A stretch of 64,000 nucleotides of DNA from an uncultured Clostridia bacterium (lineage in GTDB: Bacteria; Bacillota; Clostridia; TANB77; CAG-508). Below, piece after piece: positions 1-64,000 of this stretch (positions are counted from its first letter, which is position 1; each line of letters starts with the position of its first letter). The notes below the pieces were generated by a model, which was not told where the DNA came from, searched no databases, and was given only the letters and a program-made list of their open reading frames with translations. Both the position numbers and the translations under genes were made by a program. The stretch covers positions 34,752 to 98,751 of the forward strand of contig CAKPCF010000002.1 in assembly GCA_934141445.1 (NCBI GenBank). Direction: 5' to 3'.

Positions 1-2
1 AT

Positions 3-272
3 TCTCGTTGTGATTTATATTCACCAGAATTTAATGGAGATAGCAAAAATAATGTAGCTGGTAGAGACATATTTTCAGATGCTTTAAATATTGCAGGAAT
101 TGCAGTAAATTATGATGTTAAATTTAAAGAATATGGTGTAACTCATGTAATAAGTTATGCAAATTCAAAATTATCAATGTTACTTTCAAATGATGAAAGA
201 TATAGACAAATTTATGATGATGGAATATTTAAAATATTTTCAAGAATTGCAACAGAAAAAACAAATAACTAA
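3..272 (+). CDS. C-terminal fragment of an unidentified protein (gene starts upstream of the window)
   Basis: Frame 3 is open from the window edge to TAA at 270-272 (...NDERYRQIYDDGIFKIFSRIATEKTNN*). It is absent from the ORF track because it has no start. No family motif recognised. Confidence 0.45.
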   Translation, partial: SRCDLYSPEFNGDSKNNVAGRDIFSDALNIAGIAVNYDVKFKEYGVTHVISYANSKLSMLLSNDERYRQIYDDGIFKIFSRIATEKTNN

Positions 273-279
273 TAAATAG

Positions 280-798
280 TTGAAAGGGAAAAAATTGAAG
301 GATAAAAAAATAAGAAAGATTTTCATTTTATCTATAATATTTATTGTGATTGACCAGATTACGAAAATACTAGCAGTTTATTTTAAAAATTTGAATTTTG
401 GTTTTATAAAAATAAATTGTACTAGTAATGAAGGTATTGCTTTAGGATTTAATCAAAATAATTTGACTAATATTTTAATTGCGATAATTGTATTGGGAAT
501 AATATTTAATTTTATTCATCAACAAAAAGAAAAATTGAATAATAAGATAATTTTTTCTTTAGCAATGGTTATTTCTGGTGGAATTGGAAACTTAATAGAT
601 AGAATTTTAAGAGGAGCAGTAGTTGATTTTATAGATATAGGAAATTTTCCAATTTTTAATTTAGCAGATAGTTTTGTTGTTATTGGTTGGATAATTTTAG
701 TGTATAATTTATTAGATTATTTAAAATATGATATCAAACTTATGGAAGTTAATGTAAAAAATAAAACTGAGGTGAAAAAGAATTGCAAGAAAAAGTAA
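280..798 (+). CDS. lspA: lipoprotein signal peptidase II
   Basis: Polytopic 172-aa ORF with the SPase II motifs GGIGNLIDR and FNLADS. TTG start. Confidence 0.85.
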
Positions 799-1553
799 AA
801 ATATTAGGTGTAGAAATAAATAATATAACATTAGATGAAACAGCTTTAAAGACTAAAGAACTAATTGAAAAAAGTAATAAATCTTGCAAAATTATTGTAG
901 CACCAAATGTTGAATTTATTATGCAAGCTCAAAAAGATAAAGAATTCTTTGAAATTTTAAAAAAAGCTGAACTTGCTACACCTGATAGTATAGGAGTAAT
1001 TATTGCAGGAAAGTTACAAAAGAAGCCATTTAAAGAGAGAATACCGGGACAAGCATATTTTAGAAAAGTGTTGGAAACTGCGGAAAAAGAAGGTTGGACA
1101 GTCTATTTATTAGGTGGGAAAGATGATATTCCACTAAAAACTAAACAAAATGTTGAAAAATTGTATCCAAAATTAAAAATCGTAGGATATCATGAAGGAT
1201 TTTTTGAAAAAGATTCAGAAGAAGATGTTATAAATGAAATAAATAGATTGCAACCTAATGTATTATTTGTTGCAATGGGAGCACCAAAACAAGAAAAATG
1301 GATTGCTAAACATCAAAAAGAATTGAAAGTTGATGTTGCAGCAGGACAGGGAGGAACTTTTGATTATGAAGCAGGAAATATAAAAAGAGCTCCAAAATGG
1401 ATACAAAAAATAGGAATGGAATGGTTATGGAGATTATTTCTTCAACCTTCAAGAATAAAAAGAATGTATGTATTACCTATTTATTTGATGAAAATAATAT
1501 TTACAAAAGATATGACAAAAAGCAAGTGGGAAAAATTAAATAAAGAAATTTAA
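783..1553 (+). CDS. tagA: WecB/TagA/CpsF-family glycosyltransferase
   Basis: [30 protein letters not shown] and [11 protein letters not shown] are typical of TagA/WecG. Overlaps the lspA stop by 16 nt. Confidence 0.7.
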
Positions 1554-1582
1554 TTTTAATCAGATTGTGACTTAAGAAAGGA

Positions 1583-2521
1583 ATGGTTGTAAATATGAAA
1601 GAGTATATTGCTCAAGAAGAAAATTCTAATATTAGATTAGATAAGGCAATTTCTGAGAAAAATAGTGAACTTTCTAGAGTGGCTATACAAAGAATGATAG
1701 AAGAAGGAAAAATTTTAGTAAATGATAAAAAAGTAAAGGCTTCATATAAAGTTCAAAAAGGAGATAAAATCAGCATTGGTGAAGAAGAAATAAAAGAGGC
1801 AAAATTAGAAGCAGAAGATATACCACTAGATATTATATATGAAGATAAAGATATTATAGTAGTTAATAAACAAAAAGGGCTTGTTGTTCATCCAGGAAAT
1901 GGGAATTGGGACGGAACTTTGGTAAATGCTATTATGGCACATTGTAAAGATTTATCTGGAATTGGTGGAGAAATAAGACCAGGAATTGTTCATCGAATTG
2001 ATAAAGATACATCAGGGCTACTGATTATTGCTAAAAATGATAAAGCACATATAAATGTCAGTGAACAGATAAAAAATCACCAAGTAAAGAAAACATATAT
2101 AGCATTAGTTAGAGGAACTTTTAAAGAAAATGAAGCAACAATAAATATGCCAATTGCAAGAAGTACAAAGGACAGAACAAAAATGGCAGTAAATAGAAAT
2201 GGAAAAGAAGCAATAACTCATTTTAAAGTATTAGAGAGGTTTTCTGATTGTACATTATTAGAAGTAAACATTGAAACAGGAAGAACACATCAAATAAGAG
2301 TACATATGGCTGAAATTGGTAGACCACTTATTGGGGATACTGTATATTCAAATGGAAAAAATAGATTTAATGTACAAGGACAGATGTTACATAGTTACAA
2401 ATTAGAATTCAAGCATCCTTCTACTGGTAAAACAATGAGTTTAACTGCTCCATTACCAGAATACTTTGAAAATATTTTACAGGAACTAAGAAAAGAGAAG
2501 GGAGAAATTACTGAAAAGTAG
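1583..2521 (+). CDS. rluD: RluA/RluD-family 23S rRNA pseudouridine synthase
   Basis: S4-like N-terminus, catalytic motif HRIDKDTSGLLIIAK, and GRTHQIRVH. The ATG at 1595 (MKEYIAQ) is better spaced from the AAAGGA ribosome-binding site (RBS) than 1583. Confidence 0.85.
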   Translation: MVVNMKEYIAQEENSNIRLDKAISEKNSELSRVAIQRMIEEGKILVNDKKVKASYKVQKGDKISIGEEEIKEAKLEAEDIPLDIIYEDKDIIVVNKQKGLVVHPGNGNWDGTLVNAIMAHCKDLSGIGGEIRPGIVHRIDKDTSGLLIIAKNDKAHINVSEQIKNHQVKKTYIALVRGTFKENEATINMPIARSTKDRTKMAVNRNGKEAITHFKVLERFSDCTLLEVNIETGRTHQIRVHMAEIGRPLIGDTVYSNGKNRFNVQGQMLHSYKLEFKHPSTGKTMSLTAPLPEYFENILQELRKEKGEITEK

Positions 2522-2529
2522 TTAGTGAA

Positions 2530-3249
2530 ATGGAAGAAATTAGATTACAAAAATATATGGCAGACTGTGGTGTAGCATCAAGAAGAAAATGTGAAGAACT
2601 TATTGAAGCAGGTGATGTAACTGTAAATGGTGTACTTGTCACGGAATTAGGTACTAAAGTAATTCCAGGTAAAGATGAAGTATGTTTTAAGGGAAGAAAA
2701 ATAAGACCATCTGAGAGAAAAGTGTATATATTATTAAATAAACCAATTGGCTATGTTACAACAGTTTCTGACCAATTTAATAGAGATACAGTATTAGACT
2801 TAGTAAAAGTTAAGGAAAGAATCGTACCAGTTGGTAGATTGGATATGTATACTTCTGGTGCTTTAATACTAACAAATGATGGAGAATTTGTTAATATAGT
2901 AACACACCCAAGTCATGAAATAGAAAAAACATATACTGTAACAATAATTGGTATTGTTACAAAGGAAGATGTGAAGAAACTAGAAGATGGTGTTATTATA
3001 GATGAAAATTATAAGACTAAACCAGCAAAAGTAAAAATATTAAAAACAGATACAGAGCTAAATAGATCAAGGCTAGAAATAAAAATTCATGAAGGAAAGA
3101 ATAGACAGGTTCGTAAAATGTGTGAAGCAATTGGAAAAAAAGTTGTTGCATTACATAGAACTAAGATTGGCAATTTACAGGTTAAAGACTTAAAAATAGG
3201 AACTTGGAGATATTTAACAGATATTGAAGTAAAAAGCTTGATTAAATAA
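2530..3249 (+). CDS. RsuA/RluB-family pseudouridine synthase
   Basis: S4 domain (LQKYMADCGVASRRKCEELI), catalytic VGRLDMYTSGALILTNDG, and GKNRQVRKM. Confidence 0.8.
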   Translation: MEEIRLQKYMADCGVASRRKCEELIEAGDVTVNGVLVTELGTKVIPGKDEVCFKGRKIRPSERKVYILLNKPIGYVTTVSDQFNRDTVLDLVKVKERIVPVGRLDMYTSGALILTNDGEFVNIVTHPSHEIEKTYTVTIIGIVTKEDVKKLEDGVIIDENYKTKPAKVKILKTDTELNRSRLEIKIHEGKNRQVRKMCEAIGKKVVALHRTKIGNLQVKDLKIGTWRYLTDIEVKSLIK

Positions 3250-3312
3250 TATATAAAATTTATAATATATTTGAAAAGCAGATTGCTTATAAGATACAAA
3301 AGAGGAGAATAT

Positions 3313-4116
3313 ATGGAATATCAAAAGTTTATTCCAGAAGGGTGGGACAGCACTCAAGAAGTATACAGTAAAGAAAGAATAAAAAAAGCCTTTGAAACTG
3401 GAGAAATTATGCATGGAATTGTAAATGAATGTGATAGCAATTACAATTTGCATATAAATTTATGTGATGGGATTACTGGTATTATACCAAGAAATGAGAT
3501 TGATGCAGTTAGTAAAGATGATTATGGATTTACTAGTCCGAAAATTTGCCAATATAAGGTAAATACTTTAGTACAATTTAAAGTTAAAGAAATTTACTCA
3601 GATAATCAGATTATGTTATCAAGGAAACAGGTTGGAGAAGAAGCTTTAAATTGGATAAAAAGTGATTTGAAACCAGGGATGATAGTTAATGGGATTGTAA
3701 AGAACATTAGAAAATTTGGTGCTTTTATAGAAATTGGAGGAGGCATTGTAGGTTTATTACATATAGAAGATATATCAGTTTCAAGAATAAAATCACCAGA
3801 AGAACGTTTTAGTATTGGACAAAAAGTAAAAGTTATGATAAAATCAATAGACAAGTTAACAGGTAAGGTTATTTTAACATATAAGGAATTACTTGGAGAT
3901 TGGTATGAAAATATTAAAGATTTAAAAGAAAAATCTGTTGTATCAGGGATTGTAAAAGAAGCAGATAAATTTAAAAACGGTATTTTTATAGAATTAAAGC
4001 CAAACTTAGTTGGACTTGCAGAATATAAAGAAGGCTTAAGATATGGTCAAAAAGTTAGTGTATATGTAAAAAAAATTATAGAAAAAAATAAAAAAATAAA
4101 ACTAATTATAGTATAA
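3313..4116 (+). CDS. S1 RNA-binding domain protein
   Basis: Repeated S1 OB-fold signature (GIVKNIRKFGAFIEIGGGIVGLLHIEDIS...GQKVKVMIKSID). ATG at 3313 follows AGAGGAG; the track ORF begins at TTG 3271. Confidence 0.75.
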   Translation: MEYQKFIPEGWDSTQEVYSKERIKKAFETGEIMHGIVNECDSNYNLHINLCDGITGIIPRNEIDAVSKDDYGFTSPKICQYKVNTLVQFKVKEIYSDNQIMLSRKQVGEEALNWIKSDLKPGMIVNGIVKNIRKFGAFIEIGGGIVGLLHIEDISVSRIKSPEERFSIGQKVKVMIKSIDKLTGKVILTYKELLGDWYENIKDLKEKSVVSGIVKEADKFKNGIFIELKPNLVGLAEYKEGLRYGQKVSVYVKKIIEKNKKIKLIIV

Positions 4117-4146
4117 GCAGAACTATTAAATAAAGGAGGCTATAAA

Positions 4147-5082
4147 ATGGTAGAAGATGAGAAAATAAAAACTACCGTATCTCCATTCGCTATTAGAGAA
4201 GGAGAAATAAAAACTTTTGATGGGAAAGATGGATATGTATCTATAAATCAGATTATCCAAAAAATCAATTTAGGACATATTGGTGACATTCATTTTGAAA
4301 TTTTAAATTTAGTAAATGAATTTGAGTTTATGACATCTAGACAGATTTATTTTATGCTATTAGCTAGAAATGTAGATATTAAATCTCAAGATAAATTGAA
4401 TACTAAATTAGAACAACTAGTAAAAACTAAGATTTTAACAAGATATTATTTTTCTTCTGAAGAAGGAAAGGGAATATATAGAGTATATTGCTTAGAAAAA
4501 ATGGGAAAATATTTATTAAATTCTAGAGAGAAAGAATGCAAATGGCAACCGACAGATAATACTAAACCAGTATCTTTAATAAAAAAACGTTTAGCTGGAA
4601 ATCAAGTAATTATTGCTTACATAAGAAAATCAAGTAATTTTAAAAGTTATGTAGTTAAACCACAAATAACTGCAAAAATGTTAGGAAAAACATTTAAAGC
4701 ACATGGTAAAGTTACTCTTGGAAAAAATAATAAAACAATAGATTTGCTATTTGAATGTGTAAGAAGAGAAGCTGATTGGGAGAAAAAATTCGGTGAAAGA
4801 ATGAATTACTATAAAGACTTTTATAATAATTTTGTCCCAGGAGATTCAGGATTTATGGGAATGCCACAACTAATTCTAGTTTGTGAAGATGATAAACATA
4901 TGGTAGAAACACTTCGTGAAATTATAAGTCAAAATCTAAATATAGATAAAATAAAATTATATTTCACAACAGATTTAAAACAAAATACTACTACATTAGA
5001 TAGATCATTAACTGAATTTATTAAAGATGAGACAACTGGAAAATATAAAGCTATAAATGTAGAATTTAAAGTTTTAGCTTAA
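4147..5082 (+). CDS. replication-relaxation (Replic_Relax)-like protein, divergent
   Basis: N-terminal winged-HTH-like pattern (HFEILNLVNEFEFMTSRQIYFML...LEQLVKTKILTRYYF) and a later DLLFECVRRE block resemble PF13814 proteins, but the usual His motif was not seen. Starts 30 nt after the S1 gene behind AAAGGAGG. Confidence 0.4.
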   Translation: MVEDEKIKTTVSPFAIREGEIKTFDGKDGYVSINQIIQKINLGHIGDIHFEILNLVNEFEFMTSRQIYFMLLARNVDIKSQDKLNTKLEQLVKTKILTRYYFSSEEGKGIYRVYCLEKMGKYLLNSREKECKWQPTDNTKPVSLIKKRLAGNQVIIAYIRKSSNFKSYVVKPQITAKMLGKTFKAHGKVTLGKNNKTIDLLFECVRREADWEKKFGERMNYYKDFYNNFVPGDSGFMGMPQLILVCEDDKHMVETLREIISQNLNIDKIKLYFTTDLKQNTTTLDRSLTEFIKDETTGKYKAINVEFKVLA

Positions 5083-5375
5083 CAAAAAAATAAAAATGAT
5101 ATTAAATGGTTAACAGACGTTTATTTGTTAAAAATTTCATGATTTAGTCCTGGCAATTTATAAATTTTTCTTGCTATAATTATTATAATTTTAATTTTAA
5201 TTAGTGTAATTTCGGTTTTTATTATAAAACAAAATAAGCAAATAAAAGAATATAAAGAAAGTTATGAGTATGGAAAAGAACAATTAGATATATACAAGAA
5301 AGCACTTGAAACATCAGGGTATAGAATAAAATTTAATAATAATGGAACTTATGAGTTAGTAAAAAAATAAAGGTA

Positions 5376-5406
5376 ATAAAAAATGGAGCTTTAAGCTCCA
5401 TTTTTT
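5376..5406. terminator. bidirectional rho-independent terminator
   Basis: aaaaaa-TGGAGCT-tta-AGCTCCA-tttttt, with stems at 5384-5390 and 5394-5400. Lies between convergent genes. Confidence 0.75.
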
Positions 5407-7747
5407 ATTGCTTTTTATTATTGAAATTTGTAATAGCATTTTCATCATCAAATGAATATCTTTGATTGTTTGTATTGTTTTGAATAGGGTCCATATCATT
5501 TGGATTGTTTGGATTCTCATTAAAGTTGATATGTTTCAAATCAAATCTGTTTTTATTTGTTTCCTCATGACCTTTGTTAATTATTCCATTTGTGAATTTT
5601 GTAAAATTATATGTTTTAATTTTTTGTTTCTCTTTGTATTTTGACTCAAGGAAATCTATTTTTGCGGCTCCTATAACATTTTTACCTTTTAAGTCTTTTG
5701 TTTTATAAATGATGTTTTTGAATTTCAAAGACTGTATCTTACCAGCTTTGTAGTTTTCTTTCCAAGACCACTTGATATTTTTATAATTTGCATCATATTC
5801 GCCTTTGTCTGTCTTGTAATCGTTGGTAAATGTCCACTCTCTTTTTTCTCCAAATTCTTTTTGCCACCATTCATTGTCTTCTGGAGTATTGTTACCAAAG
5901 ACAATTTTTGTTGTACAGTTTGCAAGTAAAGTTTGTCTAAAGTTATCATTATTAGTTCTGCCATTACCGAATTGAGATAAGTTTTGTGCGGAAACAATTG
6001 TACCAACACGATATTTTCTATATAGTGTGAATATATCTTCGGTTGCTCTACATACAAATGGAGGAAATTCATCAACATATAAGAAGTGAGGAATACGTGA
6101 TTTTTCATTTCCTGGTCTAGATAATACTGAATGTTGCATTAGTAATAAGAAGAATAGACCAAATGCTTTATGAATACTTGCACCTAAATCTCCACGTCTT
6201 GTACATACTAATATTACTTCACCATTTTTTAATACATCATCATAATTTATATTATTTGTTCTGTTACATAAAATTGCTCTAACACCTGGATAACGAAGTA
6301 GGTTTTCAAGTTGTGCTGCAGATGCTTGTAAGTATTTTGCTGTTTCATCTCTTCCAACAGCATCTTTGTAAAATGTCTTTTTAAAGTAACCTAATTGAAT
6401 ATCATATTTTCTAGATAATTCTTCATCTTGTCTCATTTGTTCAGCCATTTCTTCGATTGAGTCAAAGTTGTTTATCAAGTTCATTAAATCTTCTAAAGTA
6501 GGTAAATCACCATTATGTAATCTTGGATACATTTCTTTTACTAATAATGTTAGATTTTCAATTGCTTGTGTTGTAATATTTTGCATAAATGCTTCATCAA
6601 CAGATGTAGTATTATTAAGATTTGCTTCAGAATTGTACATTCTTTTTAATACAGATGATATTGCAATTGATGTTTTTATTGGGTCATCAAATATGAATGG
6701 GTTTAAACCAACTGATTTTGGATCATCTGGGTCAATTAGTTTGTATGGTATACCAAAATTATCAGCAACATCTTGAATACGAGATATTGATTCAAAATCA
6801 GGAGCAAGATATGTGATACCTAAATTTTTGTAAATTGTGTTTTCTCCATCATATTTGTAAATAAGCTTTTTCATATAAGCTTTATATAATTTTTCCTTTG
6901 ATGTTATTGGTACTAGCATATTCAAAGAAAAATTATTATTTATGTAGTCATTTGAATAAGGTGAATTTAGATTTGCAAGACCTGTACGCAAAGCTGTATA
7001 TCCCATTTCTTTAGCAGCTTCTTTAAATAAATATTTCTTTTCTAAATCTCTTGCAATCATTGGTTCGAACATCATAGATGTTTTTCCGGAACCAGATACA
7101 CCAACTATAAGAGTAGATTCAAATCTTCTAGCTTCAGGTGTTTTAATAACTTTTCCAGTTTCTTTGTCTTTACAAAGATACATTTCACAAGTATATGGTC
7201 CCCAACCTTCTTTATTGTCAGATAAATCAATACCACCATAATCATAAATAGAATCTCTTAAATCTTTTGTATCATTTATTTTCATATAAATGAATTTAAA
7301 TAAAGGATAGAAAGATACTATTGGAATGTACCATGCAAATGCAGCCATTGCTGGTTTTATTAAATCCATAAAATTTAAAATTATGTAGCTGTAATTTGGT
7401 ACAGAAATAAGTAGTAGCCATTCTAATTGATTTATCCATTGAATAATCATAGATATTACAATAATATATAAACCAATCATATAAATATATACAAATGATA
7501 ATTTCTTTTTATCTTCAGTAACAAACTTTGAAGCAAAAGAAAAATAAAAAGCAAATACTGGACAAGCCATTGCTAATGTATATTTTATAGGTCCCCAATA
7601 AGAAACAGACATACCTGTTGCAACAATCATAATTATTTCTACGATTCTATCGATACAAAGATAAAATGCGACAAGTGTTAATACATAGGTTAAAAATGTA
7701 TTTCTATCTGTTTTTAATTTCTTTAAAAAATTGTCTATGTATTTCAA
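5405..7747 (-). CDS. VirD4/TraG/TraD-like type IV coupling-protein-like ATPase with polytopic N-terminus
   Basis: About 5 N-terminal transmembrane (TM) helices, Walker A LIVGVSGSGKTSMMFEP, Walker B-like HFLYVDEFPPF, and a downstream TIVSAQNLSQF block. Confidence 0.6.
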   Translation of the reverse strand: MKYIDNFLKKLKTDRNTFLTYVLTLVAFYLCIDRIVEIIMIVATGMSVSYWGPIKYTLAMACPVFAFYFSFASKFVTEDKKKLSFVYIYMIGLYIIVISMIIQWINQLEWLLLISVPNYSYIILNFMDLIKPAMAAFAWYIPIVSFYPLFKFIYMKINDTKDLRDSIYDYGGIDLSDNKEGWGPYTCEMYLCKDKETGKVIKTPEARRFESTLIVGVSGSGKTSMMFEPMIARDLEKKYLFKEAAKEMGYTALRTGLANLNSPYSNDYINNNFSLNMLVPITSKEKLYKAYMKKLIYKYDGENTIYKNLGITYLAPDFESISRIQDVADNFGIPYKLIDPDDPKSVGLNPFIFDDPIKTSIAISSVLKRMYNSEANLNNTTSVDEAFMQNITTQAIENLTLLVKEMYPRLHNGDLPTLEDLMNLINNFDSIEEMAEQMRQDEELSRKYDIQLGYFKKTFYKDAVGRDETAKYLQASAAQLENLLRYPGVRAILCNRTNNINYDDVLKNGEVILVCTRRGDLGASIHKAFGLFFLLLMQHSVLSRPGNEKSRIPHFLYVDEFPPFVCRATEDIFTLYRKYRVGTIVSAQNLSQFGNGRTNNDNFRQTLLANCTTKIVFGNNTPEDNEWWQKEFGEKREWTFTNDYKTDKGEYDANYKNIKWSWKENYKAGKIQSLKFKNIIYKTKDLKGKNVIGAAKIDFLESKYKEKQKIKTYNFTKFTNGIINKGHEETNKNRFDLKHINFNENPNNPNDMDPIQNNTNNQRYSFDDENAITNFNNKKQ

Positions 7748-7966
7748 TTAAATTCACCACTTTCATTAAAATTTATACATCTATATTATCTTATAAAATC
7801 ACCAAAAAAACAAGAGGTTTTAAAGAAAAAGTCTAAGTTTTTAGGCATTTTTAACTATTTATATGTGCGTGGAATTCAATATCAAAAAATAAATAAATTT
7901 TTGTAATATATTTGAAATGAAAATATATAAATTAAAATAAGAAAATATAATGAAAAGGAATAAGAA

Positions 7967-9535
7967 ATGAGAGTGAAAAATAGTTTTTTTAGAGGAGTTT
8001 TGTCTTTATTTACTGCTCAAATAATAATAAAAATATTTGGAATGGTATATAGTTTATATTTGACAAATAAAAAAGGTTTTGGAGATGCAGGAAATGCAAT
8101 ATATATGAGTGGATATCAAATATATGCTTTGTTTTTAACAATATCATCTATTGGTGTTCCAAATGCTATATCTAAATTAGTGTCTGAAAAATTAGCAAAT
8201 AATGAAGAATATGGTGCAGATAGAATTTTCAAAACAGCTTTAATTACATTTTCAATATTCGGAATTGCTTGTACAGCTATTTTGTTTTTATTTTCAGAAA
8301 ATATTGCAAATAATTTATTACAAATAAAAGAATCTAAATATTCATTGATGTTTCTAGCTCCTGCAATTTTTTTTGTATCTGTATCTAGTGTTGTTGAAGG
8401 ATATTTTAATGGAAGAAAAGAAATTAAGCAAACTGCAAAAGCTCAATCAATAGAGCAATTATTAAAAATGATTTTTACAATAGGATTTGTAGAAGTAATT
8501 GCTAATTTAAGTGGAAATAATACAAAGTATATGGCAGCTGCAGCTAATTTTGCAACAACAGTTGCAACAATGCTTTCTGTTTTTTACTTATATATCATTA
8601 GTAAAAAAATAAGAAAGAATATTGATTTTAAATCATTAAGATCTTATGAGAAGGAAAGTTTATTAAGTATAATAATAAATATTGCTAAAGTATCAATTCC
8701 TTTAGCAATAGGTTCAATGCTTGTTGCTTTATATAAAAATATAGATGCATTAACTGTTGTAAGAATTTTAAAAAACTTTATAGGAGAAGAATTAGCACAG
8801 GCAAGATATGGAATATTAACTTCAAAGGTAGATGTCTTACTTACTGTACCCCTAAGCTTCACTATGGCTTTCATTGTAGCTTTAATACCTGAAATTGCTA
8901 GTGCAAAAGTAAGAAAAGATGATGATGAAATAAGCAAAAAAATCTCATTTTCTATATTAGTTACTATGTTGATGGCTATTCCAGCTATGTTTGGGATATA
9001 TTATTATGCAGAGGATATAATTAAACTATTGTTTCCAAATGCTATGCAGGGAGCTGAGCTACTAAGAATTTCTGCATTTGTTATACCTTTTGAAATACTG
9101 GTTCAAACAATAAATGGAAGCTTGCAAGGTCTTGGAAAATTGAAAGTAACAACATTTGCTTTGCTAATTGGTGCTATTGTTAAGTTAATTGGAAACATTA
9201 TATTTATGAATATACCAGCATTACTTGAAAAAGGAGCTATAATAAGTACAATGTGTTGTTATTTTACGGTTTTTATTATTTCTGGAATGTCATTGAGGAA
9301 AAATTGTAAATTAAAAATAGATATAATACAAGTTCTAATTAAACCAGTGATTGCAAGTATAATAATGATAGTTGTATCTAAGATACTTTACCAATATTTG
9401 ATTACATTAGGATTTATACAAAAATATGTTACGATAATAACAATATTAAGTGCTGTTATAATATATATTGTGACTTTAGTGCCAATGATGTCAAAAGAAT
9501 TTTTTGAAAATCTTAAGGTGAAAAATGTTTCTTGA
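7967..9535 (+). CDS. spoVB: stage V sporulation protein B / MOP-superfamily flippase
   Basis: 522-aa, ~14-TM protein. The N-terminus (FRGVLSLFTAQIIIKIFGMVYSLYLTN...GNAIYMSGYQIYALFLTISSIGVPNAISKLVSEK) matches the SpoVB/MurJ-like pattern. Lies upstream of hup as in Clostridia and Bacilli. Confidence 0.7.
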   Translation: MRVKNSFFRGVLSLFTAQIIIKIFGMVYSLYLTNKKGFGDAGNAIYMSGYQIYALFLTISSIGVPNAISKLVSEKLANNEEYGADRIFKTALITFSIFGIACTAILFLFSENIANNLLQIKESKYSLMFLAPAIFFVSVSSVVEGYFNGRKEIKQTAKAQSIEQLLKMIFTIGFVEVIANLSGNNTKYMAAAANFATTVATMLSVFYLYIISKKIRKNIDFKSLRSYEKESLLSIIINIAKVSIPLAIGSMLVALYKNIDALTVVRILKNFIGEELAQARYGILTSKVDVLLTVPLSFTMAFIVALIPEIASAKVRKDDDEISKKISFSILVTMLMAIPAMFGIYYYAEDIIKLLFPNAMQGAELLRISAFVIPFEILVQTINGSLQGLGKLKVTTFALLIGAIVKLIGNIIFMNIPALLEKGAIISTMCCYFTVFIISGMSLRKNCKLKIDIIQVLIKPVIASIIMIVVSKILYQYLITLGFIQKYVTIITILSAVIIYIVTLVPMMSKEFFENLKVKNVS

Positions 9536-9745
9536 AAATAAATTTAATGAAAAAATGCAAATCCTAAAACTGAGTAAAATCAACAGTTTTACGAATTACA
9601 AGCCTTGAAAATGTTGAAAAATAAAATAAAATTAAAAATAATTCTAAAAAAAGAAGGATTTTAGAAGGTTTTGGCGAATATTGTTATTGTAGAATAAAAA
9701 AGTAATGGTTTCTACATACTAAACACTATTAGGAGGTAATTTAAA

Positions 9746-10024
9746 ATGAACAAAGCTGAATTGATCGCAGCAATAGCTGCTAAAACAGGTGAAACAAAGA
9801 AAAGTGCTGAAGAAACAGTTAACGCTTTTGTAGATGTTGTTACTGATTCTCTAAAAAAAGGAGACAAAGTTCAATTAGTTGGATTTGGTTCTTTTGAAGT
9901 TAGAAAAAGAGCAGCTAGAAAAGGAAGAAACCCACAAACTAAAGAAGAAATTAAAATACCAGCATCAAAAGCTCCAGTATTCAAAGCTGGAAAAGCATTA
10001 AAAGATTTAGTAAATAAAAAATAA
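9746..10024 (+). CDS. hup: DNA-binding protein HU
   Basis: MNKAELI...[46 protein letters not shown]. Strong RBS AGGAGG. Confidence 0.95.
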
Positions 10025-10148
10025 GAATTATATATTCAAAAAGATATGGTTTTATGCTATATCTTTTTTTATTTTTATATTGCAAATAAAAATAATTATC
10101 TATATAATCATTATAAATTTATTTTATACTAAAGAAGTAGGTGAGAAT

Positions 10149-10592
10149 ATGAGTGAACCAATTGAAATTGTATTTTTAGATGATGATAAAATGACAGTAT
10201 TAGATAGACAACTTGTTGATTATGGTGCTAAAGCTGAATATACAGGAGAAATTCCAGAAAAAGCAGCAACAGTAGATGGAACTTATGAATTTATTGGTTG
10301 GTCAAATGAAGAAAAACTAGAATGTGTAACAGAAAGATTAACTTTAGTAGCTAGATATAAGTTAAACCCTAGTATTAAAACGCAAGAAGCTATGTATGAA
10401 AAATCTTTGGAAAATGCTGAAAATTCAAATATTAAGGAAACTATAGAAGCAGGACAAAAAGTTAGTGAGCAACAAGCTGCTTTAGCAAAAGATAAAAGAA
10501 GCTATGATGAAATTGTTAAAGATATATTAAAAAATGGCAAGACTGAGGTAGGAGTTGATTTAGAGCAAAATAAAGATGCTTTTGAAAAATAA
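10149..10592 (+). CDS. hypothetical protein with one Listeria-Bacteroides (InlB B-repeat-like) motif
   Basis: ATG at 10149 after AGGTGAG. The pattern YEFIGWSNEE...LTLVARY resembles the Flg_new repeat. Confidence 0.4.
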   Translation: MSEPIEIVFLDDDKMTVLDRQLVDYGAKAEYTGEIPEKAATVDGTYEFIGWSNEEKLECVTERLTLVARYKLNPSIKTQEAMYEKSLENAENSNIKETIEAGQKVSEQQAALAKDKRSYDEIVKDILKNGKTEVGVDLEQNKDAFEK

Positions 10593-10618
10593 TACAAAAG
10601 ATATTGGGGGAGAAATAT

Positions 10619-11167
10619 ATGAGTGTAGTTATTACATTAGAAGATATACAAGCTTATGCAGAAATAGATTATATAATTAACCATATGAATGAAAAGTATA
10701 TAGAAAAGGTGCCTAAAAAGTTACTTGAATTTTTTTCTAATATGAAAGATCCAAATTATGAAGTGTATGTAGATCCACATAAACCATTACAAAATCAGGG
10801 TTTGAAAAAATATACTTTAGAAGTAATTGCTCTATTACATGTTAAATATTGGTGTGAAGATGAAAATAGAAGAAATGAACTTATTGAAAGAATGCAAGCT
10901 AATCAAGAAAAATATGAAAATAGATTAAAAGAACAATTTAATGTTGAAAAATTATTTTCAGAGCCAACAGCTAAAAAGATTTCCTCTTTGGATGATTTAG
11001 AAGAAAAAGAAGATTTATCAAAACCAAAAAAAGTAAAAAAAGTTGTTGTTAAAGATGAAATAAAAGAAAAGGCAGTTCAAACAGATTCTAAAGAAAAATA
11101 TCCACAGAAAGTTGAAAAAAAGATGGGTTTATTTGCAAAAATAAAATATTTCTTTACTAAAAAATAG
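10619..11167 (+). CDS. hypothetical protein
   Basis: ATG at 10619 after GGGGAG. Lys/Glu-rich C-terminus; no motif recognised. Confidence 0.5.
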   Translation: MSVVITLEDIQAYAEIDYIINHMNEKYIEKVPKKLLEFFSNMKDPNYEVYVDPHKPLQNQGLKKYTLEVIALLHVKYWCEDENRRNELIERMQANQEKYENRLKEQFNVEKLFSEPTAKKISSLDDLEEKEDLSKPKKVKKVVVKDEIKEKAVQTDSKEKYPQKVEKKMGLFAKIKYFFTKK

Positions 11168-11171
11168 ATTG

Positions 11172-11192
11172 AGACCAGCATTAAGCTGGTCT
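11172..11192. terminator. hairpin between convergent genes
   Basis: AGACCAGC-attaa-GCTGGTCT. The flanking U-tracts are weak. Confidence 0.45.
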
Positions 11193-12023
11193 TTACTGAT
11201 TTATAAATATTTGATTCATATTGTTATTGATTTCCAAGATATTTCCATCAACTAATATGTCTTTTTCAAAATTTTTTAAAGGAATTGATATATTAAAAAA
11301 AGCTTTATATTCAGAATTATTATTATCAACCAAATGAATTATGAAACTAAAGTTAGTGTTAATAACAGAAGTATCAGTAATAATATTTTTTAAAATAGTT
11401 CCATTTTGGGTCAATGTATAGGAATTTTTTAAATTGAAATTTTGTGATAGTGTATTTACATATTTTAAAGTTAAAGGTATAGAGCAATCAGAGAAAAATA
11501 TTGGTGTATTATATTGCATTTCATTTGCTTCATTAGTATCATTCACAATTTCAAATTCCATAGATTCATTAAAAGGATAATCTTTTTGTATAAATTCAGT
11601 TCCAAATTTAGTTGGATTTTCATAGAAAATATTTGTTTTACCAATTACTGGAGGAGTAGAAAGATTTAATGTATCAATCCAAATTTTCTTAACAAAAAAG
11701 TCATCTGATTTAGGCTTTATATAGATTGCTATATCGGTATATTGAAAAATTTCAATTGACCAATCATCTTTGTTTGAAGAATTTATATTGTTGTTAGCAT
11801 AAGCACTACTGTATAAAATTGATTTTGAAATTTTAAAATTGCTGTTATTATTTTTTTCATAAAAAGAGACATAAGAATTACTTGAATTATTGAAACTTTG
11901 TATTGAGTTAAAAATATATTTATACATGAGTATTACAATAATACAAGCAATGCATTCTATAATTATAAATAATAAATTTTTTTTATTTTTCAATATTATC
12001 ACTCCTATAAATATTTTATTCAA
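11193..12023 (-). CDS. hypothetical membrane-anchored protein
   Basis: Single N-terminal TM segment (LLFIIIECIACIIVILMY) followed by an Asn-rich extracytoplasmic region. Confidence 0.5.
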   Translation of the reverse strand: MNKIFIGVIILKNKKNLLFIIIECIACIIVILMYKYIFNSIQSFNNSSNSYVSFYEKNNNSNFKISKSILYSSAYANNNINSSNKDDWSIEIFQYTDIAIYIKPKSDDFFVKKIWIDTLNLSTPPVIGKTNIFYENPTKFGTEFIQKDYPFNESMEFEIVNDTNEANEMQYNTPIFFSDCSIPLTLKYVNTLSQNFNLKNSYTLTQNGTILKNIITDTSVINTNFSFIIHLVDNNNSEYKAFFNISIPLKNFEKDILVDGNILEINNNMNQIFINQ

Positions 12024-12119
12024 TATATTATATATTTAAAAATTTATCAATATTTTTTGGCAAAATATGAAATTGACAAAATAATTTTCTAATATTAAAA
12101 TAATTACGGAGGAATACTG

Positions 12120-13319
12120 ATGAAAAAAATATTTGGTAATAAAAAAATTAAATATTCTTTTGCTATAGTATTAACTGTAGGTGTAATTACTATGCCTATA
12201 ATTTTTTCAAGAAGAACTTATGCTACTTCTGAAACTAATATAAATAATGAACTTCAAAAAAATGTTAATCCTTTAGATATTGAAAAAATTTTAGAGGATA
12301 ATATTTCAAATAATATTAGAGAAGAAATTAGTGTTGAAGAAATTGATTTAGAATATAATACTGAATATAAAAATAATTCTGAACTTCCAAAAGGAACAAT
12401 GCAAATCGTTCAAGAAGGACAAGATGGAAAACAAAAAGTAATTGCTATAAAAAAATATGAAAATGATACTTTGATTTCTGAGTCTGTAATTACTGATACT
12501 ATTGAAAAAGCAGCTATAAGTAAAATTGTAGAAATTGGAACTGGAAAAAGTAGTAAACTTTCTAAAGTAAAAGTTGGAGATACTTGTTATGTAACTGCTA
12601 AAAATTTATCTGTGAGATTAGAACCTAATAAAGATTCGGAAAAGATTTGTACATTAAATAAAAATACAGAGGTCAAAATATTAGAAATATTAGATGATTG
12701 GTATTACATATATTCAAAAGAAAGAGAAGGATATGTTGATAAAAATGGAATTACGAATAAAAATCCAAATTCTGATGCTCAAGATGGACAGGCATCAGAA
12801 ATGTCAAAATCTGAATTAACTAAAAACTTGAGTTTTGATATGGATTTGAATATTCCAAGTAATTTATCATTAGAGCAATTCAAAAAAATATTTGAAAATG
12901 ATTCAAATGATATAAATAATGTATTTTATGAAAATGCAGAATATTTTTATTATGCTGAAAAACAATATAAAATAAATGGTGTATTTCTTGCAGCCGTTGC
13001 AATACATGAAAGTGGTTGGGGTACATCAACAATATCAAAAAATAAGAAAAATTTATTTGGGTATGGAGCTGTTGATAGTAATCCATATGGTGGTGCTTAT
13101 CAATTTTCTACATATAATGAAGGAATAGATTTAGTAGCTAGAGCTTTTGTTAAATACTATTTAAATGAAGCAGGAACCGAAATTTTTGATGGAAACATAG
13201 CTAATGGCAAATTTTATAATGGCAGTAATTTAACAGCTGTAAATAAAGTATATGCTTCTGATAAAAATTGGGCAAATGGTGTTTATAAATGGATGAAGTA
13301 TTTATATAATAAAATATAA
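12120..13319 (+). CDS. secreted peptidoglycan hydrolase: G5 + SH3-like + GH73 glucosaminidase
   Basis: Signal or anchor sequence. G5 block (YKNNSELPKGTMQIVQEGQDGKQKV...IVEIGTG). SH3_3-like segment (VKVGDTCYVTAKNLSVRLEP...DDWYYIYS). GH73 block (FLAAVAIHESGWGTS...NLFGYGA...YASDKNWANGV). Confidence 0.8.
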   Translation: MKKIFGNKKIKYSFAIVLTVGVITMPIIFSRRTYATSETNINNELQKNVNPLDIEKILEDNISNNIREEISVEEIDLEYNTEYKNNSELPKGTMQIVQEGQDGKQKVIAIKKYENDTLISESVITDTIEKAAISKIVEIGTGKSSKLSKVKVGDTCYVTAKNLSVRLEPNKDSEKICTLNKNTEVKILEILDDWYYIYSKEREGYVDKNGITNKNPNSDAQDGQASEMSKSELTKNLSFDMDLNIPSNLSLEQFKKIFENDSNDINNVFYENAEYFYYAEKQYKINGVFLAAVAIHESGWGTSTISKNKKNLFGYGAVDSNPYGGAYQFSTYNEGIDLVARAFVKYYLNEAGTEIFDGNIANGKFYNGSNLTAVNKVYASDKNWANGVYKWMKYLYNKI

Positions 13320-13438
13320 TATTTTATAAAAAAATATTGATAAATTTGGAAAAATTAGGTTGATATTTTTATAATAATATTGTATTATATATAAGTAGAA
13401 ATATTTAGGGAAATAGCCTAAAGGAGGTTAAAATAGAT

Positions 13439-13849
13439 ATGCTAAAAAAAGCTGGAATTATTGCAATAATTATACTAATGATGCTTGGTACTCTAGAAGT
13501 ATATGCTACAACTTCACAAGGAGAAGCTATATTAAATTCACAACAAACAGGTGAACTTTTAGAGATGAAAGAGTCAACAAAAGCTACAATGAACGAATAC
13601 ATAGAAAAATATGGTTCTGTACCTTTTGGTATGGCAGCATATATACTAGCAGCAATTAGAATATATAGCATACCATTTTGTTTTGTTGGAATTGCTATTG
13701 GTTCTATATACCAATATGTAATAGGAATAAGAAAATTAGATGTAAGAGATAAGGGCTTTGCATTGATAATAACATTTGTAACAATATTATTGATTTGCCA
13801 AGTTCTACCATTGATTTTTGCCATAGTAGTAAATGGTTGGAGGGGTTAA
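13439..13849 (+). CDS. small polytopic membrane protein with signal peptide
   Basis: Strong RBS AAGGAGG at 13421-13427, signal peptide plus 3 TM segments. Stops 3 nt before the next gene. Confidence 0.6.
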   Translation: MLKKAGIIAIIILMMLGTLEVYATTSQGEAILNSQQTGELLEMKESTKATMNEYIEKYGSVPFGMAAYILAAIRIYSIPFCFVGIAIGSIYQYVIGIRKLDVRDKGFALIITFVTILLICQVLPLIFAIVVNGWRG

Positions 13850-13852
13850 CGA

Positions 13853-16800
13853 ATGAAAGTTTTATTTGCAGTAAGTAGTGAAGAAATTTCTGAAAAGATA
13901 ATTAGAAGATATCAAAAAGAATATAAAGAGATATTATCTTATAAAAATGTTTATTACTTCAACGCAATATTAAAAGAGATACAAAAAGATAAAACTTATG
14001 ATCGAATTGTTATAAGTGAAGATTTAGAGCCTTTTGCAAATAATAATTACGATACAATAGATAAATTGATTTTTGATCGACTAGATAGTATTAGCGATGA
14101 AGCACATGATATGCAGGGAAAAGAAACTGCTATTATTTTAATCTGTACGGAAAGAAGAACAAAAGGAAGTTCTATATTATTAAAATTGTTTGGCATTGGA
14201 ATATACAATGCCTTATTAGGCAATGACAGAAGTATGGAACAAGTTTGCAAATTGATAAACAGACCAAGAGGAAAAAAGGAAGCAAAGCAATATTATCAAA
14301 TCGATACAGAAGAAGTTAATTATAAAGCCGAAAATGAAAATGAAGTTAGTGAAATGGAAATTCAAAATATATTAGCTCATTTTAAAAAGTTAGGTAGAAA
14401 TACAGAAAGATATGCAGAAAGTTTTAAGAGTATAGCTGCACAATATACTGATGAACAATTAAAAATAGTTATTAATTGTTTACCTATGAATGTAAAAGCA
14501 GTTCTAGAAGCAACTTCTCCAAAATATCAAGAGCTAATGTCTGTTTCTGGAAACATAAGACCAGAAGATGCAGCTAGTGTTGAAAAGAAAGTAAGAAATG
14601 CTGGCTTAAGAATTGATAATATTTCAAGTGCCGAAAAAAATCAAATGAATGGTCCAATTGTAATACCTTCAAATGTTCGTACTAATAAAAATGTAAGAAG
14701 TGTTGTTACAAATACAGAAAATGTTGTACAACCAAGACCTGTTGTACCAACAATAAATGCAAGAAGTAATGAAATTAGACAATCAGAGACTGTAAATAAT
14801 AATCAAACTATGCAACAAGAAGCAAGGCAAGTTGTAAGACCAAGAGTTGTACAACCAAGCATAAGAAAACCAGTTGAACCTGTTAGACCAGTTCAAAATA
14901 CTTATAATCAAATTGATGAAAGTAAAAATCAAAATTCAATTCAAGATGAAACAGAAGATTTTGATATGCTTTTACCTGGATTTGATGAAGTTGAAGTATC
15001 AGAAAAAGAAGAAATCCAAGAGAAAAAAGGAAGAGGAAGACCTAGAAAAATAGTTCCAGAAACAACTGAGGAAAAGCCAAAGGGAAAAAGAGGTAGACCA
15101 AGAAAGGTTGTTGAGGAAGCAGAAGAAGTATTACCTGGTGTAGAAGATACAACTGTTCTACCAGGACTAGATGATGAGTCTTTTGATGATAATATATTGC
15201 CAAATAATACACAAGATGATGATATATCAAGTTTATTACCAGGCTTTGAAGATGAAGATACAGGATTATTACCTGGACTTGAAGATGAAAAAGATAATAA
15301 AATACAAAATAATCAAACTGTTGAAACAAGAAATGTAAATACACCAAATATGCCAAGAAATACTATTAAGCAACCTGAAAAAGCTAAAATACAACCAATA
15401 GTAGCTGATGATGATATATCAAGTTTATTACCAGAAACTAATTTTGATGATGAAGATGAATATACTGACGAAGTTATGCTTCCAGGACTTGATGAGTTAG
15501 ATGATTTGGATGATATTCAAGATGAAGATAATATTGTACCAAAAACTACAAATAACATGCAAAATAATGTAAATGTACAAGAAGAACAAAAAGAATATGA
15601 AGATTTTGATGATGGATTATTGCCTGGATTAGATGGTTTTGATGAAGATGGAACTTTATTACCTGGAATGGGATTTGAAGATGAAAATCAAAATGTACAA
15701 CAACCGATACAATCAAATACTGTACAAAACAATAATATTCGTAAACCACTTCATTCATATACTGTTAAAAGCGGAGGATTGCGTCAAAAGAATATTCTAA
15801 ATCCTAAAACAACGAATACTGAATTAAACAATGATATTCAATTGGAAGATGATTTAGACTTGAATTATAATAATACTCCAAATGTAAATCAACCAGTATA
15901 TAATCAGAATAATTATACACAGGAGAATTCAACAAACTACAATACTTATAGTGATGAATATTCTAATAACTATGATAATAATTATGGAAAAGTAGACAGT
16001 TTAAAGCCAAAAGTTGATTACTCAATGTCAAGTTTGAATAGTTTATTGACTCAAGATAAAAAAATAGTTACATTTATAGGCACAACTAAAAATGGTACAT
16101 CTTTCTTAGTTAATAATATTGCTGCTATATTTTCATCTCTTGGAATAAATACAGCAATATTAGATATGACAAAAAATAGAAATTCATATTATATTTATAC
16201 AAAAAATGAAGAGGAACTTAGAAAAATTGCTTATAATTCAATGGAAAAATTAGAAAATGGATATGCAGAAGGAATTAAAGTTGACAAGAACTTAACAGTA
16301 TATACTGCGTTACCGAATGATGGAAAAGTATATACAAATGCGGAAGCGATTTTATCAACTTTAGTTCAAAATCACTCTGTAGTATTGATTGACTGTGATT
16401 TTGATACAGACCCAGGATATTTTGCAAGTTGCCAAGAAATATATTTAGTACAATCTTTAGATATTCTAACAATACAACCTTTAACAGCATTTTTAAGAGA
16501 CTTAAAAACTAAAGGTGTGTTAGAACCAGAAAAAGTTAGAGTTGTAATAAACAAAGATATGAAAGTAGGTAACTTAACAAATAAAGTAGTTATTGCTGGT
16601 ATGTCTTTCTATAATGACCCAGCTATGTCATTTATGACTGAGTTATTTAATAAAGATATGGTAAAATATTGTGTAATACCATTTGATGAAAAAGCATATT
16701 CAAAATATTTGGAAGCTATGGTAGAATGCAAAGTTTCATATAATAGCTATCCTTCAAACTTTATAAATAAGTTAAAAACACTTGGAGATATGGTATATCC

Positions 16801-16912
16801 ATTAACAAGTAAACAGGCTTATGGAAAACAAGCAAATAGTACAGCAAAAACAAATAATAATTTCTCAAACAGTATGAATAGTACATTAAATAAAATGAGA
16901 AAGAAATATTAG
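13853..16912 (+). CDS. pseudo-receiver + long acidic/low-complexity linker (AT-hooks, LPG repeats) + ParA/MinD/CpaE-like domain with degenerate P-loop
   Basis: The N-terminal ~150 aa is CheY-like in pattern but lacks the acidic pocket. The C-terminus has KKIVTFIGTTKNGTSFLVNN (deviant, shortened Walker A) and VVLIDCDFD (Walker B). The centre carries GRGRPRK and KRGRPRK AT-hooks and 8 [LVM]LPG[FLVM] motifs. Confidence 0.55.
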   Translation: MKVLFAVSSEEISEKIIRRYQKEYKEILSYKNVYYFNAILKEIQKDKTYDRIVISEDLEPFANNNYDTIDKLIFDRLDSISDEAHDMQGKETAIILICTERRTKGSSILLKLFGIGIYNALLGNDRSMEQVCKLINRPRGKKEAKQYYQIDTEEVNYKAENENEVSEMEIQNILAHFKKLGRNTERYAESFKSIAAQYTDEQLKIVINCLPMNVKAVLEATSPKYQELMSVSGNIRPEDAASVEKKVRNAGLRIDNISSAEKNQMNGPIVIPSNVRTNKNVRSVVTNTENVVQPRPVVPTINARSNEIRQSETVNNNQTMQQEARQVVRPRVVQPSIRKPVEPVRPVQNTYNQIDESKNQNSIQDETEDFDMLLPGFDEVEVSEKEEIQEKKGRGRPRKIVPETTEEKPKGKRGRPRKVVEEAEEVLPGVEDTTVLPGLDDESFDDNILPNNTQDDDISSLLPGFEDEDTGLLPGLEDEKDNKIQNNQTVETRNVNTPNMPRNTIKQPEKAKIQPIVADDDISSLLPETNFDDEDEYTDEVMLPGLDELDDLDDIQDEDNIVPKTTNNMQNNVNVQEEQKEYEDFDDGLLPGLDGFDEDGTLLPGMGFEDENQNVQQPIQSNTVQNNNIRKPLHSYTVKSGGLRQKNILNPKTTNTELNNDIQLEDDLDLNYNNTPNVNQPVYNQNNYTQENSTNYNTYSDEYSNNYDNNYGKVDSLKPKVDYSMSSLNSLLTQDKKIVTFIGTTKNGTSFLVNNIAAIFSSLGINTAILDMTKNRNSYYIYTKNEEELRKIAYNSMEKLENGYAEGIKVDKNLTVYTALPNDGKVYTNAEAILSTLVQNHSVVLIDCDFDTDPGYFASCQEIYLVQSLDILTIQPLTAFLRDLKTKGVLEPEKVRVVINKDMKVGNLTNKVVIAGMSFYNDPAMSFMTELFNKDMVKYCVIPFDEKAYSKYLEAMVECKVSYNSYPSNFINKLKTLGDMVYPLTSKQAYGKQANSTAKTNNNFSNSMNSTLNKMRKKY

Positions 16913-16935
16913 TAGAAATATTTTTAATAATAGAG

Positions 16936-18081
16936 GTGAATACTTTGGTAATTTTAGTAATAGGCGTTTTAGTATTGGCAATAATATTTTTAGTTGTATA
17001 TAATATACAGGTACAGAAAAAAATAGAAGAGTATAAAAATTTAGATGAAAGACGTAGTAAGTTATCTGTTATTCAAGACTTTTTAAATATTGCCGGCGAA
17101 GCTGAAACTGTTGATGAAAAATTAAATAAAATAAATGAAATAGTAATAGATAAATACAATATAAAGTATTCAACTCTAGTTGTATTTGATGGAGCAGAAT
17201 ATGTTGTAAAAGCATCAAATGTAGATAAAATACATTATGATACTTTATCAAATTTACATACAGAAGAAATTTTTCAAGATAGTGTTACAACAGCTACACC
17301 TAAATATATAACAATTGAAAATGAAAATGAAAAATTACCTTATCAGAAAACTGAAATGGGTAGAGCTAAATCAGCAATGTTTTTCCCTTTATATATAGAC
17401 AACATATATATTGGCTACTGGGTAATGGAAAGTGGAAAAATGCATGCCTTTGATGATATGGATACAACTGTTATAGAAGTAGTAAAAGAAAACATAATAT
17501 CAGTATTAAGAACTACAGCTTATCAAGATACTATTGAAAATATTGATAGAATAGATAAGTTTACAGGCTTACATTCAGCTGAATACTTATATGGAAAAGC
17601 TAAATATACAATAGATAACTATGCTACATCAGCTGTTTGTATGTTTAGAATATCAAATATTGAAGAAATAAATGAAAGTGCTGGAAGATTGATAGGAAAT
17701 GATATAATTACAGAAGTAAGTAATATTGTAAAAGCTAGAATGTCTTCACAATATATTTTTGTAAGATATATGGGACCAAAATTTGTAATTATATTTTCTG
17801 GAGTTGAAGAAGATAGTTTAGAGGAATTTATAAAAGATATAAAATCTGAAATTGAAGACTTACAAATTATAGAAGAGCCAGAAGAAGTTGAATCAATACA
17901 TACAATAAAAGGTAAAAAAGTTCGTATAACAGAAACAACAGAGAGAAAAGAAGCTTCTCCAAAAATCAATTTTGTTATATCAACTTATTATAAAGGCACT
18001 GGTTTAGAAAAATTAACTAAAAGATTAGAAGAATACATGGATTCTGCAGACAAAGCAGAAAATCAAATAAATTATATTTAG
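16936..18081 (+). CDS. membrane-anchored GAF-like + degenerate GGDEF domain protein
   Basis: N-terminal TM segment. KFTGLHSAEYLY matches D.LTGL.NR only partially, and RYMGPKFVIIF replaces RYGGDEF. The start is uncertain (GTG 16936 or TTG 16945). Confidence 0.5.
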   Translation: MNTLVILVIGVLVLAIIFLVVYNIQVQKKIEEYKNLDERRSKLSVIQDFLNIAGEAETVDEKLNKINEIVIDKYNIKYSTLVVFDGAEYVVKASNVDKIHYDTLSNLHTEEIFQDSVTTATPKYITIENENEKLPYQKTEMGRAKSAMFFPLYIDNIYIGYWVMESGKMHAFDDMDTTVIEVVKENIISVLRTTAYQDTIENIDRIDKFTGLHSAEYLYGKAKYTIDNYATSAVCMFRISNIEEINESAGRLIGNDIITEVSNIVKARMSSQYIFVRYMGPKFVIIFSGVEEDSLEEFIKDIKSEIEDLQIIEEPEEVESIHTIKGKKVRITETTERKEASPKINFVISTYYKGTGLEKLTKRLEEYMDSADKAENQINYI

Positions 18082-18094
18082 GAGGGGATAGAGT

Positions 18095-18349
18095 ATGGCA
18101 GTAGACAAAACTTTAAGTTTTAAAGTTGAAAAAGATAAGAGTGTGAGAGCTAAAGAAATACTTAAACAAGTATATCAAGCTTTAGTTGAGAAAGGATATA
18201 ATCCAATTAACCAAATAGTAGGATACATTTTGTCAGGAGACCCAACCTATATTACAAGTCATAATGATGCTAGAAATTTAATTCGTTTAATTGAAAGAGA
18301 CGAATTATTAGAAAAAATGGTAAAATATTATATAGGATTAGAAGATTAG
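18095..18349 (+). CDS. ireB: IreB-family regulatory phosphoprotein (UPF0297)
   Basis: [44 protein letters not shown]. Canonical position upstream of ruvX. Confidence 0.85.
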
Positions 18350-18350
18350 T

Positions 18351-18767
18351 ATGCGTACATTAGGAATTGATTATGGTGATGCAAGAGTTGGGATTGCGAT
18401 AACAGATGCTTTAGGAATAACAGCACAAGGACTAGAAACAATTCACTCAAATGGAAGTGATAAAGTTATTTTAAGAAGATTAGATGAAATTTTTTCTGAA
18501 TATGAGGTAGATACTATTGTTGTTGGTATGCCTTATAATATGGATGGAACAAAAACATTTAGAGCAGAGGCAACAGAAAAATTTATTCATAAATTAAAAT
18601 GCAAATATAATAAAATGAAAATTGAAACAATAGATGAAAGACTTACAACAGTTGCAGCACATAAAACAATGAATTTTTTAGATGTAAACAAATCTAAAAA
18701 AAGAGGAATTGTAGATACTATTTCTGCTGTATATATATTAGAAATGTATATGAATAAAAATAAATAA
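18351..18767 (+). CDS. ruvX: Holliday-junction-resolvase-like pre-16S rRNA nuclease YqgF
   Basis: LGIDYGDARVGIAITD, VVGMPYNMDGT and DERLTT. Confidence 0.9.
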   Translation: MRTLGIDYGDARVGIAITDALGITAQGLETIHSNGSDKVILRRLDEIFSEYEVDTIVVGMPYNMDGTKTFRAEATEKFIHKLKCKYNKMKIETIDERLTTVAAHKTMNFLDVNKSKKRGIVDTISAVYILEMYMNKNK

Positions 18768-18872
18768 TAAAAATATCACGAAAATAAAAAAAGGTATTGA
18801 AAAATTTTAAACTATAGTATAAGATGTAAAAAAATAGTAGAAGATACTATTTAAAATGAAAGGAGATAAAAA

Positions 18873-19193
18873 ATGGATAACGAAAATATGAATCAAGGAT
18901 ATGATGAAGATAGCAACATTATATATTTAAATGATGAAAATGGTAATGATGTTAAATTCGAATTTTTAGATTTAATAGAATATGAATCAGAACAATATGT
19001 TGTTTTATTACCAGCAGATGATAATGAAGAAGACAACGGCGAAGTTGTTATACTAAAATTAGAAGATTCAGAATCAGAAGACGAAGAATCTTATGTAAGT
19101 GTTGATGATGAAGAAACTTTAAATGCAGTTTTTGAAATATTTAAAGAGAAATTTAAAGATGAATTTAATTTTGATGATGCTGATGCTGAATAA
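18873..19193 (+). CDS. DUF1292-family acidic protein (YrzB-like)
   Basis: The pattern ...NGNDVKFEFLDLIEYESEQYVVLLP...VVILKLE and the position after ruvX. Confidence 0.7.
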   Translation: MDNENMNQGYDEDSNIIYLNDENGNDVKFEFLDLIEYESEQYVVLLPADDNEEDNGEVVILKLEDSESEDEESYVSVDDEETLNAVFEIFKEKFKDEFNFDDADAE

Positions 19194-19214
19194 TTTTAGA
19201 TTTAACCTTAGTTT

Positions 19215-19256
19215 ATAGATGACAATTCAATTACGAGTTGTCATCTATTTTTTTTC
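19215..19256 (+). terminator. rho-independent terminator
   Basis: ATAGATGACAA-12 nt-TTGTCATCTAT followed by a T8 run. Confidence 0.8.
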
Positions 19257-19382
19257 TAATAGAGAAGTTAAATCAATGAATTTTTTATCGAGAAAATAAA
19301 AATATTTGAATAAAATTTCTATAAAATATTTAAAAAATAAGTAGTATATGATAATATAAAAATATTGATGGAGGTATACGAT

Positions 19383-19850
19383 ATGAGTTTATTTAGTTAT
19401 TTAATTACAATTTTTAGTGTAATGTTTTGGTTTTTTAGAGCAATAGTTTGCCTAATGGCATCTATGAGTAGAAGCTTTGTTTGCCAACCAATGAACTTAA
19501 ATATAGAAATAGGTGTGCTATTTGCTACATTACCATGTATGTTTTTAATTTTTAAAAGAAATATAATAGGTGCAACCGTTTACTTTGGTATATATGGTGC
19601 ATATTTTGGAACAGCAATATATAATTATATATCTATGATTCAAGAAGCAGGAAATGGACTAGTAGTTGACTTGAATTTATTGGTTAATGTCTTAGGAATA
19701 GTAATAGCTACTTTGACATTTTTAGACATTTTATTAAATAAAAATAGAAGAAATTTTGGATTAGATCAAAAGACAAATTGGTTTTACAACAATGAAAAAT
19801 ATGAGAGAGAACTTGACTCAAGGGCAGACAAAAATCAATATAAATTATAA
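19383..19850 (+). CDS. hypothetical 4-TM membrane protein
   Basis: ATG at 19383, 7 nt after GGAGGT. Hydrophobic profile. Confidence 0.5.
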   Translation: MSLFSYLITIFSVMFWFFRAIVCLMASMSRSFVCQPMNLNIEIGVLFATLPCMFLIFKRNIIGATVYFGIYGAYFGTAIYNYISMIQEAGNGLVVDLNLLVNVLGIVIATLTFLDILLNKNRRNFGLDQKTNWFYNNEKYERELDSRADKNQYKL

Positions 19851-19983
19851 TTTGATGTGTAAAAAGAAAGTGGATTTTAGTATGTTAATCTTGTAACTTG
19901 TTATACTTATTTAAAAATATTGTTTATAAAGTAGTAAATTTGAAATTAGATTTTTAGTTGTAAAATAGAAGGGAATACAATAT

Positions 19984-22900
19984 ATGAATGAATATGCATT
20001 AAAAATATTGGAAATAATTGAAACAAAATGGAAGCAAAGAAATAAATTTAAAGATAATTGCAAGGTATTATTACCTAAAATAGTTTTTTTGAATAATATG
20101 TATTATTTAGCTTATCCAATAGTTATAGAAAGTGAAGATTTTAAATATGAATTAAAAGACTGGATATATCAAGAATTGAAAAATCTAAGATTGCAGTTTT
20201 CTTTGAAAGACGAAAATGACTATATTGGAAAAATAGATATCAACAAAGATACTATAAAAAATTTATTTTCAAATGAGATATTAGATAAATTTTCAGATTT
20301 ATATAAGTATATTGCAACAATATTAACAAGCAAGAATAATAAAAAAATAGAAGATAATAAATTACAATTGCTAATAAATGAATATAATCTAGGATTAGAT
20401 GAAATTTCACAAAGATTAGTGTTGAAAATTTATAAAAAAGATGAATTAAAAGAAGAAAATGAAATTGATGAAACATCAAATAAAGTTGAAATTAGCAAAC
20501 AAAAAAGTGAAATAAAAGAAATCGATGATAAATATTCAAAAGAAACAAAGCAAATATTGGAAGATATTAAAGTTTTAGAAAACCTAGAAAAAGTTGATTA
20601 TAATTTTGAGTGGAATTTAGTGAGTGGATTAAGATTTGCTTCACTTGATTTTATTGAATTATGTATCACATTACTAAAAAAAGGTGAGTTTTCAGTAGAG
20701 CAGATTGTAGAAAATGATAGAAAAAAAATTAAAATCTTGACTAAAATAGGGGTATTATGTAATACAAGATTTTCTGAAGAGAAAATGGATGATGTAATTT
20801 TAAAAGAAAAAATTGAAAAAGGTGAGTTCATAAGTATAGCAAAAGGTTCGTTTATTTCTGAACCTGAAGCCTATGAAAATTTTTTGTGTGTAAAATGTAA
20901 ATTTAGTAAATGTCCTAAATTTTATGCAGGATATATCTTATATCTAAGAAACAAAGGTTTATTAGAAGATGTTTTAAAAGATAGAGAAGAATATAGAAGA
21001 AATACTTTTGAAAGTGATCTTTTTACAATTAAATGGGAAGTAAAAGATGGTGTAAAGAAGATTCCTAAAAAAACTTTTGACATAGCTTTAACTTTACTTG
21101 AAAATGATATGGTATTTGTTAATCAAATAATTAACCAAGATAAAAAGCTTTTATTTAGAATATTTTTACCTTTTTCTTGTAATACATATAAATTTATTTC
21201 AGATAGCATAGATGAAATATTAAAATATAAAAATGTGCATCCTAATGATTGGAGATATGTAACAAGAGCAAATGATAAATTACTATATAAGTGTGACATT
21301 TGGAGCTGTGCAATGCCTTATTGCATATTTGACGTTGCAGGATATCTTTTTTATTTGAAAAAAACTGGACAATTAAATAAAATTGATGAAGATAGAAAAT
21401 ATTATGAAGAACATAAGGATGAAATTGAAAGAGAAGCGGAGCAAGAACAAAAGGAACAATTACTCAAATTTGAAGAAGAATCAAAGCAAAAAAGGGAACG
21501 TGAAATTAAAAAAATATTAGAATACAAAAATAAGTCTGAAAATATTGAGCAATTAGTAGAAAAAATAAGCACTGAAAATGGATTACATATTACTATTGAA
21601 GGGGAAAGAGGTACTGGAAAAACAGAACTTGCAAATAGAGTTTGTGAATTATTAAAAGCATATAATAAAATTGATAATAGTACACCAGAATATTTAAGCA
21701 TTCATAATTTGGCTTTTAAAAATACATACGAATATTTGGAAATGCCTAATACTACAACTTGGAATGTAAAAGAACTTTCAATGCATAATAAACATTTATA
21801 TGTTTTAAGTGATATAAAAGAATTTATTGAAGAATATAAACACGTAAAAAAAATGAATAATGTTAGTTACTTAGGATTAAAAAGAATTAACAGAGTAATA
21901 GACTTAATCACATCTTTATTTGATGAAAACTATATTATTTTATGCTCAGATAGAAAATCAATTGATGAATTTTTAGCATTAGATTCGAAAATAAAATTTG
22001 TATATCAAAATAATAGATATGAGATTTCAAATTTACCAATTGATATTTTATTTGACGTATATTGTCAAAACTTGAATAAAGATTTGATTTTAAAATTAAG
22101 AAATGATAAGGCTCTTAAAGAAAATGTAAAAAATAAATTTATTGAATATGTGAGTATAAATGCAGAATTTTTCCCATTTCAAAATGAAGAATTAGCTAAA
22201 TATTTGGCAAATTATAGCATAAGTAAAAAAGATTTTATTATGCCGGATAATATTTATAGAAGGGAAACTGTTGATGAGAGTTTAGATAAAATAATAGGAT
22301 TAAACACTGTAAAGAAAAAAATTAAAGAATTTGAAAAATATGCATTATATACAGTAAAAGCTAAAAACTTAGGGCTAAAAATGAACAAATCAAATTTACA
22401 CATGATATTTACTGGAAATCCTGGAACTGGAAAAACAACTATAGCAAGAATTATGGCAAAAATGCTATATGATTTAGGCTTAGTATCTGAAAACAAATTG
22501 GTTGAAGTTGAAAGAAAAGATTTAGTCGCAAGTTACATTGGACAAACTGCACCAAAGACAGCAGAAGTAGTTGAAAAAGCACTGGGAGGAGTATTATTTA
22601 TTGATGAAGCATATACTTTAGCACAAGGGAATAAATCTGGAAATGATTTTGGAGCAGAAGCAGTTGCAACTTTAATCAAAGCAATGGAAGACCATAAAGA
22701 TGATTTAGTTGTTATATTTGCAGGATATAAAGATGAAATGAAAACATTTTTGGATATAAATCCAGGAATAGCGTCAAGAATTGGATATACTTTTAATTTT
22801 GAAGATTATACTAGTGACGAATTACTAGAAATGTTTTTTATGAAAATGGATAATATGGGATATTCTTTAAAAGAGAATATAAATAAAGATTTGTCTAAAA

Positions 22901-24426
22901 TTTTTGAATATTTTATTAAAAGAAAAAATTTCGGAAATGGTCGTTTTGTAGACAAACTAATTCAAGAAGTCGTTATGAAGCATGCTTTAAGAGAAACGAC
23001 AGATATACGAGAAATTACAATAGAAGATATTCCAACAATAGAAGATTTAAATAATGTAAATTATACTAATTATGATGCAAACCAAATGCTTGAAAAATTA
23101 GTAGGATTACAAGAATTAAAGAAAAAAATAAAAGAATTTGAGAATTATATAAAATTTTTAAAGAAAGCTGAAGAGCAAAACTTATCTATACCAATTCAAA
23201 ATTTGCATATGATATTTACTGGAAATCCTGGAACTGGAAAAACAACAGTAGCAAGGATTATTGCCAAAATTTTATTTGATTTAGGTATAATTCATGAAAA
23301 TAAATTAGTTGAAGTTGAAAGAAAAGACTTGATTGCTGGATATGTTGGACAAACCGCAATTAAAACTTCAGAAGTAATTGAAAAGGCAATGGGAGGAGTA
23401 TTATTTATTGATGAGGCATATACTTTAGCCCAAGGGAATAAATCCGGAAATGATTTTGGAGCAGAGGCAGTTGCAACTTTAATTAAAGCAATGGAAGATC
23501 ATAAGGATAATTTGATTGTTATTTTTGCAGGATACAAGGAAGAAATGGGAGAATTTTTAAACATAAATCCAGGTATTTCATCAAGGATTGGTTATATATT
23601 TGATTTTCCAGACTATACTGATGCTGAATATTGTGAAATATATTATAGAAAGTTGACTGCATTGGGATTAAACATTGAGGAAAGTGCAAAAAAAGATGTA
23701 AAAAAAGTTATGAAGTATTTTTGCAATGTAGAAAATAATGGTAATGGTAGATTTGTAGATAAAGTTGTACAAAATACTTTATTAAAATTGGCTACTAAAC
23801 AAGGTGATATTACAATTGTTACTAGTGATTGTGTGCCATCAATTCAAGAGATGACTAAAAATATGTTTGCTGGAGAAAGAATGATAAATCCAGAATTTAT
23901 AGATGAAGATTCTCAAAGACGAACTGCAATTCATGAAATTGGGCATGCTACTATAAGATATGTATTAGAGAAAACACCTGGAATTAAGAAGATTACAATA
24001 AATGCTGAAGGAACAGGCAGTTTAGGATATGTTGAATACAATAATTCTAATTTTAAATATACATCAAGTAAAAATCAATATTTGAATAGAATATGTGGAC
24101 TTTTGGGTGGTATGTGTAATGAAATTGTTTATTTAGGAGAGCATGAATCAGGTAATAGTAGTGATTTAAATAAAGCATCTAATATTGTAAAAAATATGAT
24201 TACAAGATATGGAATGTCAAGTTTGGGATTGTATACATTTCCTAATGAGAATGATATAGATAAATATATATATGAAGAAGCAAATAAAATACTTTCTGAA
24301 TGTTATGAAAAAACTATTCAAATTTTAAATAAAAATAAAGAGAAAACTCAAAAAGCAATTGAATATCTAATTGAAAAGAAGGAAATAGACGAGGAACAAT
24401 TTTTGAAAATTATGAAGGAAGCATAA
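19984..24426 (+). CDS. 1480-aa multidomain protein: Cys-rich duplicated N-terminal region + degenerate P-loop + two SpoVK/CbbX-type AAA+ modules + C-terminal FtsH-like M41 peptidase
   Basis: LHMIFTGNPGTGKTT(I/V)ARI...GGVLFIDEAYTL occurs twice. ITIEGERGTGKTELANR is an earlier P-loop. HEIGHA Zn motif at 23932-23946, followed by LGGMCNEIVYLGE...SDLNKASNIVKNMITRYGMS. No TM segment seen. Confidence 0.7.
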   Translation: MNEYALKILEIIETKWKQRNKFKDNCKVLLPKIVFLNNMYYLAYPIVIESEDFKYELKDWIYQELKNLRLQFSLKDENDYIGKIDINKDTIKNLFSNEILDKFSDLYKYIATILTSKNNKKIEDNKLQLLINEYNLGLDEISQRLVLKIYKKDELKEENEIDETSNKVEISKQKSEIKEIDDKYSKETKQILEDIKVLENLEKVDYNFEWNLVSGLRFASLDFIELCITLLKKGEFSVEQIVENDRKKIKILTKIGVLCNTRFSEEKMDDVILKEKIEKGEFISIAKGSFISEPEAYENFLCVKCKFSKCPKFYAGYILYLRNKGLLEDVLKDREEYRRNTFESDLFTIKWEVKDGVKKIPKKTFDIALTLLENDMVFVNQIINQDKKLLFRIFLPFSCNTYKFISDSIDEILKYKNVHPNDWRYVTRANDKLLYKCDIWSCAMPYCIFDVAGYLFYLKKTGQLNKIDEDRKYYEEHKDEIEREAEQEQKEQLLKFEEESKQKREREIKKILEYKNKSENIEQLVEKISTENGLHITIEGERGTGKTELANRVCELLKAYNKIDNSTPEYLSIHNLAFKNTYEYLEMPNTTTWNVKELSMHNKHLYVLSDIKEFIEEYKHVKKMNNVSYLGLKRINRVIDLITSLFDENYIILCSDRKSIDEFLALDSKIKFVYQNNRYEISNLPIDILFDVYCQNLNKDLILKLRNDKALKENVKNKFIEYVSINAEFFPFQNEELAKYLANYSISKKDFIMPDNIYRRETVDESLDKIIGLNTVKKKIKEFEKYALYTVKAKNLGLKMNKSNLHMIFTGNPGTGKTTIARIMAKMLYDLGLVSENKLVEVERKDLVASYIGQTAPKTAEVVEKALGGVLFIDEAYTLAQGNKSGNDFGAEAVATLIKAMEDHKDDLVVIFAGYKDEMKTFLDINPGIASRIGYTFNFEDYTSDELLEMFFMKMDNMGYSLKENINKDLSKIFEYFIKRKNFGNGRFVDKLIQEVVMKHALRETTDIREITIEDIPTIEDLNNVNYTNYDANQMLEKLVGLQELKKKIKEFENYIKFLKKAEEQNLSIPIQNLHMIFTGNPGTGKTTVARIIAKILFDLGIIHENKLVEVERKDLIAGYVGQTAIKTSEVIEKAMGGVLFIDEAYTLAQGNKSGNDFGAEAVATLIKAMEDHKDNLIVIFAGYKEEMGEFLNINPGISSRIGYIFDFPDYTDAEYCEIYYRKLTALGLNIEESAKKDVKKVMKYFCNVENNGNGRFVDKVVQNTLLKLATKQGDITIVTSDCVPSIQEMTKNMFAGERMINPEFIDEDSQRRTAIHEIGHATIRYVLEKTPGIKKITINAEGTGSLGYVEYNNSNFKYTSSKNQYLNRICGLLGGMCNEIVYLGEHESGNSSDLNKASNIVKNMITRYGMSSLGLYTFPNENDIDKYIYEEANKILSECYEKTIQILNKNKEKTQKAIEYLIEKKEIDEEQFLKIMKEA

Positions 24427-24445
24427 TTTTTATATAGGAGTTTTT

Positions 24446-25015
24446 ATGAAGAAAAAAATAATTTTTTGTATAATTTTAATTTTACTGGGTAGTTCATTAC
24501 TTATAACAAATGTTTTAATTGGTAGACTAAATTGGCATTTAAGAGCAGATTTTATATGGTTAGCTTCTTATATGTTACCATTAGGAGTTATTTTACTAGT
24601 TGCGTTTTTGATTCATTTAGTCAAAAATAATGGAGTTAGAGTATTTCTTATGGTGGTTTGGATTTTGATAAGTTTAGTATTTTTAGCTATAGAAACTATG
24701 CTATTAGTATGGATTGTGAAAGATACACCAATTAAAGAAATTGATGGTGTTAAATATTGTAGTGTAGAATATTATAGTAATCGTTTGAGAAAAGATGTGT
24801 ATTATTATAAGGAATATAATATATTTGCATATCATGAAACAAAAGAATATATAGAAGAATTTTATGAACATGATGATTATATTCATCCAATATATAGAAT
24901 CTATAAAAAAGAAAATGTAGAAGATAATGTAATGTATGATTATGATAAAGAAGGAAACGTAACTAAAGTAACAATTTATGATAAAGATGGAAATAAAAAG
25001 GAATTGGAGAAGTAA
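24446..25015 (+). CDS. hypothetical membrane protein
   Basis: Four TM segments and a Tyr/Asp/Lys-rich tail. RBS AGGAG. Confidence 0.5.
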   Translation: MKKKIIFCIILILLGSSLLITNVLIGRLNWHLRADFIWLASYMLPLGVILLVAFLIHLVKNNGVRVFLMVVWILISLVFLAIETMLLVWIVKDTPIKEIDGVKYCSVEYYSNRLRKDVYYYKEYNIFAYHETKEYIEEFYEHDDYIHPIYRIYKKENVEDNVMYDYDKEGNVTKVTIYDKDGNKKELEK

Positions 25016-25017
25016 AA

Positions 25018-25311
25018 ATGAATAAGATAGTTACAATTTGTGGTAGCATGAAATTTAAAGAAAAAATGATGGAAGTAGCAAAAGAATTAGAAATCAAAAA
25101 TAGATATGTAGTAATTCAATGTGTTTATAGTAATGATAAGTTTAGCGAAAAAGAACAAGAAATTTTATCAGAATTGCATTATAATAAGATTGAAATAAGT
25201 GATGCTATTTATGTAGTAAATGTTGATGGATATATTGGTACATCTACTATGCATGAAATAGAATATGCTAAAAAATTAGGAAAAGAAGTATTATATTTGA
25301 ATAGTGTATAA
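25018..25311 (+). CDS. small conserved protein, possibly nucleoside 2-deoxyribosyltransferase-like fold
   Basis: The pattern IVTICGSMKF...DAIYVVNVDGYIGTSTMHEIEYAKKLGKEV resembles DUF4406/Nuc_deoxyrib_tr-like proteins. Recognised from memory only. Confidence 0.35.
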   Translation: MNKIVTICGSMKFKEKMMEVAKELEIKNRYVVIQCVYSNDKFSEKEQEILSELHYNKIEISDAIYVVNVDGYIGTSTMHEIEYAKKLGKEVLYLNSV

Positions 25312-25483
25312 AACAAGAAAATATATCCCATATTGTTGGAATTATATATAATTTCGTCAATATGGGTTTGATTTTATTAAAAAACTTAAAATGTGCAATT
25401 CTTGAATTTCATATACTTTTATGGTAAAATATAAATCAATGTGTATAATAGGAAATTTGAATAAAAAGAGTGGAAGTGAAAAA

Positions 25484-26425
25484 ATGGATATGTATCAAAA
25501 AAGAAAAAATCGACAAGAGATGAAAAGTAACGAAAATAAAGATGAGATGCAAAACAAAATGAATATCAACTGGTATCCAGGGCATATGGCAAAAACAAGG
25601 AGACAAATAATTGAAGATTTAAAACTAATAGATGTTGTAGTAGAGTTATTAGATGCAAGAATACCAATTTCCAGTAGAAATCCAGATATAAGAGAAATTA
25701 CAAAAAATAAGAAAAAGATAATTTTATTAAATAAATCAGATTTATCTGATGATTCAGTAAATACAAAATGGGTTAGTTACTTTTCAAAGGAAGCGAAAAC
25801 GATTTTAACAGATGCAAATTCTGGAAGAGGAATAAATCAACTAACTAAAGCAATAGATGAATTGATGGTTGAAGAAAAAGCTAGACAAGCAGCAAGAGGT
25901 AGAATAAATAAAACTACTAGAGTTATGATTTTGGGTATTCCGAATGTTGGAAAATCATCATTGATAAATAGACTATCAAAAAGAAATACAACAGAAGTTG
26001 GTAATAGACCAGGTGTTACAAAGCAAAAACAATGGATAAGGATAAGTAAAGACCAAGAATTATTAGATACACCAGGTGTATTATGGCCAAAATTTGAAAA
26101 TAATAAAGTTGCATTAAATTTAGCATATACAGGAACAATAAAAGATGATATACTAGAAAGAACTGAAGTAGCTTATGAATTGCTAAAAAAATTATATGAA
26201 GAATATTTAGAAAACTTAAAACAAAGATATAAGTTAACTGATGAAGAAATTGAAAATGTAAAATCAGAAGAGGAAAATTTTATTTATGGACTAATGAAAC
26301 TTATAGCAAGAAAAAGAGGTGCTTTGGTTTCAGGAGGAGAAGTAGATGATGAAAAAGTTTCTGGAATTATAATTGATGATTTTAGAACTGGAAAATTAGG
26401 AAAAATTAGTTTAGAAAGGCCGTAA
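25484..26425 (+). CDS. rbgA: ribosome biogenesis GTPase A
   Basis: NINWYPGHMAKTRR, the circularly permuted GTPase motifs NKSDL...GIPNVGKSSLINRL...DTPG. The start is uncertain (25421, 25484, or the downstream in-frame ATGs MQNKM). Confidence 0.85.
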   Translation: MDMYQKRKNRQEMKSNENKDEMQNKMNINWYPGHMAKTRRQIIEDLKLIDVVVELLDARIPISSRNPDIREITKNKKKIILLNKSDLSDDSVNTKWVSYFSKEAKTILTDANSGRGINQLTKAIDELMVEEKARQAARGRINKTTRVMILGIPNVGKSSLINRLSKRNTTEVGNRPGVTKQKQWIRISKDQELLDTPGVLWPKFENNKVALNLAYTGTIKDDILERTEVAYELLKKLYEEYLENLKQRYKLTDEEIENVKSEEENFIYGLMKLIARKRGALVSGGEVDDEKVSGIIIDDFRTGKLGKISLERP

Positions 26426-26428
26426 AAA

Positions 26429-26824
26429 TTGGAATTTATAGATAGAAAAAAAGATATAAAAGATGTTGATATGTTGTCTCCATTAGTATGGGCTTATGTT
26501 GGAGATGCTGTGTATGAATTATACATAAGAACACATTTAATAAATAATTCAAATGCAAAACCTCATAAATTACATGTAGAATCAATTAAATATGTTAAAG
26601 CAAAAGCTCAGGCTGATATATTAAAAAAACTACAAGATATTTTAACTGATGAAGAAAAAGATATAGTTAGAAGAGGAAGAAATACAGAAAATCATCATGT
26701 TGCAAAGAATGCAAATGTTGCAGATTATGCTCAATCTACAGCTTTTGAAGCTTTAATAGGATATTTATATTTATCTAAAAATGATGATAGATTAAAAGAA
26801 ATTCTTGATTCTTGTATTGACTAA
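26429..26824 (+). CDS. mrnC: mini-ribonuclease 3
   Basis: LVWAYVGDAVYELYIRTHL, RRGRN and STAFEALIGYLYL. TTG start. Confidence 0.85.
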   Translation: MEFIDRKKDIKDVDMLSPLVWAYVGDAVYELYIRTHLINNSNAKPHKLHVESIKYVKAKAQADILKKLQDILTDEEKDIVRRGRNTENHHVAKNANVADYAQSTAFEALIGYLYLSKNDDRLKEILDSCID

Positions 26825-26884
26825 TTAAATGAAATATGTTATAAATAAATAGCTGATTGATATTAAAGTATCAATTTGTTATTT

Positions 26885-26959
26885 GGCCCCTTGGTCAAGC
26901 GGCTAAGACGTCACCCTCTCAAGGTGAAATCATGGGTTCGATTCCCGTAGGGGTCACCA
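26885..26959 (+). tRNA. tRNA-Glu (anticodon CUC)
   Basis: Cloverleaf read by eye: acceptor GGCCCCT/AGGGGTC, anticodon stem TCACC/GGTGA with loop CT-CTC-AA (anticodon at 26918-26920), T-arm ATGGG-TTCGATT-CCCGT, encoded CCA. The overall sequence form matches Firmicute tRNA-Glu. Confidence 0.85.
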
Positions 26960-26965
26960 AGTTTT

Positions 26966-26998
26966 ATAGTATCTATGAAAAGTAGATACTATTTTTTT
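26966..26998 (+). terminator. rho-independent terminator after tRNA-Glu
   Basis: ATAGTATCTA-tgaaaag-TAGATACTAT followed by a T-run. Confidence 0.8.
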
Positions 26999-27070
26999 AT
27001 ATCAAATTTATATGGAATCGAAAAGGAGGAAAAATTAACAATCCAGTGAATTGTTAATCCGACGAGGGTA

Positions 27071-27134
27071 GATTCCCGTAGGGGGGTCACCCAATTTTAT
27101 AGTATCTATGAAAAGTAGATACTATTTTTTTATA
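27071..27134 (+). repeat. direct repeat of the tRNA-Glu 3' end plus its terminator (pseudo-tRNA or att-like scar)
   Basis: GATTCCCGTAGGGGGGTCACCCAATTTTATAGTATCTATGAAAAGTAGATACTATTTTTTTATA compared with 26940-27001. The copies are identical apart from small changes in the G-run, in CACCA>CACCCA and at one G>A. Confidence 0.8.
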
Positions 27135-27259
27135 ATAAATAATTTTAGTATTTTTACGAATATTACATTTATGTTAAAATTATTGCAACAAAAAATAATA
27201 ATGATAAAATAAATATAAGGTACTATAACCAATTTTTGTAAAACAAAGGAGAAAAAAAT

Positions 27260-29179
27260 ATGAGTTTTGAAAAATTATGGTCTCCAGGGAAAATAGGAAA
27301 AATGGAGCTAAAAAATCGTTTTGTTGTACCACCAATGGGTACAAATTATGGAAATTATGATGGCTTTGTTACTGATGAGATGATAGAATATTATCGTCGT
27401 AGAGCAGCTGGTGGTTTTGGTTTAATAGTTGTAGAAGTTACAGCAGTTGATCCAAAAGGAAAAGCGATAGTTAACGAAGTTGGATTATGGGATGATGAAC
27501 ACATTTATGGATTTAGAAAATTAGTAGATACAGTTCATAGAGAAGGTGCAAAAATTATTATTCAATTACATCATTGTGGTAGACAAACTGCACCAGCACA
27601 AATATTTAATCAAAATCCAGAAGCACCAAGTAGAGTTGCTTGCCCAGTTATGAATGTTGTTCCAGATGAAATGAGCATAGATAGAGTATGGCAAGTTATA
27701 AATGAATTTGGTGATGCAGCAGCAAGAGCTAAACAAGCTGGAGCAGATGGTATTGAAGTTCATGGTGCACATGGATATTTAATAGCACAATTTATGTCAC
27801 CACATGCAAATAAGAGAGTAGATGAATTTGGTGGAGATTTTGAAGGAAGAATGAAATTCCCAAGAGAAATCTTTAGAAATATAAGATCAAAAGTTGGTTA
27901 TGACTATCCAATGACATTTAGATTTGGATATGATGAAAAAGTTACAGGTGGTCGTACACTTGAAGAATCTGTTATGGTTGCGAGAATGGCTGAAGAAGAA
28001 ACAGTTAATGCATTACATGTTTCAATAATGACTTATGAATCAATGCAATATATGTCTGCATCACAAGCAATGCCAAATGGATTTAATCAATTCCCAACAA
28101 AAGTAATAAAAGAAGCAGTTCATATTCCAGTTATTTCAGTTGGACGTTATACACCATGGATGGCTGAAAGTGCATTGTTAAATGGTTGTGCTGATTTCAT
28201 TTCATTTGGTAGAGCATCACTTGCTGAACCAAATCTTCCAAACTTAGTAAAAGAGGGAAGAACAAATGAAATTTGTCCATGTATTTCTTGCACACAATCT
28301 TGTATAAATTATATATTTGTTGGAAATAAATGCTCTTGCTTAGTAAATCCAATTACAGGTCATGAAACAGAATATGATTTATCAGAAGTTGCTTATAAGA
28401 AGAATGTAGCAATAGTTGGTGCTGGACCAGCAGGTTTATATGCAGCAATGATTGCAGCAAAACGTGGTCATAGAGTAACTGTATACGAAAAGACAAATCA
28501 TATTGGTGGACAATTTAGATTAGGAGCTATTCCACCTGCAAAACAAGAAATTACAACAGCAATTAAATATTATCATACAATGGGAATGAAATATGGTGTA
28601 AATTATAGAATGAATTATATGCCAAATGCTGATGAATTAAAAGGATATGAAGTCGTTATTCTAGCAACAGGAAGTATACCTTCAAAACCAGGTATTCCAG
28701 GAATTGATAATGGTCATGTAATAGATGCACTAGATGTGTTATCAGGTGATAAAGTTCCAGGAACTAATGTACTAGTTCTAGGTGGTGGTATGACTGGTGT
28801 TGAAACTGCAGAATTTATGGCAGAACATAATAGAGCAGTAACAGTATTAGAAATGAGACCAGATATTGCACTTGATGAAGGTATGATACCAAGAGCATTC
28901 TTAATGCCAAGACTTGCAGAAAAAGGTGTTAAGAAAATTGTTAATGCCAAAGTTGAAACAATTCAAGAAGATGGAGTAACTTATACTTCAAATGGAAAAG
29001 AAGAAACTTTACATGGATTTGATTCAATTGTATTAGCATTAGGTGTAAAATCATACAATCCATTAGAAGAGCAATTAAAAGGACAAGTTAAAGAACTATA
29101 TGTAATAGGAGATGCTAAACAAGTAGGACCAGCTAATAAAGCTACAGAATCTGCTTTAGCTGTTGCTGCAAGAATTTAG
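27260..29179 (+). CDS. 2-enoate reductase / 2,4-dienoyl-CoA reductase-like flavoprotein (OYE domain + 4Fe-4S + FAD/NAD(P) domain)
   Basis: HGAHGYLIAQFMSPHANKRVDEFGG, the Cys cluster CPCISCTQSC...CSC, and the dinucleotide fold VAIVGAGPAGLYAAMIAAKRGHRVTVYEK. Confidence 0.8.
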   Translation: MSFEKLWSPGKIGKMELKNRFVVPPMGTNYGNYDGFVTDEMIEYYRRRAAGGFGLIVVEVTAVDPKGKAIVNEVGLWDDEHIYGFRKLVDTVHREGAKIIIQLHHCGRQTAPAQIFNQNPEAPSRVACPVMNVVPDEMSIDRVWQVINEFGDAAARAKQAGADGIEVHGAHGYLIAQFMSPHANKRVDEFGGDFEGRMKFPREIFRNIRSKVGYDYPMTFRFGYDEKVTGGRTLEESVMVARMAEEETVNALHVSIMTYESMQYMSASQAMPNGFNQFPTKVIKEAVHIPVISVGRYTPWMAESALLNGCADFISFGRASLAEPNLPNLVKEGRTNEICPCISCTQSCINYIFVGNKCSCLVNPITGHETEYDLSEVAYKKNVAIVGAGPAGLYAAMIAAKRGHRVTVYEKTNHIGGQFRLGAIPPAKQEITTAIKYYHTMGMKYGVNYRMNYMPNADELKGYEVVILATGSIPSKPGIPGIDNGHVIDALDVLSGDKVPGTNVLVLGGGMTGVETAEFMAEHNRAVTVLEMRPDIALDEGMIPRAFLMPRLAEKGVKKIVNAKVETIQEDGVTYTSNGKEETLHGFDSIVLALGVKSYNPLEEQLKGQVKELYVIGDAKQVGPANKATESALAVAARI

Positions 29180-29191
29180 TGGAGAGAGAAA

Positions 29192-29809
29192 ATGAAGTTT
29201 TTATATGGAACAGGTAATCTTGCAAAATTAGAACAAATGAAAGAGATTATCAAATTAAATAATTTTGATGTAGATATTATTTCTTTAAAAGATATAAATT
29301 TTAATGAAGAAATAATAGAAGATGGAAAAAATTTTGAAGAAAATTCTGAAATAAAAGCAAATGCAATAAAGAAATTTTGTGATAAAAATAATATACACGA
29401 TAGAATCATTTTAACAGATGATTCAGGACTTTGTGTAGATAAATTAAATGGAGAACCTGGAGTATATACAGCTAGATATGCTGGTGAACATCCAACTCAA
29501 ATAGAAAATATCACAAAATTATTGAACAATATGAAACCATATCAAAGTATGGAAGATAGAACATGTAAATTTGTAACAGTATTAACAGCAATACTTCCAA
29601 GTGATAAAAAGATAGTTGCTAGAGGAGAATGTAAAGGAAAAATAGCTTTAAATCATGGAAGGCTAGGTGGACTTACATTTAGCCCTGTATTTATTCCAGA
29701 TGGCTTTGACAAACCAATGGGAGATATGAATGAAGAAGAATTTAGTAGAGTTCATAATCATAGAGAATTAGCAATGAAGCAAATGCTTGAAAAATTAAAG
29801 AATATATAG
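29192..29809 (+). CDS. rdgB: non-canonical purine NTP pyrophosphatase (RdgB/HAM1)
   Basis: GTGNLAKLEQ, TDDSGLCVDKLNGEPGVYTARYAG and HRELA. Confidence 0.8.
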   Translation: MKFLYGTGNLAKLEQMKEIIKLNNFDVDIISLKDINFNEEIIEDGKNFEENSEIKANAIKKFCDKNNIHDRIILTDDSGLCVDKLNGEPGVYTARYAGEHPTQIENITKLLNNMKPYQSMEDRTCKFVTVLTAILPSDKKIVARGECKGKIALNHGRLGGLTFSPVFIPDGFDKPMGDMNEEEFSRVHNHRELAMKQMLEKLKNI

Positions 29810-29928
29810 AATATATTAAATCGATTTAATTGCATCTCGAATGTTGGAAAAACTAACATTTTGAGGTGCAATTTTTTTACATTTTGCTAAAAAGGTCGAA
29901 AAATGAAATATAAAAAAGAACAAATGTA

Positions 29929-29956
29929 TTGACAAAAAGATGTTTTTGTATATAAT
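29929..29956 (+). promoter_or_regulatory. sigma-A-type promoter of recN
   Basis: TTGACA (29929-29934), 16 nt spacer, TATAAT (29951-29956). Confidence 0.55.
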
Positions 29957-30023
29957 AATTATAGCAAACATATTTTTGTGTTTTGAAAAATATTAAATCT
30001 AATTTATAAGGTTGGTGGCTAGT

Positions 30024-31664
30024 ATGATAACAAGTTTACATATAAAAAATATAGGTATTATAGATGAAATAAATATTAACTTAAATGAAGGTTTTAATGT
30101 GTTAACAGGTGAGACTGGTGCAGGTAAAACTTTAATTATAGATAGTTTGCAAATTATTGCAGGTGGTAGATTTTCAAAGGAAATGATTAGAAGAGGAGAA
30201 AGTTGTTCTTATGTTGAAATGAGTTTATTTTTACCTGGGCAAGGTTTTGAAGATGATACTGTAATTGTTTCTAGAGAAATGAATATAAAAGGAAAAAATT
30301 TATGCAAAATAAATGGGAGACTTGTAACAGTTAGCGAATTAAAAGATTTTATGAAAAATATAATAGATATACATGGACAAAATGATAGTCAATCAATTTT
30401 AGATAATAGTACACATATTGAACTTATAGATGGATTTGCAAATAAAGAAATTAAAGATGTAAAAAATCAATATACAGAATTGTTTAAACAATATCAAGAA
30501 ATAAAGAAAGCTTTAAATGAAAACTATGGAGATGATAGAGAGAAACAAAGAAAATTAGATTTACTAAAATACGAAGTAGAAGAGATAAGAAATGCTGATT
30601 TGAAAATTGGAGAAGAAGAGGAAATCGAAGAAAAAAGAAAACTGATTAGTTCATCTGAAAAAATAGCAAATAATTTACAAGAAGCAGAAATGCAAATTAC
30701 AGAAAATGTAATTGAAAATTTGAATATGGCAATAAGAGCAATGGAAAAAATTGAGAGCTACAAAGAAGAATATGGTACATTAGTTGGTGAATTGAAAAAT
30801 TCTTACTATGAGCTACAAGAGGCTGCCAGAGATATATCAAATAATAGAGAAGATGTGTATTTTGATGAAGAAGAACAAAAAGAAATTGAAGAAAGATGGG
30901 ATTTAATACATTCTTTAAAGAGAAAATATGGCAATACAATAGAGGAAATTTTAAATTATGAAAAAGAGAAATCAATAGAAATAGAGCAGATAGAAAATTT
31001 AGATGAATATATATTAGAACTTAAAAATAAGCAAAGTAAAATAGAAAAAGATATGAAAAAAATAGCTTTAGAATTACATAAAATTCGTGAAAAATATGCT
31101 AATGTTTTATCAGAACAAATCAATAAAGAATTACAAGATTTAGAAATGAAAAATGCAAAATTTAGTGTTGAATTTGAGAATTTTGAAGGTTCTGTTTTTA
31201 ATAAAGATGGATTAGATAAACTGGAATTTATGATTAAAACAAATGTTGGAGAAGAGGCAAAACCACTTACTAAAATTGCTTCTGGTGGCGAAATGTCAAG
31301 AATAATGCTTGCTATTAAAAATGTTTTAGCAGATGTAGACAAAGTACCTGTTTTGATTTTTGATGAGATAGATACAGGAATTAGTGGTGTTGCCGCTAAT
31401 AGTACAGGAGAAAAAATGAAGTCAATTTCTAAAAAACATCAAGTAATTTGTGTAACTCATCAAGCAAGTATAGCTGCTAAAGGTGACTATAATTATTACA
31501 TTTCAAAAGAAGTTGTAAATGAAAAAACAGCTACAAAAATTAAATTATTATCAGAAGAAGAAGTAATAAAAGAAATTGCAAGGATAGCCAGTGGCACTAT
31601 TAGTGAAGCTTCTATAAATCATGCAAAAGAACTAAGAGGAAGAAAATTAAAATTAGTTGTATAA
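30024..31664 (+). CDS. recN: DNA repair protein RecN
   Basis: MITSLHIKNIGIID..., Walker A LTGETGAGKTLIIDSL, long coiled coil, and C-terminal ASGGEMSRIMLAIK...LIFDEIDTGISG. Confidence 0.9.
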   Translation: MITSLHIKNIGIIDEININLNEGFNVLTGETGAGKTLIIDSLQIIAGGRFSKEMIRRGESCSYVEMSLFLPGQGFEDDTVIVSREMNIKGKNLCKINGRLVTVSELKDFMKNIIDIHGQNDSQSILDNSTHIELIDGFANKEIKDVKNQYTELFKQYQEIKKALNENYGDDREKQRKLDLLKYEVEEIRNADLKIGEEEEIEEKRKLISSSEKIANNLQEAEMQITENVIENLNMAIRAMEKIESYKEEYGTLVGELKNSYYELQEAARDISNNREDVYFDEEEQKEIEERWDLIHSLKRKYGNTIEEILNYEKEKSIEIEQIENLDEYILELKNKQSKIEKDMKKIALELHKIREKYANVLSEQINKELQDLEMKNAKFSVEFENFEGSVFNKDGLDKLEFMIKTNVGEEAKPLTKIASGGEMSRIMLAIKNVLADVDKVPVLIFDEIDTGISGVAANSTGEKMKSISKKHQVICVTHQASIAAKGDYNYYISKEVVNEKTATKIKLLSEEEVIKEIARIASGTISEASINHAKELRGRKLKLVV

Positions 31665-31867
31665 CAAAAATAAAATGATAAGTGTATAAGGCTGAAAACA
31701 AGCATTTTAAAGCATTTTGATGTGAGTACATTTGAAATAAAAAGTAAGAAAATGTAAAAAGTACTTAAAAATATAAATACATGAGTAAAAAAAGTGAAAA
31801 AAATGATGAAACCTTGATGTACCAATGTGTACAAGTTGAAAAATAAGCATAAATTCAACTTTGAGAT

Positions 31868-31896
31868 TTGAAAAATAAAAATAAACTGTGTATACT
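31868..31896 (+). promoter_or_regulatory. candidate sigma-A promoter upstream of the MutS-like ORF
   Basis: TTGAAA, 17 nt spacer, TATACT. AT-rich background makes false positives likely. Confidence 0.35.
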
Positions 31897-31965
31897 AATA
31901 GTGATTTGAAAATTATGGCCATATAAAATACAACAAAATTTAATACAAAACAAAAAGGAAATGGA

Positions 31966-32403
31966 ATGGGAAAACATAACTCAAAATTTGAAAAATTTAA
32001 AGAATTAAAGTTTTTAAATCCGAATAAATTGTACATATTTGAGAATGGAGTTTTCTATATAACTTATAATGAAGATGCAGACAAAATGAAAGAAGTATTT
32101 GGCTTTGTAGTTAAGCAAATGGGAAGTATATATAGAAAATGTGAATTTCCAGTACAATATTTTGAAAGATATGAAAAAGCTTTGAAACTAAAGAAAATTG
32201 ACTATGAAGTAGTAGCAGTAACTAAGAAAAAGAAGAAGATAACAGCTGATGAACTAGACACTCAACATAGTGAATGTAGTAACTTGATGCATCTAGAAAT
32301 TCTTCAGATAATTCAAAAAGCAGATTTATCAAAAATAACACCAATTCAAGCTATGAATATTTTATTAGAAATGCAAAATAGAGTAAAAAATTCCAAACTC
32401 TAG
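31966..32403 (+). CDS. MutS-domain-I-like mini-protein (DGR-adjacent, MSL-like)
   Basis: 145 aa. LYIFENGVFYITYNEDADKMKEVFGF...CEFPVQYFERYEKALKLKKIDYEVVAV parallels this window's own MutS N-terminus (ILFYRIGDFYEMFYDDALVASREL...[27 protein letters not shown]). The tail LSKITPIQAMNILLEMQNRV parallels the MutS C-terminus LNELTPIDALNTLAKMKEML. No ATPase domain. Confidence 0.55.
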   Translation: MGKHNSKFEKFKELKFLNPNKLYIFENGVFYITYNEDADKMKEVFGFVVKQMGSIYRKCEFPVQYFERYEKALKLKKIDYEVVAVTKKKKKITADELDTQHSECSNLMHLEILQIIQKADLSKITPIQAMNILLEMQNRVKNSKL

Positions 32404-32465
32404 AACTGTAATTAAAAGCTATTGGTAAAAAAGATAACAAAAAGTAAAAAATATGAAATAAAAAA

Positions 32466-32516
32466 CCTTAAGTGTAGAAATTATAAATACTTTAATTTCT
32501 GTACTTAAGGTTTTTT
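32466..32516 (+). terminator. strong rho-independent terminator after the MutS-like ORF
   Basis: 17-bp stem CCTTAAGTGTAGAAATT / AATTTCTGTACTTAAGG (two G-U pairs), 11-nt loop, then T6. Confidence 0.8.
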
Positions 32517-32815
32517 ATTATTTACTAAAATTCTAACATTGAGCCAGTTTAAAGTCAATATAAAAATATAAAAAGTTGAAAAATATCAGTTTTTTTGTTC
32601 GACAAAAATTGCAAAAATATTGAGTTTTCAACGATTTTGCCCACTTCAATTCTTCCTTAAGTACAGAACTTAACGAAGGATAGAGGTGGTTTTCCCTCTA
32701 GCAAGCAAGACTTTCCGAATAAATTGTATATGCAATTTATTGTGTTTTGTTTTTATGGATTTTTGGAGAAAGGCCTACCCCTTTCTCCAACTTAAATTAT
32801 ACAGAGGAGGAAAAA

Positions 32816-33565
32816 ATGATGAAAAGAAAATTAGAAATTACTTTATTTATCTTTTTAGTAGTGATAGCGGTTTTAACAATAAATAGTGAAGCAGCTTATC
32901 AATCAAGACCAGGTTTTTCAGCTTTAGTAAATACAACATCAAATAGCTTTTTTGAAAATATAAGAAAAATGGAATCTAAAGATGGTCCTATGGGATTAAG
33001 TGCAGAATTTACAGTTACTGATACAGAAGTAAAAGAAACAACAGCATCAAATAATATAGATGTCCATATGATAAAAAATTCTGAATGGGGTGCAGCAGTT
33101 CTTCTTGCAGCATCTGGATATGGTGCAGGAACAGATGGTGAAGCAGGAACATATACAACAGGTTCTAGTAATTATACAGGAATTTACGGTATGGGAAATG
33201 GCAACTGGGAATATACAGCTAGTTATTGTGTACAAGGTGGTTCTACAGCTACAGGAAATTCAAATGTTAGAAGCATATTACATAGCTATGCTAATAGTAA
33301 TTCAAAGTATGTAGATGTATATAGAAATCCAAATAACCAGGTAACGGCAGATTATGATACTTTTGCTAGTAAGAACAATCACATCAAAGGTGATGCACTA
33401 GTTGAAGTTATGGGCTTACACAGCGGCAATTTGTACCTTGTTACTACGGACGTTCCCGTATTCGTACGTGGCAGCGGTGGTGTCTTTGCTTTCTATAGGT
33501 ACTTTGGTTATGGCGACAGCTACTTCACTTCGCGTGCGGTGGCTGTGTGCGGAGCTGGACTTTAA
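32816..33565 (+). CDS. secreted DGR variable (target) protein, C-type-lectin/FGE-like fold inferred
   Basis: ATG at 32816, 5 nt after GAGGAGG; the track ORF start at 32747 lacks an RBS. Signal peptide MMKRKLEITLFIFLVVIAVLTINSEA. Motifs NSEWGAAVLLAASG, GIYGMGNGNWEY and VFVRGSGGVF resemble the EWEYAARGG / GLxDMxGNVWEW / RGGSW blocks of FGE-type DGR targets. The last 47 codons are the VR. Confidence 0.85.
   Translation: MMKRKLEITLFIFLVVIAVLTINSEAAYQSRPGFSALVNTTSNSFFENIRKMESKDGPMGLSAEFTVTDTEVKETTASNNIDVHMIKNSEWGAAVLLAASGYGAGTDGEAGTYTTGSSNYTGIYGMGNGNWEYTASYCVQGGSTATGNSNVRSILHSYANSNSKYVDVYRNPNNQVTADYDTFASKNNHIKGDALVEVMGLHSGNLYLVTTDVPVFVRGSGGVFAFYRYFGYGDSYFTSRAVAVCGAGL
33422..33561 (+). repeat. DGR variable repeat (VR)
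   Basis: 140 bp, offset exactly 201 nt from TR. 125 of 140 positions are identical and all 15 differences lie opposite TR adenines. The 3' 48 bp are invariant and GC-rich. Confidence 0.92.
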
Positions 33566-33571
33566 GCACTG

Positions 33572-33613
33572 CACCTTGTGATTTGAGAGGCGTGTAGAAA
33601 TTCAAATCAGGTG
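33572..33613 (+). other. hairpin immediately 3' of VR (candidate DGR target-recognition stem-loop)
   Basis: CACC-ttg-TGATTTGA ...15 nt... TCAAATCA-GGTG. Starts 11 nt after the VR end. Confidence 0.5.
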
Positions 33614-33622
33614 TTACACTGA

Positions 33623-33762
33623 AGCGGCAATAAGAACCTTGTTACTACGGACAATCCCGTATTCGTACGTGGCAGCGGTGGTGTCTTTGCTTTCAATAGG
33701 AACAATGGTAATAGCAACAGCAACAACACTTCGCGTGCGGTGGCTGTGTGCGGAGCTGGACT
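33623..33762 (+). repeat. DGR template repeat (TR)
   Basis: Non-coding copy of VR. In the VR frame it reads SGNKNLVTTDNPVFVRGSGGVFAFNRNNGNSNSNNTSRAVAVCGAGL, with the AAY-rich codon usage typical of TRs. Confidence 0.92.
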
Positions 33763-33785
33763 CTTGTGTGAAGGTTTTATTTTCT

Positions 33786-33817
33786 AAAAATTTTACTTAT
33801 TTATAAGTAAAATTTTT
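33786..33817 (+). terminator. A/T-rich 14-bp hairpin downstream of TR (terminator-like)
   Basis: AAAAATTTTACTTA-ttta-TAAGTAAAATTTTT. Confidence 0.4.
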
Positions 33818-34082
33818 AAAAGTAATTATAGTGATTTTCATAATAATATAAATTTTAAAATTCGCAGTTTAATATTTAGTAATATATGAAAAAATAAATG
33901 GACCTAAATTTCTTTAATTATGAAAATAAAAGATTTAGGTGGAGCAAAGTTTAAGGACTTTACTGATTAGATTTTTCACACACAAAAGAAGTGTAATTCC
34001 TTCCTTTTTGGTAAAAATTTGAAAGGAGTAGTACAATGCAAGTAAAGGAAACTTGAAAGTGATGTACACATAATTAAATAAA

Positions 34083-34442
34083 ATGGCTAAACAAGATACA
34101 AGATTGATTATATACGAAAGATTAGTAGATTTAATTTTTTATTCTAAAAATTTATTAAAAAAATTTCCAAAATCTGAAAGATTTGATTTATGTGCAGACA
34201 TAAAACAAGCTTTATACAAAGTATTAAGATTAGTAATGTATTCTTGGAAAGAGAAAGATATTGAACAAAGATATCAAAATTTAAAAGAAGCAGATATAGA
34301 AATTTATGTATTAAAAACATTAACAAGATTGTCTTATATGGATAGATATATTACAGAACAAAACTATATGACATGGAATAATCACCTTTCTGAAATAGGA
34401 AAGATGTTAGGTGGGTGGATAAAAACATGTCAAAAAGGGTAA
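34083..34442 (+). CDS. avd: Avd-like accessory variability determinant (four-helix-bundle / 23S rRNA-IVS protein family)
   Basis: 119 aa. LIIYERLVDLIFYSKNLLKKFPKSERFDLCADIKQALYKVLRLV matches the FPK.ER signature of the family. Overlaps the RT start. Confidence 0.8.
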   Translation: MAKQDTRLIIYERLVDLIFYSKNLLKKFPKSERFDLCADIKQALYKVLRLVMYSWKEKDIEQRYQNLKEADIEIYVLKTLTRLSYMDRYITEQNYMTWNNHLSEIGKMLGGWIKTCQKG

Positions 34443-35464
34443 ATAATATATTTTTACAAAAGATAAAATTTAAAAATATATATGCCGCATATAGAAGAGC
34501 ATCAATTCTAAAACATAAAAATAGAGAAGTGATACTGTTTGAAATGGACTTAGCTCAAAATTTATATGATATATTAAAAGATTTATATTTTCAAAGGTAT
34601 AAGCCAGGAATATATCGAAAATTTGTTGTATATGAACCTAAAAGAAGAGAAATAATGTCACTTCCATTTAGAGACAGAGTTGTTCAACAATGGTATGTGG
34701 AAGAATTTATAAGACCAATTTTTATTCCAAAATTGATAGTAGATACTTATGCTTGTATTCCAGGTAGAGGCTTACATCATGCAATTCATAAACTACAATA
34801 TTATATGCAAAAAATGAAAAAAGAAAATGAAGATTTTTATATTTTAAAATGTGATGTTGCAAAATTTTTTAACAATATTCATAAAGATATTTTATATGAA
34901 ATTATAGAAAGAAAAATAAAAGATAAATATTTTTTAGAGTGTACGAAGCATATTTTATTTGATGGAACTTATAAAGTTGGAATACCAATTGGAAATTATA
35001 CTTCACAATTTTTTGCAAATATATATTTGAATGAACTAGACCATTTTGTTAAAGAAAAATTAAAAATTAAATATTATGTTAGATATATGGATGATTTTAT
35101 ATTATTGCTTCCTAATAAAGAAAAGGCTATTGAAATAAGAAAAGAAATAGAAAGCTTTTTAGATACAAGATTAAAATTAGCATTAAATAGAAAAACAAAT
35201 TATTTTAAAAATAAACAAGGAGTAAGTTTTTGTGGGTATCATATTTATGTTCACAAAATTGTTTTACTAAATCAAAACAAAAAGAAAATATACAAAAGAG
35301 TAAAGCATTGGAATGAATTATATGCGAAGGGTGAATTAGATATGTTTGAAGCAGCACAAAGCTTAATAGCATGGATAGGACATGCTAGTGCAGCAGATTC
35401 TTACGAATATATAAATAAGATAAAAAACAAATGTGATTGGTATTACAAAGGAGATATAAAATGA
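34427..35464 (+). CDS. DGR-type reverse transcriptase
   Basis: Motifs RREIMSLPFRDRVVQ, CIPGRGLHHA, LKCDVAKFFNNI, the DGR-diagnostic IGNYTSQFFANIYLNELD, YVRYMDDFILL and GVSFCGYHI. Start is ATG 34427 (or GTG 34415), inside the avd 3' end. Confidence 0.9.
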   Translation: MSKRVNNIFLQKIKFKNIYAAYRRASILKHKNREVILFEMDLAQNLYDILKDLYFQRYKPGIYRKFVVYEPKRREIMSLPFRDRVVQQWYVEEFIRPIFIPKLIVDTYACIPGRGLHHAIHKLQYYMQKMKKENEDFYILKCDVAKFFNNIHKDILYEIIERKIKDKYFLECTKHILFDGTYKVGIPIGNYTSQFFANIYLNELDHFVKEKLKIKYYVRYMDDFILLLPNKEKAIEIRKEIESFLDTRLKLALNRKTNYFKNKQGVSFCGYHIYVHKIVLLNQNKKKIYKRVKHWNELYAKGELDMFEAAQSLIAWIGHASAADSYEYINKIKNKCDWYYKGDIK

Positions 35465-37953
35465 AAGGAAAGAAGGCTAAATTAAGCAATCATCAAGGAA
35501 TCACTCTTATCGCTTTAGTTATTACAATAATAATTATGTTGATTTTAGCAGGAATAAGTTTAAATGCAACGATAGGTGATAATGGAATTATTAGTAAGGC
35601 AAGAGAAGCTAAGTTTAAACAAGCTTTGTCTTCATATAAAGAACAAGCAGATGCTTATGTATTAAATTACAATATGAATAATGACATTGGAATTGGTGAA
35701 GAGTCTACTTTATATTCAGGAGCACTTCGAGAAGCTGGAAAAGAAAATGACACTACTGGAATATACAATGATATATATACGAAGCATTTTAAGGATTTAA
35801 AGAAACTATCAGAAGGTTCTAGTACTGGAACAATTTCAAATACTAGCATTGATGAAGTGATTCCAGATATGGAAAATTACTATAAAAAACATGTTGGCGT
35901 TGAAAATGGAACTATGATGTGGTTTGCTGAAAAAAGAGATGATGAAGAGGTACAATGGGCTTTGGAACTTGGTGTATCAGTATTTATCGAAGGTGTAGGA
36001 AAGGTTTTACCAGATGGAAGCTATCAAATATATTCAAAGGGTGAATATGCAAATACAATGGGAACTTCTGGTACATATTGTGCAGAGCCAGATTTAACAG
36101 GCTTTAACACAGCAACAACATATTACATTGAATATGAATCAGATAATCAAAGCAGTAACTCTGGAAACCCAATTTATTTAAATGTACCAGATAATTGGTA
36201 TGACTATGGTAATCAAAGATGGGCAAATATTGCAACAGTTAATGACTGTCAAATGACATATTGGACATGGATACCAAGATATGTTTATAAAGTAGATGGA
36301 AATTCAATTGATTGTAAATTTGTAAATACATCTAATGTTTGTATTGGTACAGATGGACTTGAAATTGATGTTTCAGACTATATTTTACCAAGTGCATTTA
36401 CATTTGATGGAAAAGAACTTTCTGGAATTTGGGTAAGCAAATATGAAATATCAGAACCAGTACATCCAACAGGATTTTCTGCTACAACAGATAAAGACAG
36501 TATAACAATTCAAAGTGTTACTACAATTGGCTCAAGTACACCAGGTGGAGAAAATCCAATCGGAAAAGATGTAGAAATACATATAAGTGGAAATGGATTT
36601 GATAAAACAATTTCACATGTTGATTTACCATATAAAATTGAAGGTTTGTCACCAGATAAAACATATAAAGTTGAAGTTGAGACACCTACATTTTATGAAT
36701 CTAGAATGACTTTATCAAGAGAACTTACAACACCAGAAGGTACTGTAAATGAAATTGCAAATCCAGACTTTACAGGATTTAATACAGACACTACATATTT
36801 TCTTGAATATGAAGAGGACAATAAAACAGCAAAAATTGGAGAAAAAGTTCAAACAACAGTTGATTCAATTGATACATCAAAATTAGTTGCATCAAATGCT
36901 CCAACAAATTGGTATGATTATACAAAAAAAAGATGGGCAAATATTGCTACAATGACATCTGATGGTAAAGTTGCATATTGGACTTGGGTTCCAAGATATA
37001 AGTATAAAGTTATCGAATCAGATGATACAGTAGATTGTATTTTTGTAAGTAAGAGCAAAACAAATTCTTTATTAGGTTCATTAACTGATAAATATGTAAT
37101 TCCATCAGCATTTACTTGGGATAGCAAAGAACTTTCTGGAATATGGGTTCTAAAATATGAAGTTACTCTTGCAAAAGAACCAACAAGTTTTGTTGTACAA
37201 GCAGGTTCTAATGAAATAAAAATAACAAGTGTTTCATACACAGGTTCAGGAGGAAATTTACCAACTGATGGATATACATTGAATGTTACTGACAAAGCAA
37301 CAAATAGCAAAGTAATAAATAATTCAAGTATAAGTATTGGTTCAAATGGATACACAATTACAGGTTTGTCTGCTGGACATACTTATGATATAGAGCTAAC
37401 AGCCCCAATGGTATATAATGATGCAAATGGCAGTAAGCAATATAAGAAATTGACCAGAACTGTTTCAACAATAGGAAATGGTGAAGGTACAGCTAATGTG
37501 CCAAATTTAGATGGATTCAGTAAAGAAAATACATATTATGTTGTATATAGTAGTAATAAGCAAAAAGCTTTATTAGGAGATAAAGTTGAATATGATTCAA
37601 ACGGTAATCCTACAAATGCTCCAACAGACTGGTATGATTATGGCGCAAAGAGTTGGGCAAATATTGTTACAATTACAGCAGATGAAGGTAAGAATTTGAA
37701 TTTGACAAAAGGTATGGAAATTGGCTCAATAAATACAACATATTCAAAGATGGCTATGTTTGTTTGGGTACCTAGATATGAATATAAAGTAGATGAAACT
37801 TCTGATTCAACAGATATAATATTTATTTCAGCTAGTAAGAAAAATGCAGATAGCGGATATACAATTCCATCAGCATTTACTTGGGGAGACAAGGAACTTT
37901 CAGGGTATTGGGTATCTAAATATGAAGTGACAGAAATAAATAATGAGAATTAA
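35461..37953 (+). CDS. 830-aa pilin-like-anchored surface protein with three repeat modules separated by FN3-like spacers
   Basis: The ATG overlaps the RT stop (ATGA, 35461-35464) and follows the RBS AAAGGAG. N-terminus MKGKKAKLSNHQG/ITLIALVITIIIMLILAGISL is prepilin-like: Gly at -1, but no Phe at +1 and no Glu at +5. The module ...NWYDYxxxxWANI..T...YWTW(I/V)PRYxYKV...D(C/I)xF(V/I)...IPSAFTWxxKELSGxWVSKYE(I/V) occurs three times (36085-36453, 36763-37167, 37501-37932). Confidence 0.7.
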   Translation: MKGKKAKLSNHQGITLIALVITIIIMLILAGISLNATIGDNGIISKAREAKFKQALSSYKEQADAYVLNYNMNNDIGIGEESTLYSGALREAGKENDTTGIYNDIYTKHFKDLKKLSEGSSTGTISNTSIDEVIPDMENYYKKHVGVENGTMMWFAEKRDDEEVQWALELGVSVFIEGVGKVLPDGSYQIYSKGEYANTMGTSGTYCAEPDLTGFNTATTYYIEYESDNQSSNSGNPIYLNVPDNWYDYGNQRWANIATVNDCQMTYWTWIPRYVYKVDGNSIDCKFVNTSNVCIGTDGLEIDVSDYILPSAFTFDGKELSGIWVSKYEISEPVHPTGFSATTDKDSITIQSVTTIGSSTPGGENPIGKDVEIHISGNGFDKTISHVDLPYKIEGLSPDKTYKVEVETPTFYESRMTLSRELTTPEGTVNEIANPDFTGFNTDTTYFLEYEEDNKTAKIGEKVQTTVDSIDTSKLVASNAPTNWYDYTKKRWANIATMTSDGKVAYWTWVPRYKYKVIESDDTVDCIFVSKSKTNSLLGSLTDKYVIPSAFTWDSKELSGIWVLKYEVTLAKEPTSFVVQAGSNEIKITSVSYTGSGGNLPTDGYTLNVTDKATNSKVINNSSISIGSNGYTITGLSAGHTYDIELTAPMVYNDANGSKQYKKLTRTVSTIGNGEGTANVPNLDGFSKENTYYVVYSSNKQKALLGDKVEYDSNGNPTNAPTDWYDYGAKSWANIVTITADEGKNLNLTKGMEIGSINTTYSKMAMFVWVPRYEYKVDETSDSTDIIFISASKKNADSGYTIPSAFTWGDKELSGYWVSKYEVTEINNEN

Positions 37954-37962
37954 GGTGAATTT

Positions 37963-38217
37963 ATGCAAAAAGTAATTGAATTTATAAAAGAAAATAAAAA
38001 AATTGTAATTATTATATGTATTTTATTGGTTGTAGTATTTTCTATTGTAAAAATAAACAAGAAAAAGAGAATATCTGAAAATATAGCAAAAGAAAATGAG
38101 CAATTAAGAATTGAAGAAGAGGCAAGAAATAATAGACAATATAATTCTGATATGTTAGAAAATAATATAGAAGAAGATATTGGTACATCAGAAGATGATA
38201 TACAAATGTTCAATTAA
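37963..38217 (+). CDS. small single-pass membrane protein
   Basis: 84 aa, TM segment IVIIICILLVVVFSIV, acidic tail. Last gene before the terminator. Confidence 0.5.
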   Translation: MQKVIEFIKENKKIVIIICILLVVVFSIVKINKKKRISENIAKENEQLRIEEEARNNRQYNSDMLENNIEEDIGTSEDDIQMFN

Positions 38218-38224
38218 AATATAA

Positions 38225-38263
38225 AAAAGAAGGTGGTAATTTAAAATGTTACCACCTATTTTT
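38225..38263. terminator. bidirectional terminator between the DGR block and sigK
   Basis: aaaaaaga-AGGTGGTAA-tttaaaatg-TTACCACCT-atttttt. Confidence 0.8.
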
Positions 38264-38961
38264 TATTCTTTAATTTCTTTAGCCAATTTTCCAATTGCCT
38301 TTGTTTCAATTCTTGAAACATAAGAGCGACTGATATCTAACATTTCTGCAATCTCTTTTTGAGTTTTAGGTTTATCACCTTTTAAACCAAATCTTAATTC
38401 AATTATAGTTTTTTCTCTATTTTTTAAAACTGTTTTAATTTTTTCATATAAATTTTTAACTTTTAATTTTAAATCTACCTCATCTTCAACATTTTTTTCA
38501 TTTATTTCAAGAATTTCTTGAAGAGTAACAACATTATCATCTTTATCTTTTCCAACTGGTTCATTTAGGAAAACTTCAGAATTTCTTTTTTTATTACTTC
38601 TTAGAAACATCAATATTTCGTTTTCAATACATCTTGCTGTATATGTAGCTAATTTTATATTTTTTTCTGTATTAAAACTATTGATTCCTTTTATTAAACC
38701 AATAGTACCAATTGAAATTAAATCATCAGCATCAATATTTGTATTATTGTATTTTTTTGCAATATGTGCAACTAATCTTAAATTATGTTCAATTAAAATA
38801 TTTCTAGCAGATTCACTACCAGATAACATTTCTTCTAAATACTTTTTTTCATCTTCAGCACTTAAAGGCTCTGGAAATAAACTACTGCTTTGAATATAGC
38901 CAAAACCAAAAATCATTTCAGACAGAAAATTCCAAAAAGTTTCTAATGTAAAGACAAGCAT
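38263..38961 (-). CDS. sigK: sporulation sigma factor K precursor (pro-sigma-K), uninterrupted
   Basis: Hydrophobic pro-sequence, then FPEPLSAEDEKKYLE...NILIEHNLRLVAHIAKKY...DLISIGTIGLIKGINSF...KLATYTARCIENEILMFLR...ISRSYVSRIE. Close to B. subtilis SigK as recalled from memory. Confidence 0.85.
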   Translation of the reverse strand: MLVFTLETFWNFLSEMIFGFGYIQSSSLFPEPLSAEDEKKYLEEMLSGSESARNILIEHNLRLVAHIAKKYNNTNIDADDLISIGTIGLIKGINSFNTEKNIKLATYTARCIENEILMFLRSNKKRNSEVFLNEPVGKDKDDNVVTLQEILEINEKNVEDEVDLKLKVKNLYEKIKTVLKNREKTIIELRFGLKGDKPKTQKEIAEMLDISRSYVSRIETKAIGKLAKEIKE

Positions 38962-39113
38962 TTAATCCCTCCTGTTTAAAAGCATACTAAAATATATGAA
39001 CTAAAGAATAAAAGTGTGCCTGACCGAGAGAAATAAAATATTTTAATTGGTTATTATTTGACTGGTAAAAATAAAAGTGATAAAATTTATAAGATTTGAT
39101 TGGAGGAATTGGT

Positions 39114-39278
39114 ATGTACGGAAAAATCAAAGATATGAGAAGATTAGAAGTAAAAATCAATAGAGGTGGAGAACTTGTATATTCTGGAAAAGTAGAAGAA
39201 GCACCAGAAGATATTAAAAATTTGAGTTATATATCAATAAAACTTGATGGTGGTATTGCAATATTGGAAATCGAATAG
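39114..39278 (+). CDS. small hypothetical protein (54 aa)
   Basis: ATG at 39114, 7 nt after the GGAGG RBS. Confidence 0.45.
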   Translation: MYGKIKDMRRLEVKINRGGELVYSGKVEEAPEDIKNLSYISIKLDGGIAILEIE

Positions 39279-39287
39279 AAAAATTCT

Positions 39288-40214
39288 ATGATAAAAAAGA
39301 GCTTTATTGAGGATAAGAATGGTGAAGAAATGGAAAAAGATATATTAAGAGAATGTACATTATGCCCAAGAAATTGCAAAGTTAATAGATATGAAAAAAT
39401 TGGAAGATGTGGGATGACAGTAAATATAAAAATTGCTTTAGCAGATTTACATTTTTATGAAGAACCTTGCATTAGTGGATTAAGTGGTTCTGGTGCAGTA
39501 TTCTTTTCTGGATGCAATTTAAACTGTGTTTATTGCCAAAATTATGAAATTAGTCAAGCAAAGAAAGGATATGAAATCTCTATTCAAGAATTAGCTGATA
39601 AGATGATTGAACTTCAAAATAAAGGAGCTAATAATATAAATTTAGTTACTGCGTTTAGTTTTGTACCACAAATAATAGAAGCAATTGATATTGCTAAAAA
39701 ACAAGGTTTTAATTTGCCAATAGTATATAATAGTAGTGGCTATGAAAGTATAGAAACAATAAAAATGCTTGCTGGATATGTAGATGTATATTTACCAGAT
39801 TTAAAATACTATTATAATGAACTTTCTAAAGATTTATCTAATGTAAATGATTATTTTGAAAAAGCATCAAAAGCTATTTTGGAAATGAAAAAGCAAGTAG
39901 GAAATCCAATATTTGATGAAGAAGGAATTATACAAAAAGGGATAATAGTAAGACATTTAGTGTTGCCAAATCATTTACAAAATACAAAAAGTATTTTAAA
40001 ATGGATAAAAAATAATTTAGGAAAAGATACATATTGTAGTATAATGGCACAGTATTTTCCTACATATAAAGCACTAGGTAAAGAAGATATAAATAGAAAG
40101 CTAAATGTAGAAGAATATGATGAAATAGAAAACTATGTATATAAATTGGGATTGAAAAATGGATATATGCAATATGTTGAAGAAAATGAAGAAAAATATG
40201 TTCCAAAATTTTAA
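39288..40214 (+). CDS. radical SAM protein, PflX-like (pyruvate formate-lyase activase homologue)
   Basis: FFSGCNLNCVYCQNYEIS (CxxxCxxC), with an upstream Cys-rich CTLCPRNCKVNR...RCG. Confidence 0.75.
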   Translation: MIKKSFIEDKNGEEMEKDILRECTLCPRNCKVNRYEKIGRCGMTVNIKIALADLHFYEEPCISGLSGSGAVFFSGCNLNCVYCQNYEISQAKKGYEISIQELADKMIELQNKGANNINLVTAFSFVPQIIEAIDIAKKQGFNLPIVYNSSGYESIETIKMLAGYVDVYLPDLKYYYNELSKDLSNVNDYFEKASKAILEMKKQVGNPIFDEEGIIQKGIIVRHLVLPNHLQNTKSILKWIKNNLGKDTYCSIMAQYFPTYKALGKEDINRKLNVEEYDEIENYVYKLGLKNGYMQYVEENEEKYVPKF

Positions 40215-40351
40215 ATGCACAATATATTATAACAAAAAAATAATTACTAAAACAAATTTTAAAAATAGAGAATAAATTAGAAAATAGTGTTTATAATAAA
40301 GATTAAATTAGATAAATAATTAAAATTATATAAAAATAATGAAAAAATGAG

Positions 40352-40380
40352 TTGATAAAAACTTAAAAAGACTGTATAAT
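40352..40380 (+). promoter_or_regulatory. sigma-A promoter of the orphan RNA
   Basis: TTGATA, 17 nt spacer, TATAAT. Confidence 0.6.
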
Positions 40381-40386
40381 AAATTC

Positions 40387-40600
40387 AAGTTAAAAATAGT
40401 TAATAATCTTCCCTGCGTAGTGCGTGTAGAACTGATTTTTTAGAACCTACAAGTTTGGATAAGGGAGTCTGAGCTCTAGATATGGCGTGTATGCTTGCAT
40501 TTATGTAAGAAACCCAGGAGTATTTAGGAGGACACCCACCTGTATATATACAGGTCCATAAAAAATCTTCATCTTACGGCTTAGACGTGGGGCTTTTTTT
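40387..40600 (+). ncRNA. orphan structured small RNA (~200 nt), class unresolved (6S-like features)
   Basis: Non-coding and relatively GC-rich, ending in GGGGC-T7. Contains a perfect 18-nt palindrome ACCTGTATATATACAGGT (40538-40555) and a long-range 9-bp helix between 40467-40475 and 40578-40586. See the finding for this locus. Confidence 0.5.
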
Positions 40601-40681
40601 GTTATTTGTAACAAGAAAAAAGTATTGAAATTTATAGATAAAAATACTATAATATAACAGTAATATTAAGAGAAATTTGGT

Positions 40682-41533
40682 ATGTATATGAATATAAAAC
40701 AGTTGATAAAATATGGAACGAATGAGCTAAATGGAATAGAAGATTCTTATTTGAAAGTAAGAATTTTATTGTCTCATGTATTAGGTAAGAATAAAGAATA
40801 TTTAATTATAAATAGTGATGAAGAAGTTTCACAAGAAAAAGAAGAAGAATTTTTTGAAAAACTAGAAAAACTAAAAAAAGGATATCCTATTCAGTATATT
40901 ACAAATTCACAATTTTTCAGAAATTGTGAATTTTATGTGGATAACAATGTTTTAATTCCGCAACCAGATACAGAGATTTTAGTTGAAGAATCTATAAAAA
41001 TAATTTTAGAAAAGCAAGTATCTAATGTTTTAGATTTATGTACAGGTAGTGGAGCAATTGTTATTTCTATAGCAAAAGAATTATTAGAACAATCAAAAAA
41101 AATCACATTTTGGGCGAGTGATATAAGTGAAAAAGCTTTAGAAATAGCTGAAAAAAATGCAAAACAAAATGAAGTTGAAATAAATTTTATACAAAGTGAT
41201 TTATTTGAAAAAATTGATAATAATTTAAAATTTGATATTATTATTTCTAATCCTCCATATATAGAAACAGCAACAATTGAAGAACTTTCAACAGAAGTGA
41301 AAAATGAGCCTAAAATTGCTTTAGATGGTGGAGAAGATGGTTTAGAATTTTATAGAAAAATAGCAAATAGTTCTAAAAAATATTTAAAAGAAAATGGATA
41401 TCTAGCTTTAGAAATAGGCTATAATCAAATGGATAATGTATGCGAAATTTTAAATCAAAATAATTATAGAGTGTTAAGAAAAGTTAAAGACTTTTCTAAT
41501 AATGATAGAGTTATAGTTGCACAAATTTTATAG
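40682..41533 (+). CDS. prmC: peptide chain release factor N5-glutamine methyltransferase
   Basis: DLCTGSGAI and IIISNPPYI (NPPY) motifs. HemK-like N-terminal domain. Confidence 0.85.
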   Translation: MYMNIKQLIKYGTNELNGIEDSYLKVRILLSHVLGKNKEYLIINSDEEVSQEKEEEFFEKLEKLKKGYPIQYITNSQFFRNCEFYVDNNVLIPQPDTEILVEESIKIILEKQVSNVLDLCTGSGAIVISIAKELLEQSKKITFWASDISEKALEIAEKNAKQNEVEINFIQSDLFEKIDNNLKFDIIISNPPYIETATIEELSTEVKNEPKIALDGGEDGLEFYRKIANSSKKYLKENGYLALEIGYNQMDNVCEILNQNNYRVLRKVKDFSNNDRVIVAQIL

Positions 41534-41565
41534 ATTTATAGAAATCTAAATTTAATATAAGGTAG

Positions 41566-42423
41566 ATGAAGATGACTTTTTCATATCAAGTAAAAGAAGA
41601 ATTAAGCAAGTCGATAAGCTATAAAGATAAAGAAATATTGGAAGCGGAATTTTTAGGATATATTTTAACTGGAAATACCAATATTGATGATAACAAAATT
41701 GAATATATTACTGAAAATGAATTTAATATAGAAGCATTTTATAAAATTTTATTTAATTTAGGTGTAGAATATGAACCTTGTATAAAAGGAAAATGCTATG
41801 TCGCAATAATTTCAATTGATGAAAGATTTAATAAATATTTACAATTGATTAGTTCAAAAAACGAAGACGTTTTGAAATCAATTGTAAAAGGAGCATTTTT
41901 AGGTGCTGGGTCAATAAATGAACCTAAAAATAAATATCATTTAGAAATTTCTTTTGAAAATAAAGTGAATGCTGGATATGTAATAAATATTTGTAAATTT
42001 TTTGGAATAAATTTGAAACTATTAGAACGAAAAAAAATAGTAGTATATTTAAAAGAAAGTGAAGAAATATCAAGATTTTTAGCCTTAATTGGAGCAAATA
42101 AAGCTGTTTTAAAGTTTGAAGAGATTAGAATTATGAGGGAAATGAAAAATAATGTTAATAGATTGGTAAATTGTGAGACTGCTAATATAAATAAAACTGT
42201 TAATGCAGCTGTTGACCAAATAAATGATATAAAATTTATTCAAAGTAAAAATAAATTTGATGAGATGTCAGAAGATTTAAAAGAATTAGCATTGCTTAGA
42301 TTAAAAAATCCAGAAGCCACTTTAAAAGAACTAGGAGATAAACTTAGTCAGCCAATAGGAAAATCAGGAATAAGTCATAGAATAAAAAAGATACATGATT
42401 TTGCAGAAGAACTAAAGAAATAA
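41566..42423 (+). CDS. whiA: DNA-binding sporulation/division regulator WhiA
   Basis: FSYQVKEELSK, KGAFLGAGSINEPKNKYHLEI, and a C-terminal HTH (LKELGDKLSQPIGKSGISHRIKKI). Confidence 0.85.
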   Translation: MKMTFSYQVKEELSKSISYKDKEILEAEFLGYILTGNTNIDDNKIEYITENEFNIEAFYKILFNLGVEYEPCIKGKCYVAIISIDERFNKYLQLISSKNEDVLKSIVKGAFLGAGSINEPKNKYHLEISFENKVNAGYVINICKFFGINLKLLERKKIVVYLKESEEISRFLALIGANKAVLKFEEIRIMREMKNNVNRLVNCETANINKTVNAAVDQINDIKFIQSKNKFDEMSEDLKELALLRLKNPEATLKELGDKLSQPIGKSGISHRIKKIHDFAEELKK

Positions 42424-42474
42424 AAGAGTACAATAGAAAAGCAATAATAAGAGAATATGTAAAGGAATAAAGAA

Positions 42475-43617
42475 ATGGAAGAATTAGGAATATATATACA
42501 TATACCATTTTGTCAAAAGAAATGTAGTTATTGTGATTTTAAATCTTTTGCTAATATAGAAGAAGATATGCAAAAAAAATATGTAGAAGCCCTTATAAAA
42601 GAAATAAAAAATTGTAATGATGATAATAAGCATATTGTTACAACAATATATATTGGTGGTGGCACACCTTCTTTTATAAAACCAGATTATATAAAGGAAA
42701 TATTAGATGCAATTTATAAAAAATGGCAAATAAAATCAGATGTTGAAATAACAATAGAAGTAAATCCAGGAACAGTTACAAAGGAAAAACTAAATGCTTA
42801 TAAAATTATGGGGATAAATAGACTTAGTATTGGACTTCAGTCAACTAATAATTATTTGCTTAAAAAAATTGGCAGAATACACACTTATGAAGATTTTATT
42901 GAAACATATATAATTGCAAGACAGGCTGGATTTGAAAATATAAATATTGATTTGATGTTAGCTTTACCAGAACAGACTTTAGAAGATTTGATGATAAGTG
43001 TTAAAAAGATAATAAATTTGAATCCTGAACATATTTCAATTTATTCTTTAATTTTAGAAGAAAATACTGAACTATGGAAAAAAGTTCAAAGTGGAGAAGA
43101 AAGCACTTTGCCAGATGAACTTGAAAGAGAAATGTATTGGCAAAGTAAAAAAGCATTTGAAAATGCTGGATATAAACATTATGAAATTTCTAACTATGCG
43201 AAAAAAGGTTATGAATCTAAACATAATAGCAATTGTTGGAAACAAAAAGAATATCTAGGCTTTGGAATAGCAGCACATTCTTATTTTAATGAAAAAAGAT
43301 TTTGTAATATAGAAAAAATTAATGATTATATTAGGAATATTGAAAAAAACGATTTTAAACAAAATCAAATTATTGAAGAAGAAAATAGAACAAAAGAAGA
43401 TATTGCAAAAGAATATATGATGCTTGGACTTAGAAAAATAGATGGAGTATCAATTTCTGAATTTCAAAGAAAATTTGAGTTGAATCCATTATTTTATTTT
43501 AGATTTGAAATTAGTAAATTAGAGCAAATGAACTTATTAGAAGTTGATTTAGACAATATAAAACTTACAAAAGAAGGATTAGATTTAGCCAATATAGTTT
43601 TTGAAGAATTTGTGTAA
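42475..43617 (+). CDS. hemW: radical SAM heme chaperone HemW
   Basis: IYIHIPFCQKKCSYCDF, GGGTPS and the HemN_C-like tail. Confidence 0.85.
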   Translation: MEELGIYIHIPFCQKKCSYCDFKSFANIEEDMQKKYVEALIKEIKNCNDDNKHIVTTIYIGGGTPSFIKPDYIKEILDAIYKKWQIKSDVEITIEVNPGTVTKEKLNAYKIMGINRLSIGLQSTNNYLLKKIGRIHTYEDFIETYIIARQAGFENINIDLMLALPEQTLEDLMISVKKIINLNPEHISIYSLILEENTELWKKVQSGEESTLPDELEREMYWQSKKAFENAGYKHYEISNYAKKGYESKHNSNCWKQKEYLGFGIAAHSYFNEKRFCNIEKINDYIRNIEKNDFKQNQIIEEENRTKEDIAKEYMMLGLRKIDGVSISEFQRKFELNPLFYFRFEISKLEQMNLLEVDLDNIKLTKEGLDLANIVFEEFV

Positions 43618-43690
43618 AAACAAATTATTTTAACCCTTGCAAAACATACACATTTGTTATAGAATATAACAGAATTAGGAGGAATTAGAA

Positions 43691-45079
43691 GTGCAAGTAA
43701 AACAAGAAGATTATATACAAAAAGTAAAAGAAATAAATTCATCAAAGGACAAGAAATATTATATTCTAACAATGGGATGTCAATTAAATGAGAATGATTC
43801 AGAAAAATTGGCAGGAATGTTATGTGAGATGAATTATACAGAAACAAAAGAAATGCAGGATGCTGATATTGTAATATTTAATACTTGCTGTGTTAGAGAA
43901 AATGCAGAAGAAAGACTATTCGGTAAAGTAGGAGAAGTAAAAAAATTAAAAGAGAATAAAGATGTTTTACTTGCTATTGGCGGTTGTATGATGCAAGAAA
44001 AAGCAATGTTAGATAAAATCAAACAAAGTTATCATTATGTTGATATTGTGTTTGGTACTCATACAATGCAAAATCTTCCAGAAGATGTGTATAAAGCACT
44101 TATTAAACGTGAAAAAGTAAAAGATGTTATAGACATAGATGGCGAAATTTATGAAGGTTTGCCTATAAAAAGAAATGATAAATTTAAAGCTTCTGTAACT
44201 ATCATGTATGGATGTAATAACTTTTGTACATATTGTATAGTTCCTTATGTAAGAGGTAGAGAAAGAAGTAGAGAACCAGAGAAAATTTTAGAAGAAGTAA
44301 AAATTTTGGCAAAAGAAGGTTATAAAGAAATAACTTTATTAGGTCAAAATGTAAATTCATACAAAGGAAATGAAAAGATAAGAAATTTTGCAGATTTATT
44401 AAATGAAGTTTGTAAAATAGATGGAATAGAGAGAGTTAGATTTATTTCACCACATCCAAAGGATTTTACAGATGATGTAATAGAGGCTATTGCTAACAAT
44501 GAAAAAATATGTAAAATTATTCATTTGCCATTACAATCTGGAAATTCAAAAGTATTGAAAGAAATGAATAGAAGATATACTAAAGAGCAATATTTAGCTT
44601 TAGTTGAAAAAATGAAAGACAGAATCCCAAATATTGTTTTTTCAACTGATATTATAGTTGGTTTTCCAGGCGAAACTGATGAAGAATTTGAAGATACATT
44701 AGATGTTGTTAGAAAAGTAAATTTTGAACAAATATTTATGTTTATCTATTCTCCAAGAATTGGTACACCAGCTGAAAAGAGAGATGACCAAGTTTCAGAG
44801 GATATAAAACATATTAGATTTGATAAATTAAAAAACTTATATGATAGTCATGTAGATGAGAATAATGAAAAATATATTGGTACAAACCAAAAAGTAATGA
44901 TAGAAGGTTATAGCAAAAATAATAACGAAATGTACACAGCAAGAACTGATACAAATAAGGTAGTAGTATTTAAACCAATAGAAGGTCAAAAAATTGGAGA
45001 TATTGTAACAGTTAAAATAATAAGTGCACATAAATGGTACTTAAAAGCTGAAATCATAGATACAAAACAAGAAAAATAA
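43691..45079 (+). CDS. miaB: tRNA-2-methylthio-N6-dimethylallyladenosine synthase
   Basis: MGCQLNENDSE, IMYGCNNFCTYCIVPYVRG and a C-terminal TRAM domain. GTG start. Confidence 0.9.
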   Translation: MQVKQEDYIQKVKEINSSKDKKYYILTMGCQLNENDSEKLAGMLCEMNYTETKEMQDADIVIFNTCCVRENAEERLFGKVGEVKKLKENKDVLLAIGGCMMQEKAMLDKIKQSYHYVDIVFGTHTMQNLPEDVYKALIKREKVKDVIDIDGEIYEGLPIKRNDKFKASVTIMYGCNNFCTYCIVPYVRGRERSREPEKILEEVKILAKEGYKEITLLGQNVNSYKGNEKIRNFADLLNEVCKIDGIERVRFISPHPKDFTDDVIEAIANNEKICKIIHLPLQSGNSKVLKEMNRRYTKEQYLALVEKMKDRIPNIVFSTDIIVGFPGETDEEFEDTLDVVRKVNFEQIFMFIYSPRIGTPAEKRDDQVSEDIKHIRFDKLKNLYDSHVDENNEKYIGTNQKVMIEGYSKNNNEMYTARTDTNKVVVFKPIEGQKIGDIVTVKIISAHKWYLKAEIIDTKQEK

Positions 45080-45104
45080 TAGGAAAAGTTGAAAGAGGTT
45101 AATT

Positions 45105-45572
45105 ATGACAAATAAAAATGAAATGATTTTTATTAACAAGATACTAAATACTGAGTTGACAATTAGAAAAACTGCAAAGCAATTCGGATTAAGAAGAGAT
45201 GATTTAATAAGAAGAATGGAAGAGGCTTTAGCTGGTGATGAAGAAAATTTGCAACAATTAAAATTAGTAATTGTAATTAACAAAATGCTTTTTGATAATA
45301 TACCAATGAATGAAGCAGCAAAAGAACTAGGAATCACAGAAAAGGAGTTAGATAAAAAGATTTTATCTACATTAGCAAATAATGAAGATAAATTAAAAAG
45401 ATATAAAGAATATAAAAATCCTTCACAAAACAAAATAAAAAAAGAAGCAAATGCATTTCATAAGAAGACTAATAAAAAGACAAATAATACTGCAAATAAA
45501 AAAGGAAATAATAAAGGTGGAAATGTAAAAAAAGCAACAAATAAAAAAACAAGTGGAGGAAATAAAAAATAA
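45105..45572 (+). CDS. hypothetical protein with two HTH-like repeats and a Lys/Asn-rich basic tail
   Basis: TIRKTAKQFGLRRDDLIRRMEE and MNEAAKELGITEKELDKKI. No family assigned. Confidence 0.45.
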   Translation: MTNKNEMIFINKILNTELTIRKTAKQFGLRRDDLIRRMEEALAGDEENLQQLKLVIVINKMLFDNIPMNEAAKELGITEKELDKKILSTLANNEDKLKRYKEYKNPSQNKIKKEANAFHKKTNKKTNNTANKKGNNKGGNVKKATNKKTSGGNKK

Positions 45573-45627
45573 ATTAAATCGGGTAATATTGAAATAAATA
45601 ATGGTTTAAAGAAATGGAGCAAAGAAA

Positions 45628-48243
45628 ATGCCAGAACAATTATCACCAATGATGCAAAGTTATTTAGCAACAAAGGAACAATACAAAGATTGCATCTTGT
45701 TTTATAGAATAGGAGATTTTTATGAAATGTTCTATGATGATGCTTTAGTCGCATCAAGAGAACTAGAAATTACATTAACTGGAAAAGCTTGTGGAACAGA
45801 GGAAAAAGCACCAATGTGTGGTGTTCCGTTTCATGCAGCAGAATTATATATTTCAAGACTTATATCAAAGGGATATAAAGTAGCAATTTGTGAGCAACTT
45901 GAAGATCCAAAACAGGCTAAAGGACTTGTGAAAAGAGATGTTATAAGAGTTGTTACACCAGGTACTGTTATAGAAACAAATATGCTAGAAGAAAAAAAGA
46001 ACAACTATATAATGGGAATTGTAAAAAAAGGATTATATTATGGTGTTGCTATTTGTGATATTAGTACAGGTGATTTTTATGCTACTCAAATTAAACTTGC
46101 AGACAATAATTTTGAAAAACTATTAGATGAATATGCTAGATATGTTCCAGCTGAAATTGTTGTAAATGAAGCTATGGGAATGTCAACAAAAGAATTAGAA
46201 ATAATGAAAGATAGAAACAATACATTTGTTACTATTAGAGAAGATAAATTTTTTAATGAAGATGATACAATACTTTTAAGATTATACAAAATGGAAGATG
46301 ACTTTGGTAAAGAGAAAACTGATTTGAAAAATGATAAAATTGCAGTACAAGCTATAAATGGATTATTAAATTATTTTTCAGAAACACAAAAAGTCAAACT
46401 TGAACATATAAATAGAATTAGATTATATGAAGTAAAGAAATTCATGGCATTAGATATAAATGCAAGAAGAAGTTTGGAACTTACTGAAAGAATGAGAGAT
46501 AAATCTAAAAGAGGAACTTTAATTTGGGTTTTAGATAAAACATCAACATCAATGGGAGGAAGACTTTTAAGAAGATGGATAAATGATCCTTTATTAGATG
46601 TAAAAGAAATTAACGATAGACTTGGAGCTGTTAAAGAATTTAAGAATAATGTAATGTTACGAGGTGAACTTGCTGAAATTCTAAAAAAAGTTTATGATAT
46701 TGAAAGATTAGCAGGAAAAATATCTTATGGCAATGCTAATGCAAGAGATTTAATCTCTCTTAAAAATTCACTTTCACATTTACCTGAATTAAAAGAACTT
46801 TTATCAATGGCAGAGTCAGATTTGCTTAAAAAAATATATTCAAATTTAGATGAATTAAAAGATATATTTGAGCTTATAGATGAAGCTATTGTTGAAGACC
46901 CACCAATAAGTATAAAAGAGGGTGGAATTATAAAAAGTGGATATTCACAAGATATTGATGAATATAGAGAAGCTTCAACAGATGGAAAAAGATGGATTGT
47001 TGAACTAGAAGCAAAGGAAAGAGAAGAAACTGGTATAAAAAATTTAAAAGTTGGATATACTAGAGTATTTGGATATTATATAGAAGTTACAAAATCTTTC
47101 CTAAATCAAGTTCCAGAAGGTAGATATGTAAGAAAGCAAACTTTAACTGGTGGTGAAAGATTTATAACTGAAGAATTAAAACAAATTGAAGGCAAAATAT
47201 TAGGTGCAGAAGAAAAGGTTGTTGCATTAGAATATAATGAGTTTACCAAAATAAGAGATGAAATTGGAAAAAATATAGCAAGACTTCAAACTTCAGCTTC
47301 AGCTATTGCGATGGCAGATGTATTAAATAGTTTAGCTATTGTAGCAGAAGATAATAATTATGTTTGCCCAGAAGTTGATGAATCTGGTGAGATTATAATA
47401 AAAGAAGGTAGACATCCTGTAATTGAACAAATGATTGATAGTGGAAGTTTTGTTCAAAATGATACATACTTAAACAAAGAAGAAAATAGAGTAGCAATTA
47501 TTACAGGTCCTAATATGGCTGGTAAATCAACATTTATGAGACAGGTTGCTTTAATTACTCTAATGGCTCAAATAGGTAGCTTTGTACCAGCAACTGAAGC
47601 AAAGATAGGAATTGTAGATAAAATCTTTACAAGAGTAGGGGCTTCTGATGATTTAAGTAGTGGTCAAAGTACATTTATGGTTGAAATGTCAGAAGTAGCT
47701 AATATATTAAAAGAGGCAACTCCAAATAGTTTAGTTATATTAGATGAAATTGGTAGAGGAACATCAACTTATGATGGACTATCAATAGCATGGGCTGTTG
47801 CAGAATATATTGCAGATAAAGAAAAAGTTGGCTGTAAAACTTTATTTGCAACACATTACCATGAACTTATAGAACTTGAAGATAAAATAGATGGAATTAA
47901 AAATTACTCTGTAGCTGTAAAAGAAAAAGGTGAAGATGTAATTTTCTTGAGAAAGATTATAGAAGGTGGAACAGATGAAAGCTATGGTATCCATGTTGCA
48001 AAACTTGCAGGTGTTCCAAAACAAGTAGTAACAAGAGCCAATAAGATTTTACAATCACTTGAAAAAGGTGGCGTTAAAGTTAAAGAAGAAAAAGAAGATA
48101 AAAAACAAGTTGAAGGTCAATTTGATTTCTTTAATATAACTTTAGCTAATATTGCTACTGAATTAGATAAGGTCAACTTAAATGAATTAACACCAATAGA
48201 TGCTTTAAATACTCTTGCTAAAATGAAAGAAATGTTAAAATAA
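45628..48243 (+). CDS. mutS: DNA mismatch repair protein MutS
   Basis: SPMMQSYL...GDFYEMF (Phe-x-Glu), Walker A ITGPNMAGKSTFMRQ, DEIGRGTSTYDG and TLFATHYHEL. Confidence 0.95.
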   Translation: MPEQLSPMMQSYLATKEQYKDCILFYRIGDFYEMFYDDALVASRELEITLTGKACGTEEKAPMCGVPFHAAELYISRLISKGYKVAICEQLEDPKQAKGLVKRDVIRVVTPGTVIETNMLEEKKNNYIMGIVKKGLYYGVAICDISTGDFYATQIKLADNNFEKLLDEYARYVPAEIVVNEAMGMSTKELEIMKDRNNTFVTIREDKFFNEDDTILLRLYKMEDDFGKEKTDLKNDKIAVQAINGLLNYFSETQKVKLEHINRIRLYEVKKFMALDINARRSLELTERMRDKSKRGTLIWVLDKTSTSMGGRLLRRWINDPLLDVKEINDRLGAVKEFKNNVMLRGELAEILKKVYDIERLAGKISYGNANARDLISLKNSLSHLPELKELLSMAESDLLKKIYSNLDELKDIFELIDEAIVEDPPISIKEGGIIKSGYSQDIDEYREASTDGKRWIVELEAKEREETGIKNLKVGYTRVFGYYIEVTKSFLNQVPEGRYVRKQTLTGGERFITEELKQIEGKILGAEEKVVALEYNEFTKIRDEIGKNIARLQTSASAIAMADVLNSLAIVAEDNNYVCPEVDESGEIIIKEGRHPVIEQMIDSGSFVQNDTYLNKEENRVAIITGPNMAGKSTFMRQVALITLMAQIGSFVPATEAKIGIVDKIFTRVGASDDLSSGQSTFMVEMSEVANILKEATPNSLVILDEIGRGTSTYDGLSIAWAVAEYIADKEKVGCKTLFATHYHELIELEDKIDGIKNYSVAVKEKGEDVIFLRKIIEGGTDESYGIHVAKLAGVPKQVVTRANKILQSLEKGGVKVKEEKEDKKQVEGQFDFFNITLANIATELDKVNLNELTPIDALNTLAKMKEMLK

Positions 48244-48498
48244 AAATATTATTTATTTTTTCTGTAATGCAGTTAACAAATTTTGTGATAATATTTGTAA
48301 ATAACAAAAGTATGATTTGATTTAAATTTGATAGCGATTCTTAATTGAGTTGCTATCTTTTTATATAAAAATTAAAATTTACATTACTAAAATATATAAA
48401 ATTTTTTATTTTTATAAAAATATATTGAAAAAAATTTTATTAACATATATAATTTTTATATAATTAAAATAGATTAAATCTATAAATACAAAAGAGAA

Positions 48499-50544
48499 AT
48501 GGAGAAAAAAGTGGAGAGCAAAAAAAACAATAGGATAAATTCTGTTTCAAGAAAAAAATTAAATTTTAGCATTATTGTTTTAGACATTATTGCTTTCATT
48601 TTTATTTACTTTTTAACACCAAAGTTATTAAATTTTCCTGTTAATTCAATGAATTTGAAATTTCAAAAAGAAACGATAGGACATACTTTTTTAGAAATTT
48701 ATTTTGTAATATTTATTTTAATTGTTGCGGTACAATTATTTGTATTAAAATATTTATCAAAAAATATCAATTTATATCTGGAAAAATATTTTCATAGAAA
48801 AGAAATAGACTACAGTATAGTTTTAAGAGTAAGAAATGATTGTTTAAATGTACCATATAGATTTTTAGAGATTCAATGGGGAATAATGGCTTTTCTAGCA
48901 TTTAGTGTAATTACTTTTTGTATTATATTTGGAAAAAGCTTTATAACCAATTTTGATAAAATATCTTTTGCATTAGTGAGATTTGGAACTATTATTTTAG
49001 CATTTTGGCTTGTACTTTCTATAGCAATATTGGAAATCATACAAAACTATATGCAAAAAGTTCTAAAATTAACATATAAACAAACAAACAAATTTGAAAA
49101 AATTGGACATAGAGTAGAAAATACAACATCTTTGCTTTTACAATTATTACCTTTAATTTTTTCATTACTAATATTGTTTGCAGTTTTAGCTTATGCAAAA
49201 ACAATTCAAGTAAAGGCTGATTCTTTGGCTAATTACTATAAATTATATATGAATTTAATAGACTTTAAAGAAGATAATGAAATAACAAAAGATAGTCTTT
49301 TAAATAAATTAAATACAATTCCATTACTTCAAAATGGTGATACAGCATTTGTTATAGACCCAGAAAACAATTCATATACAACTAATTACAATAGTAGTAT
49401 CAGTAATTTTACAATTAAATATAGAGATTATTTCTTTGGAAGAAAAGGAAATAAACAAAATACAGTTGTGGATTTTACAGAAATTGATGGAATTCTTTAT
49501 GAAAGTTTTGGAATAGATGAACAATTATATTGTCAGAAAATTTTTGATGAAAATGGATTACCTTGGTATATAGGATATAAATTTTCTATTTCAGATAGAG
49601 ATTCAATGTATTTCTATATAACTTGTATAAGTGCTATGTTTATAGCTTATGCAATAATTGTATATATATGGGCTAAAAATAATTCTTTAAATGCGAAAAG
49701 AATTGCAGACAATATGGAACAAATTTTACAGAAAGAAGATTTATCAAAAGAAAATTACTTACCTATTTTGTCAAATGATGAATTTGGAGATGTTGCATAT
49801 AACTACAATCATATACAAATGAAAATGGCTAGACAACAAGATATTATGTTAAAGCAGGAACAACTTTCTGTTTTAGGTGAAATGGCTGGTGGTATGGCAC
49901 ATGATATAAATACACCGATTTCTTCTATAAATACAGCAATAACAATGCTTGCAAGAAAAACAACAGATGAAAGAGAACAAATCATTTTAAAGAATATGCA
50001 AGTTTCAACAGATAGAATAATAAATATTGTTACAAGTATGAGAAATCAAGTTCGTAATATGGGAAGCAATGAAAAAGAAACTTTTAGCTTAAATATGATG
50101 GTAACTGATTTAAATGTAATAATTCAAAATGAATTGAAAAAATCTGGTTGTACATTTACACAAGAAATAAAAGAGGAAATAAATATATATGGTGAAAGAA
50201 CTAAACTTGGACAAGTTTTAACAAATCTTGTTGTAAATGGAATTCAAGCTTATAGTTCTAATGAGAAAAAGGGAAATGTTACTTTAAGAGCAAAAACAGA
50301 AGAAAATGATATATGCTTAATAGAAATAATTGATGAGGCTGGTGGAATACCTGAAAAAGTTCAACCATATATCTTTAATAATATAATGACAACAAAAGGT
50401 TCTAAAGGAACTGGTTTAGGTTTATATTTGGCTTCAACTGTTATAAAAGGTGTTTATGAAGGTACAATAGATTTTGAAACTGAAGTGGGTAAAGGAACTA
50501 AATTTATTATAAGAATACCAATGAAAATGGAGGAGAAAAAATAA
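48499..50544 (+). CDS. membrane sensor histidine kinase
   Basis: Multiple TM segments, H-box GGMAHDINTPIS, N-box NLVVNGIQA and G-box GTGLGLYLAS. Confidence 0.85.
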   Translation: MEKKVESKKNNRINSVSRKKLNFSIIVLDIIAFIFIYFLTPKLLNFPVNSMNLKFQKETIGHTFLEIYFVIFILIVAVQLFVLKYLSKNINLYLEKYFHRKEIDYSIVLRVRNDCLNVPYRFLEIQWGIMAFLAFSVITFCIIFGKSFITNFDKISFALVRFGTIILAFWLVLSIAILEIIQNYMQKVLKLTYKQTNKFEKIGHRVENTTSLLLQLLPLIFSLLILFAVLAYAKTIQVKADSLANYYKLYMNLIDFKEDNEITKDSLLNKLNTIPLLQNGDTAFVIDPENNSYTTNYNSSISNFTIKYRDYFFGRKGNKQNTVVDFTEIDGILYESFGIDEQLYCQKIFDENGLPWYIGYKFSISDRDSMYFYITCISAMFIAYAIIVYIWAKNNSLNAKRIADNMEQILQKEDLSKENYLPILSNDEFGDVAYNYNHIQMKMARQQDIMLKQEQLSVLGEMAGGMAHDINTPISSINTAITMLARKTTDEREQIILKNMQVSTDRIINIVTSMRNQVRNMGSNEKETFSLNMMVTDLNVIIQNELKKSGCTFTQEIKEEINIYGERTKLGQVLTNLVVNGIQAYSSNEKKGNVTLRAKTEENDICLIEIIDEAGGIPEKVQPYIFNNIMTTKGSKGTGLGLYLASTVIKGVYEGTIDFETEVGKGTKFIIRIPMKMEEKK

Positions 50545-51542
50545 TGAGTATTGAAAATGAAGCAGCAAATGTCAACATTTTATTAGTTGATGATGATGAG
50601 AACTACTTGGAGATGACAAAAATGTATTTAGAGGATAATGGTATGAAAATTACTACTTATTCAAATCCAACAGAAGCATTAGAAGTGTGCAAAAAGAAAA
50701 AAATTGATATTGTTTTATTAGATTATTTTATGCCTCAAATGACTGGCGAAGAATTTGTAAAAGAATTAAGGTCTGTAAATAATACAACTTTAGTAATTTT
50801 ACAAACAGGTTTTGCTGAGAAAAAACCACCAATAGAAATGCTTACAAATCTTGATATTCAAGGATATTATGATAAGACTAAAGAAATCGACGAACTTTTA
50901 TTGCTAACACTATCTGCAATAAAAACAATTAAATTGATGAAATTAAGTCAAAAGCAAGAAATAAAAATTGATTTGTTAAATTATAAAAAACAATTTTTAG
51001 GTGATTTAATAGTTGGATTAGTAAATGAAGCTAAGGACCAATTATTTGCAATAAGTATTGCTAATAAATCTATTGAAGAAGAATCTAATTTATTTAAAGA
51101 TGAAAATGGAGTAATTTCTAGAGCAAATAATAAATTAGGTGAATTATTTGAAACAATCAACTTTGAAAGTATTGAACATGCAACAGCAGGCGAGATAATA
51201 AATGCAATCAATATTTTATTAAAAAACAAAAAGAGTTCAGAGGGAATTCTTATAGATTATAAAATTGATACAAATGATGTTGATAAAATAGTATTTTCAG
51301 ATGGTGTTGATAGTTTAATTTATATAATAGTTGAAACAGTAAATTATTTCTTAACCAAAGACATAAAAAATGTAGAAATTGCATTTGAACAAGATGAAGA
51401 AAAATGCTATATAAAAATATTAAATTCAACAACATATACAAAAGAATTTATTAAAACTATAGTTTTAATTTTATCAGAGAATACTCAAATAGGAATTGAT
51501 ATTAAAGATGGTAAAATTACTTTAGCAGTACCAAAAGTATAA
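50544..51542 (+). CDS. response regulator: receiver domain + non-DNA-binding C-terminal domain of unknown type
   Basis: ILLVDDDENY...DIVLLDYFMPQMTGEE...ILQTGFAE...GYYDK. The ~200-aa C-terminus has no HTH motif I recognise. The start overlaps the kinase stop. Confidence 0.65.
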   Translation: MSIENEAANVNILLVDDDENYLEMTKMYLEDNGMKITTYSNPTEALEVCKKKKIDIVLLDYFMPQMTGEEFVKELRSVNNTTLVILQTGFAEKKPPIEMLTNLDIQGYYDKTKEIDELLLLTLSAIKTIKLMKLSQKQEIKIDLLNYKKQFLGDLIVGLVNEAKDQLFAISIANKSIEEESNLFKDENGVISRANNKLGELFETINFESIEHATAGEIINAINILLKNKKSSEGILIDYKIDTNDVDKIVFSDGVDSLIYIIVETVNYFLTKDIKNVEIAFEQDEEKCYIKILNSTTYTKEFIKTIVLILSENTQIGIDIKDGKITLAVPKV

Positions 51543-51560
51543 AAGTTAGAAAATGAAAAT

Positions 51561-51588
51561 AAAAACCAGTTGTAATGACTGGTTTTTA
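51561..51588 (+). terminator. rho-independent terminator
   Basis: AACCAGT-tgtaatg-ACTGGTT followed by T5. Confidence 0.7.
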
Positions 51589-51645
51589 ATGTTATAATAT
51601 TTTATGTAAAAAGGCATTATATTAAATATAATGTAATCTATTTAT

Positions 51646-51999
51646 GGGGGTGTATTTGGTTTCGACAGTAATTTAGAAGGATAAATAGCGAGTAGTGGAG
51701 GTGCCTGGCCACTTAAAAAGGCGCAATTTAATAATAAACGCTAATAACGAAGAATTAGCTTACGCTGCCTAATTGCAGTGTCGTTCTTTTCTAGAACCTA
51801 CGGCTAGAAAAAGGGCGTCGAATTAGTAGGAAACAAAGCAAATTGATACTCTTGCGATTTGTGGGTATTTTACACGAGTTACTTTTTCTAAAATATGTTT
51901 GTTTATGTTAGAAAAGGGAAAATAAAGAACAAACTGCACTCGGAGAAGTTTATGTGGAAGAATTATTGGACCGGAGTTCGACTCTCCGCACCTCCACCA
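51646..51999 (+). ncRNA. ssrA: tmRNA
   Basis: 5' GGGGGTGTATTTGGTTTCGACAG. 3' GGACCGGAGTTCGACTCTCCGCACCTCCACCA, with a G3-U acceptor pair. The tag ORF at 51740-51772 reads ANNEELAYAA*; the resume codon is inferred. Confidence 0.9.
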
Positions 52000-52034
52000 A
52001 AAATTAAAATAATAAATATATAAAGGAGAAACAA

Positions 52035-52745
52035 ATGAAAAAAGACGAAGCAAATGTAAGTATATCAACAGTATTTTTAGTATTAGCGATTTTAGTTATT
52101 ATTGTAATGGGATATTTTATGTATAAACTAAATATTGAAAAAAATGACTCAATAAATCAAGCAAAAGAATTAGATACTAGAGTTGGAGAACTAGAAAATT
52201 CTTTAAAAAATTTACAAGAAACGAAAGAAACAGAGGATGAAGGAAAGACTGAACTATCAAACTTAGAATATATTGAAAATTTTAATAACTCTATTACAAA
52301 AGAATTAGGTAAAGATAATATGATTTATATTCCTTTATCAAAATTCGATTATGAAAATGGAACAGGGTATTTATCAGTTAATAATAAGAATGAAGCATAT
52401 ATTTATTTGGATACAATTGAAGGATATAATGATGCAAGTAATACTAAAAAAATTGCTGACAATGTAGTTAATGCATGGTATTGCGAAGAAGGTCAAGTGC
52501 CAGGTAATAATTTTATTGTATTTCTAAAAAAAGATGGAACAGTTACATATGTTAGATTTAGAACAGATAGTGATAAAACAGTTTTTGAAGCTAGTGAAAA
52601 AATTATAACAGGTGTTGAAAATATCACTAACATTATAAAAATAGAAGGTGGAGATGAAAATGGAATTGGTGGATATGGTGTATTATTTGTTAAAGCAGAT
52701 GGAACTTGTTTACCATATTCAAGCCTAGAAAACATGACTAAATAA
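52035..52745 (+). CDS. hypothetical membrane-anchored protein
   Basis: RBS AAAGGAG, one TM segment (ISTVFLVLAILVIIVMGYFMY), a coiled segment and a globular C-terminus. Confidence 0.5.
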   Translation: MKKDEANVSISTVFLVLAILVIIVMGYFMYKLNIEKNDSINQAKELDTRVGELENSLKNLQETKETEDEGKTELSNLEYIENFNNSITKELGKDNMIYIPLSKFDYENGTGYLSVNNKNEAYIYLDTIEGYNDASNTKKIADNVVNAWYCEEGQVPGNNFIVFLKKDGTVTYVRFRTDSDKTVFEASEKIITGVENITNIIKIEGGDENGIGGYGVLFVKADGTCLPYSSLENMTK

Positions 52746-52791
52746 AGAAGTTTTTGAATTTTTATAATATAGAAATATTGCAAAAATTTAT

Positions 52792-52820
52792 TTGACTTTT
52801 CTTAAATATCTGTATATAAT
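52792..52820 (+). promoter_or_regulatory. near-consensus sigma-A promoter of the candidate antitoxin sRNA
   Basis: TTGACT (52792-52797), 17 nt spacer, TATAAT (52815-52820). Confidence 0.55.
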
Positions 52821-52826
52821 AAATAT

Positions 52827-52912
52827 AGGAAATGAACATACAGAAATGTATGTTGTCACTTATATGTAACAAACACTACATTGCCGTCCAAAGCAAAATG
52901 TAGTGTTTTTAT
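52827..52912 (+). ncRNA. candidate ~85-nt sRNA (type I antitoxin-like)
   Basis: 5' hairpin AACATACA-GAAA-TGTATGTT (52835-52854). 11-bp terminator stem AACACTACATT / AATGTAGTGTT (52872-52907), then a T-rich tail. Convergent with, and abutting, the small ORF on the minus strand. Confidence 0.45.
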
Positions 52913-53017
52913 TTATTCCTTATTAGTACAAATTATGTATATAACTGTCAATAAGGCTACGTTTATAGTTACTGAAATCATAAATCCTATGATTAAGAAT
53001 AATAAGAATTCTACCAT
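52913..53017 (-). CDS. 34-aa hydrophobic peptide (type I toxin-like)
   Basis: Reverse complement reads GAGGTGG-tgttt-ATG GTA GAA TTC ... AAG GAA TAA, giving MVEFLLFLIIGFMISVTINVALLTVIYIICTNKE. One TM helix with a polar C-terminal end. Below the ORF-track size cutoff. Confidence 0.45.
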   Translation of the reverse strand: MVEFLLFLIIGFMISVTINVALLTVIYIICTNKE

Positions 53018-53263
53018 AAACACCACCTCACTTTCTCATAGCAGAAAGCTATGAAGTAAAGTGGCAACACACATCTGCTTTTAGTTCATTTCCATGCCAG
53101 TTAGTATAACATAGGTATTATAACAAATCAAGATAAAAGAACAAAATTTCGCAATTGATATATAAATAATTATCTTAAGAAATAATTTATATTTTTTATA
53201 TTGAAAAAAATTTTCTTTTATGATAGCATTTTTACAAATAAAGGAGAAAAAGGGGATATACAA

Positions 53264-55480
53264 ATGCTAAAATTAGAAAATGTTTCCAAATATTATTATA
53301 ATAATGGAATAATAGCAGTAGGATTTTCAAAAGTTAATTTGGAATTAAAGCTAGGTGAATTTGTTGTAATAACAGGTGAATCTGGAAGTGGTAAGTCAAC
53401 TTTGTTAAATGTAATTTCTGGTTTAGATTCTTATGAAGATGGAGAAATGTTTATAAATGGAAAAGAAACTAGCCATTATACAGAAAAAGATTTTGAAGAT
53501 TATAGAAGAAAATACATAGCAAATATTTTTCAAAGTTTCAATTTAGTAAATAGTTATACTGTTTACCAAAACATAGAACTTGTTATGTTATTAAATGGAT
53601 ATAAAAAATATAAAGTTAAAAAACAAATTTTAAAAATTATAGATGAAGTAGGGCTTACGAAATTCAAAAATACAAAAGTTTCAAAATTATCAGGTGGTCA
53701 AAAACAAAGAGTGGCTATCGCAAGAGCTATGGTTAAAGATACACCAATAATTGTTGCAGATGAACCAACAGGAAATCTAGATACAGAATCTGCAAAAGAT
53801 GTATTAGAAATTCTAAAAAGAGTTGCAAAAGATAAGTTAGTAGTTATGGTAACGCATAATATAGAGCAAGTGGAACAATATGCTACTAGAGTAATAAAAA
53901 TGCATGATGGAAGAATTATAGAAAACAATGAAATAAAGAAGATTGAAGAAGAGCCAAAAATCGAAGCAAGCAAATATAAAAATCTAACATTATTTAATAA
54001 ATTCAGACTAGGAATAAGAAATACATTTAATATAAAATCAAAATTTGTATTGTTATTAGTTGTTTTTGCTTTTATGAGTACGGCTTTAGTTGCAGAATAT
54101 GGAAGTTTTAAGGCGGCGGAAGAAGATTCGCTTGATGAAGGTGTATCAAGTTGGGTATTAAGAGATACAGCTAAAGAGAGAATACTTGTCAGAAAGCAAG
54201 ATAAAACAGCTTTTATAGATAGTGATTTAGAAAATATAAAAGCACTTTCAAATATAGGTACTGTTGTTGAAAATGATATGTTTATTGATTCATATATTAG
54301 TTTACAAAAACAAGAAAATGATAGTATGGTATATTATTCTTATTCAGGTTCTTGTAAGGATATAAGTAATTTCAGTGGTAACCTAGAATATGGAAGAATG
54401 CCAGAAAATGATTCAGAAGTAATAATTTCTATGAATAAAAATGACTATGAGTTAAACCAAGGAATTGATAATGTATTGAATCAACAATATACAATATATG
54501 ATCCAACAGGTAGAACTGATATTAAAACAGTTACTGTTGTAGGAATAGTATTTAATGAAAAGAAATATGACTACAATTCTACAATATATGTTGATAAAGG
54601 AATATTAGATTCATTAAGAGTATATTTAAATCAATATTATAGTAAATTAAAAATTTTAGCAAATGATAAATATAAAAATTATGAGATTGTGCCAACTGAC
54701 AAAGTTGAATCAGGTTGTGCATATGTAAATGATGCAGAAAAATATAATTATAAAAATGATAGAATTAGAGGAACTAAATTAAATATAACAGCAAGTAATA
54801 TTTACTATGAAAAAGACCTAGAACTAACAATTACTAATACATTTACAGAATATAATTTTAAGAGATTAACAGGTTTAAAAGACTATTACAGAAACTATAA
54901 TTCTTTATTTATAAATACAGAAGATTATTATTCTATGTTTGATGAGCCTTCATACCAAATCAGTGTATATGTAAAAGATAAAAATACAATTGATCAAACA
55001 ATGCAAGAATTAAATAATATGGGATTAACTACTAAAAAAGCAAGTGATTTTGAAGTAAACTACAATGCTGAATCTTATAAGTTTATAAAAATTATTAGAA
55101 CTGTTGTAACAATAGTTGTACTTATTGTATTGTTCTTTATTTCATACTTTATAATAAGAGTAATCTTAAAATCAAGAAATGTATATTTTACAACATTGAG
55201 GATGTTGGGAGCAAATGTTAGAACAATTAGAGCTGTATTAGATATAGAATTGTTTAATATTTACACTATTGCGTATGCTCTACTAATGGGATTTTGCTAT
55301 ATGTTAAATGAAAATATAATTGAAATACAAGTAGCAACGAAAATCTTAAAATACTTGAGCGTAAAAGAATTTACAATAATTTATTTGTGCCTTGCTGTAA
55401 TGGCAATATTACTTTCAAGAAAAGTATCAAGAAAGATATTCAAAAAGACTGCCATTTCAACATACAATGAGGAGGTGTAA
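53264..55480 (+). CDS. ABC transporter, fused ATPase + FtsX-like permease
   Basis: ATG at 53264 after AAAGGAG/AAGGGG. GESGSGKSTLLN, LSGGQKQRVAIARA, IIVADEPTGNLD, and C-terminal TM helices. Confidence 0.8.
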   Translation: MLKLENVSKYYYNNGIIAVGFSKVNLELKLGEFVVITGESGSGKSTLLNVISGLDSYEDGEMFINGKETSHYTEKDFEDYRRKYIANIFQSFNLVNSYTVYQNIELVMLLNGYKKYKVKKQILKIIDEVGLTKFKNTKVSKLSGGQKQRVAIARAMVKDTPIIVADEPTGNLDTESAKDVLEILKRVAKDKLVVMVTHNIEQVEQYATRVIKMHDGRIIENNEIKKIEEEPKIEASKYKNLTLFNKFRLGIRNTFNIKSKFVLLLVVFAFMSTALVAEYGSFKAAEEDSLDEGVSSWVLRDTAKERILVRKQDKTAFIDSDLENIKALSNIGTVVENDMFIDSYISLQKQENDSMVYYSYSGSCKDISNFSGNLEYGRMPENDSEVIISMNKNDYELNQGIDNVLNQQYTIYDPTGRTDIKTVTVVGIVFNEKKYDYNSTIYVDKGILDSLRVYLNQYYSKLKILANDKYKNYEIVPTDKVESGCAYVNDAEKYNYKNDRIRGTKLNITASNIYYEKDLELTITNTFTEYNFKRLTGLKDYYRNYNSLFINTEDYYSMFDEPSYQISVYVKDKNTIDQTMQELNNMGLTTKKASDFEVNYNAESYKFIKIIRTVVTIVVLIVLFFISYFIIRVILKSRNVYFTTLRMLGANVRTIRAVLDIELFNIYTIAYALLMGFCYMLNENIIEIQVATKILKYLSVKEFTIIYLCLAVMAILLSRKVSRKIFKKTAISTYNEEV

Positions 55481-55482
55481 AT

Positions 55483-57942
55483 ATGATAAAGTTAGAAAAA
55501 GTAAATAAATATTTTAACAGATATAAAAGAAATCAAATACATATCATAAATAATACCTCTTTAGAACTTGGAGACACAGGACTAGTTGCAATTTTAGGAC
55601 AATCTGGTAGTGGTAAAACAACTTTATTAAATGCTATAGGTGGACTAGATAAAGTAAATCGTGGAAAAATATATATAAATGGAAAGAAAATTACTAGAAG
55701 AACAGTAAATACAGTTGATAGGATAAGAAACTTAAATATAGGCTACATTTTTCAAGATTATAAATTGATTGAAAATTTATCAGTTTATGAAAATATTGCG
55801 ATGGCTTTGAGAATGATAGGAATTACTAATAAAAAAGAAATTGATAAAAGAGTTAATTATGTACTTGAAGCTGTAAAGATGGAAAGATACAAAAAAAGAC
55901 CAGCTTTGATGTTATCTGGTGGTGAAAAACAAAGAGTTTCAATTGCTAGAGCTTTGGCTAAAAACCCAAGCATTGTTATAGCTGATGAACCTACTGGAAA
56001 TCTTGATAGCAAAAACTCATTAGAAGTAATGAATATCATAAAAGCTATTTCAAAAGAAAAATTAGTTATACTAGTTACACATGAAGTTGATCTTGCAAAA
56101 TTCTATGCTAGTAGAATTTTAGAAATAAAAGATGGTAAAATAGTTAATGATTATGAAAATAATGTTACTGAATCACTAGAATATAGATTAGATAATAAGA
56201 TATATTTAAAAGATTTCAAAAACATAGAAAATATTCATAGTGAAAATGAAAATTTAAATGTAAATATTTATTCAAATGAAGAAAAAAATAAAATAAATGT
56301 AAATGTAGTTATTAAAGATGGCAATGTATATATAGAAGCAAAAGATAAGCAAATAGAAGTAATTGATGAAAATTCAGCTATTGAATTTGTTGATGACCAT
56401 TATAAAAAAATTGATAAAAGTATATATGAACAATATGACTATAATTTAGATGAAATAGGTGAGAAAAAGTATAAGTTAAAATATAAATCTATTTATGGAA
56501 TTATAAAATCATTAGTTAAAGGTTTTCAAAAGGTATTTGATTATAGTATTTTAAAGAAAATATTGATGCTAGGATTTTTTGCTTCAAGCTTATTTATTGT
56601 ATATGCGATAAGTAATATTTATGGAGTTTCACAAATAGATGAAAAAGATTTTATTGAAGTAGACAAAAATTACTTAAAAGCAGAGATGCCTAAAATTGAT
56701 GTAGACGAATTTTCAAATTATGAAAATGTAGAAGGTGTTGATTATATTTTGCCAGGAGATGGAAATGTAAGTTTCCAATATACAGCAGATGATTATATTC
56801 AAACTGCAAAATATACACTTGAAATATCAGGTTCAATGGTAAGTTTAGACAAAATTAAAGAAGAAAATATTTACGCAGGTAGAATGGCACAAAATGATTA
56901 TGAAATTTTATTAGATAAAATGGTACTAGATAAAATTGTAAACGATAATAATACAATGCTTAGATATATGGGACTTAAAAACGAAAATGAACTATTAAAT
57001 AAAAATGTTAGCATAGATAATTTGGAAAAATTTACAATAGTTGGATTTGTAAATACAGGTAGTCCTTCAATTTATGTTAGTAGAAATTTATTTACAGATA
57101 TTTTAGCAAATCAAACTAGTAGCGATTTTGGTGGTATTTACAGAATTGACGATTCAGAACAAGAAGAAACAGCAGAAGTTAAAAATTATGAATTATATAT
57201 GGATGATATTACTTTAGTAAAAGGCAGATTACCAGAAAATGATTATGAAGTTATTGTAAATGAAAGTAATAAAGAAACTATGAAACTAAATAAAAAGATA
57301 CCTGAAAAGGTTAATGAAGAAGAACTTACTGTTGTTGGATATTATAGAAGTCAGACAGATAGACAAGACTATTTAGTAAACAATGATACAATAATGTATG
57401 ATATTATATCAAAAGCTAGTGGACTTATGGTGTATTGCAATGGAGATAAGCAAGCTGTACTAAATGAATTTCAAGCAAATTATCATATAAATATCTATGA
57501 TAAATATGCAAGAGACTTTGATGAATATCAGGAAAGAAGAAAAGATTCAATTAAGAGTAGTATTATCTTAGCAACCATAATTTTAGCAATATCATTAGTA
57601 GAAATATTCTTAATGATTAGAAGTTCATTCTTATCTCGAATAAAAGAAATAGGTGTACTTAGAGCTATTGGTGTTAAGAAAAATGATATTTACAGAATGT
57701 TTATTGGCGAAATATTTGCAATAACGACTTTAGGAAATTTACCAGGTATATTCTTAATGAATTACATATTATATAATGTATCTAAAATTAGTTATTTTAA
57801 AGGAATGTTTGTTGTAAATACGAATACATTTTTACTAGGATTATTGCTTGTATATGCATTTAATTTAATTATTGGAGCTATTCCAATTTATAAAGTATTA
57901 AGAAAACGTCCAGCAGAGATTCTTGCAAGACACGATATATAA
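55483..57942 (+). CDS. ABC transporter, fused ATPase + FtsX-like permease (paralogue)
   Basis: GQSGSGKTTLLN, LSGGEKQRVSIARA, VIADEPTGNLD, and a C-terminal FtsX-like 4-TM bundle. Confidence 0.8.
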   Translation: MIKLEKVNKYFNRYKRNQIHIINNTSLELGDTGLVAILGQSGSGKTTLLNAIGGLDKVNRGKIYINGKKITRRTVNTVDRIRNLNIGYIFQDYKLIENLSVYENIAMALRMIGITNKKEIDKRVNYVLEAVKMERYKKRPALMLSGGEKQRVSIARALAKNPSIVIADEPTGNLDSKNSLEVMNIIKAISKEKLVILVTHEVDLAKFYASRILEIKDGKIVNDYENNVTESLEYRLDNKIYLKDFKNIENIHSENENLNVNIYSNEEKNKINVNVVIKDGNVYIEAKDKQIEVIDENSAIEFVDDHYKKIDKSIYEQYDYNLDEIGEKKYKLKYKSIYGIIKSLVKGFQKVFDYSILKKILMLGFFASSLFIVYAISNIYGVSQIDEKDFIEVDKNYLKAEMPKIDVDEFSNYENVEGVDYILPGDGNVSFQYTADDYIQTAKYTLEISGSMVSLDKIKEENIYAGRMAQNDYEILLDKMVLDKIVNDNNTMLRYMGLKNENELLNKNVSIDNLEKFTIVGFVNTGSPSIYVSRNLFTDILANQTSSDFGGIYRIDDSEQEETAEVKNYELYMDDITLVKGRLPENDYEVIVNESNKETMKLNKKIPEKVNEEELTVVGYYRSQTDRQDYLVNNDTIMYDIISKASGLMVYCNGDKQAVLNEFQANYHINIYDKYARDFDEYQERRKDSIKSSIILATIILAISLVEIFLMIRSSFLSRIKEIGVLRAIGVKKNDIYRMFIGEIFAITTLGNLPGIFLMNYILYNVSKISYFKGMFVVNTNTFLLGLLLVYAFNLIIGAIPIYKVLRKRPAEILARHDI

Positions 57943-57961
57943 TAAATTTTTGATAAAATAC

Positions 57962-57990
57962 TTGAAAAGGAAAATACTTTTTAGTATAAT
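57962..57990 (+). promoter_or_regulatory. sigma-A promoter of the riboswitch/ATPase unit
   Basis: TTGAAA, 17 nt spacer, TATAAT. Confidence 0.55.
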
Positions 57991-57997
57991 ACAAATA

Positions 57998-58121
57998 TGT
58001 TTAAGAGGGAGTAGCTTATAAATTTACTAATCAACAATCTCGATTTTAAATCTGGTTAGTAAACTCGTAAGAGAAGTGAGACTTTTAAAGAAATGTTTAG
58101 TTTCTTTAGAAGTCTCTTTTT
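57998..58121 (+). promoter_or_regulatory. yybP-ykoY-like (Mn2+) riboswitch with expression-platform terminator
   Basis: AAGAGGGAGUAGC (58002-58015) matches the conserved GGGGAGUAGC loop. The 3' GAGACUUUUAAA resembles the conserved (A)GAGACCUUU end. P1 pairs TTTAAGAG (58000-58007) with CTTTTAAA (58082-58089). An internal helix pairs TTTACTAATC with GGTTAGTAAA. The terminator stem (58078-58093 / 58101-58116, then T5) overlaps the P1 3' strand. Confidence 0.6.
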
Positions 58122-58220
58122 ATATTTGTAAGGTATGCTTAATAAAAGATGAAATTTATATTTTACTGTGGAAGAATATTTTATGGTAAAGTAAAAATAA
58201 TAAATATAATGGAGGTAGAC

Positions 58221-60926
58221 ATGAATCAAAATTGGTTTAATTTAAGTGTTGATGAAGTTCAAAGAAAATTGAACACAGATGTTGATGCAGGTTTAAAACA
58301 AGAAGAGGTAACAAGAAGACAATCACAATATGGTTTTAATGAATTGAAAGCAAAGAAAAAGAAAAGTTTGTTTCAGAAGTTCTTAGAACAGTTTAAAGAC
58401 TTCATGATAATTGTTTTAATTATTGCTGCAATAGTTTCTGGAATCATTGGTGTAAAAGAAGGTGAGGGAATCACAGATACTATAATTATAATGATTGTTG
58501 TAATTGTAAATGCAATTATTGGTGTGGCACAAGAAAATAAAGCAGAAAAATCTTTGGAAGCTTTACAAAAAATGAGTAGCCATGTAGCTAAAGTTATTAG
58601 AAATGGAAAATTACAAGTAGTCCAATCAAAAGATCTTGTACCAGGTGATATTGTAGTTCTTGAAACAGGTGATTTTATACCTGCTGATTTAAGAATTATA
58701 GAAGCTGTAAATTTAAAGTCACAAGAATCAGCATTAACAGGAGAATCTGTTCCAGTAGAGAAAAAAGCAGATATAATAGAAGGTGATGCTCCTTTAGGAG
58801 ATAGAAAAAATATATTATTTTCATCTAGCTTAATTACTTATGGTAGAGGAAAAGGTATTGTAGTTGAAACAGGAATGGAAACAGAAGTTGGAAAAATTGC
58901 AGAGATGATTAACGAAACAGAAGATGAGGAAACTCCACTTCAAGTTAAATTAAACAATTTAGGAAAAACATTAGGAATAGTTGCTTTAGTAATTTGCGCA
59001 ATAATTTTTATAGTGGGTACTTTATATGGAAAAGAACCAATTCACATGTTTATGACAGCTGTTTCATTAGCTGTTGCCGCAATTCCAGAAGGTTTAGCAG
59101 CAATTTCAACTATTGTATTGGCAATTGGTGTACAAAGAATGGTAAAAAGAAATGCAATAGTAAAGAAATTGCCAGCTGTTGAAACTTTAGGAAGTGCGAG
59201 TGTAATTTGTTCAGATAAAACAGGAACACTAACACAAAATAAAATGACAGTTCAAAAGATTTTTGCAAATGGAAAATTGACTGGAATAGAAGAACAGGGA
59301 ACTTTAAGCATTGAAGCAGAAACAGCAGTTGAAGCAAGTATGCTTTGTAATGATACAAAGATTGCAAATGATGGAACTTTAACAGGTGATCCAACAGAAA
59401 CAGCTTTAGTAGATATGGGACTTAAGTTGAATTTCTCAAAAAATATTTATAAAGAAAATCCAAGAGTTGCAGAAATTCCATTTGATTCTGATAGAAAACT
59501 TATGACAACAGTTCATAAAGTTGGTGAAAAATTTATTGTATACACTAAAGGTGGTGTAGATGAACTTTTAAAATGTTGTATAGCATATTCAAAAAATGGA
59601 GAAATAAGAAAAGACTTAGAAAATTATATTCCAGATATACAAAAAAGCAATAAAGAGATGGCAGAAAATGCGTTAAGAGTTTTAGCAATGGCATACAAGG
59701 AATTTAATCATCCTTTAACAGAAAAAGATATGCAAAATTTAGAATCTGATTTAATATTTGTTGGTATGGTAGGAATGATTGATCCACCAAGAGAAGAAGT
59801 TAAAGAAGCTGTTAAAAAGTGTAATTCCGCAGGAATAAAAACTGTAATGATTACGGGTGACCATAAAATTACAGCAACTGCTATTGCAAAAGAGTTAGGA
59901 ATTCTAAAAGATGGTGATGAAGCAGTTACAGGAACAGAACTAGAAGCTATGTCTGATGAAGAATTAGAAAAAAGAGTTCGTAATATTTCAGTATATGCAA
60001 GAGTATCACCAGAACATAAAGTTCGTATAGTTAAAGCTTGGCAAGCAAATGGCGAAATTGTTGCTATGACAGGTGATGGTGTAAATGATGCACCAGCTCT
60101 AAAAAAAGCAGACATAGGTTGTGCTATGGGAGTTGTAGGTACTGATGTTGCTAAAGAAGCGGCAGATGTAATATTAACAGATGATAATTTTGCAACAGTT
60201 GTTTCAGCAGTTGAAGAAGGAAGAAGAATATATGATAATATCATAAAAGCAATTGCATTTTTACTTTCAAGCAATGTTGGAGAAATTGTAGTATTGTTTA
60301 TAGCAATATTGATAACACCATGGCTTGCAGCAAAATTTGGTATACCTCAAGAATATATAAATTATTTAGAACCATTATTACCAATTCAAATTTTATGGAT
60401 AAATTTGGTAACTGATTCATTACCAGCATTAGCATTAGCTTATGACCCAGCAGAAAAAGATATTATGAATAGAAAACCTTCAAAAAATTCTAAAGGTGTA
60501 TTTACAAAGGGATTATCTTTCAGAATTATATATCAAGGAATTATGATTGGTTTATTAACTTTAAGTGCATTTATATTAGGATTAGCTACAAATTCACCAG
60601 ATCCAATGATGAAAATTGATACAGCTCAGACAATGGCATTTGCTGTATTAGCTTTTTCAGAACTTGTACATGTATTTAATGTTAGAAACAATAAAAAATC
60701 AATATTCAAATCAAATCCATTCAATAATAAATATTTATTATTAGCAATTTTAGTTTCAGCTGCTTTAATGTTTTTGGTATTGCTAGTTCCAGCTTTGAGA
60801 ACAATATTTAGTATTGTATTATTACCAGTTGATAAACTAGCAGAAACATTAATATTGATTTTCTCACCAATTGTTATAGTAGAGATTATGAAATTATTTA
60901 AAATAAATACAAGTAAAGATGAATAA
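58221..60926 (+). CDS. P-type cation-transporting ATPase (P2-type, Ca2+/Mn2+ family)
   Basis: ATG at 58221, 5 nt after GGAGG. ICSDKTGTLTQNKM, MITGDHKITA, TGDGVNDAPALKKADIG and PEGL in M4. Confidence 0.85.
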   Translation: MNQNWFNLSVDEVQRKLNTDVDAGLKQEEVTRRQSQYGFNELKAKKKKSLFQKFLEQFKDFMIIVLIIAAIVSGIIGVKEGEGITDTIIIMIVVIVNAIIGVAQENKAEKSLEALQKMSSHVAKVIRNGKLQVVQSKDLVPGDIVVLETGDFIPADLRIIEAVNLKSQESALTGESVPVEKKADIIEGDAPLGDRKNILFSSSLITYGRGKGIVVETGMETEVGKIAEMINETEDEETPLQVKLNNLGKTLGIVALVICAIIFIVGTLYGKEPIHMFMTAVSLAVAAIPEGLAAISTIVLAIGVQRMVKRNAIVKKLPAVETLGSASVICSDKTGTLTQNKMTVQKIFANGKLTGIEEQGTLSIEAETAVEASMLCNDTKIANDGTLTGDPTETALVDMGLKLNFSKNIYKENPRVAEIPFDSDRKLMTTVHKVGEKFIVYTKGGVDELLKCCIAYSKNGEIRKDLENYIPDIQKSNKEMAENALRVLAMAYKEFNHPLTEKDMQNLESDLIFVGMVGMIDPPREEVKEAVKKCNSAGIKTVMITGDHKITATAIAKELGILKDGDEAVTGTELEAMSDEELEKRVRNISVYARVSPEHKVRIVKAWQANGEIVAMTGDGVNDAPALKKADIGCAMGVVGTDVAKEAADVILTDDNFATVVSAVEEGRRIYDNIIKAIAFLLSSNVGEIVVLFIAILITPWLAAKFGIPQEYINYLEPLLPIQILWINLVTDSLPALALAYDPAEKDIMNRKPSKNSKGVFTKGLSFRIIYQGIMIGLLTLSAFILGLATNSPDPMMKIDTAQTMAFAVLAFSELVHVFNVRNNKKSIFKSNPFNNKYLLLAILVSAALMFLVLLVPALRTIFSIVLLPVDKLAETLILIFSPIVIVEIMKLFKINTSKDE

Positions 60927-60949
60927 ATTTATTTTTTGATTCAAAAGAA

Positions 60950-60991
60950 AGCTGTTTGCAAAAGGTTAAATGTTTTGCAAATGGCTTTTTT
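60950..60991 (+). terminator. rho-independent terminator
   Basis: 14-bp stem AGCTGTTTGCAAAA / TTTTGCAAATGGCT (two G-U pairs), then T6. Confidence 0.75.
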
Positions 60992-61106
60992 ATGTATAGA
61001 AATATTACTTTATAATAAATAAAAGCTTGAAAAAAGATTAAAATAAGGTATAATAAAGGCAATGTAGAAGAAATATGTTGAATAATGTCAATTCAGGAGT
61101 GATAAA

Positions 61107-62198
61107 ATGCTATACAATTATGAAAATGGAGAAGATGAAGAATTAGAAACTTATGAAGAATATGAGCGAAAAAGAATAAAAAGGAAAATTAAACTGATAT
61201 CAACATTAACAATTGTTGTAATTGTTTTACTAGGAAGTTTTTTATTAACACATAATTACTTTAAAAATAAACAAAAAGATAATCAAAATGAGCAATCTGA
61301 TAATACGATAGAGAACAATGTCGAAGAAAGTCAAAAAAATGTATCAGTAAATAGTTCTGAAATAAAGAATGATTCGGAAAATAATAATAATGAAAATAAT
61401 TATAGTACAGCTAATAATAGTGTTATTTCAGCTGAACCAACTAAAAATTTAGATAAAAAAGCACAAGTATATATAGGAACTCATATGCAAATACCAGTTC
61501 ATTTGGAAGAAAACATAAAGAAGGGCTTTGTACCAGGTGAAAATCCCAACGCACAAGAAGAAATAAAACAAATATATTCTTCAAATGAAAAACAAGTATA
61601 TTTAACTTTTGATGATGGACCATCTAAAGAGATTACACCTAAGATATTAGATGTACTAAAAGCAGAAGATGTTACAGCAACATTTTTTGTATTAGGCAGT
61701 AGAGTTGAATTAAATCCAAGTTTAGTTCAAAGAGAATTTAACGAGGGACATTTTATTGCAAACCATGGATATTCTCATAAATATTCTCAAATATATTCAA
61801 GTGTTGAAAGTGTATATGATGAATATATAAAGTGTGAAAAAGCTGTTCAAACTGCTTTGAATAATACAGAATATCATACTAGACTATTTAGATTTCCAGG
61901 TGGCTCAAGTGGTGGCAAGTATAACGATTTAAAAGCAAAGGCTAAAAAAAATTTAACAGCTAAAGGAATAGCATCAACTAATTGGAATTCTTTAACTGGT
62001 GATGCTGAAGGTATTACAGATAAAGAAAAATTAATAAATAGAATGATTACAACTAAAGGAAATAGCAATAGTGTTATTTTGCTAATGCATGATGCAGGGG
62101 ATAAGTCTTACACTTTAGAAGCACTACCAGATATTATTAAATATTTTAAAGAACAAGGCTATGTTTTCAAAAATTTTTATGAAATTTTTAATAAGTAA
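61107..62198 (+). CDS. membrane-anchored polysaccharide (peptidoglycan) deacetylase, NodB domain
   Basis: TM anchor, an Asn/Glu-rich linker, and VYLTFDDGPS...TFFVLG...ANHGYSH...RFPGGS. Confidence 0.85.
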   Translation: MLYNYENGEDEELETYEEYERKRIKRKIKLISTLTIVVIVLLGSFLLTHNYFKNKQKDNQNEQSDNTIENNVEESQKNVSVNSSEIKNDSENNNNENNYSTANNSVISAEPTKNLDKKAQVYIGTHMQIPVHLEENIKKGFVPGENPNAQEEIKQIYSSNEKQVYLTFDDGPSKEITPKILDVLKAEDVTATFFVLGSRVELNPSLVQREFNEGHFIANHGYSHKYSQIYSSVESVYDEYIKCEKAVQTALNNTEYHTRLFRFPGGSSGGKYNDLKAKAKKNLTAKGIASTNWNSLTGDAEGITDKEKLINRMITTKGNSNSVILLMHDAGDKSYTLEALPDIIKYFKEQGYVFKNFYEIFNK

Positions 62199-62239
62199 AT
62201 GTATCGATAACGAAAGATAAATCTGAAAGGATACAAAAT

Positions 62240-63436
62240 ATGCAAGATAGTACAAAAATATTTTTATATGAAAATAGTGAGCTAAAAAAAGAAATATATA
62301 AAGAATTTGAAAAAGAAGTCAAAAATTTGCTAGACTATATTTGTGATAAGATTATAGAAACAATTGGAGAAAAATATAGAACAGTAGTTGAAAATGAAAA
62401 AAACAATATAGAACCACTAATAATTTTTGAACATTATAATATGAAAAACATTTTTTGGACTGATGATAAAGCAAAATTTAAGCCAAAATTTGTTGGCAAA
62501 AATAATGAAATAGAGGATGAATACCAAGGATTTAGCTTGGAATTGGCTAAGTTATTTGGAAATGACGATTATGAAAAAAACTACATTTATAATGAAAAAG
62601 TAAAAAAATATATCGAAAATTCTATTGAATATCATATGAAATTACTTAATGAATTTTATGAATCAAATCATGAAAATTATCACGATTTAGCAGATTTGGA
62701 ATTTGGAAAAAATTCAAGCAGTTTCAGTATAATTAAAGAAAAAAGAGATAATGATAATGTAATAATTGATCCGAAATTTGATTATAAAATTTTTATGGCG
62801 AAAACTGAAAAGAGAAAATATTTAGATGCATATTATATAGAATATAATTTAAGTAAGATAGATGATAAGCTAAAACCTGTTAAGTATTTATATATAGTAC
62901 CATTTATTAAAAGAAATTATGATATTGTAGGATTTATAACAAGCATTTTAAAAATGCTATGTGCTAGAATTATAAAATTAAATAAAAATCAATATGAGCT
63001 AGATTATGGGTTATGCTATAAAAAAATGATATCTAAATATAATTTAAATCTTATTTTTATAAAAGAAGAAAATGAAATAGATAAAATGAGTAATGAAGAA
63101 TTACAAAGTAAAGGATATATTAAATTTCTAAATGATGTATTTGAATATATTTCAAACGAAGTAATGGAAAAAATACAAAATGATGAAAATGTAATACATT
63201 ATTTTACTTATGATTTTAAAGAATTAGAAATAAGAAAATTTAAAAACGAATCATACGAGTTTTATTTAAAATATAGAGAAGAGATAATTGAAAATTTATT
63301 CTTGAGGAACAATTCATTGTTTGAAAAAGTGTCTATGGAAGATTTTTCAAAATTTACAAAGGAAAGATTTATTTGGTTTGAAAATAAAATAAATGAATAT
63401 TGGGAAAATATTGCAAAAGAGAATAAGGAGATTTAA
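62240..63436 (+). CDS. hypothetical protein
   Basis: 398-aa Lys/Glu/Asn-rich ORF with no recognisable motif. Confidence 0.45.
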   Translation: MQDSTKIFLYENSELKKEIYKEFEKEVKNLLDYICDKIIETIGEKYRTVVENEKNNIEPLIIFEHYNMKNIFWTDDKAKFKPKFVGKNNEIEDEYQGFSLELAKLFGNDDYEKNYIYNEKVKKYIENSIEYHMKLLNEFYESNHENYHDLADLEFGKNSSSFSIIKEKRDNDNVIIDPKFDYKIFMAKTEKRKYLDAYYIEYNLSKIDDKLKPVKYLYIVPFIKRNYDIVGFITSILKMLCARIIKLNKNQYELDYGLCYKKMISKYNLNLIFIKEENEIDKMSNEELQSKGYIKFLNDVFEYISNEVMEKIQNDENVIHYFTYDFKELEIRKFKNESYEFYLKYREEIIENLFLRNNSLFEKVSMEDFSKFTKERFIWFENKINEYWENIAKENKEI

Positions 63437-63470
63437 GTATTTGCAATGAGCAATATATTGTGAGGTGAGA

Positions 63471-64000
63471 ATGATGAAATTAAAAGTATTAGGTGTGGAA
63501 TCACCACATGGGACAGAAATGCATAATTGCCCGGGGTTCTTGATAACAGAAGGTAAAACTAAAATATTGTTAGATTGTGGAAGTGGAACACATAAATTAT
63601 TAAGATTTCCAACAGACTTAAATAATTTATCTGTTATTATAAGTCATTTACATAGAGATCATTATAATGATATTTATAATATTCAGTATTCGGCTTTTGT
63701 ATATCATAATCAAAAAAGAATAGAAAGACCTATAGATATATATTTGCCATCAACACCTGAAAGTAAGCAAAAAGATGTTGTTGAAGAAGAATATAGTTTT
63801 GCTAATTATCATACAATTACACCGAAAAATAGTTTGAAAATTGGAGATATAGATATTAGTTTTTGTCCAACAGATCATCCAGTTGAAACATATGCTGTAA
63901 AATTGAGTGGTGGAGGTAAAACAATAGTATATACAGCAGATACATCATTTTCTGCTAAAGATAGATTAGTAAAGTTTGCAAAAGGTGCTGATTTACTAAT
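63471..64000 (+). CDS. MBL-fold metallo-hydrolase (N-terminal part; runs off the window)
   Basis: ATGATG after GAGGTGAGA. Open to the window end. LLDCGSG...VIISHLHRDHYNDI (HxHxDH). Confidence 0.7.
   Translation, partial: MMKLKVLGVESPHGTEMHNCPGFLITEGKTKILLDCGSGTHKLLRFPTDLNNLSVIISHLHRDHYNDIYNIQYSAFVYHNQKRIERPIDIYLPSTPESKQKDVVEEEYSFANYHTITPKNSLKIGDIDISFCPTDHPVETYAVKLSGGGKTIVYTADTSFSAKDRLVKFAKGADLL

What the first reader, a model, noticed from the sequence alone, without database searches (positions are those of the whole stretch)
31966..32403. MutS-domain-I-like mini-protein at the head of the DGR block
The 145-aa ORF aligns by eye to the mismatch-binding domain I of this window's own MutS, and its last ~30 residues align to the MutS C-terminal helix (ITPIQAMNILLEMQ versus LTPIDALNTLAKMK). 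It lacks the connector, clamp and ATPase domains. The Phe-x-Glu mismatch motif GDFYE is changed to GVFYI, so Phe is kept and Glu is lost. Mutagenic retrohoming has to get A-to-N mismatched cDNA/DNA intermediates past mismatch repair, so a truncated MutS mimic next to a DGR could be a modulator or decoy. As I recall, a MutS-like (MSL) accessory ORF has been noted in a subset of DGRs in large surveys, without functional study; I cannot verify that here. A strong terminator (32466-32516) separates it from the target gene.
Basis: partly seen in the sequence, partly recalled or inferred. Interest (0 to 1): 0.65.

Follow-up and report, generated by a model that had tools for sequence, protein, structure and literature searches.

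The report
MutS-like (Msl) accessory protein of a DGR

Summary
ORF 31966-32403 matches Pfam MutS_I (E 6e-8). Its model folds as MutS domain I: the top 50 PDB matches are all MutS/MSH. Its last ~40 residues are homologous to the MutS C-terminal helix-loop-helix (profile E 1.5e-11). In 45 relatives the mismatch-wedge Phe is invariant and the Glu is always lost.

The gene is under purifying selection (dN/dS 0.11). It lies inside a 6.6-kb island (msl, target, TR, avd, RT, pilin-like gene) that is absent as a block from a close relative. The DGR is active: two otherwise identical strains differ at 20 positions, all in the VR at TR adenines.

The protein belongs to a family of more than 200 clusters of mini-proteins. 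In 65 of 80 species the gene lies within 2.2 kb of a DGR RT, and some members are fused to Avd.

This is the MSL accessory gene class defined by Wu et al. 2018, so it is a new member of a known kind. Its function is untested in the papers I could search. The best guess (about 0.4) is that it shields the mismatched cDNA/VR heteroduplex from host MutS. The MutS-derived C-terminal module, the Avd fusions and the orphan copies are not mentioned in those papers.

The parts
31868..31896 (+). Promoter-like site upstream of msl (TTGAAA-17-TATACT)
   Evidence: Consensus scan, 10 of 12 matches. The number of such sites in the region is no higher than in shuffles, so this is only a candidate.
31966..32403 (+). 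msl: 145-aa MutS-like DGR accessory protein (whole ORF including stop)
   Evidence: dN/dS is 0.11 against an 83%-identical orthologue.
31966..32217 (+). Msl N-domain (aa 1-84): truncated MutS domain I fold. G28-V29-F30-Y31-I32 corresponds to MutS G-D-F-Y-E.
   Evidence: Pfam MutS_I. AF2 pLDDT is 97-98 over most of it. Foldseek top 50 are all MutS/MSH. F30 is invariant in 45/45 and position 32 is never acidic.
32218..32283 (+). Variable, Lys-rich, disordered linker (aa 85-106)
   Evidence: Low pLDDT of 56-75. Variable in length and sequence. dN/dS about 0.43.
32284..32400 (+). Msl C-terminal helix-loop-helix (aa 107-145), homologous to the MutS C-terminal dimerisation/tetramerisation domain
   Evidence: Helices 107-118 and 126-143. 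MutS C-terminal profile E 1.5e-11, and 37 of 45 family members score E<0.01. BLASTP against the window's own MutS gives E 0.001.
32457..32519 (.). 27-bp-stem hairpin with an A-run before and a T-run after: terminator-like, possibly bidirectional, between msl and the target gene
   Evidence: dG -28.4 kcal/mol, z -9.9.
32816..33565 (+). DGR target gene (249 aa, N-terminal signal/TM-like segment, no Pfam hit)
   Evidence: The gene is called at the same offset in relatives.
33422..33561 (+). Variable repeat (VR) at the 3' end of the target gene
   Evidence: 20 strain differences fall only here, all at TR-adenine positions.
33623..33762 (+). Template repeat (TR)
   Evidence: Identical in the window, L250 and L251; one substitution in L254.
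34083..34442 (+). avd (accessory variability determinant)
   Evidence: Pfam bAvd 1e-23; NCBIfam DivGenRetAVD 1e-26, above its cut-off.
34415..35464 (+). DGR reverse transcriptase. The mechanical ORF starts at GTG 34415; relatives' gene calls correspond to a start at 34427.
   Evidence: Pfam RVT_1 3e-17.
35437..37953 (+). ~830-aa protein with a prepilin-type N-terminal motif and three internal repeats. It overlaps the RT stop and is part of the same island.
   Evidence: Absent together with msl and the DGR in L172.
45628..48243 (+). Host MutS (871 aa, domains I-V plus the C-terminal helix-loop-helix): the presumed evolutionary source type and possible target
   Evidence: NCBIfam mutS1 equivalog.

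Best explanation
Identity (confidence about 0.9): this is an Msl/MSL protein, the MutS-like accessory protein of a subset of diversity-generating retroelements. It consists of MutS domain I (first ~85 aa), a disordered basic linker, and the MutS C-terminal helix-loop-helix. It therefore looks like a mutS gene that lost residues ~90-830. It is encoded as its own transcription unit at the head of an active chromosomal DGR island inserted between recN and sigK in a gut Clostridia bacterium.

Mechanism (inferred, confidence about 0.4): after the RT-Avd complex makes adenine-mutagenised cDNA and the cDNA pairs with the VR, the heteroduplex carries many mismatches and is a substrate for host MutS/MutL. 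Msl oligomerises through its helix-loop-helix, as that module does in MutS. It binds the distorted duplex with the retained Phe wedge. Having no ATPase, clamp or MutL-binding parts, it cannot license repair. It therefore occupies the mismatches and shields them until replication fixes the new VR sequence. Replacing the discriminating Glu with Ile would make binding less mismatch-type-specific and tighter to DNA.

Shown here: homology, fold, conservation, DGR linkage and DGR activity. Inferred: DNA binding, oligomerisation and MMR antagonism.
For: - Domain homology: N-domain; C-terminal module.
- Phe is invariant and Glu is never kept in 45 relatives. By established knowledge, MSH2-type subunits that do not contact the mismatch lose the Phe, so its invariance suggests function rather than fold.
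- Purifying selection acts on both modules but not on the linker.
- The family has 204 clusters at 50% identity, nearly all 100-150 aa.
- 65 of 80 species-level loci have a DGR RT within 2.2 kb and 63 have Avd, against 1-2 of 79 control recN loci.
- MutS_I-Avd fusion proteins exist: P0125 and P0147.
- msl is present or absent together with the DGR at the recN-sigK site.
- The DGR is active in nature.
- Literature: MSL is a recognised accessory class. Delta-mutS raises retrohoming 5-10-fold, with an all-or-nothing repair pattern. MMR suppression is used to make DGRs work in E. coli. The MutS C-terminal domain is a helix-loop-helix dimer/tetramer module.
Against: - No experiment on any Msl exists in the searched literature.
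- Most DGRs lack Msl yet face MMR, and MutS is reported as not required for retrohoming in the Bordetella phage DGR.
- In Bacteroides the three Msl-bearing DGRs were the low-activity ones, although this was attributed to low transcription.
- The motif is GIFYI, hydrophobic on both faces, so the Phe face could be a protein interface rather than a DNA wedge.
- 8 of 45 relatives have a weak or absent C-terminal module.
- 11 of 80 loci are orphan msl genes with no RT nearby.
- Fusion to Avd fits a role inside the RNP as well as it fits shielding.
Confidence: 0.4

Rival explanations
1. Msl is a nucleic-acid-binding subunit of the RT-Avd-TR RNA machinery with a role that does not involve mismatch repair. 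Possible roles are target-site or cDNA 3'-end recognition, stabilising cDNA annealing at VR, or priming. The MutS domain I fold would be reused as a generic DNA/RNA or protein-binding module, and the helix-loop-helix would give oligomerisation or docking.
For: - Natural fusions of the N-domain to Avd, in which Avd replaces the helix-loop-helix.
- msl is most often the first gene of an msl-avd-RT operon, or directly abuts the RT.
- Wu et al. report RTs with C-terminal MutS_I extensions.
- The mismatch-discriminating Glu is lost in all 45 relatives, and the motif is hydrophobic.
- MSL always co-occurs with avd.
Against: The one residue that makes domain I a mismatch sensor, Phe, is invariant. 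MMR measurably restricts DGRs, so there is a selective need that a MutS fragment would be well placed to fill. In this window msl is a separate transcription unit with its own terminator. Orphan copies exist far from any RT.
Confidence: 0.3
2. Msl acts on host MutS itself through the shared C-terminal helix-loop-helix. It co-assembles with the MutS C-terminal domain. This could be a dominant-negative effect that disturbs MutS dimer/tetramer function. Alternatively it could be an adaptor that brings MutS to the heteroduplex so that repair is directed toward the cDNA strand.
For: The C-terminal module is clearly homologous to the MutS domain that mediates dimer stability and tetramerisation. The invariant T-P of the loop corresponds to the T838-P839 region at the E. 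coli tetramer interface. The HLH is under strong purifying selection. Msl diverges faster than its neighbouring genes between lineages, 54% against 86-87%, as an interaction partner under co-evolution might.
Against: The window Msl C-terminus resembles Lachnospiraceae-type MutS C-termini more than its own host's MutS, which ranks 55 of 80. The clamp-binding QxSLF motif just upstream in MutS is not kept. Some relatives lack the module or replace it with Avd. Msl has no MutL-interacting domains.
Confidence: 0.2
3. The ORF is a decaying mutS fragment or an unrelated small chromosomal gene that only happens to lie next to the DGR.
For: A strong hairpin separates it from the target gene. Orphan homologues sit among housekeeping genes.
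Against: dN/dS is 0.11, with both modules constrained. The fold is predicted with high confidence. There are more than 200 sequence clusters of the same size. 65 of 80 loci are DGR-linked, against 1-2 of 79 controls. The gene is absent together with the DGR in the closest relative lacking the island.
Confidence: 0.03

Closest known systems
MSL (MutS-like) accessory proteins of DGRs, Architecture D of Wu et al. 2018 (PMC5758913); Msl of Bacteroides pilus DGRs (bioRxiv 10.1101/2024.11.15.621889); one in the Legionella DGR
   Same: It is a small protein: 145 aa, against a reported range of 112-283. It is homologous to the MutS mismatch-recognition domain. It is encoded in a DGR cassette that also has avd and no HRDC gene. 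Its function has not been tested experimentally.
   Different: In this window msl is a separate unit upstream of the target gene, behind a strong terminator. In the related Clostridia loci scanned here the commonest arrangement is an msl-avd-RT operon. The window protein is basic (pI 9.3), against a reported neutral mean. Direct sequence comparison with the published MSL set was not possible because the supplement is not held. The C-terminal MutS-derived helix-loop-helix is not mentioned in the papers read.
Bacterial MutS (MutS1), domain I and the C-terminal domain (E. coli residues ~1-115 and 823-853; PDB 1E3M, 1EWQ, 2OK2, 3ZLJ)
   Same: The N-domain fold and the G-x-F-Y motif with the stacking Phe are shared. 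So is the terminal helix-loop-helix with the LTPxxALN signature, which in MutS dimerises and tetramerises.
   Different: Domains II-V (connector, lever, clamp, ATPase) are missing, as is the last strand of domain I. Glu38 is replaced by Ile, and Asp35 by Val here (mostly Ile in the family). There is no beta-clamp motif. It therefore cannot hydrolyse ATP, form a sliding clamp or recruit MutL.
Engineered MMR suppression in DGR/retron recombineering (dominant-negative MutL E32K; delta-mutS)
   Same: The proposed outcome is the same: mismatched cDNA/target heteroduplexes survive. It is used because MMR limits editing.
   Different: Those tools act on MutL or remove MutS globally. Msl would be a natural, element-encoded, MutS-derived factor. 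Whether it acts locally or at all on MMR is unproven.
Stand-alone MutS_I mini-proteins of phages and multi-MutS_I polyvalent proteins
   Same: They share the truncated domain I fold without an ATPase: BFVD hits of 74-153 aa, and P0084/P0184 with four MutS_I domains plus ArdC-N.
   Different: They are not known to be DGR-linked. Whether they have the C-terminal module or keep the Glu was not examined. This Msl family is rare in viral contigs: 2 loci in IMG/VR against 148 in genomes.

Membership tests
MSL (MutS-like) DGR accessory protein (Wu et al. 2018) | Small protein (reported 112-283 aa) | tested here: met
   145 aa. Relatives are 100-155 aa.
MSL (MutS-like) DGR accessory protein (Wu et al. 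2018) | Detectable homology to MutS (mismatch-recognition domain) | tested here: met
   Pfam MutS_I E 6e-8, above the gathering score. 45 of 45 relatives hit MutS_I. Foldseek top 50 are all MutS/MSH.
MSL (MutS-like) DGR accessory protein (Wu et al. 2018) | Encoded within or next to a DGR cassette (RT, TR/VR with adenine-specific mismatches) | tested here: met
   VR and TR differ only at TR adenines. RT and Avd are present. msl lies inside the island that is absent as a block in L172. 65 of 80 related loci have an RT within 2.2 kb.
MSL (MutS-like) DGR accessory protein (Wu et al. 2018) | Co-occurs with avd, not with HRDC | tested here: met
   avd is present at 34083-34442. No HRDC hit among the five island proteins scanned against Pfam.
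MSL (MutS-like) DGR accessory protein (Wu et al. 2018) | Sequence relationship to the published MSL set (e.g. Legionella, Bacteroides Msl) | not testable with these tools
   The supplementary sequences are not held. No Legionella or Bacteroides Msl sequence was available to align.
MSL (MutS-like) DGR accessory protein (Wu et al. 2018) | Contributes to mutagenic retrohoming | not testable with these tools
   No functional data for any MSL in the searched literature. The DGR itself is active.
MutS (MutS1) mismatch-repair protein | Domains I-V including the ABC ATPase (MutS_V) | tested here: not met
   Only MutS_I is found. The window's real MutS has all five domains.
MutS (MutS1) mismatch-repair protein | Phe-X-Glu mismatch-recognition motif | tested here: not met
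   Phe is kept and Glu is replaced by Ile. The position is never acidic in 45 relatives.
MutS (MutS1) mismatch-repair protein | C-terminal helix-loop-helix oligomerisation domain | tested here: met
   Profile E 1.5e-11. Two predicted helices, 107-118 and 126-143. Oligomerisation itself was not tested.

The most novel reading that the evidence does not exclude
Msl is a natural, retroelement-encoded inhibitor of mismatch repair built from MutS's own two ends. The domain I wedge sits on the mismatches, and the MutS-type helix-loop-helix lets it oligomerise or plug into host MutS. The DGR would thus carry its own way to keep MMR away from the VR heteroduplex. Orphan copies and phage or polyvalent-protein MutS_I modules would then be a wider class of mobile-element anti-MMR factors.
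Probability: 0.3. Interest if true: 0.75.

Novelty: new member of a known kind. Interest (0 to 1): 0.45.

Why it matters
How DGR cDNA replaces the VR, and how a heteroduplex with a dozen or more mismatches survives mismatch repair, is still open. Recent work shows that MutS cuts DGR output 5-10-fold, and that engineered DGR systems need MMR suppression.

If Msl is the element's own answer to MMR, it would explain one of the four accessory gene classes. It could also give DGR- and retron-based mutagenesis tools a small, portable, possibly locus-restricted alternative to dominant-negative MutL.

Three findings make this directly testable:
- the two-module anatomy (domain I plus the MutS C-terminal oligomerisation domain);
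- the Avd fusions;
- an active, compact chromosomal example with a clean empty-site comparison.

As a finding in this window it is a well-supported annotation, not a discovery of a new kind.

Tried and rejected
- AF2 with the shallow 19-sequence alignment gave an unusable model (pLDDT 42). It worked only after adding distant relatives.
- Sequence search of PDB did not recover MutS convincingly. With the whole family profile MutS scored E 0.37. With the C-terminal profile the top hits were spurious dystroglycan matches and the E. coli C-terminal domain was not found. The C-terminal homology was instead shown with a profile of Clostridia MutS C-termini.
A subfamily alignment, A6, was used instead.
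- The closest 65 homologues all sit in the same syntenic recN-msl-DGR locus, so they were not counted as independent co-occurrence evidence.
- Host-specific co-evolution of the Msl and MutS C-termini was considered. It was not supported, because the host's own MutS ranks 55 of 80. Only two same-genome pairs were available, so covariation could not be tested.
- The idea that msl is unrelated because a terminator separates it from the target gene was rejected by the empty-site comparison.
- The supplementary MSL sequences of Wu et al. are not held.
- I looked for inverted repeats that would explain the sigK inversion and found none convincing.

Full report
**1. The observation**

The ORF at 31966..32403 (+, 145 aa) is real. 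It has a plausible ribosome-binding site (AAAGGA, 6 nt before the ATG).

N-terminal part:
- Pfam gives a single hit, MutS_I (PF01624), at E 6.2e-8 and 33.3 bits, against a gathering score of 20.6.
- A first AF2 run on a shallow alignment failed (pLDDT 42).
- With a 45-sequence alignment that includes distant relatives, the model has pLDDT 88.7. It shows an alpha/beta domain at aa 5-83, a disordered Lys-rich linker at aa 84-106, and a helix-loop-helix with helices 107-118 and 126-143.
- In Foldseek against PDB, all 50 best matches are MutS, MSH2, MSH3 or MSH6 chains. They align over 80-86 columns of domain I at rmsd 1.6-2.9 A.
- Only the first ~85 residues of the ~115-residue canonical domain I are present.

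C-terminal part:
- The window encodes a complete MutS at 45628..48243, with all five Pfam domains and a match to the NCBIfam mutS1 equivalog.
- BLASTP aligns Msl aa 106-141 to the last 36 residues of that MutS (33% identity, E 0.001).
- For a stronger test I collected the C-termini of 79 MutS proteins of other Clostridia. I built an HMM of the last 70 residues from 78 of them (one truncated sequence dropped, the window's own MutS left out).
- I searched this HMM against a set of 45 Msl relatives, all window ORFs and 900 shuffled Msl sequences. The window Msl scores E 1.5e-11 (40.8 bits). 37 of 45 relatives score E<0.01. The best decoy scores 0.17.
- The alignment covers both helices and the LTPxxALN signature. 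The beta-clamp motif (QxSLF) just upstream in MutS is not kept.

The motif:
- GDFYE in MutS corresponds to G28-V29-F30-Y31-I32 in Msl.
- Across 45 relatives at 21-58% identity, the Phe is invariant. The Glu position is I/L/V in 37 and never acidic. The Asp position is mostly Ile.

The hairpin at 32457-32519 has 27-bp arms, -28.4 kcal/mol and z -9.9. It is flanked by an A-run and a T-run.

**2. The surroundings**

The DGR is genuine:
- VR 33422-33561 lies at the 3' end of a 249-aa target gene. TR is at 33623-33762. They differ only at TR adenines.
- Avd is at 34083-34442 (NCBIfam DivGenRetAVD, above its cut-off). The RT is at 34415-35464.
- An ~830-aa protein with a prepilin-type N-terminus and three internal repeats overlaps the RT stop.

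The DGR is active in nature. A contig from another sample (L250) is identical to the window over 4200 bp except for 20 positions. All 20 lie in the VR, at TR-adenine positions. The TR is unchanged.

**3. Does msl belong to the DGR?**

The 65 closest homologues (50-100% identity) all lie in the same syntenic locus: recN, msl, target, avd, RT, pilin-like gene, sigK. That is one inherited locus, not independent evidence. Three independent lines settle the question.

(a) Empty site. I scanned 80 recN loci of related species.
- Only the window's own species and L171 carry msl. L171 also carries the target, avd, the RT and the pilin-like gene.
- In L172 (RecN 81% identical), recN is followed after 128 bp by sigK, the radical-SAM gene, prmC and whiA.
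- The whole block, corresponding to window ~31665-38262, is missing there. msl is therefore inside the insertion/deletion unit.

(b) Distant relatives.
- A profile search of 1.8 billion representative proteins finds 204 clusters at E<0.001. Nearly all are 100-150 aa, and many align over the whole profile.
- A subfamily alignment retrieved 80 loci from different species genomes, mostly gut Clostridia MAGs.
- 65 of the 80 have a DGR-type RT within 2.2 kb of msl, and 63 have Avd.
- The comparison figure is 1 DGR RT (plus 1 weak RT hit) in 79 control recN loci.
- The commonest arrangement is msl-avd-RT on one strand, with avd starting 0-56 bp after msl. Convergent arrangements and arrangements where msl abuts the RT also occur.

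(c) Gene fusions. P0125 (237 aa) and P0147 (227 aa) are MutS_I-bAvd fusions. In them the Avd domain takes the place of the helix-loop-helix.

Selection:
- dN/dS is 0.11 against an 83%-identical orthologue.
- By module it is about 0.06 for the N-domain, 0.05 for the helix-loop-helix and 0.43 for the linker.

Counter-current facts:
- 11 of the 80 loci have an intact msl but no RT or Avd in the flanks held (no RT or Avd found downstream in any of them; 5 loci also have ~10 kb of upstream flank, and in the other 6 the upstream flank is only 0.6-4.4 kb). They sit next to housekeeping genes such as the spoVA operon or ileS.
- Between the window and L171, Msl is only 54% identical, while RecN, Avd and RT are 86-87% identical.
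- The family is rare in viral contigs: 2 loci.

**4. What is known**

- Wu et al. 2018 (PMC5758913) defined MSL (MutS-like) as one of four DGR accessory gene classes. It was found in 16 of 372 DGRs, at 112-283 aa, with near-neutral pI, always with avd and never with HRDC, and was called Architecture D. One example is in the Legionella DGR. The paper also noted three RTs with C-terminal MutS_I extensions.
- A Bacteroides study (bioRxiv 10.1101/2024.11.15.621889) notes Msl in three pilus DGRs. It shows that deleting mutS raises retrohoming 5-10-fold with an unchanged mutation pattern ("all-or-nothing" repair). That experiment used an element lacking Msl. The Msl-bearing elements had low activity, which was attributed to low transcription.
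- E. coli reconstitutions add dominant-negative MutL or delete mutS, and cite the MutS-like homologues as the rationale.
- None of the papers found tests Msl itself.
- The MutS C-terminal domain (E. coli residues 823-853) is a helix-loop-helix that dimerises and tetramerises and stabilises the dimer.
- I found no mention that MSL proteins carry this module.

**5. Mechanism**

The anatomy reads as a mutS gene that kept its two ends. The most likely function (about 0.4) is local protection of the densely mismatched cDNA/VR heteroduplex:
- the protein oligomerises through the helix-loop-helix;
- it binds distorted duplex through the retained Phe wedge;
- it cannot license repair, because the ATPase, clamp and MutL-binding parts are absent.

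The loss of Glu fits this. It is established (recalled here, not re-read) that Glu38 contributes to mismatch discrimination and to authorising repair. E38 mutants of E. coli MutS still crystallise on a G:T mismatch, and those structures appear among the fold matches (1wb9, 1wbb, 1wbd).

Two rivals remain open:
- An MMR-independent role as a nucleic-acid-binding subunit of the RT-Avd particle (about 0.3). This is favoured by the Avd and RT fusions and by the hydrophobic GIFYI motif.
- Direct co-assembly with host MutS through the shared C-terminal module (about 0.2). This is weakened because the window Msl C-terminus is closer to Lachnospiraceae MutS than to its own host's MutS, which ranks 55 of 80.

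A pseudogene or bystander reading is effectively excluded.

**6. Verdict**

Details that appear to go beyond the papers I could read:
- the MutS-derived C-terminal oligomerisation module and its conservation;
- the strict Phe-kept, Glu-lost pattern across the family;
- the MutS_I-Avd fusions;
- the orphan copies;
- the clean empty-site evidence, with proof of recent DGR activity at this locus.

Interest is moderate (0.45). The kind is known, but its function is an open question that is easy to test and relevant to current DGR engineering.

Noticed in passing
window 33431-33553 (VR) compared with L250, L251, L254: Strains from different samples are identical over 4.2 kb except for 20 substitutions (22 in L254 plus 2 elsewhere). 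All 20 lie in the VR at TR-adenine positions, which is direct evidence of recent mutagenic retrohoming. Two Logan contigs (L252, L253) break inside the VR.
   Followed up: yes
window 38263-38961 (sigK, minus strand): The sporulation sigma factor gene sigK lies on the minus strand in the window and in L007-L010. It lies on the plus strand in L003-L006, L171 and L172, so the gene is inverted between close relatives. No convincing flanking inverted repeats were found.
   Followed up: partly
window 35437-37953: An ~830-aa ORF overlaps the RT stop codon. It has a prepilin-type N-terminal methylation motif, a weak fn3 hit and three ~240-aa internal repeats, each ending in IPSAFTW..KELSG.WVSKYE. It is part of the DGR island but carries no VR. 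It may be a pilus or pseudopilus partner of the variable protein.
   Followed up: partly
window 31665-38262 compared with L172 10994-11122: The whole DGR island (msl to orf84, about 6.6 kb) is an insertion between recN and sigK. The closest relative lacking it has only a 128-bp spacer there. No integrase or obvious mobility gene lies within the island.
   Followed up: partly
P0084 (2323 aa) and P0184 (2087 aa), from the representative search: These are giant proteins with four MutS_I domains each, plus DUF285 repeats and an ArdC N-terminal (anti-restriction, ssDNA-binding) domain. They may be polyvalent proteins of conjugative elements or phages that use MutS domain I modules.
   Followed up: no
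P0125, P0147, P0103: There are natural fusions of the Msl N-domain to Avd (P0125, P0147) and to a Cro/C1-type HTH domain (P0103).
   Followed up: partly
L121, L145, L159, L164, L168 and six others: These loci have an intact msl homologue with no RT or Avd in the flanks held (~10 kb downstream in most; upstream flank short in six of them). The genes sit among housekeeping genes (GH18/spoVA operon; ileS/sortase). Whether a DGR exists elsewhere in those genomes is unknown.
   Followed up: partly
window 31966-32403 compared with L171 4854-5243: Msl is only ~54% identical between two lineages whose RecN, Avd and RT are 86-87% identical and whose target protein is 74% identical. Divergence is concentrated in the linker and helix-loop-helix. 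This suggests fast evolution or replacement of msl.
   Followed up: partly
BFVD hits A0A8S5PPT8 (153 aa), A0A8S5PL02 (74 aa), A0A8S5L9N2 (84 aa): Stand-alone MutS domain I mini-proteins also occur in uncultured gut phages. Their context was not examined.
   Followed up: no
window 48499-51542: The genes directly downstream of mutS are a histidine kinase and a response regulator, not mutL. No mutL was looked for elsewhere in the window.
   Followed up: no

Follow-up and report, generated by a model that had tools for sequence, protein, structure and literature searches.

A probable chromosomally domesticated diversity-generating retroelement of the Avd and MSL type between recN and sigK in an uncultured Clostridia bacterium

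Results and discussion

Genes and features of the island

The 64,000-nucleotide stretch of DNA analysed here (hereafter the window) contains an island of about 6.6 kb (31665..38262, plus strand) inserted between recN, which ends at 31664, and sigK, which lies on the minus strand at 38263-38961. All genes of the island are on the plus strand. They encode a small MutS-like protein (MSL, 145 aa, 31966..32403), a 249-aa target, or variable protein (32816..33565), the accessory variability determinant Avd (119 aa, 34083..34442), a reverse transcriptase (RT, 345 aa, 34427..35464) whose gene overlaps the end of avd, a putative pilin-like protein of 830 aa (35461..37953) and, at the right end of the island, a small membrane protein of 84 aa (37963..38217). 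The genes on both flanks are housekeeping genes. In the next related species (L095, recN 81% identical) the order is ham1-recN-sigK-radical SAM-prmC with nothing inserted, and the same is found in L096 and L097. The island is present in L002/L094, and in L094 the small membrane ORF is found at the same position with 43% identity. The original prediction of a diversity-generating retroelement (DGR) at this locus had placed it at 32816-35464. This cassette was too small, as MSL, a structured RNA, the 830-aa gene and the bounds of the island had been overlooked. A search of 37900-39400 for inverted repeats that would account for the flipped orientation of sigK yielded only weak A+T-rich matches. 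SigK passes its curated models, which makes the earlier suggestion that the organism is a spore-former plausible. No terminator was found in a scan of 32400-35600.

The VR/TR pair

The final 47 codons of the target gene constitute the VR (33422..33561, plus strand), and the template repeat (TR; 33623..33762, plus strand) lies downstream. As predicted, both align without gaps over 140 bp at a fixed offset of 201 nt. Each of the 15 mismatches is located at an adenine of TR (12 A>T and 3 A>G) and none at a non-A position. With 35 adenines among the 140 positions of TR, many of them in AAY codons, the hypergeometric probability of 15 out of 15 is 5.9e-11. The mismatches alter 11 codons, the same ones that had been listed earlier, and the changes at codon positions 1/2/3 number 11/4/0, with none of the four third-position adenines of TR changed. 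Homology stops 4 nt short of the target stop codon. The contrast in base composition pointed out before is also evident: G+C amounts to 53% in VR, 51% in TR and 65.7% in their common 3′ end versus 26.6% for the window. This invariant, IMH-like end is an exact match of 35 nt (33527..33561, plus strand, in VR; 33728-33762 in TR), beyond which the flanks differ (...GGACTTTAAGCA for VR and ...GGACTCTTGTGTG for TR). There are no extra copies of TR or of the 35-mer elsewhere in the window. Remote VRs, for which a search had been proposed, were not found in the window by A-degenerate matching of TR and BLAST, and when the genome collection was scanned for exact 32-mers, solely the VR and TR of a sister MAG were retrieved. 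The region following VR (33550-33630), folded as DNA, gave no hairpin above shuffled sequences (z = -0.16). Such a post-VR hairpin is not universal in DGRs.

A structured RNA 3′ of TR

A conserved structured RNA (33926..34077, plus strand) lies downstream of TR, as a positional analogue of the spacer RNA of Bordetella phage BPP-1. It matches the Rfam family RT-14 (RF02921) over its full length, with the same architecture throughout the model and an E-value of 9e-4, but its 36.4 bits fall short of the 48.1 set for gathering. In seven relatives an RNA at the homologous position exceeds that score, and 14 of the 20 base pairs analysed for covariation show compensatory changes. In the alignment 92.9% of the cells are paired, versus 33-45% when the partners are slid. 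The RNA of the window can thus be regarded as homologous to RT-14 on the basis of the seven relatives and the covariation. By sequence it is an RNA that is related to RT-14 and would work like it, and the curated cut-off places it outside the family. A purpose-built model found a match on the strand of TR in all 36 TR-bearing loci. RT-14 was an orphan motif in Rfam (Weinberg et al. 2017); here it is given a fixed place, always directly 3′ of a DGR TR and on the same strand. In the window an A+T-rich insertion (33763..33925, plus strand), specific to this lineage and its sister and containing a 24-bp A+T hairpin (33778-33825), separates the two. In the window and in the sister lineage (L001) TR and the RNA are 169-173 nt apart, whereas the median distance over 36 loci is 28 nt.

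Reverse transcriptase, Avd and MSL

The best PDB match of the RT is 8ub7, the bRT of the Bordetella phage DGR (E 1.2e-43, residues 1-328), versus 1e-19 for group II intron RTs, 1.6e-18 for chains labelled 'retron-type' and 7e-6 for the RTs of named retrons. The two motifs recognized earlier are present, with IGNYTSQFFANIYL at residue 188 and YMDD at residue 220, and IGNYTSQ aligns with IGSLTSQ of bRT ([LIV]GxxxSQ motif). The predicted Avd-like protein is confirmed by NCBIfam NF033474 (DivGenRetAVD, 93.2 bits for a cut-off of 80) and by Pfam bAvd (1e-23).

MSL consists of a MutS domain I and a tail that resembles the very end of the MutS C-terminus, and has no ATPase. It passes the Pfam MutS_I cut-off (33.3 bits versus 20.6; E 6e-8), and its family profile matches Taq MutS (4e-6) with GiFYi aligned to GDFYE. 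The C-terminal 36 residues match the C-terminus of the host's own MutS (BLASTP 0.001; hhalign 7.6e-5), a feature for which we found no earlier description in the literature searched. Homologs of MSL adjoin avd-RT in 43 of 80 related loci. MSL is a known accessory of Architecture D DGRs (PMC5758913), and the same kind of small MutS-domain-I protein accompanies avd and RT in the DGRs of that architecture (Wu et al. 2018), including the Legionella DGR, and in the Bacteroides Bfr/Bth/Bun elements. The position differs: MSL is upstream of the target gene here and directly before avd in the other MSL-containing DGRs. That MSL joins both ends of MutS suggests, from sequence, an anti-mismatch-repair role. 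MSL most likely would shield the mismatched retrohoming intermediate from host repair. It could be a 'mini-MutS', with a mismatch-binding domain and an oligomerisation tail, and act on host MutS as a decoy or dominant-negative partner, letting the intermediate escape repair. An anti-repair role fits the finding in Bacteroides that host MutS antagonises retrohoming and suppresses it (bioRxiv 10.1101/2024.11.15.621889).

The target protein

The target ORF encodes, as predicted, a secreted protein that ends in VR. It has a signal peptide, probably cleaved after SEA at residue 26, and a putative, divergent lectin-like domain. Neither the target nor 21 relatives match a Pfam or NCBIfam family, and its homologs, at least 356, are all unannotated. 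An AF2 model built from an alignment of 96 sequences reached a pLDDT of 83 (the model from 21 sequences, with a pLDDT of 52.7, was unusable). With this model no significant match was obtained in PDB and BFVD. The top Foldseek match is the DGR variable protein TaqVP, which is not significant (E 0.21, TM 0.31), and the BFVD matches, which include tail-fibre proteins, are not significant either (E >= 0.8). Hence no claim about the fold is made from structure. TaqVP (5VF4) is also the only PDB sequence match, with an E-value of 0.019 over the helix VHMIKNSEWGA. Larger variable proteins made in one piece contain a homolog of the target as their C-terminal, lectin-like half, and among these one-piece relatives FGE-sulfatase matches are found with E-values of 1e-4 to 9e-3, below the cut-off. 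The mature N-terminus of the target aligns exactly at the end of the module, here called module M, that is located ahead of the lectin-like domain in the one-piece proteins.

Like the DGR variable proteins of the C-type-lectin fold (TaqVP, TvpA/Mtd), the target has a C-terminal VR. It differs from them in having no Pfam family, in the lack of a significant structural match and in the absence of an N-terminal domain part, which is present in three copies in the neighbouring 830-aa protein.

A putative pilin-like neighbour with three copies of the missing module

The 830-aa protein has a prepilin-like N-terminus (QG/ITLIALVITIIIMLILAG) and three repeats of module M, at about residues 215-330, 450-570 and 690-825, with fn3-like domains between them. 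Each repeat aligns to the module that stands before the lectin-like domain in the one-piece variable proteins. The only Pfam match is fn3 (2.6e-5). Compared to the prepilin motif G-[FILMV]-[ST]-L-[ILV]-E, the N-terminus has Ala for Glu at +5. It did not match N_methyl or TIGR02532 in Pfam and NCBIfam, and relatives match N_methyl at E 0.03-0.07. No prepilin peptidase or pilus genes are located in the window, and no report linking DGRs with pseudopilins or prepilins was found in the library searched.

From the sequence comparisons, the target appears to be the lectin-like, ligand-binding half of what is a single pilin-like variable protein in related elements. Its most likely partner is the 830-aa protein encoded on the same transcript, which bears three copies of the missing N-terminal module, and the pair may function as an adhesin. 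Alternatively, the 830-aa protein could be a mere neighbour of the 249-aa protein, which does carry a signal peptide of its own and might serve by itself as a binding protein, soluble or attached to the wall. We consider this rather unlikely, because the ATG of the 830-aa gene overlaps the RT stop codon (ATGA), so that it is translationally coupled to RT, and because the association between the families is conserved. The 830-aa family is found beside a DGR in 17 related loci and beside target homologs in 6 of 6 loci picked by target homology alone, 5 of which have no RT. Moreover, the domains of the two proteins, taken together, follow the order seen in the one-piece relatives, and the mature N-terminus of the target aligns exactly where module M stops.

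A more specific proposal for the joint action of target and pilin-like protein, which we regard as possible but tentative, is that of a two-part surface structure together with MSL as a mini-MutS decoy. An ancestral one-piece protein would have been split into a pilin-like scaffold with three docking modules and a small secreted lectin-like VR subunit that docks onto module M in trans. As there are three docking modules, one scaffold could display up to three hypervariable binding domains.

Variation in relatives and activity of the element

A-biased repeat pairs are present in 50 of 81 RT-related loci. In the sister lineage (about 91% nucleotide identity) 15 of the 16 VR/TR mismatches are at A, and TR differs from that of the window at 11 positions. 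At these positions, whenever a TR has a base other than A, the VR of the same lineage carries that base. These sequences indicate that sequence transfer is one-way, from TR to VR. Among 14 sister alleles, 17 of the 22 A-templated VR codons vary (mean of 4.45 residues) versus 2 of the 24 non-A codons (Fisher p=2.5e-6), so variation at a similar rate outside the A-templated positions, which had been considered as an outcome that would speak against a DGR, is not seen. Upstream of VR 12 of 201 positions vary. VR differs in nearly every strain of the sister lineage. In L089, where avd-RT has been lost, VR, TR and half of the RNA are retained, and more than 80 contigs encode one and the same protein sequence.

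The element had originally been described as recently active. This is shown for the lineage, as judged by the sister alleles, and not for the clone, in which VR is identical in all assemblies found. The clone occurs, among others, in Hadza and MERR22 samples. The exact VR of the window occurs on 21 contigs from several assemblies, and no diversification within the clone was detected on these at consensus level. The DGR might thus have been silenced recently in this strain by weak expression, by the TR-RNA insertion or by a reduced TR, with VR left from past retrohoming as a now fixed allele. Several features are compatible with such silencing: TR no longer has adenines at three codons that are hypervariable in the sister lineage (AAA>GTA, AAC>AGC and AAT>GGT), the TR-to-RNA distance is long (169 nt), some assemblies of the clone have a junction at 32143 that truncates MSL, and frozen relics occur in the family, as in L089. 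However, all the genes are intact in the window, and no non-A mismatch is present in the 140 bp. The insertion of about 165 nt must be tolerated, since the sister lineage diversifies in spite of carrying it too. Furthermore, the seven contigs examined are 100% identical over 2-5.7 kb, and the absence of any SNP means that a single clone was compared, with no time to diverge. We find silencing the less likely reading, and the element may still be active in this particular clone.

Interpretation of the locus

Taken together, the A-specific mismatches, the bRT-like RT, Avd, the flow from TR to VR and the population variation at A codons support the original interpretation, and the locus is very probably an intact, chromosomally domesticated DGR of the Avd and MSL type, with the mechanism and partner roles proposed here. 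TR and the following RT-14-like RNA would be transcribed as one RNA. The Avd-RT complex would bind this transcript and copy TR to cDNA, probably primed from the RT-14-like RNA, with misincorporation opposite template adenines. The cDNA would then replace VR, the shared G+C-rich 35-nt end marking the 3′ boundary of the exchange. By this process up to about 14 mostly AAY-coded C-terminal residues of the 249-aa protein could be rewritten on an unchanged scaffold.

Phages carry many of the DGRs of the gut (PMC8144416), and the locus could be imagined as a prophage DGR whose target is a receptor-binding tail protein, varied to switch host range in the manner of BPP-1. The tail-fibre proteins among the weak BFVD matches would agree with this, but these matches are not significant, the island contains only MSL, the target gene, avd, RT, the pilin-like gene and a small ORF and sits among housekeeping genes, the target has a signal peptide and its partner a pilin-like N-terminus. 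The prophage reading is very improbable and was rejected on gene context. That the repeats are an ordinary duplicate or gene-conversion tract diverged by point mutation, beside an unrelated RT from a group II intron, a retron or a defence system, is practically negligible: the top NCBIfam model for the RT is indeed a group II intron RT/maturase, in a library that has no DGR-RT model, but its 113 bits are far under the model cut-off of 300, the PDB comparison favours bRT over all other RTs (1e-43 versus 1e-19 or weaker) and led us, with the NCBIfam score, to reject the group II intron, retron and defence-RT readings, Rfam detects no intron RNA, Avd is present, each VR follows its own TR, and the probability of all 15 mismatches falling at A is 6e-11.

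Comparison with known DGRs

The prototype BPP-1 DGR (mtd-avd-TR-brt) shares with the locus the A-specific mutagenic retrohoming from TR to VR, an RT homologous over the full length to bRT, the presence of Avd, a VR at the 3′ end of the target gene and a common G+C-rich 3′ end of VR and TR. A structured RNA is likewise found just 3′ of TR in BPP-1, where it is the spacer, assigned to the Rfam family RT-10 (PMC5737381), i.e. another family than the RT-14-like RNA of the window. The gene order is different, being VR-TR-RNA-avd-RT here, and an extra MSL gene is present. BPP-1 has a post-VR hairpin whereas none was found in the window. Finally, the DGR of the window is chromosomal and acts on a secreted cellular protein, whereas that of BPP-1 is phage-borne and acts on the tip of a tail fibre.

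In Bacteroides, DGRs diversify the tip adhesins of Type V pili (bioRxiv 10.1101/2024.11.15.621889). These are also chromosomal DGRs of gut commensals with a variable domain tied to a pilus-type structure, and they have Avd with or without Msl, comparable to Avd and MSL here. They differ by phylum and by pilus class, the N-terminus in the window being type IV prepilin-like (G/ITLIA), and their variable domain is part of the pilin, whereas it is a separate polypeptide in the window.

Significance

The locus adds no new mechanism, as DGRs are a well-known kind of system. Tens of thousands have been catalogued, with the highest density in the human gut, and no other natural system that hypermutates selected proteins is known in prokaryotes. 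It provides a clean example of a DGR in a poorly known, uncultured and very A+T-rich lineage of gut Clostridia, with natural controls in the form of DGR-bearing relatives that have different VRs and an RT-less relative with a frozen VR. RT-14 gains a genomic role, as the RNA immediately after a DGR template repeat. Two large unannotated protein families, with at least 356 and at least 406 members, are seen to form a conserved gene pair, one member of which is the target of a DGR.

A template repeat that rewrites the target gene

The variable repeat (VR, 33422–33561) and the template repeat (TR, 33623–33762) of the diversity-generating retroelement (DGR) align without gaps over 140 bp each, at an offset of 201 nt. 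They differ at 15 positions (12 A>T and 3 A>G), all of them adenines in the TR; adenine occupies 35 of the 140 TR positions, and the chance of 15 out of 15 falling on A is 5.9e-11. The VR forms the final 47 codons of the target gene (ORF 32816–33565), the homology ending 4 nt short of the stop codon. Eleven codons are altered in this frame, with 11, 4 and 0 changes at codon positions 1, 2 and 3, respectively. The 35-nt 3' end common to both repeats has 65.7% G+C versus 26.6% for the window. The original prediction had named the same intervals, offset, adenine-restricted differences, 11 altered codons and G+C-rich end, and its observation of this pair is correct in every detail. There is no further VR or TR copy in the window, and the sister genome in the public collection has only the two copies. 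Upstream of the pair, at 33611–33622 and 33412–33421, weak homology with non-A differences continues across a 3-nt indel (GGGCTTACAC / GGTGTTACACTGA). It is conserved in the sister lineage L001 and is probably an old portion of the duplication, now beyond the exchanged tract.

The avd gene (34083–34442), announced as Avd-like, passes the NCBI curated DGR Avd equivalog model with 93.2 bits (cut-off 80) and matches Pfam bAvd at 1e-23. The reverse transcriptase (RT, 34427–35464) is, among enzymes of solved structure, closest to the Bordetella phage DGR RT (8ub7; E 1.2e-43, residues 1–328), versus 1e-19 for group II intron RTs, 1.6e-18 for chains named 'retron-type reverse transcriptase' and 7e-6 for named retron RTs. 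It contains IGNYTSQ, aligned to IGSLTSQ of the phage enzyme, and YMDD. Assignment to the group II intron, retron, Drt3a or AbiA types was rejected, the NCBIfam scores all being far under the cut-offs. By these scores, the enzyme does not side with retrons or group II introns, and its reading as a DGR-type RT stands. By every testable criterion, the system belongs to the DGR family, with an architecture combining Avd and a MutS-like accessory protein (MSL).

A scan of 185,579 species genomes gave more than 377 matches to the RT, of which almost all come from MAGs of uncultured gut Clostridia and Bacilli. Of the 81 loci retrieved, 50 proved on automatic screening to contain A-biased repeat pairs. 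The closest relative, L001, comes from a Hadza gut MAG (RT protein 97% identical, DNA about 91%). Its TR differs from that of the window at 11 positions. In both genomes, wherever the TR has a base other than A, the VR of that genome has the same base; 15 of the 16 VR/TR mismatches of L001 are at A. Sequence must therefore have passed from TR to VR after these two lineages separated.

The 90%-identity protein cluster of the target has 51 members, of which 15 were aligned. They hardly differ over residues 1–204; at the C-terminus, individual positions are hypervariable. With the sister TR as reference, 14 alleles showed variation at 17 of the 22 codons whose first or second base is A (mean 4.45 different residues), versus 2 of 24 codons without A at these positions and 12 of 201 upstream positions (Fisher p = 2.5e-6 for the excess at A-templated codons). 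The proposed check for population variation confined to A-templated positions is borne out by the sister alleles; the contigs of the window's own clone show no variation. A more distant relative, L089, has lost avd and RT but still has the VR, the TR and the initial half of the RNA that follows; its variable protein shows no difference among more than 80 contigs, making it a natural negative control. This decayed DGR (L089 7001–8100) has 34 VR/TR mismatches, 21 at A, and its RNA ends after ...TAATTCC. Some database 'target proteins', P0009 (representing 27 sequences) and P0017, end in unmutated TR sequence followed by the translated TR downstream flank (...GAGLLCEV...). They reflect either assembly collapse of VR onto TR or a real VR-TR deletion.

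The exact target protein of the window is found on 21 contigs from several assemblies, and the seven loci examined are 100% identical to the window over 2–5.7 kb, VR and TR included. Because this is one clone without measurable divergence, VR identity neither proves nor excludes activity in it. The description of the system as recently active is supported by VR variation for the sister lineage, not for the window's clone. The window TR has other codons at three sites of hypervariation in the sister lineage (AAA>GTA, AAC>AGC, AAT>GGT), which could reduce activity in this clone. The A+T-rich segment between TR and RNA could also reduce activity; the same segment is present in the sister lineage, which diversifies.

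A structured RNA adjoins the template repeat

The spacer between TR and avd contains a conserved element of about 140 nt. It matches the full Rfam RT-14 model (RF02921) with 36.4 bits (E 9e-4), under the gathering score of 48.1, and seven relatives reach that score at the same position. Among 14 sequences, 14 of the 20 predicted pairs have compensatory changes; 92.9% of the cells are paired versus 33–45% with partners slid, and none of 500 shuffles reaches the observed values. With a model built from these sequences, the element was found at 42 places. At all 36 places with a detected TR, it lies on the TR's strand, at a median of 28 nt past the TR 3' end, and this placement is constant regardless of avd and RT location. 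The distance is 169–173 nt in the window and L001 because of an A+T-rich insertion with a hairpin at 33778–33825. In phage BPP-1, the spacer RNA (Rfam RT-10) sits between TR and brt (PMC5737381); the RT-14-like RNA likewise adjoins the TR, but belongs to a different Rfam family. The related locus L062, which may hold a second TR missed by the repeat screen, has a second RNA copy just downstream of the RT (7121–7293, minus strand), 2.2 kb away from the TR detected there and the RNA copy that goes with that TR.

A chromosomal island between recN and sigK

The next related species (L095, L096 and L097) have the order ham1-recN-sigK-radical SAM-prmC, with no insert between recN and sigK; loci L002/L094 share the window's insertion. 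From this empty junction, the DGR unit is therefore about 31665–38262, and contains MSL, target with VR, TR, RNA, avd, RT, a pilin-like gene and a small 84-aa ORF. The original prediction had drawn the element too small (32816–35464), missing MSL, the structured RNA, the partner gene and the whole island. The neighbours are housekeeping genes, not phage genes. That the host is a spore-former is plausible, as SigK passes its curated models. The sigK gene (38263–38961, minus strand) is inverted in the window and L001, and lies on recN's strand in L002/L094 and the DGR-less L095–L097; no convincing inverted repeats flank it. Elsewhere, 19984–24426 encodes a protein of 1480 aa, much larger than an ordinary FtsH, that combines several AAA+ ATPase modules with an M41 (FtsH-type) peptidase domain at the C-terminus. 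The 1019-aa product of 13853–16912 has no Pfam or NCBIfam match, and those of 5405–7747 (minus strand, 780 aa), 4147–5082 (311 aa) and 62240–63436 (398 aa) have no NCBIfam match. Rfam matches at gathering score are ordinary chromosomal content: tmRNA (51646–51999), 6S RNA (40407–40597) and one tRNA (26885–26956).

A variable protein split from its probable pilin-like partner

The 249-aa target has a signal peptide predicted from its sequence, with cleavage expected at an AxA-type site (SEA|AYQ) conserved in the family. Neither it nor 21 relatives have a Pfam or NCBIfam match, and none of the 356 homologues found by profile search (about 216–265 aa) is annotated. Its AlphaFold model, built from 96 sequences, is confident (pLDDT 83, pTM 0.80). 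Foldseek gave no significant match to it, the top one being the DGR variable protein TaqVP (5vf4; E 0.21, TM 0.31), also the sole PDB sequence match (E 0.019 over the helix VHMIKNSEWGA). A C-type-lectin fold is likely, although not established.

The start of the 830-aa pilin-like gene overlaps the RT stop (ATGA, 35461–35464). The protein has a prepilin-like N-terminus (QG|ITLIALVITIIIMLILAG), with Ala at +5 where pilins have Glu, and three repeats of a module M (...WYDY..WANI.T...YWTW[IV]PRY.YKV...IPSAFT..GKELSG.WVSKYE) with fn3-like domains between them. Homologues within the DGR clade give clearer evidence on the target than the fold searches. Loci at greater distance have one-piece variable proteins of 570–780 aa, consisting of a prepilin-like N-terminus, module M, a core (SHLMKNSEWGAVAYL..., TGNIYGIYDMSGGAWEYV) and the VR. 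Sub-threshold matches to FGE-sulfatase are found in four of five of these (E 1e-4 to 9e-3) and to N_methyl in two of five (E 0.03 and 0.07). By BLASTP, all three repeats of the 830-aa protein align to the one-piece module M (e.g. residues 244–394 of the L068 protein), and target residues 31–242 align to the directly following part (L068 394–664). The variable protein of the window lineage is therefore divided in two, at the linker that follows module M. Members of the 830-aa family are found next to the DGR in 17 related loci. In six of six further loci, chosen solely by homology to the short protein, the latter adjoins an 830-aa family member, and in five of these RT, avd and TR are absent within 6–7 kb. 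The pair therefore exists independently of DGRs, and DGR-linked pairs are the subset with a diversified small subunit. Judging from this anatomy, the mature variable subunit probably attaches to the pilin-like protein at module M, so that the outside of the cell would present a variable binding surface.

MSL combines both ends of MutS

MSL (31966–32403, 145 aa) has MutS domain I as its only domain (Pfam 6e-8), and homologues adjoin avd-RT in 43 of 80 related loci. It is a known accessory gene of Architecture D DGRs (PMC5758913), and DGRs of Bacteroides have it too (bioRxiv 10.1101/2024.11.15.621889). When 23 MSLs were combined into a profile, it matched Taq MutS at 4e-6. The MSL motif GiFYi aligns to GDFYE of MutS, so that the mismatch-stacking Phe is retained and the Glu lost. 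About 36 residues at the end of MSL match the very C-terminus of the host MutS (BLASTP E 0.001, hhalign E 7.6e-5). By these alignments, MSL joins both MutS ends, without the ATPase. The full-length host MutS is encoded at 45628–48243 (NCBIfam 1095 bits), 10 kb downstream of the island. In Bacteroides, mutS deletion increases VR mutagenesis 5- to 10-fold (bioRxiv 10.1101/2024.11.15.621889), so a cassette-encoded MutS antagonist would make sense; tentatively, MSL might shield the mismatched intermediate from host MutS. Three assemblies of the window's clone (L083:1828, L084:533 and L085:231) are 100% identical to the window from 32143 onward, inside the MSL gene. Upstream, all three have unrelated sequence with an identical junction, L083 having L32p, MscL and phosphoketolase genes. 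This junction would cost MSL its N-terminal half, the part that binds mismatches. It may reflect a genuine rearrangement carried by a subpopulation, or a chimera that recurs.

Mechanism and significance

What the comparisons demonstrate is that the VR is rewritten from the TR, one way and A-specifically, at up to about 14 residues, most of them with AAY codons. It is established for DGRs that an AAY codon mutagenised at its adenines can encode many different residues but never a stop. By analogy with BPP-1, a single transcript would span TR and the RT-14-like RNA and be bound by Avd-RT, the structured RNA would prime cDNA synthesis, and the G+C-rich end would set the 3' boundary of exchange. 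The window DGR departs from this prototype in the order of its genes, its chromosomal location, the family of its RNA and the type of its target; these differences do not change the kind of system. DGRs have been catalogued in tens of thousands, especially in gut samples (PMC8144416). In the literature searched, no prior description was found of the RT-14 assignment, the two-ended MSL or the split pilin-associated target, and it is these three features that make the locus of interest.

Follow-up and report, generated by a model that had tools for sequence, protein, structure and literature searches.

A DGR-linked, pilin-like multi-module protein of a Clostridia bacterium is most likely a surface stalk for a secreted variable lectin

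TaqVP (PDB 5VF4) and TvpA are DGR variable proteins consisting of a single CLec domain of the FGE subtype (PMC6328139). The 2018 survey of Wu et al. recognised four classes of DGR accessory gene: Avd, HRDC, MSL and CH1 (PMC5758913). In a known gut-bacterial DGR with a Type V pilus, the variable protein is itself a pilin, primed as a lipoprotein and assembled by covalent/strand-exchange joining in a diderm. Many DGRs of gut Firmicutes encode small secreted CLec targets without a known location or partner. Modular type IV pilins, with S. sanguinis PilB/PilC, CofB and GspK as examples (PMC8179133), carry grafted modules with a presumed adhesive role.

Here, we analyzed a DGR cassette placed between recN and a sigma factor gene of an uncultured Clostridia bacterium. 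It lies in a 64-kb stretch of DNA, which we call the window (the whole 64,000 nucleotides). The cassette has the same one-strand arrangement of MSL, target, TR, avd and RT as architecture D (Avd + MSL) of Wu et al., in whose survey MSL is a known accessory class (PMC5758913):

31966..32403, + strand: MSL (MutS-like) DGR accessory gene, 145 aa (Pfam MutS_I, E 6e-8)
32816..33565, + strand: DGR target, 249 aa, secreted (ORF; signal peptide and TaqVP-like CLec domain)
33422..33561, + strand: VR, 3' end of the target (140-nt repeat, 89% identity to TR)
33623..33762, + strand: TR (140-nt repeat; 35 adenines)
34083..34442, + strand: avd, bAvd four-helix-bundle accessory protein (Pfam bAvd, E 1e-23)
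34415..35464, + strand: DGR RT (Pfam RVT_1, E 3e-17), overlapping avd; stop codon shares bases with the following start

The DGR is genuine, with MSL, target and VR, TR, Avd and RT all present. Each of the 15 mismatches between the 140-nt TR and VR falls on a TR adenine, and the RT and avd genes adjoin TR. The avd product scores 93 bits against NCBIfam DivGenRetAVD (cut-off 80). VR forms the last 47 codons of the target and so lies at the extreme C-terminus, as in TaqVP; the CLec fold of the target is assigned from its family profile and a model of a fused homologue. A MutS_I ORF is present again in three related cassettes (L005, L007 and L009). Like the Type V pilus DGR, this system is cellular, has Avd and a MutS-like accessory gene, and encodes its diversified CLec head beside genes of what would be its surface-display structure. 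It differs in having as its head a small CLec protein secreted through Sec, and the neighboring gene, coupled to the RT in a monoderm Clostridia lineage, is multi-module and type-IV-pilin-like. That gene and the elements that follow it are laid out as follows:

35461-37953, + strand: 830-aa ORF, start MKGKKAKLSNHQGITLIALVITIIIMLILAG (ORF translation)
35461..35640, + strand: pilin-like N-terminus, a basic 13-aa leader with Gly as its last residue, followed by ITLIALVITIIIMLILAG and a continuing amphipathic helix
35641..36084, + strand: N-terminal domain, about aa 61-208; W166, C167, G186 and Y188 kept across the family
36085..36453, + strand: module 1, aa 209-331
36454..36762, + strand: spacer 1 between modules, FN3-like by sequence pattern only; length kept across the family
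36763..37167, + strand: module 2, aa 435-569, the copy modelled by AlphaFold2
37168..37500, + strand: spacer 2, borderline fibronectin type III domain (Pfam fn3, aa 574-648)
37501..37953, + strand: module 3, aa 681-824, with a 6-aa tail and stop codon
37963..38217, + strand: small single-pass membrane protein, 84 aa (ORF downstream of the 830-aa gene)
38231..38267, + strand: intrinsic-terminator-like hairpin (38231-38257) and T tract, after the small ORF

The initial annotation had assigned the 830-aa gene to the DGR operon, with the small membrane protein as its last gene, and our analysis bears out both points. The ATG at 35461 overlaps the RT stop codon (TGA, 35462-35464) as ATGA, and an RBS-like AAAGGAG lies 7 nt 5' of it. 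Six further, distinct loci with RT/Avd have a homologue of the 830-aa protein (35-91% identity) immediately 3' of the RT, and in five of the six the chromosomal context differs from that of the window. A more distant relative in L032 lies 0.7 kb from RT fragments. ORFs of 77-89 aa also follow the multi-module gene in L001, L005, L007 and L011; within the DGR-linked subclade, the position of this small ORF is kept and its sequence loosely kept. The hairpin and T tract, the sole such site in 31600-38400, form a terminator-like element that probably closes the operon. A pilin-like multi-module gene and small membrane ORF 3' of the RT are absent from the accessory classes of Wu et al. (PMC5758913).

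The three modules proposed earlier are also real. A family HMM finds exactly three copies in the 830-aa protein, each with E about 1e-41, and pairwise identity to module 1 is 47-57%. Across the three copies, 45 columns are invariant, including WYDY, WANI, PRY.YKV and PSAFT..KELSG.WV.KYE. The modules are not extra VRs, as had been noted: we compared TR with the whole 64-kb window and found no further copy. The description of the spacers as FN3-like stands in part, with spacer 2 at the border of Pfam fn3 (24.8 bits, cut-off 25) and spacer 1 without any Pfam match of its own; precomputed PF00041 is present in some homologues. The N-terminal domain (aa 61-208) has no Pfam or PDB match past the helix. 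Modules occur 1-7 times per protein in about 2800 representative clusters, and the family is an uncharacterised domain without a Pfam model, found in Clostridia, CPR bacteria and phage tail fibres. Modelled alone by AlphaFold2, module 2 is all-beta with a pLDDT of 87. Because the module is predicted to fold confidently by itself, it may not require a CLec partner.

The target has a Sec-type signal peptide with cleavage at about SEA/AYQSRP, and the start of the mature chain, (A)YQ(S/V/I)RP, is conserved in all target homologues P0121-P0150. No anchor motif was found in its 249 residues, which comprise the signal peptide and CLec domain only. The initial annotation had viewed the module as a counterpart of the target's own N-terminal segment (RPGFSAL...), but the two family profiles are unrelated (hhalign probability 0.07%, E 0.72, 13 columns), and we reject homology between the module and any part of the target. 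In fused homologues, the mature target N-terminus aligns directly after the module end. Since the module precedes the target-N-terminus-like segment in these proteins, the target lacks that part rather than sharing it.

A proposed likeness of the module to the first strands of FGE domains could not be detected with the module by itself. Pfam FGE-sulfatase matches none of 58 modules, sequence comparison of the module with the PDB gives no match, and the best Foldseek match to the module alone, TaqVP, is not significant (E 0.89, TM 0.23). The fused homologue P0151 behaves differently. Its model has a pLDDT of 86 and a pTM of 0.77, the module-CLec linker is at a pLDDT of 87 or more throughout, and Foldseek matches it to TaqVP with E 1.5e-8 and probability 1.0 over 451 alignment columns (381-residue Foldseek target). 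PvdO (E 5.6e-5), ToxD and EgtB come next, and a viral library returns phage tail-fibre proteins (E about 1e-7). Pfam FGE-sulfatase remains sub-threshold in the fused proteins (17 bits vs 23.3). Judged from these predicted structures, module and CLec jointly match TaqVP/FGE-type folds, whereas the module alone does not, and the fused homologue models as one rigid unit resembling TaqVP.

TaqVP thus resembles the target family by sequence (family profile vs 5vf4, E 3e-4) and the fused module-CLec homologue by fold. TaqVP is one polypeptide, and the target studied here is the equivalent of its C-terminal part. The module that precedes CLec in the fused relatives is instead encoded three times on a separate protein.

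How regularly the two genes occur together was assessed in a non-random sample of loci, and the pairing count covers the 24 fetched loci in which both flanks of the multi-module gene are visible. A target homologue is present in all 24, always as a same-strand neighbor in the split form, with 28-45% identity; in L001 and L011, which are near-identical relatives, identity reaches 91%. Eight further loci have no target-like gene, and all are cut by a contig end; this lies within 300 bp of the gene except in L010, whose contig stops within about 1 kb on the 5' side of avd, the expected place of the target. Avd-RT sits between the two genes in about a third of the 24 loci, and the rest have no DGR. 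Where Avd and RT intervene, the target is 1.6-2.8 kb upstream (L005, L007/8, L009, L011, L032 and L034); the contig of L001 ends inside the target, so no spacing can be measured there. Without a DGR (L002, L003, L022-L031, L035, L038, L049 and L065), the gap is below 150 bp in 13 of 15 loci, or the genes overlap, and the frameshifted L035 has a gap of 332 bp. The suggested co-occurrence with the RT holds for the six post-RT homologues but not for most relatives, which have a target-like neighbor and no DGR. For this reason, the comparative data link the 830-aa protein to the target, not to the RT.

The same two parts are often found as one protein. A search with one fused protein returned 5432 relatives, and the best 120 are nearly all fused. 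Examples with a Clostridia-type leader, one module and CLec are encoded at L051, L058, L075, L076, L078 and L084, and many Clostridia fused proteins of ~500 aa share the pilin-like leader. The fusion also occurs in a CPR bacterium (L012, Nomurabacteria) and in phage DGR tail-fibre targets (L016-L019). In these alignments, the dominant architecture among relatives is a module directly followed by a target-family CLec in one polypeptide. One relative, P0097, has three modules and one CLec in a single chain, implying that modules can stay unpaired in cis.

Taking these observations together, we lean towards the view that two genes make up an adhesin system, with the 830-aa protein as its stalk on the cell surface and the DGR target as the other half. 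The most likely role of the stalk, as judged from gene comparisons, is to keep the variable protein, which is secreted separately, at the surface of the cell. Lacking an anchor, the target would be exported by Sec and would bind the modules non-covalently, rebuilding the module-CLec unit of the fused proteins. The stalk would be held in the membrane by its N-terminal helix, its leader either remaining uncleaved or being cut by a prepilin peptidase; in the latter case it could be a tip or minor subunit, given the absence of Glu5. Up to three identical copies of the head variant currently written by the DGR could be shown on each stalk, although the figure of three is a guess. Diversifier, head and stalk would be co-expressed owing to the tight coupling to the RT. 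The adjacency of the target gene and the fused homologues give the earlier idea of a scaffold or docking protein strong comparative support; such evidence proves functional linkage, not docking.

How the stalk reaches the surface depends on its N-terminus, which had been described as prepilin-like with Ile at +1 and Ala at +5. Our results agree: type IV pilins are the only PDB matches of the N-terminal profile (Geobacter PilA-N, E 2.6e-4; S. sanguinis PilE1, E 5e-3), which aligns with the leader and alpha1 of these chains. A class III signal peptide begins with a short hydrophilic stretch whose last residue is Gly or Ala and continues with about 21 hydrophobic residues, and here the leader MKGKKAKLSNHQG is followed by the hydrophobic tract ITLIALVITIIIMLILAGISL. 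In the family, position -1 is Gly in 90% and Ala in 7%, +1 is Ile in 100% and +5 is Ala in 90%. Glu5 is a hallmark of assembling pilins, needed for packing within the filament. Glu never occupies mature position 5 in about 190 N-termini from both families, where Ala, Ser or Val is found instead; the 830-aa protein has Ala. At the level of sequence, then, the N-terminus is a type-IV-pilin-like leader and helix.

These features raise the possibility of a true type IV pilin of the modular kind. A prepilin peptidase whose gene lies elsewhere would cut after Gly13 and a Com/T4P-type machine would incorporate the product, probably at the tip because Glu5 is lacking, so that the diversified head would ride on a filament and not on a membrane-anchored stalk. 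The leader, Gly-1 and the run of 20 hydrophobic residues are as expected for a class III signal peptide, the PDB matches are exclusively pilins, and pilins with grafted adhesive modules are known, with a tip location proposed (PMC8179133). Some members also match the GspG and PpdD-like pilin models below threshold (11/19 and 9/19 members, respectively), ComGC is matched weakly, and the model of the fused homologue has helices 12-36 and 41-71 with a small alpha/beta domain after them. Yet the N-terminal 80 residues of that model reach a pLDDT of just 40-78, N_methyl (PF07963 / IPR012902) scores 15.3 bits against a gathering score of 21.2, and NCBIfam pilin models match far under their cut-offs. 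A search for Peptidase_A24, T2SSE and T2SSF found no prepilin peptidase or pilus machinery in the 64-kb window, and none of the homologue flanks examined contains a prepilin peptidase or pilus ATPase; there, the genes are dispersed among housekeeping genes and never lie in a pilus operon. Together with the universal replacement of Glu5, these findings make a true pilin unlikely.

The 830-aa protein could also be an independent adhesin whose modules bind external ligands, co-transcribed with a secreted lectin that is related in function but physically separate and never docks. An autonomous domain that is predicted to fold confidently, its 1-7 copies per protein across so many clusters, and the modules of P0097 and P0014 that have no CLec partner in cis are all consistent with this. 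However, it leaves unexplained the target-like neighbor in every locus with both flanks visible, the contiguous module-CLec architecture with its conserved, confidently modelled linker, and the retention of an anchorless secreted lectin at a monoderm cell, and we consider it quite improbable. Least credible is a domesticated or decaying phage tail-fibre locus with stalk and target as remnants of a receptor-binding protein. In its favor, Avd-RT precedes a tail-fibre-like module+CLec+Ig target on phage contigs L016-L019, phage tail (collar) fibre proteins are among the matches to the fused model, and some loci (L007, L009) have integrase or recombinase genes beside them. Against it, the window locus lies between recN and a sigma factor gene with no phage structural genes, the same gene pair recurs in five different chromosomal contexts, the Sec signal peptide and pilin-like membrane leader suit cellular export rather than virion assembly, and PHROGs match neither window protein.

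The stalk-and-head system resembles modular type IV pilins in its short basic leader ending in Gly, hydrophobic alpha1N, long helix and grafted non-pilin modules. It departs from them in lacking Glu5, in its sub-threshold IPR012902/N_methyl match and in its location outside a pilus operon, and its modules appear to be docking sites for a second protein, not an adhesin. A more specific version of the stalk reading, which we find plausible but hold tentatively, is that a TaqVP-like unit has been split over two genes. The DGR would then rewrite nothing but the small, freely secreted CLec head, which would snap non-covalently onto three "front-half" modules of the pilin-like stalk.

The window locus gives a small secreted CLec target a specific, testable partner. 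It suggests a design principle in which one small gene is diversified and its product is shown multivalently on a separately encoded stalk. The module family defined here consistently precedes TaqVP-like lectin heads. The analysis also brings to light a great many Clostridia surface proteins with a shared Glu5-less, pilin-like leader. If docking occurs, the module-head pair could be used as a natural scaffold for displaying DGR-evolved binders. Should the split-unit version hold, the locus would encode a multivalent, exchangeable hypervariable adhesin using a docking principle not described for any DGR, and the module family of about 2800 clusters would be a dedicated CLec-docking domain of Clostridia surface proteins and phage tail fibres.

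The 830-aa stalk protein is encoded in a single same-strand cassette at 31966-38267 of the window, in a chromosome with a G+C content of 26%. On one side the cassette is flanked by recN (30012-31664), and on the other by a sigma-70-family gene on the opposite strand (38263-38961). It contains the following features:

31966-32403, cassette strand: small ORF with a MutS_I domain, the MutS-like accessory MSL (Pfam E 6e-8)
32816-33565, cassette strand: DGR target ORF, 249 aa
33422-33561 and 33623-33762: VR/TR direct repeat pair, 140 nt, 89% identity
34083-34442, cassette strand: bAvd (E 1e-23; NCBIfam DivGenRetAVD above cut-off)
34415-35464, cassette strand: reverse transcriptase (RVT_1)
35461-37953, cassette strand: 830-aa stalk ORF
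37963-38217, cassette strand: single-pass membrane ORF, 84 aa, starting ten bases after the stalk ORF
38231-38257: terminator-like hairpin 3' of the 84-aa ORF, the sole one in a 6.8-kb stretch

All 15 differences between the variable region (VR) and the template (TR) fall at adenines of the downstream copy, and the cassette is a textbook DGR of the Avd + MSL type (PMC5758913). The initial annotation had placed the stalk gene in the RT operon, and its coordinates and description of the cassette were correct: the stalk ATG at 35461 overlaps the RT stop codon TGA (35462-35464) in an ATGA, the ribosome-binding site AAAGGAG lies 7 nt 5' of that ATG, and the 84-aa ORF and the single hairpin follow. 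The small membrane ORF keeps its position, and loosely its sequence (FI.(E/D)(N/H)KK plus a TM segment), in four related loci (L001, L005, L007 and L011), and it may aid anchoring or assembly. Small MutS domain-I-type ORFs are a known MSL accessory class (PMC5758913). The domain-I-only ORF at 31966-32403 lies 5' of the target in the window and 3' of the stalk gene in L005, L007 and L009, so its position within the cassette is fluid.

Three other regions of the window deserve mention. AAA+ ATPase matches begin near residues 516, 807 and 1075 of a 1480-aa ORF (19984-24426), three separate regions of which only 807-916 is a full Pfam AAA domain match; with the C-terminal Peptidase_M41 domain that follows, the ORF encodes a predicted FtsH-like protease of unusual length. 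The region 4147-7747, where a 780-aa ORF resembling TraG/TraD-type coupling proteins lies on the strand opposite to the gene for a Replic_Relax protein, may be the remnant of a conjugative element. Finally, a 1019-aa ORF (13853-16912) with no Pfam match at E up to 1e-5 adjoins genes for a G5/SH3/glucosaminidase cell-wall hydrolase and a GGDEF protein.

The stalk protein carries three modules, at residues 209-331, 435-569 and 681-824, which are 47-57% identical to module 1 and keep 45 alignment columns invariant. The HMM derived from these modules recovers three copies in the protein and no more, each with an E of about 1e-41. The module is an uncharacterised domain family, with 2801 representative clusters at E up to 1e-3 and 1134 at 1e-10. 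Searching the stalk and target proteins against Pfam, NCBIfam and PHROGs returned only a borderline fn3 match and a sub-threshold N_methyl match, with none at all from PHROGs. PDB sequence searches with the whole 830-aa protein and with the module profile gave no match, and Pfam searches of 58 modules at E up to 10 produced no consistent family and no FGE-sulfatase match. The spacers between modules had been described as FN3-like; for spacer 2 this is borderline (Pfam fn3, 24.8 bits against a cut-off of 25), and spacer 1 has no Pfam fn3 match. TR has no further copy within the window, so the modules are not cryptic VRs, in agreement with the initial annotation.

We detected 482 homologues of the 830-aa protein, almost none with a Pfam annotation. 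Their contexts came from exact protein look-up and from a metagenome scan with the family alignment, and all 101 resulting loci were searched with the window cassette proteins and with the module and target HMMs. The metagenome loci are the best 80 of at least 429 matches, not a census, and the taxonomy of the sequences comes from one MAG (an uncultured Clostridia bacterium, Hadza gut) and a few source names.

Homologues at 35-91% identity lie directly after an RT in six further distinct loci (L001, L011, L005/L006, L007/L008, L009/L010 and L034). L001 and L011 are syntenic with the window; the cassette adjoins Mur ligase and GAPDH genes in L005/L006, serine recombinases and UvrA in L007/L008, and spoIIID in L009/L010. 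A more distant three-module relative (~28%) sits 0.7 kb from fragmented RT pieces in L032. Among members with about 30% identity, a nearby RT or Avd is the exception. The link to the DGR RT drawn in the initial annotation holds for the six loci above and not for most of these members.

The invariant neighbor of the stalk gene is a homologue of the DGR target on the same strand, with 28-45% identity, rising to 91% in the near-identical L001 and L011. Where there is no DGR, this homologue is found upstream or downstream: in 13 of 15 loci the gap is below 150 bp (L035, which is frameshifted, has 332 bp), or the two genes overlap; loci of this kind are L002, L003, L022-L031, L035, L038, L049 and L065. 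Where there is a DGR, the target lies 1.6-2.8 kb upstream with TR-avd-RT in between, except that in L001 the contig end cuts the target and the spacing is not measurable. A target homologue is present in every locus in which both sides of the multi-module gene are visible (24/24). In the eight loci without one, the contig breaks off no more than 300 bp from the gene, except in L010, where it breaks off within about 1 kb on the 5' side of avd, the place expected for the target.

In L007 (5375-6788), which is flanked by two large serine recombinases, and in L008 and L032 (8458-9536), a truncated Avd and an RT broken into several short ORFs are flanked by intact target and stalk genes. These look like DGRs in decay, with the gene pair left in place; the pair thus outlives the DGR. 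By gene neighborhood, then, the predicted partner of the stalk is the target, not the RT. We reject a role for the stalk as a retrohoming accessory factor, because it is an exported protein that mostly occurs without any RT. Homologues of the target also form fourteen separate 90%-identity clusters (P0122-P0135) of 240-262 aa, mostly 242 aa, all 71-74% identical to the window target; this excess of clusters probably arises because VR hypervariation has divided a single orthologue.

Within the loci retrieved, twelve ORFs join the two partners directly, with one module followed by a target-type C-type-lectin (CLec) domain. They are:

L051, L058, L075 (twice), L076, L078 and L084: Clostridia-type fused proteins with the same GITLIALV leader
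L016-L019: fused DGR targets of phage contigs, with baseplate and tail genes, then Avd, RT and a module+CLec(VR)+Ig-like tail-fibre protein
L012, 1393-2697: fused 434-aa protein of a Candidatus Nomurabacteria MAG

In another homologue, P0097, the fused CLec domain comes after three modules. The module+CLec part of the L051 protein, used as a query, matches 5432 proteins at E up to 1e-3. Fused proteins (~400-680 aa, with more than 90% of the query covered) make up nearly all of the top 120, so the fused form is the common one and the split three-module form in the window a derivative; two of these top relatives sit alone among housekeeping genes. The mature N-terminus of the target (AYQSRPGFSAL...) aligns with the ..VQVKPxVxSWRxI.. 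segment of the fused proteins, which stands after the closing WVxKYE(A/V)(S/T) strand of the module and a conserved linker of ~20 residues. This places the split at the junction of module and CLec. Right after the signal-peptidase site, the mature (A)YQ(S/V/I)RP is kept in P0121-P0150, the DGR-linked homologues of the target. Gene order and fusions show stalk and target to be an obligate pair, fused in many relatives.

In L016 (3965-7315; also L017-L019), all IMG/VR phage contigs, the target consists of one module, a CLec domain with the VR, and Ig/Hoc-like domains, and it is a likely evolutionary source, or sink, of the module-CLec unit. The CPR protein of L012 adjoins ribosomal protein genes, with no pilin-like leader visible and no DGR in the flank. 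In L076, the fused pilin-like module+CLec gene is followed 0.5 kb downstream by one for a second FGE-like protein (12107-13078; ..GGFWIGRYEAG.. ..IYDIAGNVWEWT..), which scores below the Pfam FGE-sulfatase threshold.

The initial annotation had likened the modules to the N-terminal half of the target fold, matching PSAFTW.. to RPGFSAL... This correspondence is rejected: hhalign of the two profiles gave a probability of 0.07%, indicating that module and target are not homologous. The target family profile instead finds TaqVP, a DGR variable protein (5VF4; E 3e-4), and weakly SUMF2. Structure models were made for window module 2 and the fused homologue P0151. Module 2 (58 sequences) is all-beta, with a pLDDT of 87 and a pTM of 0.77, and Foldseek with this single module, a search suggested at the outset, returned no significant PDB neighbor (top TaqVP, E 0.89, TM 0.23). 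The P0151 model (55 sequences, 521 residues) has a pLDDT of 86.3 and a pTM of 0.77; its first ~125 residues form low-confidence helices, and from residue 130 onward, module-CLec linker included, pLDDT is at least 87. A pTM of this size, we infer, is reached only if module and CLec are positioned together as a rigid body. Foldseek matches the P0151 model to TaqVP with an E of 1.5e-8 and a probability of 1.0, over 451 alignment columns against a single-domain protein of 381 residues. The next matches (PvdO, ToxD, EgtB/OvsA and PorK) are all FGE-type folds, and in a viral structure library the model finds phage tail (collar) fibre and SUMF-like proteins. Such long alignments suggest that module and CLec together correspond to a whole TaqVP-type domain. 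The module string IPSAFTW..WVSKYEVT, which had been likened to opening FGE strands, agrees with what we take to be their consensus, but no profile search detects the resemblance, which we treat as a lead.

The N-terminus of the stalk (MKGKKAKLSNHQG / ITLIALVITIIIMLILAG) had been read as a prepilin-type (class III) signal. When a profile built on the N-terminal ~205 residues of 19 family members was compared with 177,635 PDB sequences, type IV pilins were its sole matches (Geobacter PilA-N, E 2.6e-4; S. sanguinis PilE1, E 5e-3; also PilA and MshA), in alignments spanning the leader, Gly-1 and alpha1. The GspG model is touched by 11 of the 19 members and a PpdD-like pilin model by 9, all far below curated cut-offs, and Pfam N_methyl remains sub-threshold on the 830-aa protein (15.3 against 21.2). 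Of the 100 N-termini that could be recognised in the three-module family, 90 have Gly and 7 have Ala at position -1, all have Ile at +1, and 90 have Ala at +5, where Glu never occurs; fused proteins carry Ala or Ser there. On this evidence a class III-type signal is present, with the Glu5 hallmark missing throughout; were the stalk to enter a filament, a tip position would fit this absence. Neither the prepilin peptidase nor the pilus machinery that might accompany such a signal was found: Peptidase_A24, T2SSE and T2SSF had no match in 39 window ORFs (100 aa or longer) scanned in addition to six cassette proteins, nor in the homologue flanks examined.

Dozens of metagenome loci (L043-L101) encode otherwise unrelated proteins that share only these N-terminal ~60-100 residues, at ~50% identity, with the common pattern basic leader-G-ITLIALVITIIVLLILAG-..GDNGII..A.EA.FK. 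Their shared N-terminus points to a common export/anchor module of many different Clostridia surface proteins, and it looks like a widespread, Glu5-less, pilin-like module in gut Clostridia.

Several known systems resemble parts of this arrangement. In one system (bioRxiv 10.1101/2024.11.15.621889), the genes for the variable proteins are accompanied by those for anchor and stalk pilins and for Avd and Msl, but the protein that varies there is a pilin in its own right, belonging to another pilus type. A leader combined with grafted modules is also found in modular type IV pilins (PMC8179133); unlike the 830-aa protein, these possess Glu5, an IPR012902 motif that can be recognised, and machinery dedicated to them. 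TaqVP (PMC6328139) has the closest fold to the module+CLec unit, but it is a single chain. None of the four DGR accessory classes listed by Wu et al. 2018 (PMC5758913) is such a stalk gene, and literature searches found no description of one. We rate the stalk-target locus as belonging to the DGR-diversified surface adhesin systems.

The target has a Sec signal peptide and no anchor, and the stalk has a pilin-like membrane leader and three modules. The secreted target head would dock on the stalk modules, rebuilding the module-CLec unit, and the N-terminal helix would anchor the stalk. One stalk could then display up to three copies of the current head variant. Diversifying a separate 249-aa gene would spare the large stalk gene from mutagenic retrohoming, yet permit multivalent display.
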